Origin: a virus
Reading direction: 5' to 3' (one strand)
DNA: 64,000 nt
Virus record (IMG/VR): IMGVR_UViG_3300003267_000132
Location: 2,304-66,303 of that record
Positions 1 to 64,000 of this stretch are shown here, in pieces. The position numbers were made by a program, and so were the translations under genes. Numbering within the stretch: position 1 is the first letter of the stretch; the number at the start of each line of letters is the position of its first letter. Under the pieces are notes generated by a model. The model saw only the letters and a program-made list of their open reading frames with translations, did no database searches and had not been told where the DNA came from.

Positions 1-150
1 ATCGACCAGGGCGACGTCGACGCCGTCATAGAGATCCGACCCGATCAAGCGACGGAAGTCGTGGGTGACCGAGATGACGTCGTGATCAGCCAGCAGCTCC
101 ACCAGGTAGCGGCACGTCATCTCGTCGTCGTCGACCACGAGAATCTTCAT
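1..150 (-). CDS. Response-regulator receiver (REC) domain protein, truncated by the window edge
   Basis: Not in the ORF track. Hand translation: MKILVVDDDEMTCRYLVELLADHDVISVTHDFRRLIGSDLYDGVDVALVD. It has the CheY-like ILVVDD start and ...DVALVD at the expected phospho-Asp position. The ATG (148-150) overlaps the TGA of the EAL gene (ATGA). Confidence 0.85.
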   Translation of the reverse strand, partial: MKILVVDDDEMTCRYLVELLADHDVISVTHDFRRLIGSDLYDGVDVALVD

Positions 151-824
151 CCCAGTACCTCGGCGGCCGGACGGGGTTCAGCGTAGAGGTACCCCTGGGC
201 GTAGCGGATTCCCACTTCGGCGAGCCAATCCGCTTGGCGCTGCGTCTCAACCCCTTCCGCCGCGACGATGCAACGCAGCTCCAGGCCGATCCCCGCCATC
301 GCCCGCGTGATCGCCCGGTTGCCGGGGAAGCGGTCGAGGCCTTCGACGATGGACTGGTCGATCTTGATGATGTCCGGGTTGACCTGAATAATCGACTGCG
401 ACGACGCGTAGGCCCGACCCACATCGTCGAGGGCGACGCGCACGGCCTTGGCGTGCAGTTGCCAGATCGTGCGGTACGCGAGCAGCGGGTCGATCAGGGT
501 CCGTTCCGACACCTCGACGACGAGTCGGGCAGCATCCGCAGATGTCAGCCGCGCCAGGTGCGACAGCACGTCGCCACGGTGCAGCGCCTCGACGGTCGCG
601 TTCACCGCCAGATAGAGCGGTTGCGGAACTTCCGGGAGCAGGTCGACAGCCAGGTCGAAGCAGGCCATGTCGAGGTCGATGAGCGTGCCGTCGGTGGCCG
701 CAGCCTCGAAGGCCCGCTCGGTCGGCATGTCGGGGAACCGCGCCAACGCCTCGTATCCGATGATGGTCTGCGGGTCAGCGACCGCCACGATCGGTTGAAG
801 GTAGAGCGCAGCGGGGGCGGTCAC
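147..824 (-). CDS. Stand-alone EAL-domain c-di-GMP phosphodiesterase
   Basis: Motifs LQPIV, GYEALARF, AVN, VEVSE, LDDVG, IKID, AEGVET and AQGYLY are all present. Confidence 0.92.
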   Translation of the reverse strand: MTAPAALYLQPIVAVADPQTIIGYEALARFPDMPTERAFEAAATDGTLIDLDMACFDLAVDLLPEVPQPLYLAVNATVEALHRGDVLSHLARLTSADAARLVVEVSERTLIDPLLAYRTIWQLHAKAVRVALDDVGRAYASSQSIIQVNPDIIKIDQSIVEGLDRFPGNRAITRAMAGIGLELRCIVAAEGVETQRQADWLAEVGIRYAQGYLYAEPRPAAEVLG

Positions 825-830
825 CGCTGC

Positions 831-1553
831 TCAGTCGTCAGCGACAGTGACCAGCACGTAGGTCGTCGTGTTCGGTGCGCCTTCCTCGACAACCAGCGCC
901 AGTCCGCCCTTCTCGTCCATCCACCCGACGTCCGCGATCGGTCCGCCATGCCCGTCGCGTGGAGGCCACGCCGTGCCGTGTGGCGACACCGCCAGCACCT
1001 TGCCAATCGGAATGTCGGACGGGGTCTGCCCTTCCCCCGGCCACCAACCGCCACCGGTCGGGCCAAGGACAACAGGGATGACGTGGCGTGCCACAGGACG
1101 ACCTCCCAGGTGCAGGTGGGTGACGGTGCGGTTGGGAACGGGTTGCGGAACTGGACGGCGCGGCCATGTCAAGAACACACCCTTGTCGACCGCAGCGTGA
1201 ACATGGTCATGGTGACCATCGCGGACGACCTTCGGGTAGACGAACGGCTTGCCCGCCTTGTAGCAGACGGCGGGCTTGCCATCGACCGGGCCTGCGTAGA
1301 TCAGTTCGTACAGCTGCGTTTTGACCAGCGACAGCGCCTGGTAGATGTGGGCGTGTTCCAGGGTGTCGCGCCCGCCATGGCGCCCGGCGAAGTCGACGGC
1401 CAGCCCTTGCCCACCGGTACCCTGCTGGACATGCCGCGACGTGCCCCCAGTCGAAGTCGACATCGAGTGGTTCACCGTCGACGTGACCACGTACGGGACG
1501 CCGCTGTCGTGCACGTACGCGATCAGCGCCTGGTCCTCGCGGGAAAGCGTCAC
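831..1553 (-). CDS. Putative endolysin (Zn-peptidase, M15/LAS-like)
   Basis: VTST...SRH...LAVDF...HHDHVH motif set, located directly after the minor tail genes. Confidence 0.6.
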   Translation of the reverse strand: MTLSREDQALIAYVHDSGVPYVVTSTVNHSMSTSTGGTSRHVQQGTGGQGLAVDFAGRHGGRDTLEHAHIYQALSLVKTQLYELIYAGPVDGKPAVCYKAGKPFVYPKVVRDGHHDHVHAAVDKGVFLTWPRRPVPQPVPNRTVTHLHLGGRPVARHVIPVVLGPTGGGWWPGEGQTPSDIPIGKVLAVSPHGTAWPPRDGHGGPIADVGWMDEKGGLALVVEEGAPNTTTYVLVTVADD

Positions 1554-1783
1554 TTGCCCACCTTACGGGTTGCTGGCCGTGGCTTCGGGGATGAGGGTGC
1601 ATCTGTCGGTGCGGCCACCGCGGGTGGTTCCCCCTGCATGACAAGGGGTGGCTCTTTGGCGTCCTTGAGTTGTCCGAGTTCGGCTCGAAGGTGCTCAATC
1701 TCGTCGTACAGCTTGGCGTTCTCGGCTTCCAGCATCTCCAGCGTCCGCCCGAGCTTCTGGATGATGTAGAGCAAGCCGTCCAT
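1550..1783 (-). CDS. Small coiled-coil hypothetical protein
   Basis: Heptad-like LEAENAKLYDEIEHLRAEL; start and stop overlap both neighbours. Confidence 0.7.
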   Translation of the reverse strand: MDGLLYIIQKLGRTLEMLEAENAKLYDEIEHLRAELGQLKDAKEPPLVMQGEPPAVAAPTDAPSSPKPRPATRKVGK

Positions 1784-2478
1784 CAGAACGTCTCCGTCAC
1801 CGTCATGGAGGCGTGGTCGTTGTTATCCGTCACCGCCTGCTCGTCAGCGTTCTGCGTGCGCCAGCGGAGCTTGATCGTCTTGCCCGTTCCAGCAGCGACG
1901 CCGCCGATCTCCCAGTGCTGAGAGAACTGCTTGTGCGACGACGGTTCGTTCGTAAACGCCCGCACCCACGTCTGGTCGGTCCCGTCGAGAGCGACTGTGA
2001 ACTCGGTGTATCGGTTGTTGACTACGTTGACGTACCACGACAGGTGCACGTCGACAATCAGCTTCGTCGCCGCGAGCACCTTCACGAAGTTGGTCACCTG
2101 GACGGGACCGGGATAGTCGGCCCCCGTCGTCGACGTGGTGTTGCCGCTCGTCACCGACGCGACGCCGACGGAGTCGGTGTGGGGCACCATCACAGAGAAC
2201 GGGTCGAGCCGCCCGATTACGATCGGGTCGGGACCGGCGAAGTCGATGAAGACGACGTCGCCCGCCACCGGGCTGTAAGACGTCAGGAACTTGACCCCGG
2301 CGATGGTGGCGCCGCCGAGACTGATCGTGACCGAGCCGGTCTGGACCGAAGCGACTGTCGCCTGACGACGGATGCGCAGGTCCGCGCGGTCGGCGGACAG
2401 GAGGCGGCTGGCGACGTCGATTTCGAGCGCCCGGCGGACCAGGTGGTCGGGGTGGTCGTCACCCCGGTCGAAGGTCAC
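1783..2478 (-). CDS. Minor tail protein
   Basis: Position after the DUF5047-like tail gene; LTSYSPVAGDVV...VIG OB-fold-like motif; beta-rich C-terminus. Confidence 0.65.
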   Translation of the reverse strand: MTFDRGDDHPDHLVRRALEIDVASRLLSADRADLRIRRQATVASVQTGSVTISLGGATIAGVKFLTSYSPVAGDVVFIDFAGPDPIVIGRLDPFSVMVPHTDSVGVASVTSGNTTSTTGADYPGPVQVTNFVKVLAATKLIVDVHLSWYVNVVNNRYTEFTVALDGTDQTWVRAFTNEPSSHKQFSQHWEIGGVAAGTGKTIKLRWRTQNADEQAVTDNNDHASMTVTETF

Positions 2479-3590
2479 GTGATCGACCTCTGTCCGCGCG
2501 TGGCGTACACCGCTTCCGCGGCGAGACCGATGTCGATGGTGAACTGTGACAACACGACGTTGCGCGCCAAACCCAGTCGTTCATTCTCGACGTAGACGAC
2601 GTCGGACGCGTCGTGCGCCGGGTGCGGGACGGCAACGAACGCCACGATCTCGGCGGTCCCGGCCTTCTGCAAGAGCAGATTGTTGGCCGCATCCTGTGCT
2701 TGCGCGGTGGTCGTGATCGTCGGTGACGAGAAGAAGAAAGGGCGTCGACCGAAGGTGGCCGGGAACACGGGGGACGTCGAGTCGGTGATCTCGGCGGTGG
2801 CCCGCACCGGCGTCGTCACCCCCGAGCCTTCACCCGTCACGACGACGACATTGATGGCATCGCGCGACGACTGGCGGCTGTCAGCGCGCAGGATGATCGA
2901 CTGGTTATCCGGGCGGTAGAACCAGACCGGACTGTCAAGTGTCGGGTCGGGGATCGGCTGGAGTACGACCGCGCCGTTGACGTCGAAGAAGACTTCCATT
3001 CCGTTCGACGCGGCAAGCTGTTGGACCGACTGCCAGGGGTCGACCCCTTCGAGGAAGGTGGTCGTACCGGGCACCGTAATCGTGGTGACCGGGAAGTTGT
3101 ACGTCAGACCGGCAAAGCGAGAGTTGATGATGTCGTGGATCACCGCGCCGAGTTCTAGCGACGGGGTAGCGGTCGCCACGTTGTACGGCGATTCAAAGAC
3201 GGCGCGGGTGATAATCGTCGAGCGGTCGACGGCGTCGATTTCGATCAGCCCGTCCCACCGGGGATTGACGTCTTCGATACGGAAGACACCCATCGGGACT
3301 CGTTCGACGCCGGTGTCGGACAGATTGAAGCCAACCGCCACGACCAGTTCGTTGCCATAGGGCGCTAGCAGGTCGGTCTGATCGGTGGGGATGAATGAAC
3401 CGTCCGAGTCAATGACGGAACATCGCAGGCGGCGGCGGGCGGCGGCGGTGCCATCGACGGTCACCTGGCCACCAGGTGCGATTGGCAGGTCTTCGTAGAT
3501 CTTGACCCCGCCGCGATAGACGTCGACGCGCGTCGATACGATGCCGCCTTCAATGAGCTGTTCGTCGAAGTCATCAGACCGCGGGTACAT
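2475..3590 (-). CDS. Minor tail / baseplate hub protein (DUF5047-like)
   Basis: GGQVTVD...RR, LLAPYGNEL, VPMGVFRI, FFDVNG, NVVVVTGE and FGRRPFFFSSP match the actinophage minor tail pattern. Confidence 0.8.
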   Translation of the reverse strand: MYPRSDDFDEQLIEGGIVSTRVDVYRGGVKIYEDLPIAPGGQVTVDGTAAARRRLRCSVIDSDGSFIPTDQTDLLAPYGNELVVAVGFNLSDTGVERVPMGVFRIEDVNPRWDGLIEIDAVDRSTIITRAVFESPYNVATATPSLELGAVIHDIINSRFAGLTYNFPVTTITVPGTTTFLEGVDPWQSVQQLAASNGMEVFFDVNGAVVLQPIPDPTLDSPVWFYRPDNQSIILRADSRQSSRDAINVVVVTGEGSGVTTPVRATAEITDSTSPVFPATFGRRPFFFSSPTITTTAQAQDAANNLLLQKAGTAEIVAFVAVPHPAHDASDVVYVENERLGLARNVVLSQFTIDIGLAAEAVYATRGQRSIT

Positions 3591-6500
3591 CAGGGACGGT
3601 CGACTTCGATCAGGTCGAAGCTCACAGTGCGATGCTGGCGGTACTGCGTGTCGGCCAGGAAGTTGGTCGACAGCCGCACCGTACGGTGCTCCGGTCCGAA
3701 GCGGACGTAATACTGCTCCTGCGGGGAGGGGTCTTCGAAGTTGCGGTCGCCATAGCAGGTCTTGAACAACATGACTTCTTGCGCGGCGCGCAAGGTCTTG
3801 AAGCTCTCCCAGTCGTCGTCCTCATCGAAGTACACGGTGATGTGGAACCGCTGGCCATGCACCGTGTCGACGTTGACGACCGGGTTGCGCCGCCCGATTG
3901 GCTGGAACTCCGACTGCGACTCGGTCGACACCGATTCGACCTGGGTGCCGGTGACACATAGACGCGACACCAGTTCCGGGTGCTCGACCGAGCGCAGGAT
4001 CATGTTGCCGTCGGACTCAAGGGTGATGGGACCGGCGATCGTGTACGGCGATGCCAGGTCACCGACCTCAGTCGTTGCGTTCACCGCATCGATGCGGCTG
4101 ACCTTGGCGAACATGCGCGCCCGGTACCAGAGTGCCCCGCCGCGCGGCGCTTCGTAGTCGTCGATCACCAGCCGTTCGGTGTGGTCGCCAAGGTCGAAGT
4201 TCCATTCCTCGTCCTCAACTTCATCCCACGTCACCTGGTCGTCTTGGGATCGGTCTAGCGCGAACCATTCATGCAGCTCCCCGGCGGGAACCCACATGTC
4301 GGACACACCCTCCCAGAAGCCGAACAGATGGAACCGATGTTCCTCTCCCGCCGCTGGCGACAGGACGTTGACGACGACCCGCGCATACGCGGCATCGGAT
4401 GGCGCGATCGCCACACAGCACATGAAGCTCCAGCCGCCAGCGATGGACGGCTGAAACGCCGTGCCTGTCGTCGACGCCGTAGATGATGCTGACCCGTCGG
4501 CCTTGAACCAGAAGATGTCGAAGCGCATCTGCCGGGTCGTGGTGACCGGCTTCCCCCATCCCATGAACGTGTGGAACCGGTCAGGGGTGACCGGCAGCGT
4601 CGGTGGGGTCTGCATACTCATGTCGGCTGCAGCGACTGCGGTCATGCTCCAGCACGGACCGCTGTCGAACCCCAGGTTCGCCTTTCGCTGCACCGTAGCG
4701 TTCGACTTGTTCGACCATCCGTCCTGGGTCGTCGCGGACGCCTGCGCCTCGCTGAGCAGATTCGGTCCAGCGACAAACCCGCCCGGCTGAAACCCGGTGT
4801 CCGCGCCATTGCGGGTGACCTGCACCGAGTCGATGATGTGGTTCTCATTGGCGACCGACGCCTGCGTCCCGAAGCGCAGCACCATGAATCGCGCGGTAGC
4901 GGGCACCGGCAGCGCCAGCGCGGCCGAGTTGAACGTAGCGCCGGTCCTCGCCCATGCCGTCGTGCTCTCCGTCAGCACTGTCGCCGTAGCCGACGACCCG
5001 ACCGACGCACCAGCCGCAGTCTTGAAGGTGACCGTCAGGGTGCAGGTGCGCGGGTTGCTCAGTGCGCGGAACGCGCAGCGCGCCGCCCAGTCGTCGCCCG
5101 GATTGACGGGTACGACGATCTGTGGCAATGCATCGCTGTCGAAGGTGACCCCACCGGTGCTGGTTGCCTGCACGGTGATTACGTCTTGGCCGTGCTCGGC
5201 GCGCGAGTCGGTGTTCATGGTGAGGTTGGCGACGTTGCTGATCTTGGTGAAGTGCGGGTTTCCCGAGTTATTGAGATCGAGGCCGGGACCTTCCGCGGAG
5301 ATACCCTGCGGTGCCAGGTTGCCGTATCCGGTGACGATCGCGATGATCCGTTCGAAGCCCAACCCGAGCGACAAGGTCGGTGCGTTGGGGACATCAATGG
5401 CGAGCGAGAATGCGTTGTTGTCCCAGGGTGAGTAGCGCCCGCCGCTCCCGGAGTCGCCAACCTTGACGTAGACGACGTAGCTGTTGGCGGGGATCGTGTC
5501 GCTCGTCGCCTGCTGCGCGCTGGACAACACTTCGCCGGAGTCCCACGTCGCGGTGGTCGTATCCGGGTCGAAGCTCGGCAGCGTCGTCGCGAGCAGTGTG
5601 AAGATCTTGACCCGGTACCGTTCCTGGGTGTCGACGTCCGGGTCGTAGAACGTCCACCGGACCGACACCTGACCGCTTGTGTGAAGGACCTGCCCTTCCG
5701 TTGGCGCGGTGATCCAGTTAATCGTGCCGGTCGTGATAGCAACACCGGTCGCCGTCGCACTTGCGTTGGCCGACATCGTGGGCTGCTGCACGACGTTGCC
5801 GGTGCTCATGTTGCCGGTGCCGCCGGTGCATCCCGTAAACGTCGTCGCCGTCTTGCCGGTATAGGTGACGACCTGGCGGCCTGCCGACGTGTCGATCTCG
5901 ATGCGGCCCGACGCCGCGAACGTCGACGCGTCGGCCACGTTGATCGTCGCGGTAGGGAGCGCGACGCCGTTGCTGCCCGACGCAATCGTCGTCGCTTTGA
6001 TCGACGCAATCGTCGTTCCCGCCGGAATGCCAGCCCCGGTGATCGATCGACCGACGTCGGTACCGGACCCCAACGCCGGACGTCGGAACAGGGTCTTCGG
6101 GCTGGTGATAATCGGGGACCCGGAAGTCGTCTGCCCGTCGTCAGTCGTGCGGGTGGAGTTCGGTGCTTCGTTCCACTCGACGATCGCCGCAATCTCATAG
6201 ATGTTCGGGATGGTCCCGCCCACTACTCCGAAGATGCGGACGCGCAGGTTGTCGATGTCGGCTTGGGTCCACGACCCGCTCGGTCCGGTTGTGTGGCTCG
6301 GACCGGTGACTGTGTGGGTGGTCCCGTCCCCAGTGACGGTACTGAAGCTGCCGATGATGCCGTCACCCGTCACGCCGTCGACGAGTCCCATCGCAAGGAC
6401 CTGAGACGTCGAGCCGGAGATGCGGACTCGGACCGACACGCTTCGGATCTGTGCTCCGGTCGGAACGGTGAAGGTGCCGAGCGACACCTGGAAGTTCGCC

Positions 6501-6655
6501 GTGTCCGGACCGCCGCCGTCGCTGATGAAGGTGCTGTCGAGGTCGTCGTTGGTACACGCCGCGGCATTGGTCGGGCCGCCATTGAACGTGATGTCGAACC
6601 GTTCGGACGTAATCTCCGCGTCGGGCCGCAGGGCCGTGGACTGATTGATCGTCAA
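3590..6655 (-). CDS. Large distal-tail / host-recognition protein with beta-sandwich (Fn3/CBM-like) modules
   Basis: Immediately downstream of the tape measure; Thr/Ser/Gly-rich; C-terminal DYEAP...YRAR and PIGRRNPVV motifs typical of actinophage Dit-like proteins. Confidence 0.7.
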   Translation of the reverse strand: MTINQSTALRPDAEITSERFDITFNGGPTNAAACTNDDLDSTFISDGGGPDTANFQVSLGTFTVPTGAQIRSVSVRVRISGSTSQVLAMGLVDGVTGDGIIGSFSTVTGDGTTHTVTGPSHTTGPSGSWTQADIDNLRVRIFGVVGGTIPNIYEIAAIVEWNEAPNSTRTTDDGQTTSGSPIITSPKTLFRRPALGSGTDVGRSITGAGIPAGTTIASIKATTIASGSNGVALPTATINVADASTFAASGRIEIDTSAGRQVVTYTGKTATTFTGCTGGTGNMSTGNVVQQPTMSANASATATGVAITTGTINWITAPTEGQVLHTSGQVSVRWTFYDPDVDTQERYRVKIFTLLATTLPSFDPDTTTATWDSGEVLSSAQQATSDTIPANSYVVYVKVGDSGSGGRYSPWDNNAFSLAIDVPNAPTLSLGLGFERIIAIVTGYGNLAPQGISAEGPGLDLNNSGNPHFTKISNVANLTMNTDSRAEHGQDVITVQATSTGGVTFDSDALPQIVVPVNPGDDWAARCAFRALSNPRTCTLTVTFKTAAGASVGSSATATVLTESTTAWARTGATFNSAALALPVPATARFMVLRFGTQASVANENHIIDSVQVTRNGADTGFQPGGFVAGPNLLSEAQASATTQDGWSNKSNATVQRKANLGFDSGPCWSMTAVAAADMSMQTPPTLPVTPDRFHTFMGWGKPVTTTRQMRFDIFWFKADGSASSTASTTGTAFQPSIAGGWSFMCCVAIAPSDAAYARVVVNVLSPAAGEEHRFHLFGFWEGVSDMWVPAGELHEWFALDRSQDDQVTWDEVEDEEWNFDLGDHTERLVIDDYEAPRGGALWYRARMFAKVSRIDAVNATTEVGDLASPYTIAGPITLESDGNMILRSVEHPELVSRLCVTGTQVESVSTESQSEFQPIGRRNPVVNVDTVHGQRFHITVYFDEDDDWESFKTLRAAQEVMLFKTCYGDRNFEDPSPQEQYYVRFGPEHRTVRLSTNFLADTQYRQHRTVSFDLIEVDRP

Positions 6656-8928
6656 CTGGCACGCCCTGTTCCGGCCACGGCGTGGTCGATGATGCGCCGC
6701 AGCGATGCGCCAATCTCGTCGCGGGCGACGGTGCGGAACGCCTCGACGGTGGCGCGGTCAGCACTTCCCTGCACCGCGACGTTCACCTGCACAGCACCAT
6801 CCCCGATCGTTATGGTGCTGGCCGTCGAGTTGTTGACGGCCCGCCCGGACACCAATGCCTGCGTCAGCGCGGCGGGGATGACCAACTCGCCACCGTGAGC
6901 GATGACCAACTGCGGGCTGCCGACCGGACCGGCGACGATTCCTCCGCTGCCGAGGATCTGGCGCGCGACGTGGAAGATGCCGCGGGCGACACTCTTGGCG
7001 GGACCGGGAAGGATGTCGATGGCGTCGTTGATGACACCCTCGATGGCTTTCTTCACGTCACCGACGAGCGCCTTGATGCCATTGGTGATCCCGATGATGA
7101 TCGACTGCGCGAGCCGGATACCGGCCTTGGTGAAGTCGCCCACCAGGTTCTCGGCGGTCGTCAGGATGCTGCGGATGACGTTCTCGATCGTGCCCCTGAT
7201 GTCATTGAAGATGTTGATGACCGTCTGCTTGATCGTATTGAACGCCCGCGACCAGTGACCGGTGAGCAGGTCGAGGAAGGTGCCAATGATGCCCAGTACG
7301 AGATCGCGGGCGACGCGGAAGATTCCTGCGATCTGGTCCCACCCGATACGCACAAGGCCAACGATGAAGTCGAAGCCGATCGTGAAGGTCGCCCTGATGC
7401 TTTCCCATGCCAACGTGACCAGCGGCACGACAATGTCGCTCAGAATGCGGAACGTGTTCGCCAGTTGATCGGCAAACGGTCGCAGGATCGACACCATCAG
7501 GTCGAGAGCGCCCTGGAAGATCTGCTTGATCTCGTCCCAGTGGGTCCGCCAGAACTCGGTCAGCGCGGCGATGTTCTCCCGCAGGAACCCGACCGGACCG
7601 GACCCACCAACGAACTCGATCACCCGTTGACCGAACCTGCCGATGGCACCGACGACATCTTCCAAGGTTCGACCGAACGCCACGAACGCGTCGCCAACGG
7701 CATGCACGATGTCCCGGAAGGTCTGAGACTTCTGGTAGGCGATGACGATCCCCGCGGTCAGGGCGGCGACTGCGGCGATGACGATCGTGATCGGTCCGCC
7801 GATCAGCGCAATGGCACCTTCCAGTAGGGTGCCACCTTCGGCGGCGGCGGCCATTGCCCCGACAAGCTCGGAGATCACCTGGACGAAGTTGACGACCTTG
7901 ATAGCCGCGAACGCCGCCGCCAAGGCTTCCAGGATGGGGACGAGATTGGTCCCGATGTGTTCGGCCAGGCCGTCAAGCGCGGGGAGCAGCGTGTCGCGCA
8001 CGAACTCACCGAGAAACTTGACGGGTGGGTTCACCTTCTCAAACAGCACCGCGCCGAAGACCGCTGCCTTGGTCTGCGCGGCCCCGATCTTGTCCGTGCC
8101 TTCGCGGAACCCACCGATGAAGTCGCGTATCGGGGTAACGACACGCCCAATAGCTCGGCTTGTCGCGTCGATCGCCGCGGGCAGATGGGCGGACATGAAC
8201 TCGGCCATACGGTTCAGGACCGGGAGCACCGCGTTGCCGATCTGCTCCTGAATGTTCCCGAGTTGCACCTTGAGCTTGCCAATCGGAGTGGCGACCGCTT
8301 CAGCCGACCCTCCGAACTCTGTCGTCAGTTCCTTGAGGATGATCTTCTGCGCGTCGAGGGCGTGGCCGGTCTTGACCAGCGTTTCGATCTGGTCCTTCTG
8401 TGACTGCGTGAACGACACTCCGACGCGCTGGAGAGCGGTGACGCCCTTGATCGGATCGTTGAGTGCCTTGCCCAACTGGATTGCCGACGACGACACGTCG
8501 GTCCCCAGGGCGACGCTCATGTCGGCCAGGATCGATGTCGCCTGGTTGAAGATGTCGTTGCCCTTGCCCGCTTCGTTGCGGACGTTGGTGAAGGTGAGCA
8601 GCAGGTTCTCACCCTTCTCGATGGCCTCGTCGTCGATGCCGGTCAGGTTCGACAGCGACGTCGCCAGCTTGTCGACGTCGGCGGTCGACACCTTGGCCGC
8701 GCCGCCCGTCGACTTGATCACTGCCGCCGTCTGCGCCGCGATCTTGTTCGACTCGGCCGCGGCTTCGACCGACTTCTTCACGAAGTCGAAGCCCTCGCGG
8801 ACCGCGAATGCCCCGGCAAAGACGGCGGCTGCCTTCTTGGCAATGGACCCGAACCGCGACTCGGTCTCGCGTTCGAAGTCCTTCGTGTCGGGCCGAATCC
8901 GGATACCGGCTTCGCCGATGATGTCCAC
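6652..8928 (-). CDS. Tape measure protein
   Basis: 758 aa, Ala/Gly/Ile-rich and helical; AIQLGKALNDPIKGVTALQRVGVSF; W-spaced repeats; follows the tail chaperones. Confidence 0.93.
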   Translation of the reverse strand: MDIIGEAGIRIRPDTKDFERETESRFGSIAKKAAAVFAGAFAVREGFDFVKKSVEAAAESNKIAAQTAAVIKSTGGAAKVSTADVDKLATSLSNLTGIDDEAIEKGENLLLTFTNVRNEAGKGNDIFNQATSILADMSVALGTDVSSSAIQLGKALNDPIKGVTALQRVGVSFTQSQKDQIETLVKTGHALDAQKIILKELTTEFGGSAEAVATPIGKLKVQLGNIQEQIGNAVLPVLNRMAEFMSAHLPAAIDATSRAIGRVVTPIRDFIGGFREGTDKIGAAQTKAAVFGAVLFEKVNPPVKFLGEFVRDTLLPALDGLAEHIGTNLVPILEALAAAFAAIKVVNFVQVISELVGAMAAAAEGGTLLEGAIALIGGPITIVIAAVAALTAGIVIAYQKSQTFRDIVHAVGDAFVAFGRTLEDVVGAIGRFGQRVIEFVGGSGPVGFLRENIAALTEFWRTHWDEIKQIFQGALDLMVSILRPFADQLANTFRILSDIVVPLVTLAWESIRATFTIGFDFIVGLVRIGWDQIAGIFRVARDLVLGIIGTFLDLLTGHWSRAFNTIKQTVINIFNDIRGTIENVIRSILTTAENLVGDFTKAGIRLAQSIIIGITNGIKALVGDVKKAIEGVINDAIDILPGPAKSVARGIFHVARQILGSGGIVAGPVGSPQLVIAHGGELVIPAALTQALVSGRAVNNSTASTITIGDGAVQVNVAVQGSADRATVEAFRTVARDEIGASLRRIIDHAVAGTGRAS

Positions 8929-8978
8929 GGCGCTCCTTTACCTGGATTCGGTCAGCCGCTGCACCCCGCCATGATTAC

Positions 8979-9290
8979 TCAGAGCACAGAGGCTTTCGCG
9001 GACGCACCGCGCAGAGCGAGTTGCGCTTCCGCAGAGGTGCCCCAGGTATCCGGGTTCCACTTCGACTGGGTGGGGTGACCTTCCTCGTCGTGCTCACCGA
9101 TCAGGACGTCGAAGTGTTCCCGCTGCTCCTGGTTCATCCACTCGACGATGCTGGAGTAGCCGGTGTTGATGAAGGCTCGAAGTGAGAGGCCGAGAAGATC
9201 GGCTCCACCTCCGCGGAGTTGTCGTCCGTCAAGTTCTGCATAGTGTTCGGCCGTCCATTCCCAGAGGAATCGGACGGCTCGGTAGGGCGG
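8979..9290 (-). CDS. Tail assembly chaperone, frameshifted C-terminal extension (gpGT-like)
   Basis: Open -1 frame relative to 9134..9586 with no good start of its own, directly upstream of the tape measure. Candidate slip site CGC-CCT-ACC at 9281-9289. Confidence 0.65.
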   Translation of the reverse strand, partial: PPYRAVRFLWEWTAEHYAELDGRQLRGGGADLLGLSLRAFINTGYSSIVEWMNQEQREHFDVLIGEHDEEGHPTQSKWNPDTWGTSAEAQLALRGASAKASVL

Positions 9291-9586
9291 CCGCCACCGT
9301 ATTCCGAGATCAGCCACTGGACCAGTTCGGTCAACTGATCCAGGGTGACGATGTTGTCGCGGTCGTGCAGAACGTCGAAGAACCGCGCCGCGTCGTCGTC
9401 TTCGATGACACCCCGCAGGAACGCGTCGAGGTCGGGCATCGACACCCGGTCATGGCGCAGGATATCGGTGAACAGCCCTGCCGGAGCCGACGGGATGCAG
9501 CGGAAGCTCTGGCCACCCAGCCGGAACTCGATGGGTTCCGACTCCCGTTCCGCCACGGCGGCGTCGAAGTCACGGAATCGTGTCAT
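9134..9586 (-). CDS. Tail assembly chaperone (gpG-like)
   Basis: Position; ...LVQWLISEYGGGRPTEPSDSS ending typical of actinophage tail chaperones. Confidence 0.8.
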   Translation of the reverse strand: MTRFRDFDAAVAERESEPIEFRLGGQSFRCIPSAPAGLFTDILRHDRVSMPDLDAFLRGVIEDDDAARFFDVLHDRDNIVTLDQLTELVQWLISEYGGGRPTEPSDSSGNGRPNTMQNLTDDNSAEVEPIFSASHFEPSSTPATPASSSG

Positions 9587-9597
9587 GAGCCGGGAGC

Positions 9598-10011
9598 CTA
9601 GCGTTCGACCCTAAGGCTGCTGAGCATCCCGCGCGCCTTGCTGAAGCCTTCCTTCAGCTTCTTCTTCAGGTACGGCCCGAAGTCGGAGCCGGGGTGGTTG
9701 ACTCGCGGCAGGAAAACGACCCGCCCGACCTTGGGCCAGAAGAAGACCAGCAGCGGATTGCCCTCGATGGGGTGCGGTCGGGTCTTGGTCTTCTCCGACC
9801 CCACGTCGACGAAGCCACCGGTCCCGTCGACACCGACCCGCTTGACCAGTGACTGCCCCAGGAACTCCTTCGGGAACTCCGACCGCATCGCCCCGATGGT
9901 CTCTCGCTTGACCTGCTCCGAGAAGACGATGCACAGCCGCATGGCCGGGCCGTCCTTGCCGACCAGGAGCTTGGATACCGCAATCGGGTCGAAGCGGATA
10001 TTGGTCGCCAT
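9598..10011 (-). CDS. Neck / HK97 gp10-like protein
   Basis: TRPHPI...LVFFW...VFLPRVNHPG motif; position. Confidence 0.65.
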   Translation of the reverse strand: MATNIRFDPIAVSKLLVGKDGPAMRLCIVFSEQVKRETIGAMRSEFPKEFLGQSLVKRVGVDGTGGFVDVGSEKTKTRPHPIEGNPLLVFFWPKVGRVVFLPRVNHPGSDFGPYLKKKLKEGFSKARGMLSSLRVER

Positions 10012-10499
10012 CAGAGGCCGATCTGGATGGTGAGCAGCATCCCCGCGAACCCGCCTTCCGGTCCGACGGCAAGGCAGCGCCCGAGCGAGATGTTGGAGCA
10101 GCGCCCGAGAATCTGGTCGTTGCCGTGACCGAGCACGACGGCTTCGACCATGAGCCAGCCGTCGATCATCCGCTGGCGGGCTTCCTGGTCGAGGACGGTC
10201 GGGGTGGGTGGCGTCTTGACGTTCGGCCCGTCAGACACCGAGGCGCAGCGCAGGATCAGAGCGCCGATCTCAAGCGTCCGCACCGAGCCGCAGTTGAGTC
10301 GATTGGTGTTCTCCTGACCGGGACCACCCGAGAAGGCACCGATCATCCCGACGACGACTTCTTCGCACTCCCACACGATCTGCCCGGTGTGGACGTACCG
10401 GCGTTCGGGGAGAGTCACGCCCTGCGCGGTGAAGTGCGACTCGATGACCGACAGAACGTCGTGGCAGACGTCGTACAGGATGGGTGGGGCGTAACTCAC
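10011..10499 (-). CDS. Tail terminator-like protein
   Basis: Start moved to the GTG at 10499 (GTGA overlap). WECEE, ILRC and GPEGG motifs as in cluster-B-like actinophage neck proteins. Confidence 0.65.
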   Translation of the reverse strand: MSYAPPILYDVCHDVLSVIESHFTAQGVTLPERRYVHTGQIVWECEEVVVGMIGAFSGGPGQENTNRLNCGSVRTLEIGALILRCASVSDGPNVKTPPTPTVLDQEARQRMIDGWLMVEAVVLGHGNDQILGRCSNISLGRCLAVGPEGGFAGMLLTIQIGL

Positions 10500-11629
10500 A
10501 GGGCACCACCGTAGGCCCCGGTCACCACGGCTTCGCGGATCGCGACCGCCGCGCGCTGCGCCGCGCGCCCGTCGCGGGTCCATGGCGGGAACACCGAGTC
10601 GACCATGCGTTGGCGACCCAGCCGGTGCTCCGGGTAGTCGGCCAGCGCCGTCGAGATAGCGGCAGCCAGGTCGGCGGGGTCTTCGCAGTGGGGCACATCG
10701 ACCGTCCAGTCCCAGAAGCGCCCGCCATGGTGGACGTCGCGTCGGTACCACGGCGCGGACAGCCAGACAATGGGCTTGCCGGTTACCGCGAACTCGACCC
10801 CGGTGCTGCTGTTGTCGATGACGTAGCAGTCGGCCCGATCCATGACAGCTTCGAAGGACGGTTCGAACTCGATCCCGTTCATCTCCCACCAGCGTCGCAG
10901 CCGGTCACCCCATCGTGGGTGTGCGTGACCGAACAGCCGGAAGTGCTGCGCCAAGCCGGGCACGTGCCCCCGGAAGTGCTCCCATGCCGAGGTCGTCTCG
11001 TTGATGAGCCGGATATCGGCATGGAAGGACACGCAGACAAGGGGAGGGTCGAACCCTCGCGCAGAAGGTTTGGCGACGATCGACGGAGACGTCCGACCCT
11101 CCGTGGCGGACCCGGGGAGTCGAACCCGCGGTGTCTCCGGCTTATGAGGCCAGCGTGGAACCGTTTCACCCGTCCGCCTGTCGTCGACCTTAGTCCAGCG
11201 GTCAAGGCGTGGCGACCCGATGGTGATTGCCGGTGCGTCGGGGTAGCGGTCGCGCCAGCGGCGGGCGATCTGCTCGTTGGGGCACAGAAACAGGATGCAG
11301 TCTTCGTGTTCGACCGACCCTGCGTAGGACGGATGGGCGCAGCCCACCGGGTCGCCGTCGTAGGTCTGGCCTGCGCCGTGCTCGACGTAGATGAACGGGC
11401 GGCGGCACGCTCGCGAGTCCTGGAAACTGGCGACGACGATTGGCTGACCGTTGACGGTGGGGTGGCCATGGCGCACGTGTTCGGGGTCGACGCCGCGACT
11501 GGTCGCGTAGAGCATCAGGTCCTGCCGCACCCACCACGTTCCGCGTTCTTCGGGGTCGAGCGCGAACCAGATGTCGAACAAGTGGTCGGCGTACTGCGAC
11601 TCGCTGGCCGAGAAGTCAAGCGGCAGCAC
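10496..11629 (-). CDS. CDP-glycerol glycerophosphotransferase / GT-B family protein (TagF/TagB-like) with a ~45-aa insertion
   Basis: EHG, GSPRLD, HAHP and ADCYVIDNSSTGVEFAVTGKPIV motifs; start placed at GTG 11629. Confidence 0.75.
   Translation of the reverse strand: MLPLDFSASESQYADHLFDIWFALDPEERGTWWVRQDLMLYATSRGVDPEHVRHGHPTVNGQPIVVASFQDSRACRRPFIYVEHGAGQTYDGDPVGCAHPSYAGSVEHEDCILFLCPNEQIARRWRDRYPDAPAITIGSPRLDRWTKVDDRRTGETVPRWPHKPETPRVRLPGSATEGRTSPSIVAKPSARGFDPPLVCVSFHADIRLINETTSAWEHFRGHVPGLAQHFRLFGHAHPRWGDRLRRWWEMNGIEFEPSFEAVMDRADCYVIDNSSTGVEFAVTGKPIVWLSAPWYRRDVHHGGRFWDWTVDVPHCEDPADLAAAISTALADYPEHRLGRQRMVDSVFPPWTRDGRAAQRAAVAIREAVVTGAYGGAL
11104..11178 (-). tRNA. tRNA(CAT)-like cloverleaf nested in-frame inside the glycosyltransferase CDS (Met/Ile2-like, possibly pseudo-tRNA)
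   Basis: GGCGGAC GG GTGA AACGGTT CCAC G CTGGC CTCATAA GCCGG AGACA CCGCGGG TTCGACT CCCCGG GTCCGCC A. This gives a 7-bp acceptor stem, D-loop GG, 5-bp anticodon stem with CT-CAT-AA loop and GGTTCGACTCC T-arm. Non-canonical points: G at position 8, bulged T-stem, no encoded CCA. Confidence 0.7.
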
Positions 11630-14402
11630 GGGTGGCGAGCCGCGCGAAGAGTTCTTCGTAGTGCGGGATGAGCACGTCCCAGGAGATGCCCGCCGCAATC
11701 CTGTCGGCCTCGGCTGACAGCGATGCGACTTCGGCTGGTCGCGCCGCGAGTTCGTCCATCCGGCGCGCCAGGTCGCGCGGGGACACGTCATGCAGCGGGA
11801 TCGGACCGACGAGTGAGTTGAACTCGCGGCGCGACTGGCAAGGCAGGCGCATCCCCGGCGGGAGAATCTGGCGTTGCGGCTCGGCGTCGGGCATGAGCAC
11901 GACCAACCCCGACGACAGCGCCTCGTTCATGGGGAGGCTCTGCCCGCCATAGCGGCGGGGAAGCACCAGGACGTCGGTGTCGTCGTAGAGCTGCCAGTAG
12001 TCGGGCATGTCGCCAATGTGGACCTCCAGGTCGATGTGCGCTCCGTAGCGCATCGGTGCCCGGCACGGCTGCATGGATCGGACGACGACGTGCATCGGTT
12101 GGGAGACGAAGCCAAGTGCTTCCCACAGCACTCTGGTCCCGGCGCGGTCATGCGCGGCGGGGTGCCCGATGACGTGCAGGAAGGTCTTCGCCTCGGTCCG
12201 CTGCCGATAGGGCAGCCGCTGCCGGTCGACGCCATGCGGAAGCAGGACCGGGTCGGGCAGTCGCTCCATGTTCCACGTCGTCGGCACCGCCAGCACATCG
12301 GGGATCGGTGCCCAGTCCGGGGCGAGGATGTGATGGGTGAACTCGTAGTTCGCCACAAGAATCGTGTGAATTTTCATATCGGCGCACAGCCGAGTGAACC
12401 AGGGCAGGTAGAACGTCTCGCACCCGAGCACCACGTCGAGATCCGCGAGCCAGTTGCGGACGTCGACCTCAAAGATGCGGTCATGGCGCGCCACCGCCAG
12501 CGTGGCCGGGTTGTACTCCCGCCAGCTACAAGGGTACGGGGACAGATCCCCCATGTCGATCCCGAACACCTTGGCCGGTTGCAGGTGGCGCGCTAACTCC
12601 GACGTCTGCACCGCCAGCCCGCGTCGGTCGGCGCGTGCACCGAAGAGACCGACCCGGATGGCGCGCGATATTTCGCGCGGCGCGACGTAGGCGGCGGGCA
12701 CGTCGCGGTGGGGATTGGGGGCACCGAACGGGACCATCGGCGTGTCGTAGGCCCACCGCATCTCGTACTTGGACTCACCCTCGCGCCCGTCGAGATGCGT
12801 CGACCGCTTCATGTCGCCCGACGGCGCGTAGATCCAGGTGCGGAACCGCTCCCAGCCTTCGTAGCCGTACTCCTGCCAGTGAGTGACGAGCACCCCGTAC
12901 ATGGAGTCCTCGATCATCGTCCGCGCTTCTCGCCCGAAGAACCGGGTGAGCATGTCGCGGTAGAAGTCGGTTCGCGCCAGGTGTGGTCGCTGGCTCCACT
13001 GCACGGTGCGCAGTAACGGCGCTCCCGCGACGTCATGCGGCTCGGCGTCGAGAACGAGATGGCGATGCGGCTCCAGGATCGACGCTTCGTGATGGAGCCG
13101 GATCAGGTTGCAGGTGCCTTCCTGTAACCCGTCGAGCAGCGATTGCCACGGCAACTGCTCACCGAACAGCGGCGTGTCGTGTTCGACGAACAGGATGGCC
13201 GGGGTGCGCACCAGATCGAGCACCCGCCGGGTCATCTCGGCCTGATGCAGATGCTCGTCGTGCAGGACCGGCAGGACGTTGCGCCAGCGGTTGTTGGCCA
13301 GCCAGAGCAACCGCCGCGTGTACTCCGCGTAGTCGGCCCGCCGCCCTTCCTGTTCGGCGCGAACCCCGTCGACCATGACCAGGATCTCGGCGCGCGGCAG
13401 GCGTTCCCGCACCGACGCGACGGTCTGTTCAATGACCGAGGTGTCCGGGTGCGACGGAATCGGGGACGTCGGGATCAGAACGGTGATCCGGTCGTCGACA
13501 GTCGGTTCGCTGTCGTCGGTTTGTCGGACGCTCACCAGGTCGTCGCGCAGCGCGTATGCCAGTTCCCGCTTGTGGTGCTGCCACCACGCGAAGATGCGGT
13601 TGGCGTTGGCGGGCCACTCGCGGACGAGTTCGTCGATGGCCTGGTCGATGTCGGTCCATGACCGCAGGACAGGCAACGGATGCTCGTCACCGAACAAGGT
13701 CTGCCAGTACTCGGGCGACTCGACGATGGGGATGCACCCGGCTTCCAGAGCTTCGAAGAGCCGGAAGGTGTCCGGGGTCTGCGGCCCCGCGGGACAGGGA
13801 GCGACCTTCGCCGCGACCATGCCCGCCGCGTACTCCGCGATGTCGACCCCTTCCATGAACCCCGCGGTTTCGATGACGCGCCCGTCGCCACGCCTACGCC
13901 GTGAGAGCGCACCGGCAAGTTCCTGGCGGGACCGATGCGAGATCTGACCCGCGAAGAACCAGTTGAGCGGCTTGTCCAGGGGGTCCGCTGGCAGATGCTC
14001 GCGGTAGGACCACGCCCAACCGTCCCCCAGGGGCCTGTCTGTGCCCGTCACGCTGCCCGCGACCGGCGTCTGCACCCAGCGACGCATCTGCACGTTCGCC
14101 AGCTTGTGGCGGGGAAATACGCCCTCCTCGTCACCGGTCAGGATCACCAGCGCCCACCCCAACCGGTAGAGCCATGTCGCGATTCGGTCGGCGTCTTGGA
14201 CATGCCAGCGCGCCGGGATGACGACGACCGCACCGGGAGCGTCCGCGGGGAGCGCGTCAAAGCCACCTTCGTGGTGGCGGAAGGTCGGGTGTCCCGGCGC
14301 GCGCCAGAGGGTGCCCGCCATGAGTTCTTCCAGCAGACACTGATCGGCATACCCGCGGGCACGGATGTCGTCGTGCAGCGAGAGCCAGAGGACGTCGATC
14401 AT
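11616..14402 (-). CDS. Multi-domain glycosyltransferase (exostosin/GT47-like + GT-A-like + GT4-like)
   Basis: WFFAGQ...PCPAG...DTFRLFEALEAGCIPIV; ITVLIPTSPIPSHP...FVEHD; DVLVLPRRYGGQSLPMNEALSSG. Start at ATG 14402 (ATGA overlap). Confidence 0.85.
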   Translation of the reverse strand: MIDVLWLSLHDDIRARGYADQCLLEELMAGTLWRAPGHPTFRHHEGGFDALPADAPGAVVVIPARWHVQDADRIATWLYRLGWALVILTGDEEGVFPRHKLANVQMRRWVQTPVAGSVTGTDRPLGDGWAWSYREHLPADPLDKPLNWFFAGQISHRSRQELAGALSRRRRGDGRVIETAGFMEGVDIAEYAAGMVAAKVAPCPAGPQTPDTFRLFEALEAGCIPIVESPEYWQTLFGDEHPLPVLRSWTDIDQAIDELVREWPANANRIFAWWQHHKRELAYALRDDLVSVRQTDDSEPTVDDRITVLIPTSPIPSHPDTSVIEQTVASVRERLPRAEILVMVDGVRAEQEGRRADYAEYTRRLLWLANNRWRNVLPVLHDEHLHQAEMTRRVLDLVRTPAILFVEHDTPLFGEQLPWQSLLDGLQEGTCNLIRLHHEASILEPHRHLVLDAEPHDVAGAPLLRTVQWSQRPHLARTDFYRDMLTRFFGREARTMIEDSMYGVLVTHWQEYGYEGWERFRTWIYAPSGDMKRSTHLDGREGESKYEMRWAYDTPMVPFGAPNPHRDVPAAYVAPREISRAIRVGLFGARADRRGLAVQTSELARHLQPAKVFGIDMGDLSPYPCSWREYNPATLAVARHDRIFEVDVRNWLADLDVVLGCETFYLPWFTRLCADMKIHTILVANYEFTHHILAPDWAPIPDVLAVPTTWNMERLPDPVLLPHGVDRQRLPYRQRTEAKTFLHVIGHPAAHDRAGTRVLWEALGFVSQPMHVVVRSMQPCRAPMRYGAHIDLEVHIGDMPDYWQLYDDTDVLVLPRRYGGQSLPMNEALSSGLVVLMPDAEPQRQILPPGMRLPCQSRREFNSLVGPIPLHDVSPRDLARRMDELAARPAEVASLSAEADRIAAGISWDVLIPHYEELFARLATRAAA

Positions 14403-15025
14403 GGTCGGACCCTTCCGACGGTCCAGAGCCAGTCGGGGAAGATCTTGCCGCGCTCCTGGGTCACGTCGACCAGTCCCGCCAGGCGGAACCACTCGGCCAC
14501 GACCGCGGGGGGTACATGCCCTTCATCTTCGAACTCCCGGTCGTAGACCGTCTGGATGACCAACGAGCCGCCTGGCCGCAGGTAGTGGGCGACGTTGGCG
14601 ATGATGGCGAGCGCGGTCGGGCGCAGGACGTGCTGGAGGACAGCCACCGAGTACGCGGCTTCCAGGGCGAAGACCGGGAGCGGTCCTTGCGCGGGGCTGC
14701 ACACGAAGTGGACTCGGTCGGTCAGTCGCCGCCGGTACGACTCCTGATGGGCGTACTCCAACAGCCGCACCGAGAAGTCGATGCCATAGACCTCGGCACC
14801 GGGGAACGCTTCCGCGATGGGAAGGGTCAGCCTGCCGATGCCGCAGCCGACTTCCATGACGGACCGGACATCGAAGGGCAGCAACTGGCGCAGCAGGTCG
14901 ACGCACTTGGTCGTCGTGGCGTCGTAGTCGTCGGGGTCGACCGACCAGACCGCGAACCGCGCTTCCGCCAGCGAGTCGGCCTGCCGGTCCCAATATGCCG
15001 GGGATGACTCCTGCTGCAAGCTCAC
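14399..15025 (-). CDS. Class I SAM-dependent methyltransferase
   Basis: VMEVGCGIGRL, YGIDFS, VLQHV and LRPGG motifs; start at GTG 15025. Confidence 0.88.
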   Translation of the reverse strand: MSLQQESSPAYWDRQADSLAEARFAVWSVDPDDYDATTTKCVDLLRQLLPFDVRSVMEVGCGIGRLTLPIAEAFPGAEVYGIDFSVRLLEYAHQESYRRRLTDRVHFVCSPAQGPLPVFALEAAYSVAVLQHVLRPTALAIIANVAHYLRPGGSLVIQTVYDREFEDEGHVPPAVVAEWFRLAGLVDVTQERGKIFPDWLWTVGRVRP

Positions 15026-15780
15026 TTCGGCTTCCGACCCAACTGGTGCCAGAACACCCAGTGCTCTTCGTGGTCGACGGCCAGGCACATGCCGACGTAG
15101 CCGACATCGGCCATGAAGTGCAGGAGGTCGGTCGGGGTGTCGCCGTACAACTCGTCCATGAATTCGGGGTGCATCGACAGGTAGACGAGTGGCTTCATGC
15201 CGTGTAGGAGGACCCGCGCCCCGCGCAGCACCCGCAACTCCGACCCCTCGACGTCCATGGTGATCACGTCGGGGATGATGTTGGTCTGGCGCACGAAGTC
15301 GGTCAGGGTGATCTGCGGGGTCACGTCGGTTTCTTGCGCCAGGTGCCGGAAACCATGGTCCCCGATTACCGGTAATTCGGTCGCGCACCGGGGCCACCCC
15401 GACTCGGGATCGTGGGCGAGCAACAACAATCCGGCGTCGTCGAGCAACGCCGCATCACTCGTCGCGTCGGATGCGAACCCGACCCAGGTCGCCAGCGGGT
15501 GCCGCAAGTTGTTGGCGTCCCAGATGGCCTTGATGTTCGGCCAGACCTTGGGGTTGGGTTCGAACAGGCACACCCCCCCGTTCGGCCAAACCCACGACGC
15601 GATGAGCGCCGAAATGTCGCCTTCCTCGGCCCCGATGTCGTACACGATGTCGCCGCGCCGAATGTTGGCGTTCATCGAGTCGAGCCGTTCGACTTCCCAT
15701 CCCGTCTGCCACTCCGGCCGCGCCGCCCGGTGCTCCGGGAGCATGAGGTTCCAGCGCCCGTTGATCTTCGTGTCGATCAT
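15022..15780 (-). CDS. FkbM-family methyltransferase
   Basis: VYDIGAEEG, FEPNP and MDVEGSELRVLRGA motifs. Confidence 0.88.
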   Translation of the reverse strand: MIDTKINGRWNLMLPEHRAARPEWQTGWEVERLDSMNANIRRGDIVYDIGAEEGDISALIASWVWPNGGVCLFEPNPKVWPNIKAIWDANNLRHPLATWVGFASDATSDAALLDDAGLLLLAHDPESGWPRCATELPVIGDHGFRHLAQETDVTPQITLTDFVRQTNIIPDVITMDVEGSELRVLRGARVLLHGMKPLVYLSMHPEFMDELYGDTPTDLLHFMADVGYVGMCLAVDHEEHWVFWHQLGRKPK

Positions 15781-16091
15781 TGCATCGGGTACCGCTCGCA
15801 CTGCCAGTCAATCCAGGGCTTGTCTTCCTGGAGTTGCGCGCAGAGGCCCTTGTAGTACTCATCTTCGAACGGTCGCTGGATCGGTGGCTCAACGATTGGC
15901 GGCACATCGACCACAGGTGCAACGGTGGGTGGCGCGATGACTGGGGGAGGGGTGATTACCGGTGGTTCGACGGTCGCGGGAATGGCTTGAGGAATGATTG
16001 CCGGGGGTTCTGCTGTCTTCGCCGACCCCGCGGGTGCGGCTGGCATGACGATGGACGCCAGCGCGACGGTCACCGCTACGACGTACTTCAT
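15777..16091 (-). CDS. Secreted Pro-rich hypothetical protein
   Basis: Signal-peptide-like N-terminus, PP-rich linker, overlaps both neighbours. Confidence 0.6.
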   Translation of the reverse strand: MKYVVAVTVALASIVMPAAPAGSAKTAEPPAIIPQAIPATVEPPVITPPPVIAPPTVAPVVDVPPIVEPPIQRPFEDEYYKGLCAQLQEDKPWIDWQCERYPMQ

Positions 16092-16435
16092 CGTGGACCT
16101 CCTGCGTAGTGGACGGCGTGACCGTCCGCGACCATCTGCTCATTGACGTTCATGCCGTCGTCCCGGATCAGCACCGCCAGATAGCGACCGTACTTCTCGC
16201 GGTGGTCCTTGATGGTCCGCACGGTAACGACCCGCTCGACCAGGTGGTTGGCGGGCGAGAGTAGTTGCACCAGATGCGACGTCGCGGCGTCACCTGCGGC
16301 CGTGCCGTGCTCAGGGGCATTGATGCCGTGCAGCCGAAGCGTCACGTCGATTCGCACGTCGAGTCCCAGGTCCAGCCGGGCATGGATCGTGTCACCGTCG
16401 ACCACCCGCGTCACCTCACCCCGATACTCGTACAT
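16088..16435 (-). CDS. Thermonuclease (SNase-like) family nuclease
   Basis: MYEY...RVVDGDTI...RLHGINAPE...KYGRYLA...VNEQMVADGHA; start at 16435. Confidence 0.9.
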   Translation of the reverse strand: MYEYRGEVTRVVDGDTIHARLDLGLDVRIDVTLRLHGINAPEHGTAAGDAATSHLVQLLSPANHLVERVVTVRTIKDHREKYGRYLAVLIRDDGMNVNEQMVADGHAVHYAGGPR

Positions 16436-17406
16436 CAGATCATCCCCTCCGACCGCAGCAGGTGTTCCAGTTGCTGCATCCGCACTTCGTAGGTGTGGTG
16501 CTCCAGGACGTGGGCACGACCAGCGCGGCGGACCTCTTCTCGTTCGTCGGCATTGGCCAGGTAGTAGGCGATCGTCGCGTCGAGTTCGTCCCACTGCCCC
16601 AAGAGCCACAGCGCCAGGTGCTTGCCGTCGGTGAAATGCTCGTCAATCCCGTCGACCCAGGGATGGACCAGGAATCCGCCCCGCCCGAGGGTTTCGGGGA
16701 TGCGGTCGGACCAGTAGCGGGCCAGCGGTCCATCGCCGCGGGGGATCAGGCAGGAGTCTCCGACGACGACCTTGGTCGACGCGTAGACGGCGTTGAGCAG
16801 CGCGCCGCGGACGGGCTGGTTGGGGTGCGCTGGCCAGAACCGCGCGTTCCATCGGGTGCGCAGATGTTCGACGAGTCGGGGTCGATGGGTCCACTCCGGG
16901 TGGTAGCCGCCCCGCCATGATCCGACAAACGCCACGTCGGCAGCCAGCGCGGCGCGCGGCTCCTGCGGTCGGCAGTCGAACCCGGCGACGGCTGGTGGGA
17001 ACCAGCGGTGATTGATCCCCACCCTGCGCCACTCGTCGTCGTGCCCGCCATCCGCAGTACACAGCAGGTTGACGCGGAAGAACGGCTCGACCGAAATCTG
17101 GTCTTGGCGGTCCAGCCCCCACCATCGATCCAGGTGATAGCCGACGGTCGGCACGCTGTGGTCCCGCAGGACCTCGATCATCTGATGACGCTCGTCCAGC
17201 GTCCCCCCGGAAACGGCAAGGCCGTACGTTTGCGTCCACAGCAGGAAGTCGGCGTTGACCGCCATGACCGCGGACGGCACGTCGACGGCGCGGATCTCCC
17301 CTTCCTGCAAGCGGATGACGTCGTGGCCGAGCGTTTCCAGAGCTTCGGCGATGTGGCTCTCGGTCGAGAACGTCGGGCGGTGGTTGCCCAGGTAGGCGAC
17401 TATCAC
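16435..17406 (-). CDS. Glycosyltransferase (CgeB-like, GT-B)
   Basis: DVAFVGS, YASTKVVVGD and YWSDRIPETLGRGG motifs, HVLEHHTY end; start at GTG 17406. Confidence 0.82.
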   Translation of the reverse strand: MIVAYLGNHRPTFSTESHIAEALETLGHDVIRLQEGEIRAVDVPSAVMAVNADFLLWTQTYGLAVSGGTLDERHQMIEVLRDHSVPTVGYHLDRWWGLDRQDQISVEPFFRVNLLCTADGGHDDEWRRVGINHRWFPPAVAGFDCRPQEPRAALAADVAFVGSWRGGYHPEWTHRPRLVEHLRTRWNARFWPAHPNQPVRGALLNAVYASTKVVVGDSCLIPRGDGPLARYWSDRIPETLGRGGFLVHPWVDGIDEHFTDGKHLALWLLGQWDELDATIAYYLANADEREEVRRAGRAHVLEHHTYEVRMQQLEHLLRSEGMI

Positions 17407-17471
17407 GCCGGGCAGACTAACCGGCCTGAGGTCCGCGCAGGGGGACAATGCTGGCGGTACCGTTCGCGGTC

Positions 17472-17780
17472 ATGGCAGCCACTCGCGTCAAGCACGGCAC
17501 ACTCGTCGCGAACCAGATCGACACGGTGTCGTTCGACTTCCGGTACCGCACGGTCGAAGTCGTCAACCTCGACAGCAGCGCCCGCATCTACTTCACGACC
17601 GACGGGTCGGCACCAAGCGTGGCCGGGGATGACGTCGATGTCGTCCCCCCGTCATCGGCCCTGCGTGTCGTGGTCGGACGACAGTCCGGTGGCCCAGCGA
17701 CGCAGGGAACGACGGTGAAGTTGGTCTCGACCGGCACCCCTGCATACAGCGTCAGCGGTGACGACGAGTCGTCGGAATGA
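17472..17780 (+). CDS. Small beta-rich hypothetical protein (possible virion decoration)
   Basis: Coherent coding frame; TACCGT box 8 nt upstream of the ATG; ATGA overlap with the next gene. Confidence 0.65.
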   Translation: MAATRVKHGTLVANQIDTVSFDFRYRTVEVVNLDSSARIYFTTDGSAPSVAGDDVDVVPPSSALRVVVGRQSGGPATQGTTVKLVSTGTPAYSVSGDDESSE

Positions 17781-18532
17781 CACCCGAGCGCAGGTTCCTG
17801 GGTGGCGGTGGCGGTGCCGCTGGCGCGCTCGTCCCGGCACTGTCGAGCTACGCCTACCGCGGCATCGTCGGAACCTTCGCGGTGTCCGCCAGCGAGCAGA
17901 CGATCTACACCGTGCCCAGCGGCAAGAAGGCGCTTCTGTTTCGACTCCAGTACTTCTACTCGTCGGGCACGCCGTCACCGCTTGTTTATCTGGTGCCCAG
18001 CGGCCAGTCAGCCAACGATCCGAACAACAAGGCGTCGACGCCGTCACTTAGTGCTGGCCCGTCCAACCCGTCGGCGGACCTGTACTCGGTCCTGTCGGCG
18101 GGCGACACCGTGCAGGTCAACACGCAGAGCTTCAACGCCAGCAGCCTGAACTACGCACTCAACGTCATCGAGTTCCCGTCCAGTGAGCCGATGTTCGGCG
18201 TGTTTCGTTCCCAGCTTGCATCCGGTGCCGACAACACCGTCTACACCGTTCCGACCGGCAAGAGCGCCCTCGTCGCCCCGATCATCGAGCCGGTCCTGCG
18301 TGCCGGGTGGGTCTACAACAACGCGGTGTCTTCGCAGGCGCTCCGCTGGAAGGTGACACCCAGCGGCGGGTCACTCACTCAGATCCGCAGCGACACCTAC
18401 GGATCGAAGGCGACCGGCTCGCCTCTCAACGTGTCATTCCCGGCTGGTCTCACTTTGGGGGCTGGTGACGCGCTGGTCGTAAATCCGAACGGCAGCGGGT
18501 TCAACGTCTGGCTCGTCGGCTTGGAGCACTGA
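17777..18532 (+). CDS. Two-domain beta-sandwich protein, paralogous to the C-terminal part of 29854..30825
   Basis: Repeated IYTVPSGKKALL / VYTVPTGKSALV and VLSAGD / TLGAGD. Confidence 0.75.
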   Translation: MTPERRFLGGGGGAAGALVPALSSYAYRGIVGTFAVSASEQTIYTVPSGKKALLFRLQYFYSSGTPSPLVYLVPSGQSANDPNNKASTPSLSAGPSNPSADLYSVLSAGDTVQVNTQSFNASSLNYALNVIEFPSSEPMFGVFRSQLASGADNTVYTVPTGKSALVAPIIEPVLRAGWVYNNAVSSQALRWKVTPSGGSLTQIRSDTYGSKATGSPLNVSFPAGLTLGAGDALVVNPNGSGFNVWLVGLEH

Positions 18533-18709
18533 TACGTCCCACTGCCGGTGCGGGCACGGCTGGCGGTCGCACGCTGGACGGTGGTGCTGGCGGTGCGGTG
18601 ATGAATGCCTGCCACCCGATCAGGACTTCGACTCCGAAGAAGGTGACCCGCCACCGCCAGTTCCGAAGGATGGTCAGGTGTGGCGCGGACGCAGGAAGAC
18701 AACCCCCCG

Positions 18710-18874
18710 CTACGAGTCGGGTGACCACTCGTCGAACATCTGACAGGGGCATCCCGGCGACTTGCATGGCACCCGGTCCCAGTGACCCCGCTCGTAGTTC
18801 CAGACCAGGTGCGCCGACCGCCTATGCCAGCAGGCTTGGCACAGTTCCCAGGGGTGGACGTTGCGGTCAGTCAC
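18710..18874 (-). CDS. 54-aa Cys/His-rich (zinc-finger-like) protein
   Basis: Hand translation MTDRNVHPWELCQACWHRRSAH...CKSPGCPCQMF; the start overlaps the end of the adaptor gene. Confidence 0.55.
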   Translation of the reverse strand: MTDRNVHPWELCQACWHRRSAHLVWNYERGHWDRVPCKSPGCPCQMFDEWSPDS

Positions 18875-20009
18875 CAGTCCGACGGACCCGACGACCCTTG
18901 TCCGGACGCAGCACCGTCGACCGCCGCGACAGCTTGTTCGGGTTCACCGAACGCAGGAACAGGTCGACTTCGTACAGCCCCGTCTTACCTTCGTCCAAGA
19001 AGGCCATCGGGTCGAGCACGACCGCCGTCACACCCTGGCGGGTGATCTGGGTGACCCGCTCCGGCAGGTTGCACGCTCCGACCGTCTCCGGCTGACATGC
19101 CAGCGCCAGTTCGCATCCCAGCCGCGCCGCGGCGCGCATCCCCGCCACCGGCGGGGGCTGGCCGTACAGGAAGGTGACCTCCCACGTCCCGACTTCGGTC
19201 GTCGGAAGGTCCATCCGCTGGCAGCACGGCCACCCCTGCGCGTTCCCGTTCGCGTCGGCCAGACGCACCAGGTAGCGGTCGTCGTCCACGCGGTACTCCG
19301 ACGACGGCAGCACGACTCCATCCATGCGGACTTCGGTCACCCGCTGGATCGGATACGCGCCAAGGGTGATCTCGGCGATCGAGCCGCACCCGGTGCGTTC
19401 GGTCCGATTGCAGGAGCAGAACCCCCACGACGGCGACCAACTCCAAGAGCCAGGAACGGGCCAGTAGGTCCCGTAGGGTGAGTAGGCCGGAATCGGGCGG
19501 CCCCGGTCGCCAGAAGCGTGCTGCGCGCAGGGACGGACCGTCGCCTGGCAGGTGCCGGGGAACTGGCGGCCCGACAGCTGGAACAGCACGTCGCTGGCCG
19601 CTTGCAGGCAGTCCATGAGCAGCAGCGAGTCGAAGGCGTAGTCGTCGCATGGTGTGCATACGTCGGTCGTCGTCGCCCACGGCTCGCACGTGAATGCGCC
19701 GGGCGACTGGAAGCTGATCGACCCGCCGTCGACCACGTCCCACTGTTCGTTGTCACAGACCGACACGCCGTTGATCACGCCGCACCAGTGGGCCGTCCAC
19801 GCCCCCAGGGGAGCGAGGGCCGGGACCGAGTAGCTGTACTCGTAATGGCCAAGCGACAAGAAGGTAGGGGTGACCGGCCCGACAATCAGGACGTTGTTGG
19901 GGTCGAAGATCTGGATGGTCGGGTTGACCGGCGCGACCAGCGCCCCGGTGCCGTCGCGGTAGAACGCGTCAAGCACGATGGTGTTGCCGCGGGCGACTCG
20001 CTGGCTCAT
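18867..20009 (-). CDS. Head-to-tail adaptor with an extra N-terminal Ig-like segment
   Basis: AASDVLFQLSGRQF...VRPC, LPERVTQITRQGV and TGLYEVDLFL..VNP motifs of cluster-B-like adaptors. Confidence 0.8.
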   Translation of the reverse strand: MSQRVARGNTIVLDAFYRDGTGALVAPVNPTIQIFDPNNVLIVGPVTPTFLSLGHYEYSYSVPALAPLGAWTAHWCGVINGVSVCDNEQWDVVDGGSISFQSPGAFTCEPWATTTDVCTPCDDYAFDSLLLMDCLQAASDVLFQLSGRQFPGTCQATVRPCAQHASGDRGRPIPAYSPYGTYWPVPGSWSWSPSWGFCSCNRTERTGCGSIAEITLGAYPIQRVTEVRMDGVVLPSSEYRVDDDRYLVRLADANGNAQGWPCCQRMDLPTTEVGTWEVTFLYGQPPPVAGMRAAARLGCELALACQPETVGACNLPERVTQITRQGVTAVVLDPMAFLDEGKTGLYEVDLFLRSVNPNKLSRRSTVLRPDKGRRVRRTGD

Positions 20010-20299
20010 GTCCGCGCCACGTCGCAGCTCTTACACGGACAGTCGCAGGCCCCTTCATGGGTGACCATCGTCATCGCGCAGTAGTGGCGCGCCACCTGTC
20101 GAATCATGGCTTCGGTGACCTCGACGATGGTCCCGCTTTCGTCTCGCACGTACAGCATCAGGTTCAAGCCGTCGCCGTACCGGTACTTCAACTGGTTCAG
20201 GCAGTCGCCGCAGTGCATACAGACCGCCAGGTAGCTCGGTGACGCGCCAAGGTCCTGGATCTGCAGCATCCCGATCCCGGGAACGGGAATCTCACCCAC
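20006..20299 (-). CDS. Cys-rich hypothetical protein
   Basis: CxxC motifs; TAGGAT box 6 nt upstream of the GTG. Confidence 0.55.
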   Translation of the reverse strand: MGEIPVPGIGMLQIQDLGASPSYLAVCMHCGDCLNQLKYRYGDGLNLMLYVRDESGTIVEVTEAMIRQVARHYCAMTMVTHEGACDCPCKSCDVART

Positions 20300-20308
20300 G
20301 ATGCGATC

Positions 20309-20527
20309 CTACGCTGGCGCGCAGGGTCCGTACGTCTGCTGCTCCATGACGTCCAGACCCTCCAGTCGCTGCATAGTGTGAAGGCCACCGACGACCTCAA
20401 TCCGCCAGGTCGCATCCGGCAGCATGAACATCTGGCCGCACCCTGGGCAGAAGTCTTCGACTCGGGCGCTCAGGTCGATGGGGACCGGCTCCACCTCGGG
20501 CATCTTCCGCTTCCTCCTCAGCCGCAC
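20309..20527 (-). CDS. Small hypothetical protein (CPGCG)
   Basis: Fits the packed minus-strand gene order. Confidence 0.5.
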   Translation of the reverse strand: MRLRRKRKMPEVEPVPIDLSARVEDFCPGCGQMFMLPDATWRIEVVGGLHTMQRLEGLDVMEQQTYGPCAPA

Positions 20528-20850
20528 AACCGCGCGCCGTCAATGTCCAGTGCGGTGATGTCCGGGTTGAGCAGCGTCCGGGTTTCCCGCCCCTGCCGAT
20601 CGATCTCGATCGTCGCGACGACCACACCCCGCGCATTCACACCTTCGTAGGCAACTTCGTCACCGCGGCGGAGAAAGACCTCGATCCAGCCGTCCGGGTA
20701 CACCGGATAGCCGGTCGACGGCCGCACACCGGGTGCGCCCCAGTAGGTCGTGTCGCCACCCACCGATGTCAGGTACGTCACGACTCCCGGTGGGTCGCTT
20801 TCCAGCAGCGGCAGCGTGCGTACACCCGGCCTGGGTACCGGCACCTTCAC
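20518..20850 (-). CDS. Small beta-sandwich hypothetical protein
   Basis: YWG..GV.PSTGYPV resembles the C-terminal module of 26288..27847 (YIG...VTTTTGFPL). Confidence 0.55.
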   Translation of the reverse strand: MKVPVPRPGVRTLPLLESDPPGVVTYLTSVGGDTTYWGAPGVRPSTGYPVYPDGWIEVFLRRGDEVAYEGVNARGVVVATIEIDRQGRETRTLLNPDITALDIDGARLCG

Positions 20851-21437
20851 CGCTTGACCGCCTGCATCTGCACGACCATGTCGGACACCACGTTCACATA
20901 ATGGCGGATCGCGAACTCCCGGTCGCGGTCTTCAGCCCGGTCCCACGGCTCGTTGAGCATCAGGTCCATGCTGGCGATCTTGAAGTCGGCAACGATTGGG
21001 TAGTGGTCGAGCCGCTGCGATTCCCGCCACTGGCGCTGCACGTACAGGTAGCTGGCTTCGCTCATAGCGCGCAGATGAGTCGGGTCCTGCCAACAGCGGA
21101 CCGATGTCCAGTACGGGTGAATCATGGTGACGTGCGCGCCGTGGTTGCAGACCCGCCATAGCTCGTTCCAGAACTTGACGAGGTCGGGGACGTGCTCGAC
21201 GAAGTGGGAGCAGTAGACCTGACCGACCGAGTCATCCTTGAACGGCCATGGCGTCGAGAACAGGTCGGCCTGGACGTAACCGGGATCGTCAGCGGGCCAC
21301 GCGTTCGGGATCACGATGTCGACGCCGGTAAACCCCGGCTGGCGGTTCTGGCCACACCCCAGGTCCAGCCGCCATGCATCCTTGTCGATCACCAAGTAGG
21401 TGCCGTTATCCGTTGCGGCGACAGCAGTCGGGTTCAC
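20847..21437 (-). CDS. SAM-dependent methyltransferase (Methyltransf_11-like)
   Basis: LDLGCG, WPFKDDSV, SHFVEH and WQDPTH motifs. Confidence 0.85.
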   Translation of the reverse strand: MNPTAVAATDNGTYLVIDKDAWRLDLGCGQNRQPGFTGVDIVIPNAWPADDPGYVQADLFSTPWPFKDDSVGQVYCSHFVEHVPDLVKFWNELWRVCNHGAHVTMIHPYWTSVRCWQDPTHLRAMSEASYLYVQRQWRESQRLDHYPIVADFKIASMDLMLNEPWDRAEDRDREFAIRHYVNVVSDMVVQMQAVKR

Positions 21438-21748
21438 GCGACGACCGTCATATCGAGTGGTTCGGCGTAACGCATTCCCGGCGCGATGTCAGCGTGGCGG
21501 CCCGCACTGCATTCGTGGACCGACGCGCGTTTGAACACATACGGGTCGCCGGTCGACGGGTCCTTCGCGCAGAAGTCGATAGCCGCCATCCGTCGATCCT
21601 GGTCGAACTCGACCACGGTGCGCGCCCACTGCGGTCGCCGGTCCAGCGGTTGGTGCAGTTCACCGTGAGCGTCACATTCGGTGCATGACCAAGCGACGAC
21701 GGCAGCGTCTTCGCCGGTCATCTCGACCGTCAGGGTAAGGCCGGTCAT
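21434..21748 (-). CDS. Hypothetical protein
   Basis: Overlapping start and stop with neighbours. Confidence 0.55.
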   Translation of the reverse strand: MTGLTLTVEMTGEDAAVVAWSCTECDAHGELHQPLDRRPQWARTVVEFDQDRRMAAIDFCAKDPSTGDPYVFKRASVHECSAGRHADIAPGMRYAEPLDMTVVA

Positions 21749-21966
21749 TCGCCGGGCGGGGTGCCCGCGTGTTCATGGACGACTTCGCCGTCCCACTGAA
21801 ACGTGATCGTGCCGTCGTCGTCGAGCGTCGCAGTCCACCGTTCCCAGTCGGTGTCGATGATGTCCGCCCATGCCCCACACTCGCTGCACGTGAACCGCGT
21901 GAAACCGAGCAGCGGGGGTGTGATTGGCGCTGGCGCTGCGTTGAGTTCCATCACGTTCCCGTCCAC
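21745..21966 (-). CDS. Small hypothetical protein (CSECG)
   Basis: Packed gene order. Confidence 0.5.
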   Translation of the reverse strand: MDGNVMELNAAPAPITPPLLGFTRFTCSECGAWADIIDTDWERWTATLDDDGTITFQWDGEVVHEHAGTPPGE

Positions 21967-22664
21967 TGCGTCCGCGTCTCGACGGTGATGTCGTACGCCT
22001 TGGAGTTGAAGTCGAGGATGAATCCGCTGAGCATGGAGAATAGCGACGACGCCGAGTTCGCCGCGGAACCGCTGCCGCTGTTCGTGTTGTTGTGCAGCCC
22101 GTAGCGCCGGTGAATCTGGTCGGACGACGTCGGGGTGAAGTTCGTGTCGGTGATCTGGAAGCTGGCCGTGATGGTGCCGGTGTTGCCCGACAGACCGTAT
22201 GACGGGCCTGAAACGAACGTGTTGGTGACGAATCGCACGAAGTGGGTCGTGGCGTTGGTGCCGGTGTTGAACTGGTGGGTCGAGTTCGCGACCGCCGCCG
22301 TCCCGGAGTCCACCCCGCCACCGACGACGCCGCCTGCGTTGGATGACGTGCCGCCGCCGCCAGGAATGTTCGACATCTGGAATGTGCGCCGGGCTGCGAT
22401 CTCCAAGCCGCTGTTGACGGCGAGGTTGTGTTCGGCGGGCAGGTAGAGCGCGCCGTCATAGATCAGCGGGTCGCGTCCGAACCAGTCCAGTTCAACGGCG
22501 TCGACGAGTTCCTTCAGCGTCGAACGTCCGTCGACTGGCTTGATGCGCGCACCGAAGACGACGCCCTTGTCGACACCGCCCTGACGCATCTCGGCGCGGA
22601 CCGTCGCTTCCGCTTCGGCCCAGGCCCCGGCGATGCGGTCAAGGACTCCTACGTCGTCTCGCAT
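21951..22664 (-). CDS. Hypothetical protein with a Ser/Thr/Asn/Gly-rich C-terminal domain
   Basis: Coherent ORF with a composition like virion appendage proteins. Confidence 0.6.
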   Translation of the reverse strand: MRDDVGVLDRIAGAWAEAEATVRAEMRQGGVDKGVVFGARIKPVDGRSTLKELVDAVELDWFGRDPLIYDGALYLPAEHNLAVNSGLEIAARRTFQMSNIPGGGGTSSNAGGVVGGGVDSGTAAVANSTHQFNTGTNATTHFVRFVTNTFVSGPSYGLSGNTGTITASFQITDTNFTPTSSDQIHRRYGLHNNTNSGSGSAANSASSLFSMLSGFILDFNSKAYDITVETRTQWTGT

Positions 22665-23455
22665 GGCTGTGCTCCTTCGCAGCCAGGGCAGTGCCCCGGT
22701 GAGTCCTCATGGAAGCCGTGGTGCTCGCAGAACCAGCCGTCGCGGGTCGCGACGCGCAGGTAGCCGGTGAAATGTCCGCGGTGGATGGGCAGGACCGCCA
22801 TGTGGGCGCACTCGATGTCGGGGAGTGCCCATACGTCGATCCCCATGTCGCGCACGCGGTCGAAGAACCAGACGTCTTCACCCATCGCTTCGCCGTTGCG
22901 CGGGTCGATGTTCTGCACGAACCACAACTCGTCGTCGAACTTGTCGCGCATGTTGCGGAGCAGGTCGATCCGCATGAGCACCGCACCCAGCCCGAGACCC
23001 CCGACGCGGCATGGGTTGGGTTCGTCGACGATGCCCCAGTAGGGGCGGATCTTCTTCGGTTCCTCCGGGGGCCAGAGCCACGTGACCGGCTCGAACGGCG
23101 GGTGCTTCTTGTAGTACACGCCGCCGCACACCTGCTCCCCGGAATCGAGCAGGAACCGCGCCATCGCCGCGACCCCGGCAGGTGGGATGCAGGTGTCCTG
23201 GTCGGTCCACATCACCAAGTCGGCGTTGGACCCGCAGGCGAAGCGGGCAAGACTGTTGCGGGACACGTCGATATACGGCATCCCGCCATCTTGCGCGTCG
23301 ATGTCGAACCCTTCATGCAGGGTGCGGATCTTGACCGCGGTGTCGGCCATGTCGGCTGGCGGGAAGGTTCCGCCATAGAGCGGGCGGACGAACAGGATCT
23401 TGGCGATACCCGGCGTCCGTTCCGGCGGGTCGGCAGGCGCTTCCAAGAAGTTCAT
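22649..23455 (-). CDS. GT-A (GT2-like) glycosyltransferase
   Basis: SRN, WTDQD (DxD), GGVYYKK, GLGAVL, GEDVWF and C.H motifs. Confidence 0.85.
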   Translation of the reverse strand: MNFLEAPADPPERTPGIAKILFVRPLYGGTFPPADMADTAVKIRTLHEGFDIDAQDGGMPYIDVSRNSLARFACGSNADLVMWTDQDTCIPPAGVAAMARFLLDSGEQVCGGVYYKKHPPFEPVTWLWPPEEPKKIRPYWGIVDEPNPCRVGGLGLGAVLMRIDLLRNMRDKFDDELWFVQNIDPRNGEAMGEDVWFFDRVRDMGIDVWALPDIECAHMAVLPIHRGHFTGYLRVATRDGWFCEHHGFHEDSPGHCPGCEGAQPCETT

Positions 23456-24324
23456 CGGGGTCGCCGCCGCAGGAGCCGCCGCCAGCGCGGGCGGCCGTCA
23501 TGCAGGACCGTCCCGTCGTTCATCTTCAGCACCACGCCATCACCGGGCCGCAACCCGCCCGGTACGCGGATATCGAGGCCGATCTGTGTACCGATTCCCG
23601 CCGTCCCGTAGAGGTTGGTCGACGCGTCCGATCCCGATTCGTCAGGCATGGCCGCATCGTACCGACCTGGCGGGGTACTGGCGGGGATCACAGTTTGAGC
23701 ACGATCTGACCGACACCCAACCCGACGGTCACCTGGTGGGCGCAGAGGAGCATGTTGTGAACGAAGACGACGCCACTGACCGTCGTGGCAGAGTCGATTT
23801 CGGTGACGATCATGGGCCATACCGACGCCAGGCTCACACCGAGAGGGGTCGACGGGCTGGCGTGTGGGACTTGGACACTGCCATGCCGATGGGGATTGTT
23901 GATGACGTCGACGTCTGCCGCAGTCAGCTTGTAGTACGCGATTGCACCAAGCGCGGGGAGGGCCATCAGGTGTTGACCGCCGCGAACGGCAACCCGCACA
24001 CCGGGCACTTGGCGTCGATCACCAAGACGCCGTTCTCGATGAGCGCGTCGATCCGTGTGGCGTCGGACTCGTAGACGTGTCCGGTCGGGCACTGGATCTT
24101 CTGCGCCATGATCAGACCCCGTACAGGTTGTCGAAGTAGGCGACGACCTCGGCAACGGTCGCGTCGGGATTGTCCGCTTCGACGTGGCTCACGCAGTATC
24201 GGACGCGGCGCGCCAAGTCGGCTTCGGGATCGACTTCGATGATCAACGGTTGGCCGGTGTCGGTGCCGTCGTTGATGTAGCTGACGACACCTGTCGTTGG
24301 ATCGGTCGCTTTCAACCACGCCAT
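23452..24324 (-). other. Four small hypothetical genes (23452-23649, 23688-23966, 23966-24109, 24112-24324)
   Basis: Starts re-assigned by hand from internal ATGs and stop/start overlaps. Confidence 0.5.
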
Positions 24325-26288
24325 CAGAACAGCACCAGGAAGATGTCGTCGAACCATTCGACCGAGGCGGTGCTGGACTCAAGCCACGAGAACCCGAAGA
24401 ACCCGGTCGCCGCGGCGGGTGTCCCTCGCTTCGATGCGTCCCCCGGCTCGTCGGCGAAGATGCTCGTCCAGGTTCCCGCGCCGCTGAGTCGCCGGATCGT
24501 CAGCCTGCCACCGGTCCGCTCGTCGGCAAGCCATGACAGCCACCACAGGTCGGACACCTTGTCCTGCGTGCCGTTCGGTGTCATGCCGAGTCCCGCGCCG
24601 GTCACGGTTTTGAGGACGTTCACGCCGCCCCCGCTGTCGATCACGTCGAGTTCGACGGCGTCGTTGGCGGCACCGGTGCCGTAGGTGATGTCGAGCCGGT
24701 AGGACGAGTTCTCCGAGTTGTTCGCCGCTGCCCACCAGCGGAACTGGACCGTGTTGGTGCCCGCCGCGGGTCGGGTGGTGCCGGTGCGGAAGAACGCTTC
24801 GAACGACCCGGTGTGCTGGAGCGTCGTCGTGTTCACCTTCGACGCGGCGGTGGTCGAGCCATTGGCGAGACGGCGACTGGCGGTGGTCGGGAGCGAGCCG
24901 GTGATGAGGGTGTACGCGAGCGACGTGCCACCCGAGTTCGCCAACTCACGGCTGATCGTCGGCGCGCTCAGGTTGGAGTCGCGCAGCACGATCATCCAGA
25001 CCGCGCCGTCGAAGTGCGCTCGACCGGCGACGGCGGCGCCGGTGGCGTGGCGCATCGACACGTAGCCGCCGTTGATCAGGTCGTTGAGTCCGGTGAGGGT
25101 TGCCGCGACGCCGTCAACGTCGGTGCGCGCCGTCTCGGCGGTGGCGTTGTTGGTGTCGAGCAGTGGACACCAGATTGAAGCGTTGGTGTCCTGGTTGTCG
25201 ACGGCGGCACCCGCCAGCGGCACCGCGAACGTCGCGCGCGCCGTGGCCGCCGCGCCCGCCTTGATTTGGTACGTGTAGGTGCCGAGCGCGTCCGCGTCGG
25301 TCGCACCCGACAGGAAGATGCGCGTCAGCGACGGGATCCATGTCCAGCCAGTGATGGACGTGAGCGTGGTGATCGACACCTGCAACTCACCGCTCGTGTT
25401 GGTGCCAATCGCGTCGTCGGCGGTCGTATTGTCGGGCTTGCCGGTGGCGTTGGCGTCACTGTTCCAGTTGGTGGACACGTCGTTGGTGGTCGTGCCGTAG
25501 AGGAACAGCACCGCGAGTCGATGTGATGCACCCACGACACCGACCGCGCCGACCGGCTCGATGATCTTGTTGAACCGCAGGATCGAATCGCCAGCAACAT
25601 TGATGGTTCCGAAGACCGGGTTGACGAGAGGCTTGAACGGGTTCCAGCGCAGCACCGTGTCGCCGCCGACGACGACGTCGCCGGTGCGCAACACGAACGG
25701 CTTGGCACGGAAAACCGTTTCGGATGCGATCGCTATCGCTCCGAATAGTGCACGGAGCGGGTTGTACCGCAGCACCGTGTCGCCACCGATGTTGATCGCG
25801 CTTGTCAAGCCGAGCACGTCGATCCCGTTGAGCGACGCGAACTCGGCGTCGATGTTGACCGTACCGGTCTGAATCGCGAGCGGCTTCCAGCGCAAAACCG
25901 TTTCGGAACCGACATTCACGGTGCCGACGCTCTGAATGATCTTGTTGTACCGGGCGGTCGTGTCACCCTGGATGCCGACAACACCGACCGTTTCGGGAAT
26001 GAATGGCTTCCAGCGCAGCGTGTCTTCGCCGCCGATATTGACGGTGCCGACGTTCTCGATCGTGTTCTTGTACCGCAGCTGTGTCTCGCCCTGAATGTTG
26101 TTGACGCCGAAGCGGCCGCGGGTCGCGTCGGTGTTGCCGGGCAGGAACGGTTTCCACCGCAGAATGTCCATCTGCGCGGTGACTCGACCGACGTCGAAGA
26201 ACAAGTCGGCTGGGTCGGGTGGGCATGGCGTCGTACCACCGCCGCCGACCGACGGGGTGCGGCTGCGGATCCGGGTGCGGATACCCAT
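24324..26288 (-). CDS. Repeat-containing virion appendage-like protein
   Basis: About ten ~20-aa repeats (G.V.I.G.T.LR[WY].P) followed by Thr/Ala-rich beta domains. Confidence 0.75.
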   Translation of the reverse strand: MGIRTRIRSRTPSVGGGGTTPCPPDPADLFFDVGRVTAQMDILRWKPFLPGNTDATRGRFGVNNIQGETQLRYKNTIENVGTVNIGGEDTLRWKPFIPETVGVVGIQGDTTARYNKIIQSVGTVNVGSETVLRWKPLAIQTGTVNIDAEFASLNGIDVLGLTSAINIGGDTVLRYNPLRALFGAIAIASETVFRAKPFVLRTGDVVVGGDTVLRWNPFKPLVNPVFGTINVAGDSILRFNKIIEPVGAVGVVGASHRLAVLFLYGTTTNDVSTNWNSDANATGKPDNTTADDAIGTNTSGELQVSITTLTSITGWTWIPSLTRIFLSGATDADALGTYTYQIKAGAAATARATFAVPLAGAAVDNQDTNASIWCPLLDTNNATAETARTDVDGVAATLTGLNDLINGGYVSMRHATGAAVAGRAHFDGAVWMIVLRDSNLSAPTISRELANSGGTSLAYTLITGSLPTTASRRLANGSTTAASKVNTTTLQHTGSFEAFFRTGTTRPAAGTNTVQFRWWAAANNSENSSYRLDITYGTGAANDAVELDVIDSGGGVNVLKTVTGAGLGMTPNGTQDKVSDLWWLSWLADERTGGRLTIRRLSGAGTWTSIFADEPGDASKRGTPAAATGFFGFSWLESSTASVEWFDDIFLVLF

Positions 26289-27847
26289 TAGGCGACTTCC
26301 ATGACCGACAGCCGCGAACTTGAACCCGAGTTGCTGATCGCCCAGATGTCGACGGTGCCGCCGCTGTCATTCTGGTCGGAGAGTTCGATGTCGACCGAGT
26401 CGCCCACGGAGAGCGGGAACCCCGTCGTCGTCGTCACCGACGCTGACGTACCGATGTAGATCACGACGTTGTTGCCGTTGTCCGGGTTCGCCTTCAGCGT
26501 GATCGTCTTCGCCTGCGCGAGCGACCTCGACACCTGCACGGAGCTTGTGCCAACGGCTTGCTGGTTGGTGGCGAACTGGGTGAGCGGCAGGATGTCGGTG
26601 CGGGTGACTTCGCCGGAGAATGTGTTGCGGGGGACGCGCTGGTTGAGAGGAACCGCGACCGGCTGCAGGCGAGATCCATCGAACTGGGTCTGCAGATGGA
26701 ACGTTCCGGTCTGCGCTCCGGTGCTCGTGTTGGTGTAGGAGACCCGGACGTAGCGAGCGATGACGGGGACCGAGAAGTGTTGACCACCAGCAGCTGCGAA
26801 GTAGGTGAACCTGAACGGGCGGTCCAGAGTGACGCCGTCGCTTGAGTAGTCGATGACGATGCCGTCGACCGCGCTGTCGACGCTGGCGTTGATCACGACG
26901 GTCAGGGACACGTAGTTGAGAGCGTCGACGAAGGCACCGGTGAAGGTGGCACCAGCCCCGAGCAGGGCTGTGGTGGAGTTCTCGTTGCTGATCTTCGCTG
27001 GGCGCAGCGCGCCGATGGCGGAGGCGCGCCAGCTCGACGTGCCGAGTGTGATGTTGGTCGCACCCGATGTCTTCGCGACCGCCGCGCGCAAGGGCAGAGT
27101 TGGGTCCGCGATGGAGGGGTTCGCCGAGAGGTTCGGCTGGCGGACGACGTGCATTACCAGCCAGTCGCCGTCGGGTGACATCACCTCGAAGAGGATGACG
27201 GCCGCGCCGAGCCATCCGAACCGGATGCGGAACACGTTCTCTTTGGTCGGGTCGAGTGCCTCGACGACGCCGCCCCGTGTGAAGTTCGAGGTCGCACCGC
27301 CGTCGCACTTGTCGCCGTTCCAGGAGGTCTGCGCCGTGAACGTGTCGGCCCCAGCGTTGCGGACGAGCACCGAGAACGAGGTGCCGTTATAGCCGACCGC
27401 GAATCCGTTGTTGGCGTCGAAGAGGCCGATCAGCGCTGTTGAGTTCGCTGCAGGTGTGCTCCACACGCCGGTGAAGAGGGCTTGGGTTTCGTGGCCGGGC
27501 CGGTAGTCGACGGAGTCGCGCGTCTGGATGGCGGCCGCACCGGTCGCGCCCGTGGACGAGGCTAGGTTGATGCGGGCGTTCGACGACGTGACCGTGCCGC
27601 CGCCGGACACCGTCTGGTCGACGAGGTTCCCAGCGCTCGCGACCGAGAAGTCGATGCTGATGTCGTCGGCTTCGAACCCGATGACCTGAGCGCCGAAGAT
27701 GGCCCTGTCGCCGTGGGGTGCTCGAAACCGTTCGAGGAATCGCGAGCTGGAGACGATGAGGGGGTTGGTGTCGACGCCCTTCTCGATCCCGTTGATCTCG
27801 TCCCAGATCGAGACGTTCTCGGTCGCCTTCGTTCGGACGTCGGGCAT
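26288..27847 (-). CDS. Lectin/beta-sandwich virion protein (fiber or spike-like)
   Basis: Thr/Ser/Gly-rich; DYRPG, IGLFD and FGWLG motifs; modular structure. Confidence 0.6.
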   Translation of the reverse strand: MPDVRTKATENVSIWDEINGIEKGVDTNPLIVSSSRFLERFRAPHGDRAIFGAQVIGFEADDISIDFSVASAGNLVDQTVSGGGTVTSSNARINLASSTGATGAAAIQTRDSVDYRPGHETQALFTGVWSTPAANSTALIGLFDANNGFAVGYNGTSFSVLVRNAGADTFTAQTSWNGDKCDGGATSNFTRGGVVEALDPTKENVFRIRFGWLGAAVILFEVMSPDGDWLVMHVVRQPNLSANPSIADPTLPLRAAVAKTSGATNITLGTSSWRASAIGALRPAKISNENSTTALLGAGATFTGAFVDALNYVSLTVVINASVDSAVDGIVIDYSSDGVTLDRPFRFTYFAAAGGQHFSVPVIARYVRVSYTNTSTGAQTGTFHLQTQFDGSRLQPVAVPLNQRVPRNTFSGEVTRTDILPLTQFATNQQAVGTSSVQVSRSLAQAKTITLKANPDNGNNVVIYIGTSASVTTTTGFPLSVGDSVDIELSDQNDSGGTVDIWAISNSGSSSRLSVMEVA

Positions 27848-27850
27848 CGG

Positions 27851-27985
27851 TTACTTCTCTCGGTCGCGCTTCGCTGCGTCTGCTTCCGCGACGACGCCGT
27901 CCGCGATGGCCTCCAGCGCCCGCACCACCGGATCGGCGATCCGCTCCACGACCTTGATGAGGCGATCGATCTGCGATGGCGACAT
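27851..27985 (-). CDS. 44-aa hypothetical protein
   Basis: TGATG overlap with the upstream gene; amphipathic helix. Confidence 0.5.
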   Translation of the reverse strand: MSPSQIDRLIKVVERIADPVVRALEAIADGVVAEADAAKRDREK

Positions 27986-29193
27986 CAGACCTCGACCCAG
28001 GTCACGGTGCCGTAGACGTCGGCGGCTTGGATCGGGTCCATGTTTGTGACCAGTACGCGAAGCTTGTTGCCAGCACCGGACGCTTGGGTGATTTCGTCGG
28101 GGTCCTTGGGCTGATAGGTGAACGGCTCGCCAGCTTCCACGAACCACGTCCGCTTGGTCGTGCCGGTCGACGCGGTGAAGGTCTGCGCTTCGACCTTCAG
28201 CCGCACCGACGAGGTCGCTGTGATTTCGATGAGCTTGCCGGTCCCGGACCCGATGTCGGCAGGGGCCAGCGCGACCGACGCACCGGCGGCCAACGATGCG
28301 CTCGTCAACTGTCCCGAGTCGACAAGCGTGCCGCGGGTTGCCTGTACGTCGACGGGGATGGGGTTGCTGACGGTGATGTCGCCGTTGGCGTTCTTGAGTC
28401 GGGTCCAGATGGCACCCGATGAGTCGGTGGCCAGCGGCGTGTAGTCCAGGTCGGTCGACGTGAGCGCGGCAAGTGCGTCGTTGCGGACACCGAGCGCGAA
28501 CGATCCGATGTCACCGCTGGCGTGCCCTGCGTCTTCGGTCTTCTCGGCTCGCGCGAACAGTCGCCCCGCGCTGTCGATGCTGACTGCGCCGAAGTCGCCA
28601 TCGGTCGACGTCTGCGCTGCCTGATTGTCGTTGCGGACCCCCAGGATCGCGGCTCCGAAGAACCCGGACGCCGCGGCGGCGTCTTCCTGCTGCTCGATGG
28701 ACGGGATCAGCCGCCCGGCGCTGTCGATGGCGAACCCACCGAAGTCGCCATCGGTCGACGTCAGGCCAGCGCGGGCGTCGTTGCGGACACCAAGGGTCGG
28801 TACGCCAATGAAGGCGTTGCCAGCCGCGTTGTCTTCGACGGCAGAGGCGCGGATGCCGACCCGGCCAGCGGAGTCGATCTGGATTGCGCCATAGTCACCG
28901 TCGGTGTCGGTCAGCGTGGCGGAAGCGTCATTGCGGACACCGAGGATGAACATGCCGCGGTCACCGGATGCGGACGCGGCGTCTTCGGCCTTGGTGGCGT
29001 CGCTGGTGCTGGCCAGCGACACCCGCATCGCACCAGACAGGTCGACCGACAGCAGGACCTGACGACCTTCCGTGTAGGAGGGCGCGGCGGCGTTGGCGAC
29101 AGCGGTCAGCGCGGCGACGTGGTCGCTGGTCGGCGCAGCGGCGTTGTTGGTCTTGCGGCCTTCGATCGGGAGCGGCCTGTTGGTATCAGCCAC
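27985..29193 (-). CDS. Fiber-like protein with four 50-aa tandem repeats
   Basis: ED.A..SG..G...LGVRND....T.TDGD.....DS.G occurs four times. Confidence 0.8.
   Translation of the reverse strand: MADTNRPLPIEGRKTNNAAAPTSDHVAALTAVANAAAPSYTEGRQVLLSVDLSGAMRVSLASTSDATKAEDAASASGDRGMFILGVRNDASATLTDTDGDYGAIQIDSAGRVGIRASAVEDNAAGNAFIGVPTLGVRNDARAGLTSTDGDFGGFAIDSAGRLIPSIEQQEDAAAASGFFGAAILGVRNDNQAAQTSTDGDFGAVSIDSAGRLFARAEKTEDAGHASGDIGSFALGVRNDALAALTSTDLDYTPLATDSSGAIWTRLKNANGDITVSNPIPVDVQATRGTLVDSGQLTSASLAAGASVALAPADIGSGTGKLIEITATSSVRLKVEAQTFTASTGTTKRTWFVEAGEPFTYQPKDPDEITQASGAGNKLRVLVTNMDPIQAADVYGTVTWVEV
28400..28990 (-). repeat. Four 150-nt coding tandem repeats
   Basis: ttgcggac recurs at 28481, 28631, 28781 and 28931 (exact 150-nt period). 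Confidence 0.9.
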
Positions 29194-29413
29194 CGTTGAT
29201 CTCCTTGTTCAGTGCGGTCAACTCCGCGATGCGTTCCTGCGCAGCAGCGATGGCCTGCTCCGTCGCCCGGTCTCCTTCTTCCATCTGCGCCAGTTCCAGT
29301 TCGACCCGGTGACGCCGGTGTCGTGAAGCGGCGAGATTCGTCTGCAACTGCAAGACCTCGCGTTCCATGTTCAGGATCTCACCGACATAGTCGGGCTTCG
29401 GACCGTCACTCAT
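29186..29413 (-). CDS. Small coiled-coil protein
   Basis: Heptad pattern; overlaps neighbours. Confidence 0.65.
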   Translation of the reverse strand: MSDGPKPDYVGEILNMEREVLQLQTNLAASRHRRHRVELELAQMEEGDRATEQAIAAAQERIAELTALNKEINGG

Positions 29414-29835
29414 GTCCGGAACACCGTCCCCTCGTACAAGGAGACGTCGACCGCGTCACAGCGCACCACCAGTTCCACCTGCACTCCCGGATCGACCAGC
29501 AACTCCACCGGCGAGGTCAGCAGCAACGATTTCGCCGCGGCGTGGATGTAACCCACGAGCTTCGGTATGCCATCCAGTTCGAGCGAGAAGCGGGCGTCGC
29601 CTTCCCCCGCTGCCGTGAACCCGGCGAGGCGAGTAGGTGCTGCGGTTAGGAATGAGATGATTGCCGACGTCTGGGCGGGTACGAGCGTGTCGCTGCCATA
29701 CTCCCATGTCATCGACCCCGCAGGCGCAGCCGCGACGACGATGCTGATCGAGCCGTCGGCATTGATCTGAAGCTCGTCGCCGTCGGCATCGCAGATCTTG
29801 ACGCACCCGCCCGGCCCGATAACCTCAGCCGACAC
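29410..29835 (-). CDS. Hypothetical virion-associated protein
   Basis: LQINADGSI motif of a type seen in phage fiber proteins. Confidence 0.55.
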   Translation of the reverse strand: MSAEVIGPGGCVKICDADGDELQINADGSISIVVAAAPAGSMTWEYGSDTLVPAQTSAIISFLTAAPTRLAGFTAAGEGDARFSLELDGIPKLVGYIHAAAKSLLLTSPVELLVDPGVQVELVVRCDAVDVSLYEGTVFRT

Positions 29836-29853
29836 ATCGAACCTCCCGCGCCA

Positions 29854-30825
29854 TTACGGCAGCTCCCACGCGGTGATCCACAGGTTCATTGTGCTCGATG
29901 CCGACACGGCGAGTATCTGATCTCCCGGCGGCACCAGAGTCCCCCACTTGTTGAAGAGACCCTGCGTGTTCTGCGCGACGCTGAGCGCACCGATTGACGT
30001 CACTGACCCACCAGACTTCTTGTACTTGACCGTCAGCACCGCGGTGGCGTTCGGGTTGAAGCAAGCCGCCAACCCGAAGGACACCCCCGTAAACAGCGCT
30101 CCCTCGACGGTGCTCGGTACGGTGTAGAGCACCACGTCGGCCCCGCTGCCGACGTTGACGATCCCAGTATTGACGACGTTCTCGTCGCTCTCCAGTTCGC
30201 ATGCCAGCACCAAGACGTTGACCGACTGGTCGCTGACGACGCGAAGCGTCTGACCGGCACCGAGCACGGGCAGGATCGTCTGCTGGTTGTCAAGATTCGG
30301 GTTGACCGTGATCTGGGCGAGTTGGTTCGCGGCCACCGCGGAGTCGATGTACAGCTTGACCGTCGCGGTGGAGCCGGTGTTGTTGAACACCTCGACCCGC
30401 TGAAGAACCGCCTTCTTGCCAGCCGGGCAGGTGTAGACGACCGTGTCAGTGGTTACCGCCGTCGTGATCGTCGACGTCGGGTTCTGCTTGCCTCGGATGA
30501 CCGGGAAGAACAGCAGACCGGGGCGCTCCATCGACTCCAGGAAGTCGGGTAGAACGGACACGGTCAGGGTTGCTCGCAGCGTTCCGACGCTGTCCTTGAG
30601 CTTGATCACATGCAGACCTGGCTCGGCAAAGAACGTGAAGTTGCCCAGCACGCCGGTCGACACGATGTTGTTGCCAAGTGCCGTCGCCTTGGTGCGGTCG
30701 GTCCACAGCGTGGATGCTGTCGTGCCGTTGGAGTCGTACACCTCGACGGTGCCGTTGAGTAGGGCTTCGCCATGAATGTCGATGGCGGCTTCCGGGCCGT
30801 ACTGCCCGGCAAAGCGGGTGGTCAT
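29854..30825 (-). CDS. Virion protein: carboxypeptidase-regulatory/Ig-like N-terminus plus two YTxP beta-sandwich domains
   Basis: LWTDRT...GNFTFFAEPG; VYTCPAGKKAVL; VLYTVPS. Confidence 0.65.
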   Translation of the reverse strand: MTTRFAGQYGPEAAIDIHGEALLNGTVEVYDSNGTTASTLWTDRTKATALGNNIVSTGVLGNFTFFAEPGLHVIKLKDSVGTLRATLTVSVLPDFLESMERPGLLFFPVIRGKQNPTSTITTAVTTDTVVYTCPAGKKAVLQRVEVFNNTGSTATVKLYIDSAVAANQLAQITVNPNLDNQQTILPVLGAGQTLRVVSDQSVNVLVLACELESDENVVNTGIVNVGSGADVVLYTVPSTVEGALFTGVSFGLAACFNPNATAVLTVKYKKSGGSVTSIGALSVAQNTQGLFNKWGTLVPPGDQILAVSASSTMNLWITAWELP

Positions 30826-30832
30826 ACCGGCA

Positions 30833-31504
30833 TCACGACGCGCTCAGCGTCTGCGCACCGCAGTGCGGCGTCGGGAGCGAGTTGGTCGGGAGCGACGCAT
30901 AGCAGGACGTGCTCGCCACCGGCCAGTCGTTCCCCGGCCCGTTGAACCAGTTCGGGTTCTCCTGTCCCCACCCGTCCAGCACCGACAGCTGCACGCCGTC
31001 TTCCAGCTTCCGGCCACCGAAGGTCCAGTAGGTGCGGGGGAACACGAACTGCTCGTACGCGAAGGTGTCGTCCCCACCGCCATGCTGTCGTCGCTTCATC
31101 CACACTTCCAGCGACACACCTGACGGGGTGGGGTCGATCCCGACCCGCGGGGCGGCATAGCCGGTGCGCTCCCCCGACCGCAAGACCGTGCCGCCCCGCA
31201 GAAGTTCGAACAACTCGGGGTCGTAGGGACAGATGACCAGGTTCAGCGTGACCCGCTTCAGCAGGTCGTCGGTGCGAAAACTGGCGCAGATGTCGCCCCG
31301 GCCGTTCTTGACCGTGACGTCGGTGCCCTTCTCGACTTCTTCGGTGTACGTCAGTTCGATCATGCCATCGCTGACATACAGGTTGTTCGGTCCTGGTGCC
31401 GGGACGCCGATCGCGTCGAGACGCGCCAGACGGATCGCGCAGGCTTGCAGCACGACGGGACACGTATTCCCCGAATCCGCTGGCGGGCCGACGACGATCG
31501 GCAT
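30833..31504 (-). CDS. Major tail protein paralog B
   Basis: Colinear and highly similar to 31526..32170. Confidence 0.75.
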   Translation of the reverse strand: MPIVVGPPADSGNTCPVVLQACAIRLARLDAIGVPAPGPNNLYVSDGMIELTYTEEVEKGTDVTVKNGRGDICASFRTDDLLKRVTLNLVICPYDPELFELLRGGTVLRSGERTGYAAPRVGIDPTPSGVSLEVWMKRRQHGGGDDTFAYEQFVFPRTYWTFGGRKLEDGVQLSVLDGWGQENPNWFNGPGNDWPVASTSCYASLPTNSLPTPHCGAQTLSAS

Positions 31505-31525
31505 CGAGCATCAGACCCCCGTAGA

Positions 31526-32170
31526 TTACGAAGCAGGAAGCGTGCTGTACCCGCAGTGGATGACCGGCAGGTTGTTGGTCGGCAACGACGCGTAGACCGA
31601 CGTCGACGCGACGGGCCAGTCGTTGCCGGGGCCGTTGAACCAGTTGGGGTTCTCATCGCCCCAGCCGGTGAGGACGGCGATCTGGAAGCCGTCTTCGATC
31701 TTGCGGGAACCGAACGCCCAGTGGGTGCGCGGGAAGATGAACTGCTCGTACTGGAACGTGGGGTCGGGTGAGCCGTTGATGTACCGCTTGCACCACACTT
31801 CCAGCGACACGCCGTTGGGCTGCGGGTCGTTGCCGACGCGCGGCGCGGCATAGCCGACTCGACCACCCGACGCCGTGAGCACGGTGCCGCCGCGGAGCAG
31901 TTCGAACAGTTCCGGGTCGTAGGGACAGATCTGCATGTCGAGGGTCACTCGCTTGAGCAGGTCCGGGCCGCGGAACGTCGCGCAGATGTTGCCGCACGCG
32001 TTCTTGACGGTGATGTCCTCACCCTTCTCCAGTTCTTCGGTGTAGGTGAGTTCGATCAGACCATCGGTCACGTAGAGGTTGTTGGGTCCCGGCTTGGGGA
32101 CGCCGTTGGTGTCAAGGCGAGCGACCCGCATGGCGCACGCCTGCAAGACGGACGGGCAGGTGTTGGACAT
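31526..32170 (-). CDS. Major tail protein paralog A
   Basis: RVARLD..G, KNACGNIC, CPYDPEL, SLEVW and W..GP motifs of cluster-B-like tail tube proteins; good RBS (AAGGAG). Confidence 0.8.
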   Translation of the reverse strand: MSNTCPSVLQACAMRVARLDTNGVPKPGPNNLYVTDGLIELTYTEELEKGEDITVKNACGNICATFRGPDLLKRVTLDMQICPYDPELFELLRGGTVLTASGGRVGYAAPRVGNDPQPNGVSLEVWCKRYINGSPDPTFQYEQFIFPRTHWAFGSRKIEDGFQIAVLTGWGDENPNWFNGPGNDWPVASTSVYASLPTNNLPVIHCGYSTLPAS

Positions 32171-32194
32171 GTCAGGTCGCTCCTTGCGAGGACA

Positions 32195-33085
32195 TTACGA
32201 CGCACCTCCGACGAGGCACTTGGGTAGATCGACTTCGATGGCCAGGTGGCAGCAGGTCGAGAAGTCCACGCCTGCCATCCGCTCTGCCCGCCACTCGATG
32301 TCATTGGTGCCGCGGACCGTTGCTTCTCCGAGGGTGTCGGGGAAGACGACGATCTGACTGCGGCGGACGGTGATCATCGATGTCGCGTAGGCCCACTGCG
32401 ACCCGGCGAGCGCGGGCTGGCCGTACGGACCGGACCCGTCGTATCCCGCGTCAGGGACGACGATGGTGTCGTTGATGGTCAGGATCAGGCCGTTTTCCTT
32501 GCGCAGCGCGCCACCCAGGTTCCACGCCGTGGCGAGTTCGCGGGTGCAGTGGATCATGCCGCGCGCTCCGCATCCGCAGTCGGCCAACCCCTGCTCCAGG
32601 CAGGCCAGGGCGTTGTTGACCGACAACGGCGTTCCTGGGGACGACAGCGTGTCGGACAGCGGTGACGCCAGGTACCTGTTCGGCCACCCCTGCGCGGACG
32701 CCAGCGTGCCCTTCCAGAACTCCGCTGCGATCTGCTTGGACTCGCACGCCAGCAGGGCGCGGGTGGCCCGGCCCTTGAAGTCACGGGCCGACCACCCAAA
32801 GGTCGTGCACTTGTCGCCGGTCCAGACCTGGAACGGCTGCACCTGGACGTTGGACGGGTTGGACGGGATCGTCTTGGACGTCGTCCCGCAGGGGTCGGAA
32901 ACGCCGCCCTGGTTGCACTGCTGCTCCGGGTTGTACGAGTACCCGGTTGCCCAACGAGAGACGTGCCCGTCGACGACGACAGCTTCGTCGACGGGCAGGA
33001 AGTCTCCCGAAAGTGATGCGATGAGTCCGACGCGGGGCGGGACCGCCAGCGGGGAGGGGATCGGTGCCAACGAAGGTGTCGTCAT
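32195..33085 (-). CDS. Second capsid protein (pentamer-type / minor capsid)
   Basis: Directly after the major capsid; PF.V...C, E...W.G, ALACLE, G.IH, GY and AER motifs; RBS GGGAGG. Confidence 0.7.
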   Translation of the reverse strand: MTTPSLAPIPSPLAVPPRVGLIASLSGDFLPVDEAVVVDGHVSRWATGYSYNPEQQCNQGGVSDPCGTTSKTIPSNPSNVQVQPFQVWTGDKCTTFGWSARDFKGRATRALLACESKQIAAEFWKGTLASAQGWPNRYLASPLSDTLSSPGTPLSVNNALACLEQGLADCGCGARGMIHCTRELATAWNLGGALRKENGLILTINDTIVVPDAGYDGSGPYGQPALAGSQWAYATSMITVRRSQIVVFPDTLGEATVRGTNDIEWRAERMAGVDFSTCCHLAIEVDLPKCLVGGAS

Positions 33086-33142
33086 CCGAAATCCTCCCTA
33101 CTGACGGTGCCCGCCTGCGTGTCGTAACGCTGCACCGGTTCC

Positions 33143-34945
33143 TTACGAACCGGAGACGCAGAGGCTGCTCGTGTCGGCAAGGCTTGCGCGCTGGCCGCTC
33201 GGGCAGGTGTCGATGGTGATCTGCAGCGACTCGTGGCCGCGGAAGATCGCCTTCTCGAACGTCTCCGAGAACATCTGGAAGTTGTTCGTCGCGTTGAGCG
33301 TGCTGTCTCGGACCATGCCGAGGTTCAGTTCGCCGCCGTCGAGGAACGTCCACGCACCTTCGTGGAACAGCCAGACGATCGCCTTCGACGGCCAGGGCAG
33401 GAGTTGACCTGCACCCTGGACACCGAAGCCCTGGTTCGGGTTGGCACTGGTGGGTGAGTCCATGGCGAAGGACACGTTGACGCCGAGCGCAGCGAAGAAG
33501 CCGAGCACCGTCGACTCTGCCACCGCCCACTGCTCGTCGGTCGTGCCCAGGCCGGGAGCCTGCCGCGCGATGTCGGCCCGCATGTTGCCGAGCAGCCACC
33601 GCGGCATGATGAGCCGCATCGGGGTCGCCGGGTCCATGCGGTGGCGGTAGCGGTAGGCCTCGACGGCCCGGCCGAGTTCCGCCAAGACTTCCGGCGTCGT
33701 TCCGACGATCTGCGCGCCGGAAGTCGTCGCCGTCGATCCGTCTGCGATCTGCTTCAGGATCGTCGCCTCACCGAGGCGAGAGTGCACCGCGTCGACGGTC
33801 TCCAGGTACTGCGCAATCTGCTCCGGGAAGAACCGCGACTGGAAGTTGCCGAACTGCACGATCGACGTCACCGCGTCGACGGTGTCTTCCTGCACCGACT
33901 GACACACGAAGGTGGCGTGCGGCTTGGTCGTCGGGCTGGTCGGGTTGGCGTCGTTGGCCGCCGTCCAGATGGACGCCGGAGCGTCCGCGGTGACCTGGGC
34001 GAGGGTGTGCGGACGGATGTACCGCAGACCGCCGCGGGAAGCACCGAACTGGGCCAGGCCGTCACGGACCGGACGAGCCGCCGAACTGATGTTGATGACG
34101 TTGTAGTCGACCGCCACCGGAGCGCAGATACCACCCGACGCCACCAGCGCCTCGCGACCGGCTACCGCGTCCAGCTTCCGTTCGTTGTTGATCTCGTTCT
34201 CGTCGAGCCACCGCTCGTCCGGGTACTGGACCTTGATCTGACCGAGGTAGATCAGTTCTGAGTCGGACGGACCGGCGGTCGCCTTGCGGACGGCTTCGAA
34301 CTTGCGGACGACACCGCGCGCCCACTGCTCGGGATCGACCGGCTGACCAGCACTCATGCCAGGAACGTCCGCCGACGCCACCAGGACCGGGCGGGATGCC
34401 CGGGAAGTGGCGGTCGGGACCGGCTTGTGGGCAGGCGCACGCCGCGCCGCGAGCCGGGTGATCGACGGAAGCGCGGACGCCGCGACCGGCTGACGCACTT
34501 CACCCTCGACTGCGGGCTGGGTCTCGACTGCTTCCCCGCCGCCGTCCGCACCCTCGGTACCGTCGGGCGGGTTGACCTCGACCGGGCCGTCGCCACCGGG
34601 TTCTGCCGGAGGCGTCTCGGTGTCACCACCGTCGCCACCGTCACCTGCACCGGGGTCCGGGTCTTCGGCTGCGACCGGAGCGATCTGCTCCAGAAGCGCC
34701 TGCGCTGCGGCGGCGCGTTCCTGCTGCGCTGTCGTACGCGTCTCGATCTCGGTACGGATCAGCTGTGACGCCTGCGCGGCCTCGGTGAGCACCGCGATGT
34801 CGTCGTCGGTCGCCGACGTCGGGTCGATGTCGCTGGCGATGGCCGCGACCCTGGACTGGAGATCCGACAGTTCCTCGTCGGAAAGGGGGTTGGCCTGCTC
34901 GGTGTCGGTCAGGCGCTGAAGAAGCTCAAGAAGCTCCGGGTCCAT
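33143..34945 (-). CDS. Major capsid protein (hexamer-type) with N-terminal scaffold-like domain
   Basis: ALVASGGICAP, RGGLRY, FPEQI and LNLGMVRDSTLNATN motifs; start moved to ATG 34945 (RBS GGAGGGAG). Confidence 0.88.
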   Translation of the reverse strand: MDPELLELLQRLTDTEQANPLSDEELSDLQSRVAAIASDIDPTSATDDDIAVLTEAAQASQLIRTEIETRTTAQQERAAAAQALLEQIAPVAAEDPDPGAGDGGDGGDTETPPAEPGGDGPVEVNPPDGTEGADGGGEAVETQPAVEGEVRQPVAASALPSITRLAARRAPAHKPVPTATSRASRPVLVASADVPGMSAGQPVDPEQWARGVVRKFEAVRKATAGPSDSELIYLGQIKVQYPDERWLDENEINNERKLDAVAGREALVASGGICAPVAVDYNVINISSAARPVRDGLAQFGASRGGLRYIRPHTLAQVTADAPASIWTAANDANPTSPTTKPHATFVCQSVQEDTVDAVTSIVQFGNFQSRFFPEQIAQYLETVDAVHSRLGEATILKQIADGSTATTSGAQIVGTTPEVLAELGRAVEAYRYRHRMDPATPMRLIMPRWLLGNMRADIARQAPGLGTTDEQWAVAESTVLGFFAALGVNVSFAMDSPTSANPNQGFGVQGAGQLLPWPSKAIVWLFHEGAWTFLDGGELNLGMVRDSTLNATNNFQMFSETFEKAIFRGHESLQITIDTCPSGQRASLADTSSLCVSGS

Positions 34946-35353
34946 GTGTACGGACTCCCTCCGTGTCATGTCTTCACTTCGGACACAGAGACGGAGCTTG
35001 GTCGACAGCTGCCAGGCGGCCATCGTCCTTGATGGGCGCTCTGCTAGGCCGGGCGTCGCTCAAGGTCTCGGCGCGCAAGATACACGGCGCGTCGCAAGAA
35101 GTCGTGGACCCTTTCGGGATCAGTCGTCTGCGGTGGGCAGGACCGGGTGCAACCAGTAGGGCACGGTGGGGTGCGCGGCACCCAGCATGACCCGCATCTG
35201 CTCAGCGACCTGGCGGTCCGCGATGTCGGGCGACTGGCGAGTCTTGGTCGGCCCGTCGACGACGTACCAGGCGATCGGAGGGCGGATGGTCAGGCGGTGT
35301 CGCCCCGACGTCGTGATCGAAGCGTTCCTGCCCACGGACTCGTAGGGTAGCGG

Positions 35354-35500
35354 CTACTCGTCGGGTTGTGTCAACGGCTCTTCGCCAGCATCGCCGAAAG
35401 ATGGGACGCCGAGCAGGACCGGCATCTCACCTCTCTCGATCTGCTGGATGCGGAGCCACATCTTGCAGTCCGTCGCACCGCAGACCGGGCACGGTTCCAT
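35354..35500 (-). CDS. 48-aa hypothetical protein (CPVCG)
   Basis: Hand translation; TGATG overlap with the protease stop codon. Confidence 0.45.
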   Translation of the reverse strand: MEPCPVCGATDCKMWLRIQQIERGEMPVLLGVPSFGDAGEEPLTQPDE

Positions 35501-37407
35501 CAGGTGTTGACCGGGGTCAGCGCGTCACCGTTGAGCGAGGCGATCAGGTGCTCGGCTGCCTGCCCGCGGACCGCGCTGGTGACCCGCTCTGCCCGATCGA
35601 GTCGTTCCCGCAACGCCGCGACTTCGGCGCGCAGTGAGTGCACGGCTTCTTCCCATGGCAGGGGACGGGGGACGATGCCCGCGGCGACGAGTGCTGTGAC
35701 ATGCCCGTCAGACCACCCCATCTTGGGCATCATTGGCGCGCCGGACGCGGCGATGGGGAACCCTTGGACCGGGACCGACAGGACCGCCAGCAGTTCCAGT
35801 CCTTCGCCGGGGACGACTTCGCGCCAGTCACCCGACAGACCTTGCGCGCAGAACTCGCGGATCTGTTCGTCGGTCACGCCGGGTCGGAGCGCACCCGCAC
35901 ACCAGATGCCGTGCTTGTCTTCACCCGCGGTCACGTCGGCCATCTGGACCGCACCGGGACCGCCGTCGTAGTGAGCCTTGGCGAGCTTCGCTCCCAAGCT
36001 CGGGGAGTCGGAGGCGTGCCCGCAGCCCATTGTCAACTGGCCGACCCGGACCGTCGTGCCTTCCTTGGTCACCAGCGCGCCGGTCGTGAAGAAGGCGTAC
36101 CCCGACCGGGAGTGGGGCGGACGCACGCACTTGTTGGCGAATCCGGTGTGGCACGACTCCCACGCCGCGATGTGTCCGTAGACGCGACCTTCCGGCGTGA
36201 CCGTCAGCGGCGTCGGCTTGGTCAGGTGCGGGTCTTCGAACCACTCGGCGGGGGGACGCAGCGGTGCTGCCGCGGCGGCCAGCGGTGCTGCGGATGTCGA
36301 CATGTTGTTGCTGACTCCGCTGGCGACCCATGCGCCATTGGTGGCCTTGAACGTCGTCCGAATCGCTTCGCTGACGGTCGACGACTGCGCACCTGGGGCA
36401 TTGAGGTCGATGCGGATGACGCCACCGGTGGCTTGCTGTTCGCAGTCGACGCACGGCTCGCCAGCAGCGTTGACCGTCTGCTGGTTGAGTTCGATAAAGG
36501 CGTCTTCGAACGCGGGGAATGGGGTGCCGGTCAGACCCATCACCCGGATCAGCGAGAACCGCATCTCGCCGTCGATGCAGTACCCGTCCTCATCGACGTC
36601 GGTGCAGATCATCTCACCTTCGGCTTCGGCGACGTCGATGCTGACACCGAAGCGGCCGCGCGCCGAGATGATGTCGCGGAACTGGCGACCGGCGTCGTTG
36701 TCGTCGAAGGTTCCTGCACCGACGGCGACCTCCCCGATCATGCCGACGCTGGTAATGGCCCCGGCCAAGACCGCGCCGAAGTGACCGATCTCGGTTTCGG
36801 TCTGGAGCATCAACGGCATCGGGCAGTCGCGGAACTCGATGGCTCCTGATTCGATGAAGCGACCGTCGCCGGTCGAGCGGTTCTCGAACGCCATGTCGCT
36901 GCGCCACAGTTCGGGGAGCACCCCGCCCTGCTGCATGGTCTGACCGATCTTGGCCACCGCTTCCTGGTAGGTCCCGAAGGAACCCGCGGGAGCACCCTCC
37001 TTGTCGTACAGCGTCCACGACTCGGGGTGATCGTCGTCACCCGGCACCTGCTCGACACCCCACGGCGATCCGAGCACGGTCATGGCCGCGGTCAACGACT
37101 CGTAGACGGGGCCAGGCGCCTCTGTGCCGGTCCTGACGAACCCCGCGGCACCCAGCGGTCCCTCGACCGGGACGGCGGGGAGACGCATGCCGTGGTCATG
37201 GCCATGGTGGGCGTCCCCGTTGTGGGAGTGCATGTGTTCGTGGGTCACGTCGCCCCCCTGGGAGCCATACGCGGCGTGCGCGTGGGTGTGCGCGCCATTC
37301 ACCGGGCCGTGGTTGGCCATGACGTCGTCGTGGTCGTGGTCCATGGTCATCTCCGGTACCTCGGTGGCGGTTGCGAGCAACTGGCGGGCACGGTCGACGG
37401 TGGTCAT
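35500..37407 (-). CDS. Capsid maturation protease with His-rich N-terminus
   Basis: STGDGR, P.PLM, GVSID, PAFEDA, GRVYGHIAAWESCH, GEDKHGIW and LSGDWR motifs; lies between portal and major capsid. Confidence 0.8.
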   Translation of the reverse strand: MTTVDRARQLLATATEVPEMTMDHDHDDVMANHGPVNGAHTHAHAAYGSQGGDVTHEHMHSHNGDAHHGHDHGMRLPAVPVEGPLGAAGFVRTGTEAPGPVYESLTAAMTVLGSPWGVEQVPGDDDHPESWTLYDKEGAPAGSFGTYQEAVAKIGQTMQQGGVLPELWRSDMAFENRSTGDGRFIESGAIEFRDCPMPLMLQTETEIGHFGAVLAGAITSVGMIGEVAVGAGTFDDNDAGRQFRDIISARGRFGVSIDVAEAEGEMICTDVDEDGYCIDGEMRFSLIRVMGLTGTPFPAFEDAFIELNQQTVNAAGEPCVDCEQQATGGVIRIDLNAPGAQSSTVSEAIRTTFKATNGAWVASGVSNNMSTSAAPLAAAAAPLRPPAEWFEDPHLTKPTPLTVTPEGRVYGHIAAWESCHTGFANKCVRPPHSRSGYAFFTTGALVTKEGTTVRVGQLTMGCGHASDSPSLGAKLAKAHYDGGPGAVQMADVTAGEDKHGIWCAGALRPGVTDEQIREFCAQGLSGDWREVVPGEGLELLAVLSVPVQGFPIAASGAPMMPKMGWSDGHVTALVAAGIVPRPLPWEEAVHSLRAEVAALRERLDRAERVTSAVRGQAAEHLIASLNGDALTPVNT

Positions 37408-37429
37408 GGCGCCTCCTTGCCCGCCAAGG

Positions 37430-39937
37430 CTACGACTCCGGCAGCAGGATCGTCGGGATCATGTCGCACACACACCCATCGTGGTCACCGGGGAAGAAGT
37501 ACGGCACCGGTGGCCACCCTTCGGTGTTGGCCAGGACCGGCTCGTCGAAGGCAACGAACTCCGCGCCGTCGAGTTGCCGATGCGGTTCGAACGGGGACTT
37601 GCGTGGGGCGCTGCCGTAGTCCCACACGTACCCCTGGATTCCCGCCCCCTGATCGGTGAGCAGCGCCAGGATGTCACTGCCTGCCGCGACACCGCCGACC
37701 GGCTTGTCGTCCAGCAGCCCGACGACCGCCCCCTCCTGCTCAGCGACGTCGTCGCCACCCGCCACCGCCAGTGCCTCGCGGACGTAGGAAGCGGGGATAC
37801 GCAGCACGACGTCTTCCTCACCGGTGATGATTCGCGGCCGGGGTGCAGCGGTGATCGCGGTCGGGTCGTACAGCCTGCGGGCCGCGAGTGCGAGGAGCTT
37901 GGAGTTGAACAGCCTCCAGGCTTCGACACGCAGGACGGCCTGCCGGTGGCGCAATGTCTCAAGAACGTGAGGATCGATTGTCGTCCTGCCCTGGTTGGCC
38001 AGCGCGGTGTTGACGAGCCGAATGGCGTCTTCCTGAGCCTGGGTGACCTGCTGGTCGAAGTCGACGGCCAACCGATCAAAGGCGCGTTCCAGCAGTTCCT
38101 GGTCGGTCAGGCCGAGCGACGCGATGAGTGTCGGGCCAAGGGTGGCGCAGATGCGGTCGGCGCAATCGGCCGACGCCGCGACCGCGGCAGCCGTGGCGTC
38201 ACCTTGGGCGCGCGAGTTGGCGCGGTTGCCCGCCTTCTCCAGCGCCCGGTTCATGGCCTGGTCTGCGGCGACCCGCAGACGTGTGCGCAACTCCCGGTCG
38301 ATGGCGACCAGCCGCTGGCCGAGCCTGGTCGCCGCGGACCGCGCTGCTGCCGCGGTGACGGGTGGCGCGGACGACGACGCTTCCGGGACTTCCAGGCCGG
38401 GGGCCATCCCGGTCATCACCAAGATCTGCGCCAGCAGGTTCGGGTCGCTGATGGTCCCCGACGTCACCATGCGGCGCAGCACTTCGATGGGTTCGGGGGC
38501 ATCCGCTTCGCTGTACCCCTGGTAGCGGCGGCGCGCCTCGTCGGAAATGACGCCGTCTTCGTGGGCCTTCTCGGCGTTGTCGGTCGGGTCGGGAGCGGCG
38601 ATGCAGTCGGTCGGATCGAACCAGATGAACAGGTCACGGGCGACTTCGGGTGCGATCCCGGCTGCTTCCAGCGCGGGCTGGTAGTACCCGGCGGTCAGCG
38701 CGTCGCACATGAGGACGGCGCGCGGTTCACCGTAGCTGTCCCACTCCGACTTCTTGACCTGCGCGGCGTTGGCAAAGGTCGTCTCCTGCAAGCCGGTGGT
38801 TACTTCGACCGGCATGTTCAAGCCGCGCGCCAGTCGCATGACCCGACCTTCGATGCGCTTGTCGAGACCTTCGTCCATGGCGCGACCGAAGGTCAGCAAC
38901 CGGAACACTTCGGGCTTGAGAAACTCGGCAGGACCACGGACGACACCGGGTGCGACTGCGGCTGCGGAACCTTCGTCGGTGATCGGAGAGATCAGGGTGT
39001 CGAGCAGTTCGTCGTCGAAGGGGTCGTCGGTTTCCTCCCCGTCCGACTGATCGCGGGTCGGGTCCTTGGGGCCGAACGACAGCTCCTGGGGAACCAGCAG
39101 CAGACCCGCCGACAGCCGGGACTTCGCGACCGCCCTGATCTCCCGACCGAGCAGCAGCAGCGATTCCATTTCCGCGACCTGGCGGCGCATGGCGCTCATG
39201 GCCAGTTGGGAGAAGCGGGGATGACGTTGCCAGAGGCGCACGACCAGATCTTCGGGTGGAATCTTGACCACGGCATTGTTGTCGAGTCCCATCCGCAAGC
39301 CGAACATATCCGACTGGACGACCAACTCATCGACCGAACGGATGTTCCACTCTTCCTCGCCGGTCTCCGGGTCCAGATGCGCGTGCAGGTAGCACTCGCC
39401 CGCCACGTCGAAGTTGATCGTGATGTCGCGCTGGAGCGCGGCCTGCCCACCCTGCGCGGACGACAACCGCCGCAGCGTCTCGATGCAGATCTTGGCCGTC
39501 GTCGGGTCGACCCCGGCTTCTTCGTCGTCAACTGGGACGGGGGCATCCTGGGTGTCGACGCGGGTGGCCGCGAACAACCGGAGCTTGGACAGCAGGTTTC
39601 CCGCGAAGTCGACAGTCGCCCCCGCTTCGGGTACCTCGTCGTAGTAGTCCCACGCTTCGGTCTGCCATGCCTGACGACGACGACGCAACGCCGCGACCGA
39701 CCGCTTGTCCTGCATGTCGATCTGAGCCGCCGACGCAATGATCGCGTTGTGCTCGCCGGGTCCACGCTTGCGCCCGTAGGTACGCCCAGGTTCCTCGACG
39801 AACTCGACTTCCGGCTCGGCCTTCCCCGCTGCGGCATCGCGCTCGCGTCGCGCCGCGGGACTGTCGGTGGTGCGCAGCCGCGCCGGTGCCTTCTTGGCGG
39901 TCTTCTTGGTCGGCTTCGACGGCTTGTCGTCTGTCAT
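37430..39937 (-). CDS. Portal protein with C-terminal MuF-like extension
   Basis: WQTEAWDYYDEVPE, VAGECY, RLW..HP, SRLSAGLLLVPQE and RLARGLNMP.E motifs; C-terminal H..LDG...PGDHDGCVC. Confidence 0.82.
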   Translation of the reverse strand: MTDDKPSKPTKKTAKKAPARLRTTDSPAARRERDAAAGKAEPEVEFVEEPGRTYGRKRGPGEHNAIIASAAQIDMQDKRSVAALRRRRQAWQTEAWDYYDEVPEAGATVDFAGNLLSKLRLFAATRVDTQDAPVPVDDEEAGVDPTTAKICIETLRRLSSAQGGQAALQRDITINFDVAGECYLHAHLDPETGEEEWNIRSVDELVVQSDMFGLRMGLDNNAVVKIPPEDLVVRLWQRHPRFSQLAMSAMRRQVAEMESLLLLGREIRAVAKSRLSAGLLLVPQELSFGPKDPTRDQSDGEETDDPFDDELLDTLISPITDEGSAAAVAPGVVRGPAEFLKPEVFRLLTFGRAMDEGLDKRIEGRVMRLARGLNMPVEVTTGLQETTFANAAQVKKSEWDSYGEPRAVLMCDALTAGYYQPALEAAGIAPEVARDLFIWFDPTDCIAAPDPTDNAEKAHEDGVISDEARRRYQGYSEADAPEPIEVLRRMVTSGTISDPNLLAQILVMTGMAPGLEVPEASSSAPPVTAAAARSAATRLGQRLVAIDRELRTRLRVAADQAMNRALEKAGNRANSRAQGDATAAAVAASADCADRICATLGPTLIASLGLTDQELLERAFDRLAVDFDQQVTQAQEDAIRLVNTALANQGRTTIDPHVLETLRHRQAVLRVEAWRLFNSKLLALAARRLYDPTAITAAPRPRIITGEEDVVLRIPASYVREALAVAGGDDVAEQEGAVVGLLDDKPVGGVAAGSDILALLTDQGAGIQGYVWDYGSAPRKSPFEPHRQLDGAEFVAFDEPVLANTEGWPPVPYFFPGDHDGCVCDMIPTILLPES

Positions 39938-40155
39938 TGGTCACCTATGTCGAGCACGACGTGCAGTTCCGCCGACCCTTGAGACAGGTCGTCCCACAGT
40001 TCGCGGTGCGGGGAGCACAGTCCGATGACCACGACCATCTGTCCCTGCACGCGGCACACCCGCAGTACGTCGGCTTCATTCTGGCAGGGATGGTGCCGTT
40101 CCGCCCCGCTCTCGGTCAGCCCGCCGGTCGGATACGCGGCGGCGCACTTGTTCAC
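39934..40155 (-). CDS. Small hypothetical protein
   Basis: GTGA overlap; start at 40155. Confidence 0.5.
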   Translation of the reverse strand: MNKCAAAYPTGGLTESGAERHHPCQNEADVLRVCRVQGQMVVVIGLCSPHRELWDDLSQGSAELHVVLDIGDQ

Positions 40156-40439
40156 GCCGACACCTCGGCCAGCAACCCGCTCACAGCGGAGAACGCCAGC
40201 ACGCGGCGCATCGACTTCCACCACGCGAATCGCTTGACGACGAACACCAGTCCCAGTGACACCCACATCGAGAAGCACCACGGGCAGGTGATCAGTTCGG
40301 CGTACGGCGAGTCCTTGCCACGCTTCTCGTCCCACTCGATCAGCGCCTCCCGCGCCTTGCGGACCGGGGGCAGCGTGTCCTGGGTGACCAGCCTGGTCAG
40401 TCGGAAGACAGCCAGCGCGTCGAGCACGTCGTCTTCCAT
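40152..40439 (-). CDS. DUF1360-like membrane protein
   Basis: LAVFRLTRLVTQD...LITCPWCFSMWV. Confidence 0.8.
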   Translation of the reverse strand: MEDDVLDALAVFRLTRLVTQDTLPPVRKAREALIEWDEKRGKDSPYAELITCPWCFSMWVSLGLVFVVKRFAWWKSMRRVLAFSAVSGLLAEVSA

Positions 40440-40441
40440 GC

Positions 40442-40759
40442 TCACGCCGGTACGCCAGCGAGATCGAGCAACCCGCGTACCGATGCGCGCTTGAGCGGAT
40501 TTCCGCAGCCGCAGCCGCGCGACTGGATGACCCGCCAGGTCGTGCCGTCTTCCAGCGTGAACAGCCACGGCCCCAGGCCGCGGACCTCACTGATGTTCCA
40601 GTCGACGAAGCGCAAGGCGCGGAGCAGTTCGACCCCCTGCGGACCTGACTGGAATAGCAACAGCCAATCTTCAGCGACCAGGGCGCGCACGGTCTGGAAC
40701 GCGCCCTCTGGTGACTCCACCAGGGCAGGGAAGACATCGAGCATCGGCGTGCCGCTCAT
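40442..40759 (-). CDS. Hypothetical protein with GCGCG motif
   Basis: GCGCGNPLK; sits just upstream of the DUF1360-like and portal genes. Confidence 0.65.
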   Translation of the reverse strand: MSGTPMLDVFPALVESPEGAFQTVRALVAEDWLLLFQSGPQGVELLRALRFVDWNISEVRGLGPWLFTLEDGTTWRVIQSRGCGCGNPLKRASVRGLLDLAGVPA

Positions 40760-41164
40760 CGCTTCTTGCAGCGTAGAGCACCGCATCGGATTCGTCGTTG
40801 ACCCGAATCAGAGCATTCCGTTGGTGACGTGCACGTCCTGGTAGCGCGACGAGTTCAGGTCGATGTCGAGCAGGGCTTCGAGGATCCGCTCGATGCGGGT
40901 GATGCGGTGCTCAAGTTGTTCCAGCCGTTCCTCATCAAGGGTGAGTTGCTGGCGCATCCCACCCGTCTCGACCTGTGCTCGGCGTACCGCCAGCAGAACG
41001 CCGCGGTCTTGGAGGGGGTCTCGACCGGCCATCGCAGATCGCACGATAGCGTCGTGTCGTTGGCGAGCGGCACGATCCACAACCTGGACGATAAACCCAG
41101 TGCCGTACCCATGTCCGGGCAAATCCAACACTTGTTCTTCGAATGGGGTTAAGGTCCCCCGCTG

Positions 41165-41779
41165 GTGACCCCGAGGAAGGCGGGGGTCGCGCTCCCCGCG
41201 CTTCTTCTGGCGGCGACCGCGTTCTCGTCCCACCCGGTGCGACCCGAGGGCACCCTCATGGTGCACGCGTCTGCTCGGTTCGCGGAACCCGTCGTGGCAC
41301 CGGCCACACCCACGACGGCTTCTTCAGCGAACCCACCCAGATCACGCGCAGTGACGACGCGGCAAGCGTCACCCAGGGTCGCCAGCAACCGAGCGTCACG
41401 CTCCGTTATGCAACGGAGCATGGTCCATGGTCCATGCTCCATGCCCTGCACCCCGGTCGCCGCGGCGCTGTCTATGGTCGGCACGCCGTACCGGTGGGGT
41501 GGCTCGACACCGTCTGGCTTCGACTGCTCCGGTCTGACGATGTGGGCTTGGTCGAAGGCGGGTGTCGCGCTTCCCCATAACGCTGCGGCGCAATATCGGT
41601 CACGACCTCATGTAGCGGTCGCACAACTGCAGCCTGGCGACCTCGTCTTCTATGGTCGCGGTCCGGGTCACGTCGTCATGTACGTCGGGAACGGGATGAT
41701 GATCCACGCGCCAGGGCGGGGACGCCGCGTGCAGGTAGTACCGCTGCGACCGGGAGCGGTCGGCGCTATCCGGCCCTGA
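41165..41779 (+). CDS. Secreted NlpC/P60 (C40) peptidoglycan endopeptidase
   Basis: Signal peptide; [30 protein letters not shown] and IHAP motifs. Confidence 0.93.
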
Positions 41780-43036
41780 AGGCGCCCGGCCTGGTCGGCC
41801 AGTCCCACTTATCGGAAGGGCGTTGCCAGCGGCACCGCTCGCACGCCTCCCAGAACGCGCCAGGAAACTGCGGGTCGTCGGGACGCTGATACCACCGGAA
41901 CCGGTGCCCGCCGCGCAGGCGACACCGCAGCATGCCGAGCCGGGTCCAGTTGGCGCGTGAGTGCACGACGATCATGGCGCGCACTCTGGCCCGATAGGAC
42001 CGACCCATGCGGGCAGCGACGAGCCAGTAGCGACGGCGCGTGAGTGCGCGTCCCGCTCGCACGGCCAGCCCTCGCGTGGGCGGTCGGTCATGCACGACGG
42101 TTCGGTCGAGCATCCGAACGAACAGGTGCCCTCGCCTCGGTAGTAGGCGCAGGTGCCGCGGTCCACGTACCAGCACTCGTCGTTCGGTTCGTGCATCGGG
42201 TAGCCGCACGACGGGCAGACGGCATCACTCAGCGATGTCACTGTTTTGCCCAACCAGAAACTTGCCGTGGACGTGGCAAAAGCTCATGCCATCCACGCCG
42301 CAGGCGCACTCGGGTGTTTCCACGATGCGGGCTTTCGCTTCTGCGATGGCCTCTTGTAGTGCATACCGCTCACGGACCACTTGACTGATAGCTCGTTGTC
42401 GCCACTGGTCGGGCGTGCAGCGGTCCTCAGCGGCATACTGCTCGACCAGTTCGTCAAGGTGCTCCAGAATCCAACTCATCACACCTCAATCCCTCTTCGG
42501 TTCCCATGATGTTCCACATGACGGGCAGATGTGCGGGAGTTCGCACGGTTTCACAAGGTCAGCCCGTATGTACTCAACGGCCACATCGGGACGCCACGTT
42601 CTCGCCGTCACATCACCAGGAACGGTCGCATGAGTCGCCTCAGTCCGCATGGTCAGCCTCTTGCCCAGGCCAAACCCAGTAGCCAATGCCGTCCCTTACT
42701 TCAAGCACCTTGCCTGGCTCATATCTCGTTGGGTCGTTGGTCTCCTCGGGCGCGGCTGTGGGCACTCGACCGTGAAGGCGGGCGTGCTCAAGCACGGCCT
42801 CGAACGCCGTGAACAGGTCGTCCTCGTCAACGCCCTCGAACCGCCACGGTTCCTTGCCGTCACCCTGGATGGACCACCCGAGCGGTTCTTTTGAGTCCTC
42901 GCCGTATTCGACGGCAAGCGCGAACCCACGAGGGTGAAAGACGACTCGGTTGATGAGCCAGAGGACGCCCGTGTCGTGCAGTCGGTGAAAGCCGAAGGCG
43001 ACACGCTCGCCCTGGGGTTCGACTTCGGTCACTGGC

Positions 43037-43280
43037 CTACTCATCGACCCGCTCCTCAGTCCCTTCTTGCCCTAGCGCAGCTTCGATGCGCGCCACGATG
43101 TCGATGTAGCCCTGGTCGCCCTGGATGATGTCGGCCGCTTCCCGCAGTAGGGACTCGGCTTTCTGGGCACGGCGATGGATTCGGCTCTTGGGCGTCGCGC
43201 AGCGCGTCGCGCTCTGCTTCCAGCTCCGCGATGCGCCGCGCCTGCGACTTGATCCGGTCCGCCGCGGTCTCTGTCGTCAT
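43037..43280 (-). pseudogene. Coiled-coil ORF with an apparent 1-nt insertion
   Basis: Removing one C at ~43190-43192 gives ...ERDALRDAKSRIHRRAQKAESLLREAADII...DE*, which ends overlapping the next start. Confidence 0.5.
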
Positions 43281-43645
43281 CCGACCTCGCCGCCGTCGAA
43301 GATATGCCACACGAACGGTCCGTCTTGCACCGATCCGACGTAGCGCGCTTCGTTCATGGGGGGAGCAGGGTTACCAGTACCGACGACAGCGATCCGACGA
43401 GAGCATGTTGGTTCTTCCCGGTCAACCCAAGCCCACAGCTGGATCCACCGCAGCCGCCCTTCGTTCGGGTGTTGGATACCGACGTGGAGCAGAGCCGCCC
43501 CGCTCGGCATCATCACCTCTTGGACGTCGGTCACGGCGAGGTCGTACTTCCAGACGGTGCTAGGCATCCGGTGTCAGTTCTTGTTCGTCGTCGAAGTCGC
43601 GCGCCAGGTGGTCGGTCAGCACATCGACCACCTTCTGCGCGTCCG

Positions 43646-43892
43646 TCAGCATGACAGCAGCCGATGTACTCGCCCTGCGTGCATGTTGCAAGGGCATGGG
43701 TTTGGGTCGCCGCTGGCGAACGTTCGCGTCGTCGCTGATCCGCCAGCGTGACGAGATACCGGTCGGGTTCTGGCTGTTCACGAACGCTTCGACTTCTTCC
43801 ACCGGCGTGTCGGCAGGTGCGCACACCGAGCAGTAGACAAGCCCGCTCCGGTAGATGCCGATGGCGTCTTCATCCCATGGCAGGTCGCTCAC
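43646..43892 (-). pseudogene. Cys-rich ORF with an apparent 1-nt insertion
   Basis: Removing one A at ~43723-43724 gives ...NPTGISSRWRISDDATFASGDPNPCPCNMHAGRVHRLLSC*. Confidence 0.55.
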
Positions 43893-44306
43893 GATCCCGT
43901 CTCGATCGAGAGCGCGCTTATGGCCAGTTCCATTGTGAGCAGGTCGCGGTCCCGCTCCGTCGTCCGCCAGTCGATGGCGAGAATCTCCGATGCTTCGGCG
44001 CGACCGATCACACCGTCGTCGTCTTCGAAGTAGATCTGCACCCGTTTCACATTCCGCAAGTTCACGCCCGCCAGTCTAAGGGCGCTTAGGAATGGCGGCA
44101 ATGACGTTGCGACTCGCTCGCCAGCGGGTAGATCAGCGGCATGATTGCAGGAGCTATCGGCACGCTGTTCTGGATCATTGTCATCGGCTTGATCTTGCTC
44201 GGCGTCCTCATTGGGGGGACGCTGTTCCGGGGGCGCGGCTAGAAGACGTGCAGCGCCTTGAGAATCAAGACGGCCAGGATGATGCCTGCGGCGATGATGA
44301 TCACGC

Positions 44307-44573
44307 TCATGGCCACATTGTGCCCTGGATGTCGGTGACGAACCCGACCTTCGGGTGGATGGTGCCGTGCTTGCCGTCCTCATAGTCAAGCAAGCCGTGG
44401 TCGCGGAGTCGCCGGGTGTGCAGCCACACCGTCGAAGTCGACAGGCCCAGCCGCCGCGCGATCTCGGTCATGTTCCACTCGCCATCGAGAATGGCCAGCA
44501 TGATCCGGGTCGCGGAGTCACCGAGTGGACGCGTACGCCGCGTGCTGGCGGCCCGACGAAAGACCCTGGTCAT
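44307..44573 (-). CDS. Winged-HTH DNA-binding protein
   Basis: MTEIARRLGLSTSTVWLHTRRLRDHGLL. Confidence 0.8.
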   Translation of the reverse strand: MTRVFRRAASTRRTRPLGDSATRIMLAILDGEWNMTEIARRLGLSTSTVWLHTRRLRDHGLLDYEDGKHGTIHPKVGFVTDIQGTMWP

Positions 44574-45302
44574 CCGGGCACCGGGACCGGGATCAGCCGC
44601 CGTACCTGCAACCGCGCCGCGACACGTTCCCGAATCGTCTTGCCAGACCCACCCTTAAACATCGTCGAGCAATACAGCGCCGACAGGTAGAGCGGCCAGT
44701 GCAGTAGACCCCAGGTGTTGTCCAGGTACGCCCGCGTCAGCGCGGTGCCAAACGCATACGACACGACGACGATGACACCCAGGAGCTTGCGGAAGCGGAT
44801 GATCGGCGAGAGCAGGTTGACGTCCCTGAGCGACAGCGCGTTGTCGCCGTTGTCGAGCCGATCCTGCAACGCTTCCAGCTTGCGGGTCCGCCGCCAGTCG
44901 GTCGGGAGAATCCAGGCGAACCACCACGCGTCGACGAACACCATGAGCAGACTTCCGTCGACGTGCATCGTGTACAACTCGCTCGCCGCGAAGATCACGC
45001 CGAAGCACAACAGCAGGCATCGCGCCAGCGTCTGCGTCGACCACCCCGTTTTCAGACACACCCAGTGGACTGGCGGCATCACGACTCGCTCCGCGATCAT
45101 CTGATCGACGCGGCCACGCGACAAGACCCAGATGCCGTCGTTCATCGCCAGCCCGCCAAGATGCCAGCGACGACAAGGCCATTGACCAGGACGATGAACG
45201 TCGCGGCCTGGGGCGTGATCGGTTCGCGCGGCTTGTCGACGATGGCCACGTTCACCAGAGCCGACGACGCGAACAGCGCGACGAGCACCCAGTCGAACCA
45301 GG

Positions 45303-45614
45303 TCATCGGATCACCACGTGGTCACCCTCGTGCATCGTGCTCCATTCTGACCGCTGGAGGTAGACGGGGTGGCGCTTCTTGTCCTTGTCCCCCAGGACGA
45401 CCACCCAGTACTCGGTGTCGACGTGCTCGGTCCAGGAATACGGCACCCACACGATGCAGCCGTACTTCCCCCACGCCGCGCACAACATCGTCTGCCGGAA
45501 CTCTTCGTGCTCGGGGTTGGTGCCCTTCCCCATCACGACACCCGGACCCTTCCAGTGCCCGCAGCCGCTCAGCAGGGCGACGGCCAGGACCAGCAACGCC
45601 AGCCGTCGCTTCAT
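45303..45614 (-). CDS. Lipoprotein
   Basis: MKRR, hydrophobic stretch, LSGC lipobox. Confidence 0.75.
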   Translation of the reverse strand: MKRRLALLVLAVALLSGCGHWKGPGVVMGKGTNPEHEEFRQTMLCAAWGKYGCIVWVPYSWTEHVDTEYWVVVLGDKDKKRHPVYLQRSEWSTMHEGDHVVIR

Positions 45615-46714
45615 CGTCCGTCGCTCCACTCGCCTTCGCCCCAGTAGCGCGGCTCGACGTCGAGCGCCCCGTCTGGACCGCGCAGGTCGTTGTCTTCGGT
45701 CGGGATGCGCTGCAGTCCGACCTTCCGCAGGTCATCGTCGGACAAAGACTCGATCGACACTCCCGCGCTTGCCTGCTGCACGACGACCGGCATCTTGATC
45801 TCATCTGCGAGATGTTCCGCCAGCCGCCTGACGCCCTCTCGGTCATTGAGATTGTCGAAGACGATCAGCATCAGGCGGGCCTCGTCCAGGTCGACCAATC
45901 GCCCCTCGACGAATCGCCCGTCTTCTCCCGGCGCGACGGTCCCGATGGCATAGACCGGAACCCGCCCCGGATGCTCGTCGTCATTGATCGTCGCGTCGTT
46001 GTCGCGCAGCGAGAAGCGGGGGTCCCAGTTCTTGACGTAGCCGACTTTGACCAGCGGGAGGCTCATCGGCTTCCCTTCGGTAGCGCCACCGGCTTGTCGT
46101 CGTCGTAGAGCACGCGGCTGAACATGACCTCGTCGACCCAGTGCGCAGGCTTGGGGTGCCGGTTGGTGATCGTCTGCTTGGTCAGGTCGCGGTCGAGCTT
46201 CTTGGCCACGCGCAGCAACGCCTTCTGCTCGGCGTCGGTGCGGCTCTCGGTCAGGCACGCCAGACCCAGGACCACTTCCGGGTCGTCGCGGTTGGTCACT
46301 CGTCGTCTTCCTTCCCTCGGTCGAACTGGGTACGGACGCTCCGCAAGAGCTTGACTGCGGCGAGCACGACCTCGCCGGGCACTGGTGCGTCGGAGTTCAG
46401 GTCCAGCTTCTCGATCAACGTGCGCAGGTCGTCGACCTCGCGCCATCCGACGTGGACCGCGTGGCAGTCCTGCCCGATGGGGTAGACCGGCTCACCGCAG
46501 GTGATGTGGACGTCGCACACCATGTAGGTCTGGACGTCGAGCACGCCACCCTGACTGCGGTCCCGCTTGCCGACCCTGATCCACCCGACCGTTACCCGGT
46601 CGCAGAAGTCGCATGAGAAGCCATTGCCCCCGACGCGCATCCAGCGCGACTCGTCGTAGCGTCGGAATTGGTCGCGGTGCATCATGTCGCGGAGCCGCCA
46701 GCGGACCTCGTCGT

Positions 46715-47056
46715 TCATCTGGCGTCCTCGACCAGGCGGTACTGCCAACTGGTCCCGCCGCCAGGATGCGGGCGCTTCTCGATGACGATCGGGAACCGCG
46801 CTTCGGCTTCGCGCAGACGGCGCAGCCCTTCGGACCCACCGACCTCAGGGGTGGTGAGTTCGGTCCCGTCGACCCACACGTTGGGGCGTGCCCGCAGGTA
46901 GCGCAGCACTCGGCGGACCTTGGTGTCTCGGGTCGGTTCGAACAGGCGGGCCGCGGTGTGTGCTGTCGACGGGTCGCTGGCGCGGACGATGGGAGGCCGG
47001 TCGCCATGCCACGGCTGAAGCGGGCGCGGCGCGTTCGGGTCGTCGAAGAGCGTCAT
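46715..47056 (-). CDS. Putative HTH-like hypothetical protein
   Basis: RASDPSTAHTAA motif; follows a predicted promoter. Confidence 0.6.
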   Translation of the reverse strand: MTLFDDPNAPRPLQPWHGDRPPIVRASDPSTAHTAARLFEPTRDTKVRRVLRYLRARPNVWVDGTELTTPEVGGSEGLRRLREAEARFPIVIEKRPHPGGGTSWQYRLVEDAR

Positions 47057-47064
47057 CGGGGCGC

Positions 47065-47092
47065 AGCATAATGCGGCTTAGCGCCCGGATAA
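47065..47092 (-). promoter_or_regulatory. Predicted promoter with conserved TAAGCCGCATTA box
   Basis: TTATCC-N16-TATGCT, 8 nt before ATG 47056; weak -35. Confidence 0.55.
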
Positions 47093-47098
47093 GGGATA

Positions 47099-47500
47099 TT
47101 AGGTTGTCTGGACCAGCCAGACTTCGGGACCCAGCCGACGGAAACCTTCCGCGAGCACGACCGGCTCGTCGGCGCGCGCCCACTCACCCTTCGGGTTGAT
47201 GATGACCCGGCTGCACCCCGACCGCACGACGGCACGCAGCGTGTCCGGTCGAAGCTGACCCAGGGGTGCACCGACGCGGCGCAGCCGACCGATCAGCTTG
47301 ACGATGCTCATGTCCTCGTGGGTGAACAGCCGGGCACTGCCCGATCCGCGGCTTTCCGCCATGGACGGCGCGACGAGTCCGATGCGGACCCAGTAGTCGA
47401 GCATTCGGTAGGACACCCCGGCCATCAGCGCGACTTCGTCGGTGCGGTATCCGGCGGGGACGGGGAGTGCCAGTCTCAGTTCTTCGGCGGCTACAGCCAT
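47099..47500 (-). CDS. MerR-family HTH regulator (actinobacterial Rv1830-like N-terminus)
   Basis: AGVSYRMLDYWVRIGLVAPS...GSGSARLFT..D. Confidence 0.85.
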   Translation of the reverse strand: MAVAAEELRLALPVPAGYRTDEVALMAGVSYRMLDYWVRIGLVAPSMAESRGSGSARLFTHEDMSIVKLIGRLRRVGAPLGQLRPDTLRAVVRSGCSRVIINPKGEWARADEPVVLAEGFRRLGPEVWLVQTT

Positions 47501-47616
47501 GACGTCGCCTCTCTCTGAAAACTGCCGACCGTTGCCATCCCGGTAGTTTACGAGGATTAGCCCTGGTCAAGCGGCATTTACCCCACCAGGGCATGAAATG
47601 AATCTGAATTCTGTGA

Positions 47617-49302
47617 TCAGCGACCCAGCCGTGTGATTCGCGCGGTGTGCGCCGGGCGGGTGTTGATCGGCGTCTTGGGGAGTTCGCCGCGCCGCGCGAA
47701 CGCCGCTGCTTCCGAGTGCGACAGCTTCGACAGGGCTTGGCTCATGGCGTCCACCTGGTCGTCGTGGGCACCCTGCGGGAACGACGACGTCTCGTCGATG
47801 AACACACCGAGCCACACGGCGCGCGCTGGCAGGTGGACGTCGCCTGCTTCGATGTACGGGGCGACGGCTCGGGCGCGGACGGCCTTCGGTCCCTTGGGGG
47901 TGTTGGCGACCAGCCCTGGTAGGCCGCGCTGGCGCAGCGCCGTCACCTTGTCGCGTTCGTCTCCAACCATGCCGAGTTGCCCGGCCATCTCGTCGGACAC
48001 GACGTAGGTGGGAAGCGGGGTGCGCAGCGCGGCCATGACCTCGGGTCCGTTGCCGGTGTTCTCGATGACGTGCATGGCGGCATACGGGTGGCGGATCGCC
48101 ATGAGGGCGATCGCGTTGATCGTCGTCGCCTGGTCCCACTGGCCGCGCAGCTGGTCGATCATCCAGAAGTCGCGCCCGGTGCGGCCCCAGACCTGACCGA
48201 CCACGTAGTCACCCGACTCTTTGTCCTTGAGCTTCATGTCCCACGACGACAGCGCCTGGTCGTACTGGGCGGGCAACGCGTCCTCCAGCTTCCACCACGC
48301 CCGCTTGATCTCCCCGCCTTCTTCGGGCGCGGGGCGCTGCTGGTGCATCCCCGCCCAGAAATACGACTGGGCCGACAGCTTGCGGGCCGCGACGGCTTCT
48401 GCGTCGAAGCGACCTGGTTCCAGGATCTCGCCAGGACTGCGCCCAAGAGGATCTGGCAGCCTGAGCACCGGGTCGAAGGCTTCCGGGTCATGGGTCTCTG
48501 CCACTTCCGGCAGGCGCACCAGTTCGAACGGCTCACCCCGCCCCTCCAGCCCGTCGACGTAGAGCTGACCCGCGAGGTCGTGTTCGTGCCATCGGGTCTG
48601 GACCAGGATCAGGAACGCGTCCCCCGACGTGAAGCGTCGGGTGAACACCGAGCGGTACTGGTCGACGACGAGCTGGCGATACGCGGCGCTGTGGGCCTGG
48701 ACCCAGTTGGAATACGGGTCGTCGATGACGATGCCGTGGGCACCGAAGCCGGTCGCCTCACCCTTGATCGTCGTGGCCAGCAGGCCGCCGCCCTGGTCGG
48801 TCGAGAAGCGGTCTTGGCGTTGCTGGTCGGGCCGCAGGATGACGTTGAGGGCGTCATGGGTGCGCAGGATGCGGCGCACCTCGTAGCTGTTGCGGGTGGC
48901 GATGTTGGACCCGTACGACGCGAGCAGGATCCGCTTGTTCGGGTAGCGGTCCAGGAACCAGGCCGGTCCCCACTGCGACGCCACGGTCGACTTGCCGTAC
49001 TGCGGGGGCAGCGTCCAGATCTGCCGTCGGCTGCGGCCCTCCACCGCGTCGACGAACTTCTCGCCCAGGAGCTGGCTGTAGCGGAACAGCCTGACCTCGC
49101 CGCGCGTCAGGTGATGCGCCATGGTCACAGGCGTCGCTCGCCAGTCTGCGGCCCGGTCGGTGTCGGCCTGGGTCACCAACGCTTCCGCTTCGGTGAGCCG
49201 CTGCATGACCACCGGCGCGGCGTCGGGATTGACCTTGAGGTAGGCAAGCAACTCGTCGGGGCTGAGTCGCAGAAGCTGTCTCGCGAAGGTGTCCAGCGAC
49301 AT
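47617..49302 (-). CDS. Terminase large subunit
   Basis: PPQYGKS Walker A, TGFGAHGIVIDDP Walker B, QTRWHEHDLAG, QQRP, SWD and FPQGAHDDQVDA motifs. Confidence 0.95.
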   Translation of the reverse strand: MSLDTFARQLLRLSPDELLAYLKVNPDAAPVVMQRLTEAEALVTQADTDRAADWRATPVTMAHHLTRGEVRLFRYSQLLGEKFVDAVEGRSRRQIWTLPPQYGKSTVASQWGPAWFLDRYPNKRILLASYGSNIATRNSYEVRRILRTHDALNVILRPDQQRQDRFSTDQGGGLLATTIKGEATGFGAHGIVIDDPYSNWVQAHSAAYRQLVVDQYRSVFTRRFTSGDAFLILVQTRWHEHDLAGQLYVDGLEGRGEPFELVRLPEVAETHDPEAFDPVLRLPDPLGRSPGEILEPGRFDAEAVAARKLSAQSYFWAGMHQQRPAPEEGGEIKRAWWKLEDALPAQYDQALSSWDMKLKDKESGDYVVGQVWGRTGRDFWMIDQLRGQWDQATTINAIALMAIRHPYAAMHVIENTGNGPEVMAALRTPLPTYVVSDEMAGQLGMVGDERDKVTALRQRGLPGLVANTPKGPKAVRARAVAPYIEAGDVHLPARAVWLGVFIDETSSFPQGAHDDQVDAMSQALSKLSHSEAAAFARRGELPKTPINTRPAHTARITRLGR

Positions 49303-49334
49303 CGCAGAGGGAGCGTAGCCGCCTTAGCTAAGGC

Positions 49335-50966
49335 TCACGCGAGTGGAGTCGTCACAAAAGAGCGCCAGAAGCCGAGCGCGGCGCGATCAGGGATGCGATT
49401 CGGAACACCGTTCGGGATGCGGGTGGGGACGCGGTCGGCGGCATCGATGCGGGTGGTTCGTTCGGCTGGCGTCAGGTTGGTGAACCAGTAATCCGGGGTG
49501 TCGTCGGCTTCTTCGTCGTCGTCCCATTCGGGCACGTCGGTCAGGTCGAGCGGGACGGGTTCGGGGTCGGTCACGTGACGATCCAGTGCAGGATCACGGC
49601 CAGCACACCGACGACAATGATCGTCGCCAGCGCCAGGACGAATCCGCCGATCAGTTCGCTCGGGGTGTCTTCGTCGTCGTCGATCATGGCTCGATCCTGC
49701 GCCGGTAGCGACCGGCGAAGACGTCGCCGCAGCGCAGGCAGCGGCGGGGCGGGATGGTCTGGTCGTGGTAGCTGACGAAGCGGGAGCCGCAGCGGGGGCA
49801 GACGCCGCGCCGGGAGGAGGCGACGGTGGCCACGACCAGGGCCAGCAGGACGTACGCCGACGCCACGACCACGAAGACCTGGAGGACGGTCACGCGTCGC
49901 GCTCCAGGAACGGGTTGCGGGTGCCAAGCCACTGACTGCGGAACCGGCCTCCGGGCCACAGGTCGGGTTCGAAGATGTGCGGGTGGCCTTCGACCTTCTC
50001 GTGGTCCCGCGGGAGCAAGCAGCGCCAGTCGGTCAGGAACGGGCCGAGCCGCCAGACCTTGCACCGGCGTTCTGCGCCATGCCATGGGAAGCGGCTGCGG
50101 TGGTGGCGCTGAACCTTGTCCAGCGCGTCGGTGCAGCGGGTGGCGTCGTCACGGGCATCGACCCATCGCTTCCCAAGCTCCAGCGTGGCTTCGCGGCGCG
50201 CGGTCTTCTCGCGGGTGAGTTTGGCCCGGAGCATGAGCACTTCGTCGATGAGTTGCTCGCTCTCGGCCAGGCCGAGCCGCCATCCATCTGCCAGCCGCCG
50301 TTTCCAGAACTTCAGTTGCTCGTCGTTCAACATCGTCCGGTCGCCCCCTGGGTACATGCGCCAGCATGAAGCTGCCCGACCCGAACCCGAAGACCATGGT
50401 CCGGTTCCATCTCGGAATGATGGGCCTGTGGCTCGCAGTCACACCGGTCACCTTGATCTATCCCAAGAGCGTGCTCTGGGTGGCGATCATGTCCCAATAC
50501 GCGAATTTCGTCGGGCACTTCGCGGGGTACGACGCCGCCCGCGCCGAGAAGAACTCCAAGTAGGGTCATGGCGCATCGCCTTCCAAGGCCTGGATGACGA
50601 CCTCGCGCGGCAGCGACCGCAGGGCGTCGAGCACCCGCATCTCGGTTCGCATCATGAGCTGGTCATAGGTCCAGTCCGGTGTGCTCAGCGCCGCCCGCCG
50701 AATGGCCGCGAGCACGGTCGCCTCATCTTCGGTCATAGCGTCCACCCGTCCGAGTCGACGTGAACCGTGATCGTCTCGGTGAACTCCGGGTCACCTGCAC
50801 TGATCGGCGGCATCCGGCCCAGTTGTGCAGACGCATGCCACACCGCGTGACGATCGGTGTCGTGGACTAGCGCGGCGCAGGTCAGACACGCCCACGGTGA
50901 ACGGCGCGCCCACCATCCCATACTGCGTCTGAACCGGGTGGTGCTGACGACCTGGCGTTCGGTCAC
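49335..50966 (-). other. Array of small hypothetical ORFs upstream of terminase
   Basis: Packed minus-strand ORFs (e.g. 49335-49574, 49890-50357). Confidence 0.5.
50366..50563 (+). CDS. Small membrane protein
   Basis: Two hydrophobic segments; fills a gap in the minus-strand coding. Confidence 0.65.
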   Translation: MKLPDPNPKTMVRFHLGMMGLWLAVTPVTLIYPKSVLWVAIMSQYANFVGHFAGYDAARAEKNSK

Positions 50967-51250
50967 TGATCCTCCCAGGAGTGGCGCAACAGCCCCCGCT
51001 GTTCGGCTTCCAGCGGGTGGTCGTGGACCCAGTCGTGGTGCTGGCGGCACAGGGCGACGGCGTTGTCGGGGTCCAGGATCGAGCCGCCGCGGGCGCGGGT
51101 CTTCGGTTCGTGGACGTCGAAGCTGTCGCGGCGACACTCGGGCCACTGGCACACCGGGTGCTGGCGCAGGAAGTCCGCCACGAACGCGCGGCGGTGCATG
51201 GCGCGCTCGACCGCCTTGGCCGACTGGCGCGGCAGCCGCGACCGCTTCAC
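50963..51250 (-). CDS. HNH endonuclease
   Basis: CQWPEC...DVHE...RARGG...N..ALCRQHHDWVH; start at GTG 51250. Confidence 0.82.
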   Translation of the reverse strand: MKRSRLPRQSAKAVERAMHRRAFVADFLRQHPVCQWPECRRDSFDVHEPKTRARGGSILDPDNAVALCRQHHDWVHDHPLEAEQRGLLRHSWEDQ

Positions 51251-51464
51251 CAGAACACGTCCCACTGCAAGCGGATCGGTTCGCCGTCGTACGGGAACCA
51301 GCCCGACCACGCCGAGTAGACCCTGCCCAGGAAGGGCAGCACCCGGACCCGCGGTCGGAAGGCCCGGAAGCGAACCGAGTTCGGTCCCAACGGCCCCAGT
51401 TCGATGAACGCCTCGATGCCAGACCGGGGCGGCAGGTCCACGACGAACAGCTTGCGCGGGTCGA

Positions 51465-51890
51465 TCAAAGATCACGCTCCCGGAGTTCCCTGCGCACCGC
51501 GATGGGGACGACCTTGGCCACCTCGGCCTGGACCAGCTTGTGCACACCGTCGAGGGCCGCTTCGCTGGCGGCGTCCATGGCCTTGGTCATGGCCCTGGCC
51601 CACATGTCCCGGTTGGCCGTGACGTAGCTGTCGAAGTGGGCGATGCCCCGCTCGACCAGGGCGGTCATGCGGTCCGCCGTACCTTCGGTGGCGTCCGTCA
51701 CCAGCGACTTGAGCTGCGACCGGGCGTCGTCCATGACGATCTCGACCGCCCGCTTGACCGTGCCCGGCATGTCGCTGAAGCCGAGGTCGGTCATGGTCGC
51801 CTTGATCTCGCGCAGCGTGGCGCGGGCGTCCTTGGTGGCCGCGTGCAGGTCGCGGATGAGTTCCCTGATGGCTTCCGGGTCGTCAGTCAT
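51465..51890 (-). CDS. Helical hypothetical protein; N-terminus resembles 58837..59109
   Basis: LRxxxxxxxxAxKDA pattern shared by both ORFs. Confidence 0.55.
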   Translation of the reverse strand: MTDDPEAIRELIRDLHAATKDARATLREIKATMTDLGFSDMPGTVKRAVEIVMDDARSQLKSLVTDATEGTADRMTALVERGIAHFDSYVTANRDMWARAMTKAMDAASEAALDGVHKLVQAEVAKVVPIAVRRELRERDL

Positions 51891-52182
51891 TGAACACCCG
51901 CACACGGCAGTCGGGGTTGGCCCCAGGCTGACCCGGCGCGACCACCAGGTCCCAGTGGGTCAGGTCGTCGTCTTCGTCATGGCCAATCTCGTCGATCACA
52001 AAGACGACCTCGCGACCGGTACGCGCCGACACCAGCGTCAGACCTTCGTCGCAGGCGTCGGCGTAGACCCGACCGAACTTGACCGGCAGCGACGACGCTT
52101 CCGCCACGAACGTGCGGATGTCGTTGCACCAGGTGAAGAACCGGGTCGAAACGGGGGACGGGTGGAGCAGGTTGCTGGTCAT
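51883..52182 (-). CDS. Hypothetical protein
   Basis: RBS GGAGGG before MTSNLL; first gene after a predicted promoter. Confidence 0.65.
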   Translation of the reverse strand: MTSNLLHPSPVSTRFFTWCNDIRTFVAEASSLPVKFGRVYADACDEGLTLVSARTGREVVFVIDEIGHDEDDDLTHWDLVVAPGQPGANPDCRVRVFND

Positions 52183-52224
52183 GCTTTGCCCTCCTACAGG
52201 CGCTTGGGTGATCGGCATGACCTG

Positions 52225-52253
52225 AGCATAATGCGCCTTAGCTTGCCGTTCAA
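52225..52253 (-). promoter_or_regulatory. Sigma70/HrdB-type promoter with embedded palindromic box
   Basis: TTGAAC-N17-TATGCT; the spacer and -10 contain TAAGGCGCATTA. Confidence 0.75.
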
Positions 52254-52330
52254 GTGCCCGGCCCCGCCAAGCCTACGGATTCGGCTTTGCCCGCCGCTGA
52301 CGGGTGCCGAGGGTCAGCGGGACCGGACGG

Positions 52331-52912
52331 CTACTCGCCCGTCGCCAGCGCCAGGAACTCGCTCCGGCAGCGGGCGTCTTCGTAGAAGCACCCGCGCAGG
52401 GTGCTGGTCACCGTGGGTGCGATGCGGCGCACGCCGCGGACCGCCATGCAGGAGTGGGTCGCCTTGACGACGACTCCGACACCCGCGGCGTCGACGTGGG
52501 TCGCCAGCGCATCCGCGATCTGGACCGTCATCCGCTCCTGCACCTGGAGCCGGTGGGCGAAGACGTCGACCAGCCGCGCCAGCTTCGACAGCCCGACGAC
52601 GCGACCGCGCGGCACGTACCCGATGGCGGCCGTGCCCGTGAAGGGCAGAACGTGATGTTCGCAAAGGCTGGCGAACTCGATGCCCTGGACGACGACCATC
52701 TCGTCGTACTCGCACTCGAACGTCGCACCCAGGACGTCGGCGGGGTCCTGGAGCATCCCCTTGGTCATTTCCCGCCAGGCCCGCGCCACTCGCTCGGGGG
52801 TGTCGCGCAGGCCGTCGCGCTTCGGGTCTTCCCCGATGGAGTGCAGCAGATCGATCACGGCAGCTTCGGCGAAGGGGTAGTCGAATCGGTCCTCTGCGGG
52901 GCTGGCGGTCAC
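52331..52912 (-). CDS. folE: GTP cyclohydrolase I
   Basis: GEDPKRDGLRDTPERVARAW, SLCEHHVLPF, GLSKLAR, RLQVQERMT and HSCMAVRG motifs. Confidence 0.96.
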   Translation of the reverse strand: MTASPAEDRFDYPFAEAAVIDLLHSIGEDPKRDGLRDTPERVARAWREMTKGMLQDPADVLGATFECEYDEMVVVQGIEFASLCEHHVLPFTGTAAIGYVPRGRVVGLSKLARLVDVFAHRLQVQERMTVQIADALATHVDAAGVGVVVKATHSCMAVRGVRRIAPTVTSTLRGCFYEDARCRSEFLALATGE

Positions 52913-53469
52913 AGTTCGTCCGTTCCGTCGACTGCCCGATAGATGGCCTGCGCCCACAACGCGTCGCCCATTGCGGTGTGCCGGGGGAACCGGTCAGGGT
53001 CGACGCCGAGGTACTTCGACAGTTCGTCCGAGTCCCACGGCAGCTGCGGTTCCTGGCCCCGCGCCCGCATGTAACCGACCGCCAGGGCTTCCACGTCGAT
53101 GATGTGGTAATGCCAGGACGGCACTTGGTCGTGCTTGTAGAGCAAGCGACGGAGCCGTTCCTCGTCGAAGGACACGACCGCTCCCGCCAGATGAACACCG
53201 TGGGTGAGTTCCGCGAAGTCGAGAGCGAAGTCCGCAGGGTCGGTGATCGGGGTGGTCACCTTCCCTTCGTCGGGTTGGTTGTTCCCCCAGGGGTGACGGT
53301 CGTGGTAGCCGCCGATCGAGAGCGCCACCGGGTCGGCGCGGTCGAGCCGTTTGATCGGCAGCCACCAGTGCCGCGGGTTGTCATCGATCACCAGCGCGAC
53401 TTCGTAGATCTCGTGGACGTGCGCCAGCAGCCCCGTCGTTTCGGTGTCGACGAACGCGATCTTGCTCAC
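52909..53469 (-). CDS. DnaQ-like 3'-5' exonuclease
   Basis: FVDTETTGL, SFD and HTAMGDA (DEDDh) motifs; start at GTG 53469. Confidence 0.88.
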   Translation of the reverse strand: MSKIAFVDTETTGLLAHVHEIYEVALVIDDNPRHWWLPIKRLDRADPVALSIGGYHDRHPWGNNQPDEGKVTTPITDPADFALDFAELTHGVHLAGAVVSFDEERLRRLLYKHDQVPSWHYHIIDVEALAVGYMRARGQEPQLPWDSDELSKYLGVDPDRFPRHTAMGDALWAQAIYRAVDGTDEL

Positions 53470-53735
53470 AGGTTCACCATCTTTCCGCACTTGCACGCCA
53501 ACCGACCGCGGCCCGCCGAGTGCATGTTGCTCCCACAGGCCGGGCAGGTTTGCCAGCGCCGTTTGGTTGTCCCGGTCGGTGTCGGTTGCGGTCGGAGCGC
53601 GGCGCGCGCCGTGAGGACTCGGGTCGCCGCGGCCGCGATCCGTTCGACGTCTTCGTCGTCGATGACCTTCCAGGACCGGATCGGCGCTTCGATCAGCGTC
53701 GCCACCGCGACCTTTACGTCGGCTTGCGTCACCAT
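53466..53735 (-). CDS. Small Zn-ribbon hypothetical protein
   Basis: CPACG...CKCG. Confidence 0.55.
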   Translation of the reverse strand: MVTQADVKVAVATLIEAPIRSWKVIDDEDVERIAAAATRVLTARAALRPQPTPTGTTKRRWQTCPACGSNMHSAGRGRLACKCGKMVNL

Positions 53736-53776
53736 GGGTAAGGCACCTTAGACGCTGGCGGACCGGGCGGCGCGGA

Positions 53777-54448
53777 TCAGGCTTCTTCGACGTCGTCCAG
53801 CAGTTCGGCGTCGACGATCTCGTTGTCGTCCAGCAGCGCACGCAGCCCACCGGGACGGGCCTGAAGTTCGGCCAGACGGCGGGCAGCCTCGCGGGCGATA
53901 CGGTCGGCTTCCGCGTCCTCATCGGTGTGGACGGTCAGGTCGACTTCGACCGGCGCGGGCCGCAGCTTGGATGCGCGCCAGATGAGTGCCCGCACGTCGG
54001 GTGGTGCTTCGATGACCGTCGTTTCCGCGGCGTAGACCGGATTGCCCCGTTCGTCGAACTGCCCCGTCCATCGCTGGCGGGTGGTGCGCGTCACCTGCGG
54101 GCGGGTACCGGCGTCGACGATGCGCGCCACCAGTCGGGCGTATCCCTCCGACTGCGCGATCGGAAGCGCGTCCGCGAATCGGATGCACAACTTCTCGTGC
54201 GGGGTGATCGGTTCGCCCCGGTTGAGCTTGGCGGTGGCGTGCTTGGCGTAGCGCAGCCAGTGGTACACCGCCATCTTGTGTACGCCGTTGATCTGGCATG
54301 CGTCGGTCAAGTACTGGCCGGTGCGGATGGCCTGGCAGATGGCGTCGATAAGTGCGACGGTGAGCTTCGGGGGCCGCCCACCGCGGGCGACCTGCTGCGA
54401 CATGGGGATGACCTTGGCCGGTTCGGCATTCTGGTCAGGCTCGGCCAC
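53777..54448 (-). CDS. Probable terminase small subunit (HTH)
   Basis: GRPPKLT...I..AIRTG.Y..DAC...GV....Y.W; located upstream of the large terminase. Confidence 0.65.
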   Translation of the reverse strand: MAEPDQNAEPAKVIPMSQQVARGGRPPKLTVALIDAICQAIRTGQYLTDACQINGVHKMAVYHWLRYAKHATAKLNRGEPITPHEKLCIRFADALPIAQSEGYARLVARIVDAGTRPQVTRTTRQRWTGQFDERGNPVYAAETTVIEAPPDVRALIWRASKLRPAPVEVDLTVHTDEDAEADRIAREAARRLAELQARPGGLRALLDDNEIVDAELLDDVEEA

Positions 54449-54464
54449 GGCCCCGAAGATACCG

Positions 54465-55091
54465 TCAGACGCCCAGCGTTGGCGACCACAGATGCCGGTT
54501 CGTGTCGAGGTGCTGCAACCAGCCGATCAGCTTGGGCAGATTCACGTCGGGACCGAATCCGGTGTAGTTGCCGTCCGCCGAGTCGAACAGTGAAAGCGAC
54601 GCGGCGCGCAGGCGGCGAAACGAGTTGACCCGGCCCATGTGAACCCACTTGTTCCGTTCGCACGCTTGGTCGGCCAGCCGATAGGCGTCTTCGGACAGCT
54701 TCCAACGGGTCGTCCCGCCGATGAACAAGCAGTCGAACTCGTCCCAGGGTGGGTCAGTCAGTCCGTCCTGAGCGACGAGCGCGGCGCGGAACCCGTGGTC
54801 GCGGAGCAGCGGCAAGACTGGTTCGGCGACCGTCCAGGTGGCGGCGGGGTCAGCCAGCCGGTCGGGGGCGGTGATGAACAGCGCATCGCGTGGGAACGGG
54901 TCGAGCCACGCAAGATACTGCCCCAGGTCGAAGGAGTCCGGTTTGGTGAAGCAGCCAGTGTCCGCCGCCCACGCCGTGTACGTCGTCGTGTCGGGTCTGC
55001 CCCAACGGGCCGGGGTCAGCATCACGCCGATCCCGTGCCGACGGTACAGAGCGGCGCGGTCTTCGGTCGGCGGCGTCGCGAGATAGATCAT
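54465..55091 (-). CDS. TGT/DpdA-like transglycosylase candidate 1
   Basis: WAADTGCF, APD, VAQDG, FIGG, HMGRVN and DSADG motifs; coupled to queC by an ATGA overlap. Confidence 0.65.
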   Translation of the reverse strand: MIYLATPPTEDRAALYRRHGIGVMLTPARWGRPDTTTYTAWAADTGCFTKPDSFDLGQYLAWLDPFPRDALFITAPDRLADPAATWTVAEPVLPLLRDHGFRAALVAQDGLTDPPWDEFDCLFIGGTTRWKLSEDAYRLADQACERNKWVHMGRVNSFRRLRAASLSLFDSADGNYTGFGPDVNLPKLIGWLQHLDTNRHLWSPTLGV

Positions 55092-55648
55092 GCGAGCGCC
55101 CGCGCACGCTCGGTGCAGGCCAGACAGGTCAGGCACGGCGAAGTGCCGTGCCCGTAACACGACCAGGTCTGGTCAAGCGGCGCTCCCAGCGCGCGACCAA
55201 GCTCGACGACCTTGCGCTTGCCGAAGTCCAGGAACGGCGTCCACAACCACACCTTTCCGTCGGTCGCGACCCGCAGGACTTCGTTCATCGCTTCGATGAA
55301 CTTCGGGCGGCAGTCGGGGAACAGCGCGGCGTCGTCGGCGTGGGGTGAGAAGCCGACCGCGACCGCGCCGACCTGCAAGGCATGCGCCGCGGCAAGAGAG
55401 ACCAGGATGGCGTTGCGGTTCGGAAATATCAGGTCGTCGGGCACCCCGAACGTGCCGCTGACTTTGACTTCGTCGTACCAGACCCCCGCTTCCTTGGCGA
55501 TGACGTAGGCGGCTTCCAACTCCTTCACATGGGGCTGTCCGTAGTCGACACCGAACGCCTGCACGGCATCGAACTGCGTGCGCGCCAGGTACAGCGCCAC
55601 CGTCGAGTCGATGCCGCCGCTGAACAGGATCAGGCACTTAGACGCCAC
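55088..55648 (-). CDS. queC: 7-cyano-7-deazaguanine synthase
   Basis: FSGGIDST, DYGQ.H.KE, PNRN, PDCR, TWSCY and CLTCLAC..R motifs. Confidence 0.93.
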   Translation of the reverse strand: MASKCLILFSGGIDSTVALYLARTQFDAVQAFGVDYGQPHVKELEAAYVIAKEAGVWYDEVKVSGTFGVPDDLIFPNRNAILVSLAAAHALQVGAVAVGFSPHADDAALFPDCRPKFIEAMNEVLRVATDGKVWLWTPFLDFGKRKVVELGRALGAPLDQTWSCYGHGTSPCLTCLACTERARALA

Positions 55649-56363
55649 GGCGATCTCCCCACAACATGACGTGCTGACGTCCCGACAGATTCCATCCTCG
55701 CCCGATCACCCACGGCGCGAGTTCCTTCGCGCGTGCCGTAAGCGTGTCCGCGTCGGTCCCGGCGGGCATCACCCACACAGTCTCCGGGCACAAGCCATGC
55801 ACCTTCGCGAGCACCGCAATCTCGTCAAGGTCGGACACATCTGCGGCGACGAACTTGAAGCATGCCTTCCCGCGGGTAGCCAGACTTACGAATCGGTCCA
55901 ATGCCTCGGGGTTGTAGCGCGCATGCGGATCGCATCCGGAGTTCGACAGCTTCGGTGACACGTTGAACCGAGTCACCCAAGGCACCAAGTTAGGCCCTGG
56001 GATTCGGGTCCCGTTCGTTTCGATCTCGACTTCGGTGAACGCCGCCAGACGAGGGGCGAGTTCCAGCAGGGCGTTCTGCTGGATCATCGGTTCCCCTCCG
56101 GTGATGACGACCAGCCCTACCGGGCGGACCTGGCTGACGACTTCGTCGACGGTCATGCCATGCAGTTCTTTGGCGGGGTCCTGCGCAGGCCCGATCTTGC
56201 CCCGCCAGTCCCACGTGTACGGCGTGTCGCACTTCCACCCCGCGCCACTACCGGATCCACAGTCGAGGTTGCAGCGACCCAGCCGCAGGAAGAACGCGCG
56301 GCGACCCGCTGACGGGCCTTCGCCCTGGATCGAGTCGAACATCTCATTGACGACCAGCTTCAT
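55638..56363 (-). CDS. queE: 7-carboxy-7-deazaguanine synthase (radical SAM)
   Basis: EMFDSIQGEG, FLRLGRCNLDC...CDT, ITGGEP, IETNGT, VSPKL and RQH motifs. Confidence 0.93.
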   Translation of the reverse strand: MKLVVNEMFDSIQGEGPSAGRRAFFLRLGRCNLDCGSGSGAGWKCDTPYTWDWRGKIGPAQDPAKELHGMTVDEVVSQVRPVGLVVITGGEPMIQQNALLELAPRLAAFTEVEIETNGTRIPGPNLVPWVTRFNVSPKLSNSGCDPHARYNPEALDRFVSLATRGKACFKFVAADVSDLDEIAVLAKVHGLCPETVWVMPAGTDADTLTARAKELAPWVIGRGWNLSGRQHVMLWGDRRGV

Positions 56364-56620
56364 GCGTCCGCCTTGTCGAGCAGGAGCGAAAGCGCCTGGA
56401 TCAGTTCGGTATGGACCGTGGCCCCGAGCGGCAGGTTGGCCAGTTCGCCGTACTCGCGGACCTGCCACACGACCCGGGGTGTCGTGCGCAGCGACGGCGA
56501 GGTGTTGCGGTCCTTGGCCTCTCGGCGCGCCGCGGCGCGTGACTGCATCGGCTCGACCTCCAGTACCTTGCCAGTGTCGAGGTTGACTTGCAGCAGCACG
56601 GCACCGGGCAGATCGGTCAC
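56360..56620 (-). CDS. Hypothetical protein between queD and queE
   Basis: 4-nt overlaps at both ends. Confidence 0.65.
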   Translation of the reverse strand: MTDLPGAVLLQVNLDTGKVLEVEPMQSRAAARREAKDRNTSPSLRTTPRVVWQVREYGELANLPLGATVHTELIQALSLLLDKADA

Positions 56621-57054
56621 GGTCGATACGCCGCGCTATTGACGGCGGTCTCCTGAATGTGCACCGACTCGACGAACGCTTCGGCGACGACCAAGCCGTT
56701 GTCGGTCATGCGGTACAGCATCTCGTCTACCCGGTCGTAGAGCAACCGCGCCAGCCCCTCGGTCGTCGGGTCAACGTGGAGCCGGGTGACAGACGACCCA
56801 TGCTGCTCCAGCGGGTCAGCGACCGGGTCGAGTTCATTGAGCAGGATGCTGTGATCCCACTCGGAGTCGAGCATTCCCCGGACCTCTCGCTTGAGCGGTC
56901 CGAAGTCCACGATCATTCCGTACCTGTCGACATCGGGTGCCGCGACGGTGACTTCCGCCAGGAACGAGTGGCCGTGGACGTTGTGGCACTTCCCGCTGGT
57001 CAGCCACAGCCGGTGCGCCGACTCGAAATTGTGCTTGATCGACACCCGGTACAT
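56617..57054 (-). CDS. queD: 6-carboxytetrahydropterin synthase
   Basis: FESAHRL, KCHNVHGH, GMIVDFG, WDH..LN, PTTE and IQET motifs. Confidence 0.93.
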   Translation of the reverse strand: MYRVSIKHNFESAHRLWLTSGKCHNVHGHSFLAEVTVAAPDVDRYGMIVDFGPLKREVRGMLDSEWDHSILLNELDPVADPLEQHGSSVTRLHVDPTTEGLARLLYDRVDEMLYRMTDNGLVVAEAFVESVHIQETAVNSAAYRP

Positions 57055-57095
57055 GCGGTGCAGCCTAAGGGTGCTGGCGCTGCGATGGGGAGATA

Positions 57096-60000
57096 TCACC
57101 ACGGCGGTTCGCGGGTCATCTCGTCTTCCCGTCCGCCACGGTCAACGGCAGGGCACGCCAACCAGCCGTCCGGTAGTTGCGCCATCTCGTCGTCGGTCAG
57201 GGGCCAGCGGAAGTGAAGCGACCAGCGATCGGTGTGCCAAAACCCGCGCTCGTGGTCACCGACACCTTCTGCGAGTTGTTGCACCTTGACCTTGAGCAGG
57301 AGCCGAGTCGGCTGGGTGATGTAGCGAATCGGCGTCGGGTCGCCCGCTCGCCATCCTGCGGACACGCTGACTTCCCACACGGGGATGCCGTCGAAGATGT
57401 TGAGTCACCGGTTGACAGTCAGGCCCGACGTCAGCAGTTGCCCACGCATCGGGGACTTCTCGACCCGCCAGAACCGGGAGTGCAGGATCTCTGGTGCCCG
57501 CCCGCAGGGGTGCGCGAGCGCCGTACGCTGGCGCTCGTTCATCACCATGTCCAGTCGACGTGGCGGTAGAGCGGGATGAGCACGGCGTCGACCCCTTGCT
57601 CTTCCAGCCACTGAGTAGCCTCGGCATCCGTCGCGAACGGGCCGAAGTAGCAGTCCGATCCGTTCGGTTGACGGTAGTGAACGGCGATCCAGCCGGTCGC
57701 GGCGTCCAGCCGTTCCTGGCGTTCTTGGTCGGTCCGCCTCACGTCGGAATGAAGTCGAAGTACAGCCGGGGCTGGTGGATGAACTCCAGCGTGCCCTGCA
57801 CCCCGTCGCTCTTGCGGCGCACCAGCACGAACGGGGCGGCGAAGCTCAGGACGTCAAACTCATTGGTCAGGTCCGCCGTCTGCCACACCGGGCCACCCGC
57901 GTCGAGGATATGCCCCAGGTCGATCTGTGGCACCCCCGCTTCGATCAGGGACTTGCGCAGGTCCGCCATTCCATCGTCGGTCATCATCGGTTTCCCCCTG
58001 GCCGCAGGACTCGTCCACCCCGCCTAGGCGCCTGCGTGTCGCTCTCGGGTGGGGGTGCTGCACTGCTTGGCGCGGGCGGGTCGGTTGGGCCAACAGGCGG
58101 CTTCCCTTCCCACACCCGCAGCATGTCGACAACCAGGTCCCACGTCGCTTTCGACGGCGGGTGCACGTCGATCACTTCCGCCAGCGCGCGCTGCCCCGCT
58201 CGGGACAGGTTGACCGCCAGTTCCGAGTCCGCCAGGTCGGCGTCCCGGTTGATCCACCGGAACTTCTCCGCGAGGCGCAGCGCCTTGATGGCGCGCCAGT
58301 GCGCGAAGTGGTCCTCCTGGCTCGGTATCACTCGGGCTTCTCCTGCGGCAGTCCGAGGTCATGGCGCAGCAGCGTGGTCGCCGCGACGCGCTTGGAGGTC
58401 AGGTCGGCCACCTTCTGCAGCGACTCGCGGAACGCGAAGTTGTCGGGATCGGCCAGCGCCTGGCGCAGCATGGTCACCGATTCGACGACGATCGACAGCA
58501 GCGACCGCAGATCGGTCCGCGCCGGTTCGGTCATCTTCGGTTCCAGCGTCAGTAGCCCATCGCGGTAGTTCTCGAACAGGACGGCAGCCGACGCCATGAC
58601 CTCGCGGATGGCGGGGTAGTCGGACTCACCGGCTGCGTCGAGCCGGTCGGTGACTTCAGTGAACCGCGCGTTCAGTCCGTCAACCAGACGGCTGTACTCG
58701 TCGGCTACCAGCGCGTCGTCGCGCGCAGCGACTTGGACGACCGGTGGTGCCGCCTTCGGTTTCTGCGCCGCCGCGCTGTGACTGCATGCCGCCAGCGCGA
58801 CGAGCAGGACCGCCATGCGTTTCATCGGTGCCTCCTTCACGTCGACAATCCCAGCTTCTCCCGCCAGTCCCGCTCCAGCCGTCCGATCACGTTCTCGATC
58901 TCGCGGATCATGCGGTTCCTGGCCTCATTACCGATGATCGTCACGACGGTGTCGACTTCCGCGTGGATGGCATCGGCAATGACCTTGCGGTGTGACTTGA
59001 TCACGTCCTGCGCCGCGGCCCGCGCTTCGTGCAGCTCCCGGACGGCGTCCTTGGCCTCCAGGATTGTCGCCGTGAGTTTGCGCAGCGTCTCTTCGGGTGC
59101 GGCGGGCATCAGCGCCTCCTGATCTTGCGGCGCGCAGGTCGGCTGTAACCACCCTTGGGTGGCGGACCGACCCCGACCCACACGGTGTTGAACGCGACCG
59201 GCTCACCGGGGTGCTCCTGCTGGTAGTGGCCGTCGGTCAGATCGATCTGCTCGGCGTCGAAGAACTCCATGCCGCAGTGAGAACAAACCACCTTCCAGTT
59301 CTCACCGTTGGCCGGGTTCATGTCGCGCATCAGTCGCTCGCCCATCCGAAGAAGATGAACTTGCCGCCCGGTGCTGCGAAGCACCCCGCCGGTCCCCACT
59401 TGTCGTCGACCTTGCGCCCGATGTCGAGCGCCGCCTGCCATTGCGGCTCGGTCAGTTCCACGTAGTCGTAGTCGAGCCACCGCTTCTTGGCGTCGTACGG
59501 CTCCTGCTGGTCGGCTGCCCAGTCCCAGGTCTCGCCGAGGATGTTGCAGCACACGTAGGCGTACTTCATCAGCAGGTTCGGCGGGATCCCCGATGGCGGG
59601 GTCAGCACGACGAACGAGTCCTTCTCCGCGATCGTCCCGGTGTAGCCGCCGTGGCCATGGTCGTACTGCGCCCGTTCGACTGCATCGTGGAAGGCCTGCT
59701 GCGCGCTGGCCCCCTCCTGCACGGTGACGAAGATCGATGATCCCATCACGCCCCCTTCGAGTGCGCGACGAGACGCCGCGACGCCTCGCGCATGATTGCC
59801 CTGGTCAAGCCCTTGTGGGTCTTGAGCGCCCGCGCCAGCAACTCGGTCGCCAGCCGCTCGTCATCCATCATCGACGCCTGCAACTCGTAGGCGTCGTCGT
59901 CCTGGCGCTCGCGGCTCACTCGGCACCCGCCTGCGTCGCAGCGTGCTTGACCAGGTCAGCGAACGCGGCCGCGTCCTCGACAGCGACCGACCCGATCGCG

Positions 60001-60152
60001 GGCCAGTTGATCTGCACGTCGCGGTCCGGGATGGCATAGGCCGTGACCGTCACCTTGCGACCGGACACCGGCAGCGTTGCCGTGTACTCCACGACATCAC
60101 CGCAATCGAGCACCTGAATCTGCATCGCTTCCTCCTCTTGGATGATCGGCAT
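57096..60152 (-). other. Array of small hypothetical ORFs (57542-57742, 57739-57987, 57984-58331, 58837-59109, 59109-59330, 59330-59749, 59916-60125)
   Basis: Packed, overlapping minus-strand ORFs downstream of a predicted promoter. Confidence 0.6.
58328..58840 (-). CDS. Lipoprotein
   Basis: MKR, hydrophobic stretch, LAAC lipobox. Confidence 0.7.
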   Translation of the reverse strand: MKEAPMKRMAVLLVALAACSHSAAAQKPKAAPPVVQVAARDDALVADEYSRLVDGLNARFTEVTDRLDAAGESDYPAIREVMASAAVLFENYRDGLLTLEPKMTEPARTDLRSLLSIVVESVTMLRQALADPDNFAFRESLQKVADLTSKRVAATTLLRHDLGLPQEKPE

Positions 60153-60158
60153 ACCGCC

Positions 60159-60188
60159 ATGCTAATGCGGCTTATGCCGTCCGTTCAA
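60159..60188 (-). promoter_or_regulatory. Sigma70/HrdB-type promoter with embedded palindromic box
   Basis: TTGAAC-N18-TAGCAT; contains TAAGCCGCATTA. Confidence 0.72.
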
Positions 60189-61345
60189 GTGGTGGAGCGC
60201 AGAGATTCGATGACCGCCAGCGTCGACCGGCAGCGCGCCGGGCTGTACCGCGAGTAGTCACCGGTGTCGAGCGCGGAACGCATCAGCGGCTCGTACTTCT
60301 CGATGTGCGGGGTCCAGTCGGCACCGTCGAACTCTGGCGTCGGGACGCCGCAGGCGGTGAAGGCGACGAACTTGCGGAAGCACGTCTGGCACTTCCCGCA
60401 CGCCCGCGCGAACTCGTCGAAGCACGACTTGGTGTTGCGCAGCAGGTCGATCTGGCCGCGCGCCTGCCACCAACGGACCAAGTCGACCTTGTCCATGCCG
60501 CGCAACGGCGACATCAGATGAACGTCGTAGCCGAGCACGGTCAGCAGATGCTGCGTCGTCAGCATGAAGCGGGCGCTCTTGTCGCCCCCGATCGCGGGCG
60601 TCTCCCCGGCCAGGTTCCCCAACCAGAGTTCGCCCCACCACCCAGCCGCTTGCATGTACCGCGCCACCGTGAAGATCACGGTCGCGTTGCGGCCCGGAAT
60701 GATGTGTTTGAAGCGGCGGGGCAAGTGCGTCCCGGTCAGCCACACCGGCTGCCTGCACAGTGACGACGCTGCTTCCAGTTCGGCGGCGGCATACTCCTGA
60801 CCGACGTCGACATAGACCGGGGCCGGGTCCAGTCCCGCCTCGATGGCCATCCACCACAGCGTCGTGGAGTCCATGCCCCCCGTCACCGGAATGACGACGC
60901 GGTACTTGTCGGCGCGACGCCGTGGCACCAGGTCGGGGTTTTCCGGGACGGCGTCCTGGTCGATTGCCCAGTGGCTTGCCATCGTTCCGTCACCGAGCGC
61001 ACCCAGCGGGTCGTCGTGTTCCTTCCATGCGATCAGCGCGTCGAGTGCTTCCAGGCAGGGGAACAGACCGGCGTCGTCGATGAACAGATCGGCGGGCGGC
61101 TTCGCTCCGCACGCGACCTGGTGGAAGTGGAGTTGCCGTTCCCGGCACCACTGTTCAATGGCGGGGCCATGCGACACCGGGCGGGACGAGTGGACGACGA
61201 CGTTCCACCCGCGTGCCGCGGCGTCGTTGACCAGATCGATCATGTCCCAGTTGGCTTGACCCGGTTCAGTCGACCGCGTGTCGCGACAGAGCGTCCCGTC
61301 GAAGTCCACTGCCAGCGTGCGGCGGTCGTAGTGGTTGCGGATCAT
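60185..61345 (-). CDS. HAD-phosphatase-like domain fused to a QueC-like PP-loop ATPase
   Basis: N-terminal AVDFDGTL, HSSR, KPPADLFIDD; C-terminal TGGMDST, DVGQEY...E, IPGRN, TKSC, CGKCQTCFR. Confidence 0.82.
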   Translation of the reverse strand: MIRNHYDRRTLAVDFDGTLCRDTRSTEPGQANWDMIDLVNDAAARGWNVVVHSSRPVSHGPAIEQWCRERQLHFHQVACGAKPPADLFIDDAGLFPCLEALDALIAWKEHDDPLGALGDGTMASHWAIDQDAVPENPDLVPRRRADKYRVVIPVTGGMDSTTLWWMAIEAGLDPAPVYVDVGQEYAAAELEAASSLCRQPVWLTGTHLPRRFKHIIPGRNATVIFTVARYMQAAGWWGELWLGNLAGETPAIGGDKSARFMLTTQHLLTVLGYDVHLMSPLRGMDKVDLVRWWQARGQIDLLRNTKSCFDEFARACGKCQTCFRKFVAFTACGVPTPEFDGADWTPHIEKYEPLMRSALDTGDYSRYSPARCRSTLAVIESLRSTT

Positions 61346-61410
61346 TCCCATGACCAATGACCCTTCGGATGCCGCGGCAGGCGGGCACAGGGGCGCACAG
61401 GCGGTGTCAT
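61342..61410 (-). CDS. 22-aa mini-ORF bridging the TGT-like and HAD-QueC genes
   Basis: MTPPVRPCARLPRHPKGHWSWE*, with ATGA overlaps at both ends. Confidence 0.45.
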   Translation of the reverse strand: MTPPVRPCARLPRHPKGHWSWE

Positions 61411-62438
61411 TCCTGCTCGGCCGCGACCTTGGACGCCTGGACGAGATGCGGGGGATATCCGTCGACGATGTAGATCTTCGGGCCGGTGAGGTACCGCATC
61501 GTGTCGGAGTAGAACGTCGACAGGTACAGCTTCAGACCCTGCGCCGCCAGCCCCAGGTCCGGGGTTTCGGTGTGGACCCCGCGGCTCCCCCGCGAGTCGG
61601 CCAGATATACGCGCAGGTGATCCGGCTCGACCATGCCACGCGGCGGGCCGATGGGACCATGCCGTCGCCGCAACCACTGTTCGAACATCAGCCAGGCTCG
61701 GACGTTGATCGCGATGACGTGCTGGCGCTCACTGCGGGCCAGGTCGACGTCCTTGCCTTCGACGTTCACCAGATTGCAGTCGGGTCGCGCCAGGATCTCC
61801 GGGTCGCCACCGTGGGCACGGATCAGTGCGGCGTGCTTGTAGATGCTGGCGTGCTTGCCGATCGACGCCTTCACGAACCGGGCGCGCTTCTCGTCCCATA
61901 GGTCGAGGGTTCCCCACCGGTGCCCGCTGGTCCACGATGACGAGTCGACCGAGTACCAGGGGAAGGCCGACAACAGCGTGTGGTTGGTCTGGCCGAATCC
62001 ATGCAGACACACGTCGGCGTCGCGCGCCATGGTGAACGCCTTCACCAACCAGCGCATGATGGCGTCTTTGTCGCGGGCGACCATGCCACCGAGACACACC
62101 CACGGGTACTCGGCCAGGTACCCCTCGTAGTACTCCCACGGGTCGCCACCATGGAACACCGGCAGCGGTGTCAGCCCCAGGCTTTCCAGCGCGCGCTGAT
62201 TGTCGAGGGTCGCCTTCGGGTTTTGGATCACGTCGAGGTTGGCGTACGCGGTGAAGTAGTGCTTCCACTGGTTCACCCACTCGGCGTATCCGTCGACCGT
62301 GACCTCGCCGCCCAGGGTGTACGCGGAGTAGGCACCGGAGTCCGCGAACACGTCGGGCGGCTCGGGGAACGCTTCGATCAGGGTCTTCAGATCGGTGTCG
62401 CGGTAGAAGTAGTACGACACGAGCATCCGCAGCTTCAT
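61407..62438 (-). CDS. TGT-like (queuine tRNA-ribosyltransferase fold) protein, candidate 2
   Basis: FADSGAYS, NLDVI, PVFH, LGG, HGFG and PWYSVDSSSW motifs. Confidence 0.78.
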   Translation of the reverse strand: MKLRMLVSYYFYRDTDLKTLIEAFPEPPDVFADSGAYSAYTLGGEVTVDGYAEWVNQWKHYFTAYANLDVIQNPKATLDNQRALESLGLTPLPVFHGGDPWEYYEGYLAEYPWVCLGGMVARDKDAIMRWLVKAFTMARDADVCLHGFGQTNHTLLSAFPWYSVDSSSWTSGHRWGTLDLWDEKRARFVKASIGKHASIYKHAALIRAHGGDPEILARPDCNLVNVEGKDVDLARSERQHVIAINVRAWLMFEQWLRRRHGPIGPPRGMVEPDHLRVYLADSRGSRGVHTETPDLGLAAQGLKLYLSTFYSDTMRYLTGPKIYIVDGYPPHLVQASKVAAEQE

Positions 62439-63085
62439 CGGCTGACGGCTCCCCGCACCGCTTCCGCCGCGGTGATGAGCAGTTCGAACTGCTTGGCCTC
62501 GTCGCGTTCGGTGCCGACCAGGACCATGAACCGCTCGCGCAGGTCCGGGGGCACCCGGAAGCGCACGACCGGCCAGAAGTCTTCCGGCTGCGGTTCACCC
62601 ACCCGGCGCGCCAGGTCGTCGAGGTCGGGCGGGTTGAGCCTGGCCATGATGTCGGCCAGGTCGGAGTCGTAGAACCCGGTGACAGCCAGCGAGTCTTGGT
62701 CGTCGAGCCATTGCAGGGTCGCCGCGAGGTCCTGGTCGTCCCAGCCCCCCATCTCGGTCGCCCGGTTCGCGAACAACAGGTACCGCTGCGCCTGCGCGTC
62801 GTCGCGCGACGCCCACCCGCGCACGACCGGCAGGAGCCACTGTCCATTCTCGTCGACCTTGACGCCGTCGGGTGGTTCGCGTCCGTCCTGCATGGCGCGG
62901 CGGACCATGCCAAGTCGACCGTGCCCGGACACAAGCCGACCGGTGCGTTCGTCGATCATCACCGGCTCGGTGTAGCCGTACTCGTCCAGCGAAGCGTCGA
63001 GGTCTGCTTCCGCGTGCCTTTTTGGATTTTGGATCGCCGCGACAACCTGGTCGACGGGCTGGTACTCGATATGACGTTCGGCCAT
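62435..63085 (-). CDS. ParB/Srx-like N-terminal domain protein
   Basis: NPKRH...SL.EYGY.EPVMIDE.TG.LVSGHGRL...NR..E.GGWD; TATGAT box 7 nt upstream. Confidence 0.85.
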   Translation of the reverse strand: MAERHIEYQPVDQVVAAIQNPKRHAEADLDASLDEYGYTEPVMIDERTGRLVSGHGRLGMVRRAMQDGREPPDGVKVDENGQWLLPVVRGWASRDDAQAQRYLLFANRATEMGGWDDQDLAATLQWLDDQDSLAVTGFYDSDLADIMARLNPPDLDDLARRVGEPQPEDFWPVVRFRVPPDLRERFMVLVGTERDEAKQFELLITAAEAVRGAVSR

Positions 63086-63185
63086 GACCGGCATCATACG
63101 GACCCCGGACGCGGAACGGGCGGGACCCGACGCATTAGGCCCCGCCCGTCCGCAGTTGCCGTGACTCCGCACGTCCCCCCGAATG

Positions 63186-63950
63186 CTACTGGACGGCAGC
63201 GACTGGGGATGGCTCCGTCGCTGCCCACAGCTGCATCCAACGCGTGCGGCTCAGGGCAATGCCCTCCAGCCAGTAGGCGATCTCCATCTCGTCGACCGCG
63301 GACGTGTCCGGGCGCTTGGCGCGGACCTTGCGGATGTACTTCAGCATCTCCGCTTCAGTGAGCCGCTTGCCAGGACCGCGCACCCCACCCTTCTCCGACT
63401 TGACCGCCATCGCCCTGACCGCCAGCGGGTTCTTGTCGGAACTGGTTGTCGGCAGCGCGGTGACGACTTCCGGCTTCGGTGCTGGCTCGGCACCCGTCGT
63501 GGTGGGGGCCGAGGCCAACTGGTGCTTCCACTGCTGCGGGTCGGGGCGGCAGCAGGTCGCCGGTTCCGCGACCGTGGTCGGACCGTGGTCGACGATGTTG
63601 AGCGTCACGATCCGCTTGCACCGCGGGCGGTGGTAGCGCAGGCCGCCGCGACCCTCGGTCACGACGTACAGCAGGGACTCTTCCTTCTGGTTCATCGCCT
63701 TCTCTCTTTCTCGGCATTCGCAGCACACGATCGGCTGCGGACCTTCGGGTGGGCACTGCTGCGCGCATCGTGCGCAGGACACGACGCGCGAGATGGGGAG
63801 CGACCGGCGCGCACCCGGCCCGTAGACCGCCCGGGCGCCCCGCTGGCGCGCCCCGCGGCACCACTCATGCACCCCGTCTTCTTGGATGGGTCCAAGCGGC
63901 ACATTGGCCTCAAACCCGCACCATGCGCACCGCGGCTCTCGGGACTTCAT
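63186..63950 (-). CDS. Cys-rich hypothetical protein (start uncertain, alternative 63695)
   Basis: Coherent ORF; purine-rich RBS-like stretch before MNQKEE. Confidence 0.5.
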   Translation of the reverse strand: MKSREPRCAWCGFEANVPLGPIQEDGVHEWCRGARQRGARAVYGPGARRSLPISRVVSCARCAQQCPPEGPQPIVCCECREREKAMNQKEESLLYVVTEGRGGLRYHRPRCKRIVTLNIVDHGPTTVAEPATCCRPDPQQWKHQLASAPTTTGAEPAPKPEVVTALPTTSSDKNPLAVRAMAVKSEKGGVRGPGKRLTEAEMLKYIRKVRAKRPDTSAVDEMEIAYWLEGIALSRTRWMQLWAATEPSPVAAVQ

Positions 63951-64000
63951 GGCCGCGACTCGTCGACGAGTACCCGGACGTGACGGATCTGATCGGCGGG

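Follow-up and report, generated by a model that had tools for sequence, protein, structure and literature searches.

The glycosyltransferase gene of a phage with a genome of about 66 kb contains a sequence homologous to phage tRNA-Met genes, located in frame in the linker between the two domains of the enzyme. We consider it probable that a tRNA-Met gene was captured here together with a 60-nt hairpin carrying a second T-arm-like motif, and that the insert is decaying as a tRNA while being translated as linker. The enzyme domains on both sides are intact and the tRNA-like sequence has several structural defects. Phage tRNA genes are treated as strictly intergenic, and annotation pipelines mask them or split a gene that overlaps them; at this locus one pipeline called half of the enzyme and another all of it. 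We probably see here a tRNA gene that has been absorbed into the flexible hinge of an enzyme and is read as protein.

The analysis covered a window of 64,000 nt from the 66,303-nt genome, the first 2,303 nt of which lie outside the window. The features of the locus are as follows.

10496..11629, minus strand: glycosyltransferase CDS, 377 aa, GTG start at 11629; predicted GT-B fold, TagF/UDP-GlcNAc-2-epimerase-like
11192..11620, minus strand: N-terminal Rossmann-like domain, ending with GSPRLD; residues 58-200 of the 431-aa ORF; pLDDT 89-98; GC3 0.85
11042..11191, minus strand: linker insert, residues ~201-250, probably translated in frame (alignments, domain spacing, pLDDT, GC3)
11105..11178, minus strand (the CDS strand): tRNA-Met(CAT)-derived sequence (Infernal RF00005, alignment to free tRNA-Met genes, blastn)
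Parts of the tRNA-like sequence, minus strand: acceptor 5' side 11178-11172; anticodon CAT 11146-11144; T-loop 11124-11118; acceptor 3' side 11111-11105; discriminator A 11104
11043..11102, minus strand: imperfect hairpin of 60 nt, immediately after the tRNA-like sequence on its 3' side; minimum free energy (MFE) -33.3 kcal/mol, z -3.09; none of 200 shuffles reached this stability
10523..11041, minus strand: C-terminal Rossmann-like domain, residues 251-423; pLDDT 90-98; PF04464 match at 289-415; GC3 0.85

The glycosyltransferase gene

The enzyme is predicted to have a GT-B fold, in which a linker connects two Rossmann-like domains. In the AlphaFold model (pLDDT 84.3, pTM 0.80) two confident Rossmann domains are packed as in a normal GT-B enzyme, and the top Foldseek matches of this model were UDP-GlcNAc 2-epimerase (1f6d), TagF (3l7l) and YjiC (6kqw), with a probability of 1.00 and TM scores of 0.46-0.60. 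The PDB profile match was also to UDP-GlcNAc 2-epimerase (E = 0.003). The Pfam profile PF04464 scored 20.5 bits on the window protein, which is under its curated cut-off of 22.1, and 34.4 bits on the homologue from L086; many of the 504 homologues collected have a precomputed match to this family. The N-terminal domain contains the conserved motifs EHGAGQ and GxPxLD (homologue alignment A1), and family-invariant residues are retained on both flanks of the insert. The gene belongs to the late structural operon.

The frame stays open across the tRNA-like sequence, as a sequence-only reading of the locus had stated. It forms a 431-aa ORF (10496..11791) that extends upstream of the GTG at 11629, and an independent gene call in another assembly of the same phage (P0257) is an identical 377-aa protein beginning at this GTG. 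The public IMG call for the window genome (P0121), which speaks against a read-through ORF, comprises only the C-terminal 178 aa, starting at V254. Two calls from long contigs, P0125 (172 aa) and P0127 (174 aa), likewise have their first residue right where the linker ends, and a second open frame (10879..11469) also runs across the insert.

These shorter calls and the second open frame would suit a gene that is split or dead, in which the insert marks a disruption and the product is the C-terminal half alone, or nothing at all; at 66% GC, stop codons are scarce in this genome, and the frame would then have stayed open across the insert by accident. We regard this as very unlikely. Both domains retain their invariant residues and have a strong coding signal (GC3 of 0.85 in each), the other pipeline calls the 377-aa protein, and AlphaFold packs the domains as a normal GT-B enzyme. 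Moreover, the two domains share one frame that is free of stops from one to the other, and any ribosome starting at 11629 must therefore make the fused protein, and the frame-restoring indels described below argue for selection on the full ORF. The full-length protein is presumably produced.

The insert as a predicted disordered linker

Comparison with homologues, which the sequence-only reading had called for, confirmed that the peptide is extra. The insert adds ~42 aa relative to most homologues in the alignments, and the linker at this site is 15-29 aa long in 99 of 120 homologues. Among 80 viral and 80 metagenome loci, where both domains could be located, the spacing between the domains was 57-135 nt shorter than in the window gene. 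The exceptions were L086 and L110, which have about 650 nt extra further upstream and carry an intein-like insert, and L117, for which the value was anomalous. The stretch that follows GSPRLD had been described as unstructured-looking, in agreement with the AlphaFold model, where the insert has no secondary structure, successive blocks have pLDDT values of 60, 42, 42, 50 and 74, and residues 209-234 fall below 50. The insert, whose peptide contains DRRTGETVPRWPHKPETPRVRLPGSATEG, is thus modelled as a disordered linker that joins two confident Rossmann domains.

The GC3 value of the insert is 0.69, versus 0.85 in each of the flanking domains. This low value fits a foreign, non-coding origin, but could equally be read as a constraint at the RNA level that still outweighs codon adaptation. 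Neither promoter-like sites in the region 9500-12500 nor terminator-like sites on the strand of the gene were found there, so there is no sign of an autonomous gene at the insert. A blastn search of the 150-nt insert against the window yielded the insert itself and chance words of 10-14 nt; a MITE- or RPE-like repeat element was rejected on this single-copy result.

The 3' 60 nt of the insert form the significant hairpin listed above, while inspection by eye revealed no inverted repeats flanking the insert as a whole. When T-arm-like repeats were aligned, a second such motif, GAGGGTTCGACCCTC, was recognised inside the hairpin at 11058-11044. The hairpin itself gave no tRNA match with cmscan at E <= 10, and no similar hairpin was seen after the free tRNA genes of the related phages L020, L145 and L078.

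A tRNA-Met-like sequence and its free-standing relatives

Searches with cmscan and the tRNA model RF00005 gave a score of 26.7 bits for 11105..11178, with an E-value of 0.0018 in a 451-nt stretch and 6.2e-5 in the whole 66,303-nt genome, of which this was the sole tRNA-like candidate. The score falls below the gathering cut-off of the model (29 bits), and an Rfam search of the whole window at the gathering threshold gave no match. ARAGORN reported 0 tRNAs in the window, although the same program detects the free tRNA-Met genes of L020, L145 and L078. Scoring by covariance model and tRNA finder, as proposed in the sequence-only reading, thus supported the tRNA likeness with Infernal and not with ARAGORN or at the Rfam threshold.

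That reading had described a tRNA(CAT)-like cloverleaf inside the glycosyltransferase gene. The tRNA likeness, the CAT anticodon and the in-frame location were borne out, and several of the elements that it listed are visible in the sequence and the Infernal alignment: the acceptor stem has 7 of 7 base pairs (GGCGGAC/GTCCGCC) with G1:C72 paired, the anticodon arm is CTGGC-CTCATAA-GCCGG, the D-loop has GG, the discriminator is A, position 8 is G and CCA is not encoded. The anticodon stem has 5 of 5 pairs, one of them G-U, and encloses a 7-nt loop with U33 and a purine at 37; the T-loop is canonical and A14 is present. The cloverleaf is, however, not a full one. The T-stem pairs only with bulges of 2 nt (11128-11127) and 1 nt (11115) and otherwise has three pairs instead of the canonical five, the D-stem has one mismatch (13:22), and at the tertiary positions, numbered as assigned here, U8 has been replaced by G and position 21 is T. 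The MFE fold of this stretch differs from a cloverleaf, and its stability does not exceed that of shuffled sequences (z -0.43).

Related phages have a free tRNA-Met(CAT) gene beside the same glycosyltransferase, scoring 67.2 bits in L020, 61.7 in L145 and 60.2 in L078 (RF00005), and in two of these records it is the sole tRNA. These genes are on the strand of the glycosyltransferase gene, 0.6-3 kb from it, and share the T-loop type of the window copy. With blastn the tRNA-like sequence was 77.8% identical over 63 nt to the free gene of L020 (E = 1.4e-5), which if read in the same frame would give ...VARWPHKPE..., compared to ...VPRWPHKPE... in the window protein. The anticodon arms are nearly identical (TTGGC-CTCATAA-GCCAG in L020). 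The free genes differ in being intergenic and in having a mismatched 1:72 position and a pyrimidine (T or C) discriminator, whereas the window copy lies inside the ORF, scores 26.7 rather than 60-67 bits, has a paired G1:C72, a discriminator A and indels in the T-stem, and has its 7:66 pair flipped relative to L020. On these alignments, the insert is homologous to free-standing phage tRNA-Met genes.

The MFE z-score, the negative ARAGORN result and the score below the Rfam cut-off would all be compatible with a GC-rich coding stretch that looks like a tRNA by chance. This explanation is effectively refuted, since the stretch is the single candidate at a genome-wide E-value of 6.2e-5, aligns with free tRNA-Met genes at the nucleotide level with the blastn E-value given above, is an insertion missing from most homologues, and corresponds to a tRNA-derived peptide that recurs at the linker site.

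Recurrence in distant homologues

Seven of 240 distant homologues had tRNA-Met-like peptides in frame at the same linker, as judged at the peptide level, and these were scattered patchily over the tree: P0221, on a JGI contig of 26.9 kb, and P0006, P0027, P0154, P0204, P0227 and P0249, on Logan contigs. The tRNA-derived peptide in these seven is more conserved than the enzyme domains (means of 67% vs 48%), and the core peptide of the window protein is only 17-39% identical to the conserved cores. The depth of the tRNA-like part in the linker varies among the bearers, as do its companion modules. Searches for homologue DNA in IMG/VR (alignment A1; proteins P0027, P0006, P0005, P0125 and P0127), in JGI/ENA metagenome contigs (A2) and in GTDB genomes (A2) gave 80 viral, 80 metagenome and 14 further loci and a few extra ones, none of which has a tRNA in the linker. 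The insert region taken by itself (residues 190-262) had 0 matches in a protein search, and of two DNA patterns combining the tRNA-Met arm with conserved glycosyltransferase motifs one gave 2 matches, neither with a glycosyltransferase, and the other 0. It is unusual that several distant relatives seem to have better-kept copies at this hinge. Taken with its conservation relative to the enzyme, the recurrence of the tRNA-derived stretch suggests that at least seven distant relatives have undergone the same event or still retain its outcome.

In a tree of 87 sequences with 8 bearers, 7 gains or losses of the insert were needed, at least 4 of them if just the well-supported branches are counted, and the presence of the insert was no more clustered than in shuffles (123/500). 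P0077, the sister of P0027 (SH-aLRT 99), is without the insert. This pattern could reflect a site-preferring mobile cassette of tRNA-Met and structured modules, or a recombination hot spot, with the window copy as one old insertion. The recurrence at one linker, the differences in depth and companion modules and the intein-like insert in the same glycosyltransferase family all point in this direction. The weak deep nodes of the tree leave room for one ancient gain followed by many losses, however, the homologue evidence is entirely at the peptide level, the window genome has one copy and no repeat elsewhere, and its 76 scanned ORF translations include no transposase, integrase or homing endonuclease. 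We consider such a cassette distinctly unlikely. It concerns the origin of the insert and is compatible with decay.

Decay as a tRNA or continued function

Compared to the Rfam consensus and the three free tRNAs, taken as the reference for the direction of change in place of the true ancestor, the T-stem has an excess of 2 nt and of 1 nt. The two insertions sum to one codon and together restore the reading frame.

Under the reading that we favour, a phage tRNA-Met(CAT) gene and the structured segment that follows it, possibly the stump of a second tRNA, would have been inserted into the interdomain linker of the GT-B enzyme. The insert would have landed, or survived, in a stop-free frame, with the result that the ribosome would read it as about 50 disordered residues between intact Rossmann domains. 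Later the RNA gene would have decayed by the +2/+1 insertions, which keep the protein frame and break the 5-bp T-stem, and by the loss of U8. Of the suggestions in the sequence-only reading, that of a captured tRNA, tolerated as a loop, agrees best with the disordered linker, the homology to free tRNA-Met genes and a decayed tRNA within an intact ORF. The window copy most likely no longer gives a working tRNA. Against this stands a mildly aberrant tRNA, or at least a substrate for RNase P and RNase Z, to which the intact acceptor and anticodon stems, the anticodon loop, the T-loop and the good E-value would point.

A live dual-coding element would go further, with RNase P and RNase Z still cutting a tRNA-Met-like RNA or fragment from the late polycistronic transcript, and since this would cleave the mRNA in mid-gene, the output of tRNA would trade off against expression of the glycosyltransferase and the downstream genes. 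The complete 7-bp acceptor and 5-bp anticodon stems, the CUCAUAA loop and the canonical T-loop favour such an element, as do its position as the only tRNA-like sequence of the genome, the two related phage records with exactly one tRNA each, a tRNA-Met(CAT) near the same glycosyltransferase, and the GC3 of the insert, which is not coding-adapted. The high conservation of the peptide in the 7 of 240 homologues would be expected under RNA selection there. The window copy itself scores far below the free copies and under the gathering cut-off, is missed by ARAGORN, and has G8, T21 and a core peptide that differs from the conserved ones. RNase P measures the length of the acceptor/T helix, which the 2-nt and 1-nt bulges lengthen, and the indel pair preserves the protein frame rather than the RNA. 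We find continued processing of the window copy unlikely. The proposal of a dual-coded locus that splits the late transcript was left without support at this locus by the defective T-stem and the sub-threshold score, but dual coding may hold for the better-preserved copies in the homologues. A decoy for anticodon nucleases was the third role proposed in the sequence-only reading.

In its broadest form, this idea would make the linker a recurrent docking site for a working in-frame tRNA-Met, at which excision by RNase P and RNase Z competes with translation of the glycosyltransferase and breaks the transcript of the late operon. Transfer of the cassette from one distant phage to another would occur through site-preferring insertion or through recombination at the tRNA, and the aberrant window copy could be a substrate serving as an mRNA-processing or dosage switch. 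This scenario appears unlikely to us. If the copies in the homologues are live, they would represent compact dual coding in which the supply of tRNA, the processing of mRNA and virion glycosylation are linked; if not, the locus would be a clean example of a non-coding RNA gene that becomes protein linker sequence.

Comparison with other nested and in-frame elements

[quoted passage not shown] Like tRNA pseudogenes and relics, the window copy has recognisable homology, has lost stem geometry and tertiary positions and falls below the thresholds of standard finders; unlike them, it occupies an in-frame position within the gene of a conserved enzyme and is probably translated, and its +2/+1 decay has been shaped by the protein frame. 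The Rickettsia palindromic elements are multi-copy palindromic selfish DNA inserted in frame across many genes of one genome. The insert resembles them as a short, structured, non-coding element that is in frame where the protein structure permits it and would be read through as an extra peptide, but it is derived from a tRNA, has one copy per genome, and is encountered again in many phages at a single site of a single gene family.

In organellar genomes, punctuation by tRNAs is the norm. The mitochondrial mutS gene of an octocoral has a tRNA-like gene nested in a protein-coding gene; there the genome is organellar, and no recurrence at a domain linker is evident in the part of that account consulted (PMC11353228). 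Phage tRNA genes that carry attP and mediate tRNA-dependent lysogeny (PMC10865867) similarly give a phage-encoded tRNA a second genomic role, although that system needs an integrase and an attP in an intergenic tRNA, whereas the window tRNA-like sequence is inside a CDS. An attP role was rejected at this locus, as no integrase was found with PHROGs or Pfam among the 76 scanned ORF translations of the window, which starts at nt 2,304 of the genome.

Inteins are likewise in-frame selfish insertions, and this glycosyltransferase family has an intein-like one. The in-frame insert of L086 and L110 follows EHGAGQTY and is about 220 aa long; its first residue is Cys and its last two are His-Asn, after which comes Ser. 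Inteins excise from the protein, whereas the tRNA-derived peptide is without splicing motifs and would stay as a linker. The insert in the window marks the GT-B hinge as an insertion-tolerant site.

The sequence of the locus was also recovered from metagenomic contigs, and no run listed as RNA contained it. In four DNA runs of one root-metagenome study, possibly the source of the window, the phage contigs were identical to the window stretch, with no variants. Another contig from the same metagenome matches 11115-11151 but is without the 2 nt at 11129.

A tRNA-derived insert in a glycosyltransferase gene

A sequence derived from tRNA-Met, together with a structured segment on its 3' side, is inserted in frame into the hinge of a GT-B glycosyltransferase (GT) gene. 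The features are as follows.

Features of the GT gene
10496..11791, minus strand, GT open reading frame (431 aa)
11042..11191, in-frame insert
11178->11105, minus strand, tRNA-like sequence
11102->11043, minus strand, imperfect hairpin

The tRNA-like sequence matched the Rfam tRNA model with 26.7 bits (E 0.0018 in 451 nt searched) and was the sole candidate in a search of the whole genome (E 6.2e-5). In the Infernal alignment it has a perfect acceptor stem of 7 bp, an anticodon stem of 5 bp with the loop CUCAUAA and the anticodon CAU, a canonical T-loop and a D-loop with GG. Pairing of the T-stem requires bulges of two bases (11128-11127) and one base (11115), there is one mismatch in the D-stem, and position 8 is G. 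The score falls below the curated Rfam cut-off for tRNA of 29 bits. A scan of the window at the gathering threshold returned no tRNA, and thermodynamic folding of the stretch gave no cloverleaf and a stability no better than that of shuffled sequences (z -0.43). These defects contradict the full cloverleaf described in the sequence-only reading, and of the tRNA finders proposed there Infernal detected the element while ARAGORN found no tRNA in the window. Its tRNA origin is nevertheless beyond reasonable doubt; a chance resemblance is effectively excluded.

From the GxPxLD motif to the first strand of the C-terminal domain, 99 of 120 aligned homologues have 15-29 aa and the query has 59 aa, so that the insert is absent from most homologues, in agreement with its reading as an insertion. 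Among 80 IMG/VR and 80 metagenome loci, those with both domains located had interdomain spacings that fell short of the query's by 57-135 nt, most often by 117-126 nt; the three exceptions were L086 and L110, with extra DNA further upstream, and L117, whose value was anomalous. The query's surplus of about 126 nt consists of the 74-nt tRNA-like sequence and, directly 3' of it, the 60-nt hairpin (-33.3 kcal/mol, z -3.09; none of 200 shuffled sequences was as stable). A further T-arm-like motif lies within the hairpin, which may be the remnant of a second tRNA; cmscan did not recognise it as a tRNA. The word GGGT(T)CG(G)AC occurs three times, at about 11127-11118, 11098-11089 and 11060-11050. 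The GC3 of the insert is 0.69 versus 0.85 in both flanking domains, by our own arithmetic a deficit of about 3 standard deviations for 54 codons, which would fit DNA of non-coding origin.

The encoded protein

With the open reading frame as query, 504 homologues were obtained at E<=0.001 in a word-indexed search and 1,269 in an exhaustive representative search. Most are about 330 aa long and start near query residue 55-58; a GTG at 11629 yields a 377-aa protein that is exactly the gene call P0257 from another assembly of the same phage. The Pfam match to PF04464 (TagF-type) was sub-threshold (20.5 versus a cut-off of 22.1 bits). An AlphaFold model built from 66 sequences (mean pLDDT 84.3, pTM 0.80) contained one confidently predicted Rossmann-like domain at residues 58-200 and another at 251-423, separated by a region without secondary structure and with pLDDT <50 at residues 209-234. 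The best Foldseek matches in the PDB were UDP-GlcNAc 2-epimerase, TagF and YjiC, all of which have GT-B folds, and the tRNA-like DNA thus encodes part of the interdomain hinge. Both enzyme domains are intact, and the insert encodes a stretch modelled as disordered. Since the domains are conserved and lie in one frame, it is highly improbable that the enzyme is split or dead.

The public annotations differ: the Logan call runs through the insert for the full 377 aa, whereas the IMG call from the window's own record (P0121) comprises only the C-terminal 178 aa, from V254. P0125 and P0127, short proteins from long contigs, likewise start exactly at the end of the linker, and some relatives may therefore be annotated as split, or really be split, there.

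Comparison with free-standing tRNA-Met genes

ARAGORN identified free-standing tRNA-Met(CAT) genes in three related loci, all on the GT strand.

Free-standing tRNA-Met genes
L020:2360-2433, about 0.6 kb upstream of the GT gene, 67.2 bits
L145:2327-2400, about 1.1 kb downstream of the GT gene, 61.7 bits
L078:34-108, about 3 kb upstream of the GT gene, 60.2 bits

In the complete records from which L020 and L078 come, the tRNA-Met gene is the sole tRNA, and none of the three genes is followed by a hairpin similar to that of the insert. The tRNA-like sequence shares 77.8% identity with the L020 tRNA across 63 nt (E 1.4e-5), and in the frame in which CAT is a His codon L020 reads …SVARWPHKPEDTGSSP… and the query …TVPRWPHKPETPRVRLP…. 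Compared to the free genes, the query has 2 additional nt before the T-loop and 1 after it. These two indels amount to one extra codon and place the T-loop in a shifted frame (RVRL versus GSSP), after which the frame is restored. From the same metagenome, a contig that belongs to another organism matches 11115-11151 apart from 2 nt missing at 11129, the form expected of a normal tRNA there. Judged against the consensus rather than the true ancestor, the frame-restoring indels appear to be the mark of selection that acted on the protein frame rather than the RNA.

Several features argue that the tRNA has probably ceased to function in this phage: its T-stem is broken, U8 has been lost, the score lies below threshold and the indels preserve the reading frame. 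The gene product is probably a full-length GT with a long hinge. The main alternative, that RNase P/Z still recognises the element, draws on the intact acceptor stem, anticodon arm and T-loop and on an insert composition not adapted to coding; RNA processing and GT translation would then be in competition, with cleavage of the late transcript, and we consider this unlikely. A search for the sequence in runs listed as RNA gave no match. The element is a real tRNA-derived in-frame insert and most likely survives in this phage as a decaying relic. A tRNA-Met gene with a structured 3' segment would have entered the GT hinge in frame, and the RNA gene would then have decayed while the reading frame was kept and the insert was read as a disordered linker.

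The free genes have mismatches at 1:72 (A·C, A·C and C·C in L020, L145 and L078, respectively, in the ARAGORN drawing), whereas the nested copy has a paired G1:C72 and discriminator A. The linker peptides of homologues end in Ala-Thr, which is compatible with discriminator A, and nested copies may derive from a tRNA-Met lineage other than the free ones.

Recurrence at the same linker

For this analysis, we used 240 homologues, namely the best 120 of the 504 and another 120 representatives among the 150 best of the 1,269. A peptide HMM yielded seven matches at E<=1e-12 (P0006, P0027, P0154, P0204, P0221, P0227 and P0249), while the query matched only partially (E 0.0037). At the same linker all seven show the peptide pattern …ARR[PA]H[KN]PEV[AV]GS.P..AT…, which gives a gap-free alignment with the free tRNA genes translated in frame 0. 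Recurrence, a possibility raised by the sequence-only reading, was thus found at the peptide level in 7 of 240 homologues. The 18-residue core has a mean identity of 67% among the seven, compared to 48% for their enzyme domains, and the query core is only 17-39% identical to theirs. Judging from these peptides, the seven homologues seem to carry better-preserved tRNAs; that better-conserved copies turn up again at this hinge in distant homologues was unexpected. P0005 and P0141 contain degraded-looking versions of the peptide, and further homologues have unrelated large inserts at the same linker.

The bearers were scattered in a tree of all 121 rows of the first set, in which P0077, the well-supported sister of P0027, is without the insert. 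A second tree, with 87 rows out of 241 (the closest BLAST neighbours of the 8 bearers, the bearers themselves and 55 random others <480 aa), required 7 gains or losses, at least 4 of them forced by strongly supported branches alone, and the bearer label was not clustered on this tree (123 of 500 shuffles as low). Because the deep nodes are weak, one old gain with many losses could also account for the distribution. Both other frames of the L020 tRNA contain stop codons, versus one other frame open within the tRNA in L145 and a second open frame in the query, and the use of the same frame each time may be partly forced. A site-preferring mobile cassette is a possible but unlikely origin, given a single copy per genome and no mobility gene in the 76 ORF translations scanned with PHROGs and Pfam.

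A second peptide module, …GGSGF.SS[DE]EG.K[SR]AV… and variants, was observed at the same linker of P0006, P0027, P0005, P0028, P0148 and P0150, placed before, after or without the tRNA-derived peptide.

Genomic context

The window covers bases 2304-66303 of an IMG/VR virus record that is 66,303 bp in size and 100% complete (CheckV), with a GC content of 66% and nearly all genes on the minus strand.

Genes placed in the window with PHROGs and Pfam
6652-8928, tape measure
11616-23455, minus strand, glycosyltransferase and methyltransferase block inside the structural module
11616-14492, minus strand, 958-aa multi-domain GT (in block)
15022-15801, minus strand, FkbM-type methyltransferase (in block)
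16435-17448, minus strand, another GT (in block)
30833-32170, two tail-tube genes
33143-35023, major head protein
37430-39937, portal
47617-49302, terminase
52331-52957, minus strand, GTP cyclohydrolase I (FolE)
56617-57102, minus strand, PTPS/QueD-like gene
60185-61357, minus strand, QueC-like gene
61407-62438, minus strand, queuine tRNA-ribosyltransferase/DpdA-like gene

The insert-bearing gene is the last glycosyltransferase of the block, within the late structural operon, and the location of this large cluster inside the structural module suggests virion glycosylation. A FolE/QueD/QueC/DpdA-like gene set lies at about 52-62 kb and suggests that the DNA of this phage carries 7-deazaguanine modification, for which such a set is typical.

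Other in-frame inserts

The element can be likened to a tRNA pseudogene taken up by a protein linker and resembles in-frame selfish insertions such as the Rickettsia palindromic elements. In the literature, of which our journal coverage was incomplete, we found no report of a phage protein gene with a tRNA gene nested in its reading frame, nor of recurrence at a GT-B hinge. A tRNA-like gene nested in octocoral mitochondrial mutS has been reported (PMC11353228). Some phage tRNA genes are known to double as attP (PMC10865867), but no integrase was found here with PHROGs and Pfam.

The GT homologue of one metagenome locus (L086:1989-3737) has an in-frame insert of about 220 aa right after the conserved motif EHGAGQTY. 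Its translation begins with Cys, has a terminal His-Asn with Ser as the next residue and contains a LAGLIDADG-like stretch, so that it looks like an intein. In a second metagenome locus, L110:2004-3722, an excess of about 645 nt points to a corresponding insert, and Pfam flagged no intein in either locus. With tRNA-derived and intein-like inserts, this GT family would host two kinds of in-frame insertion.
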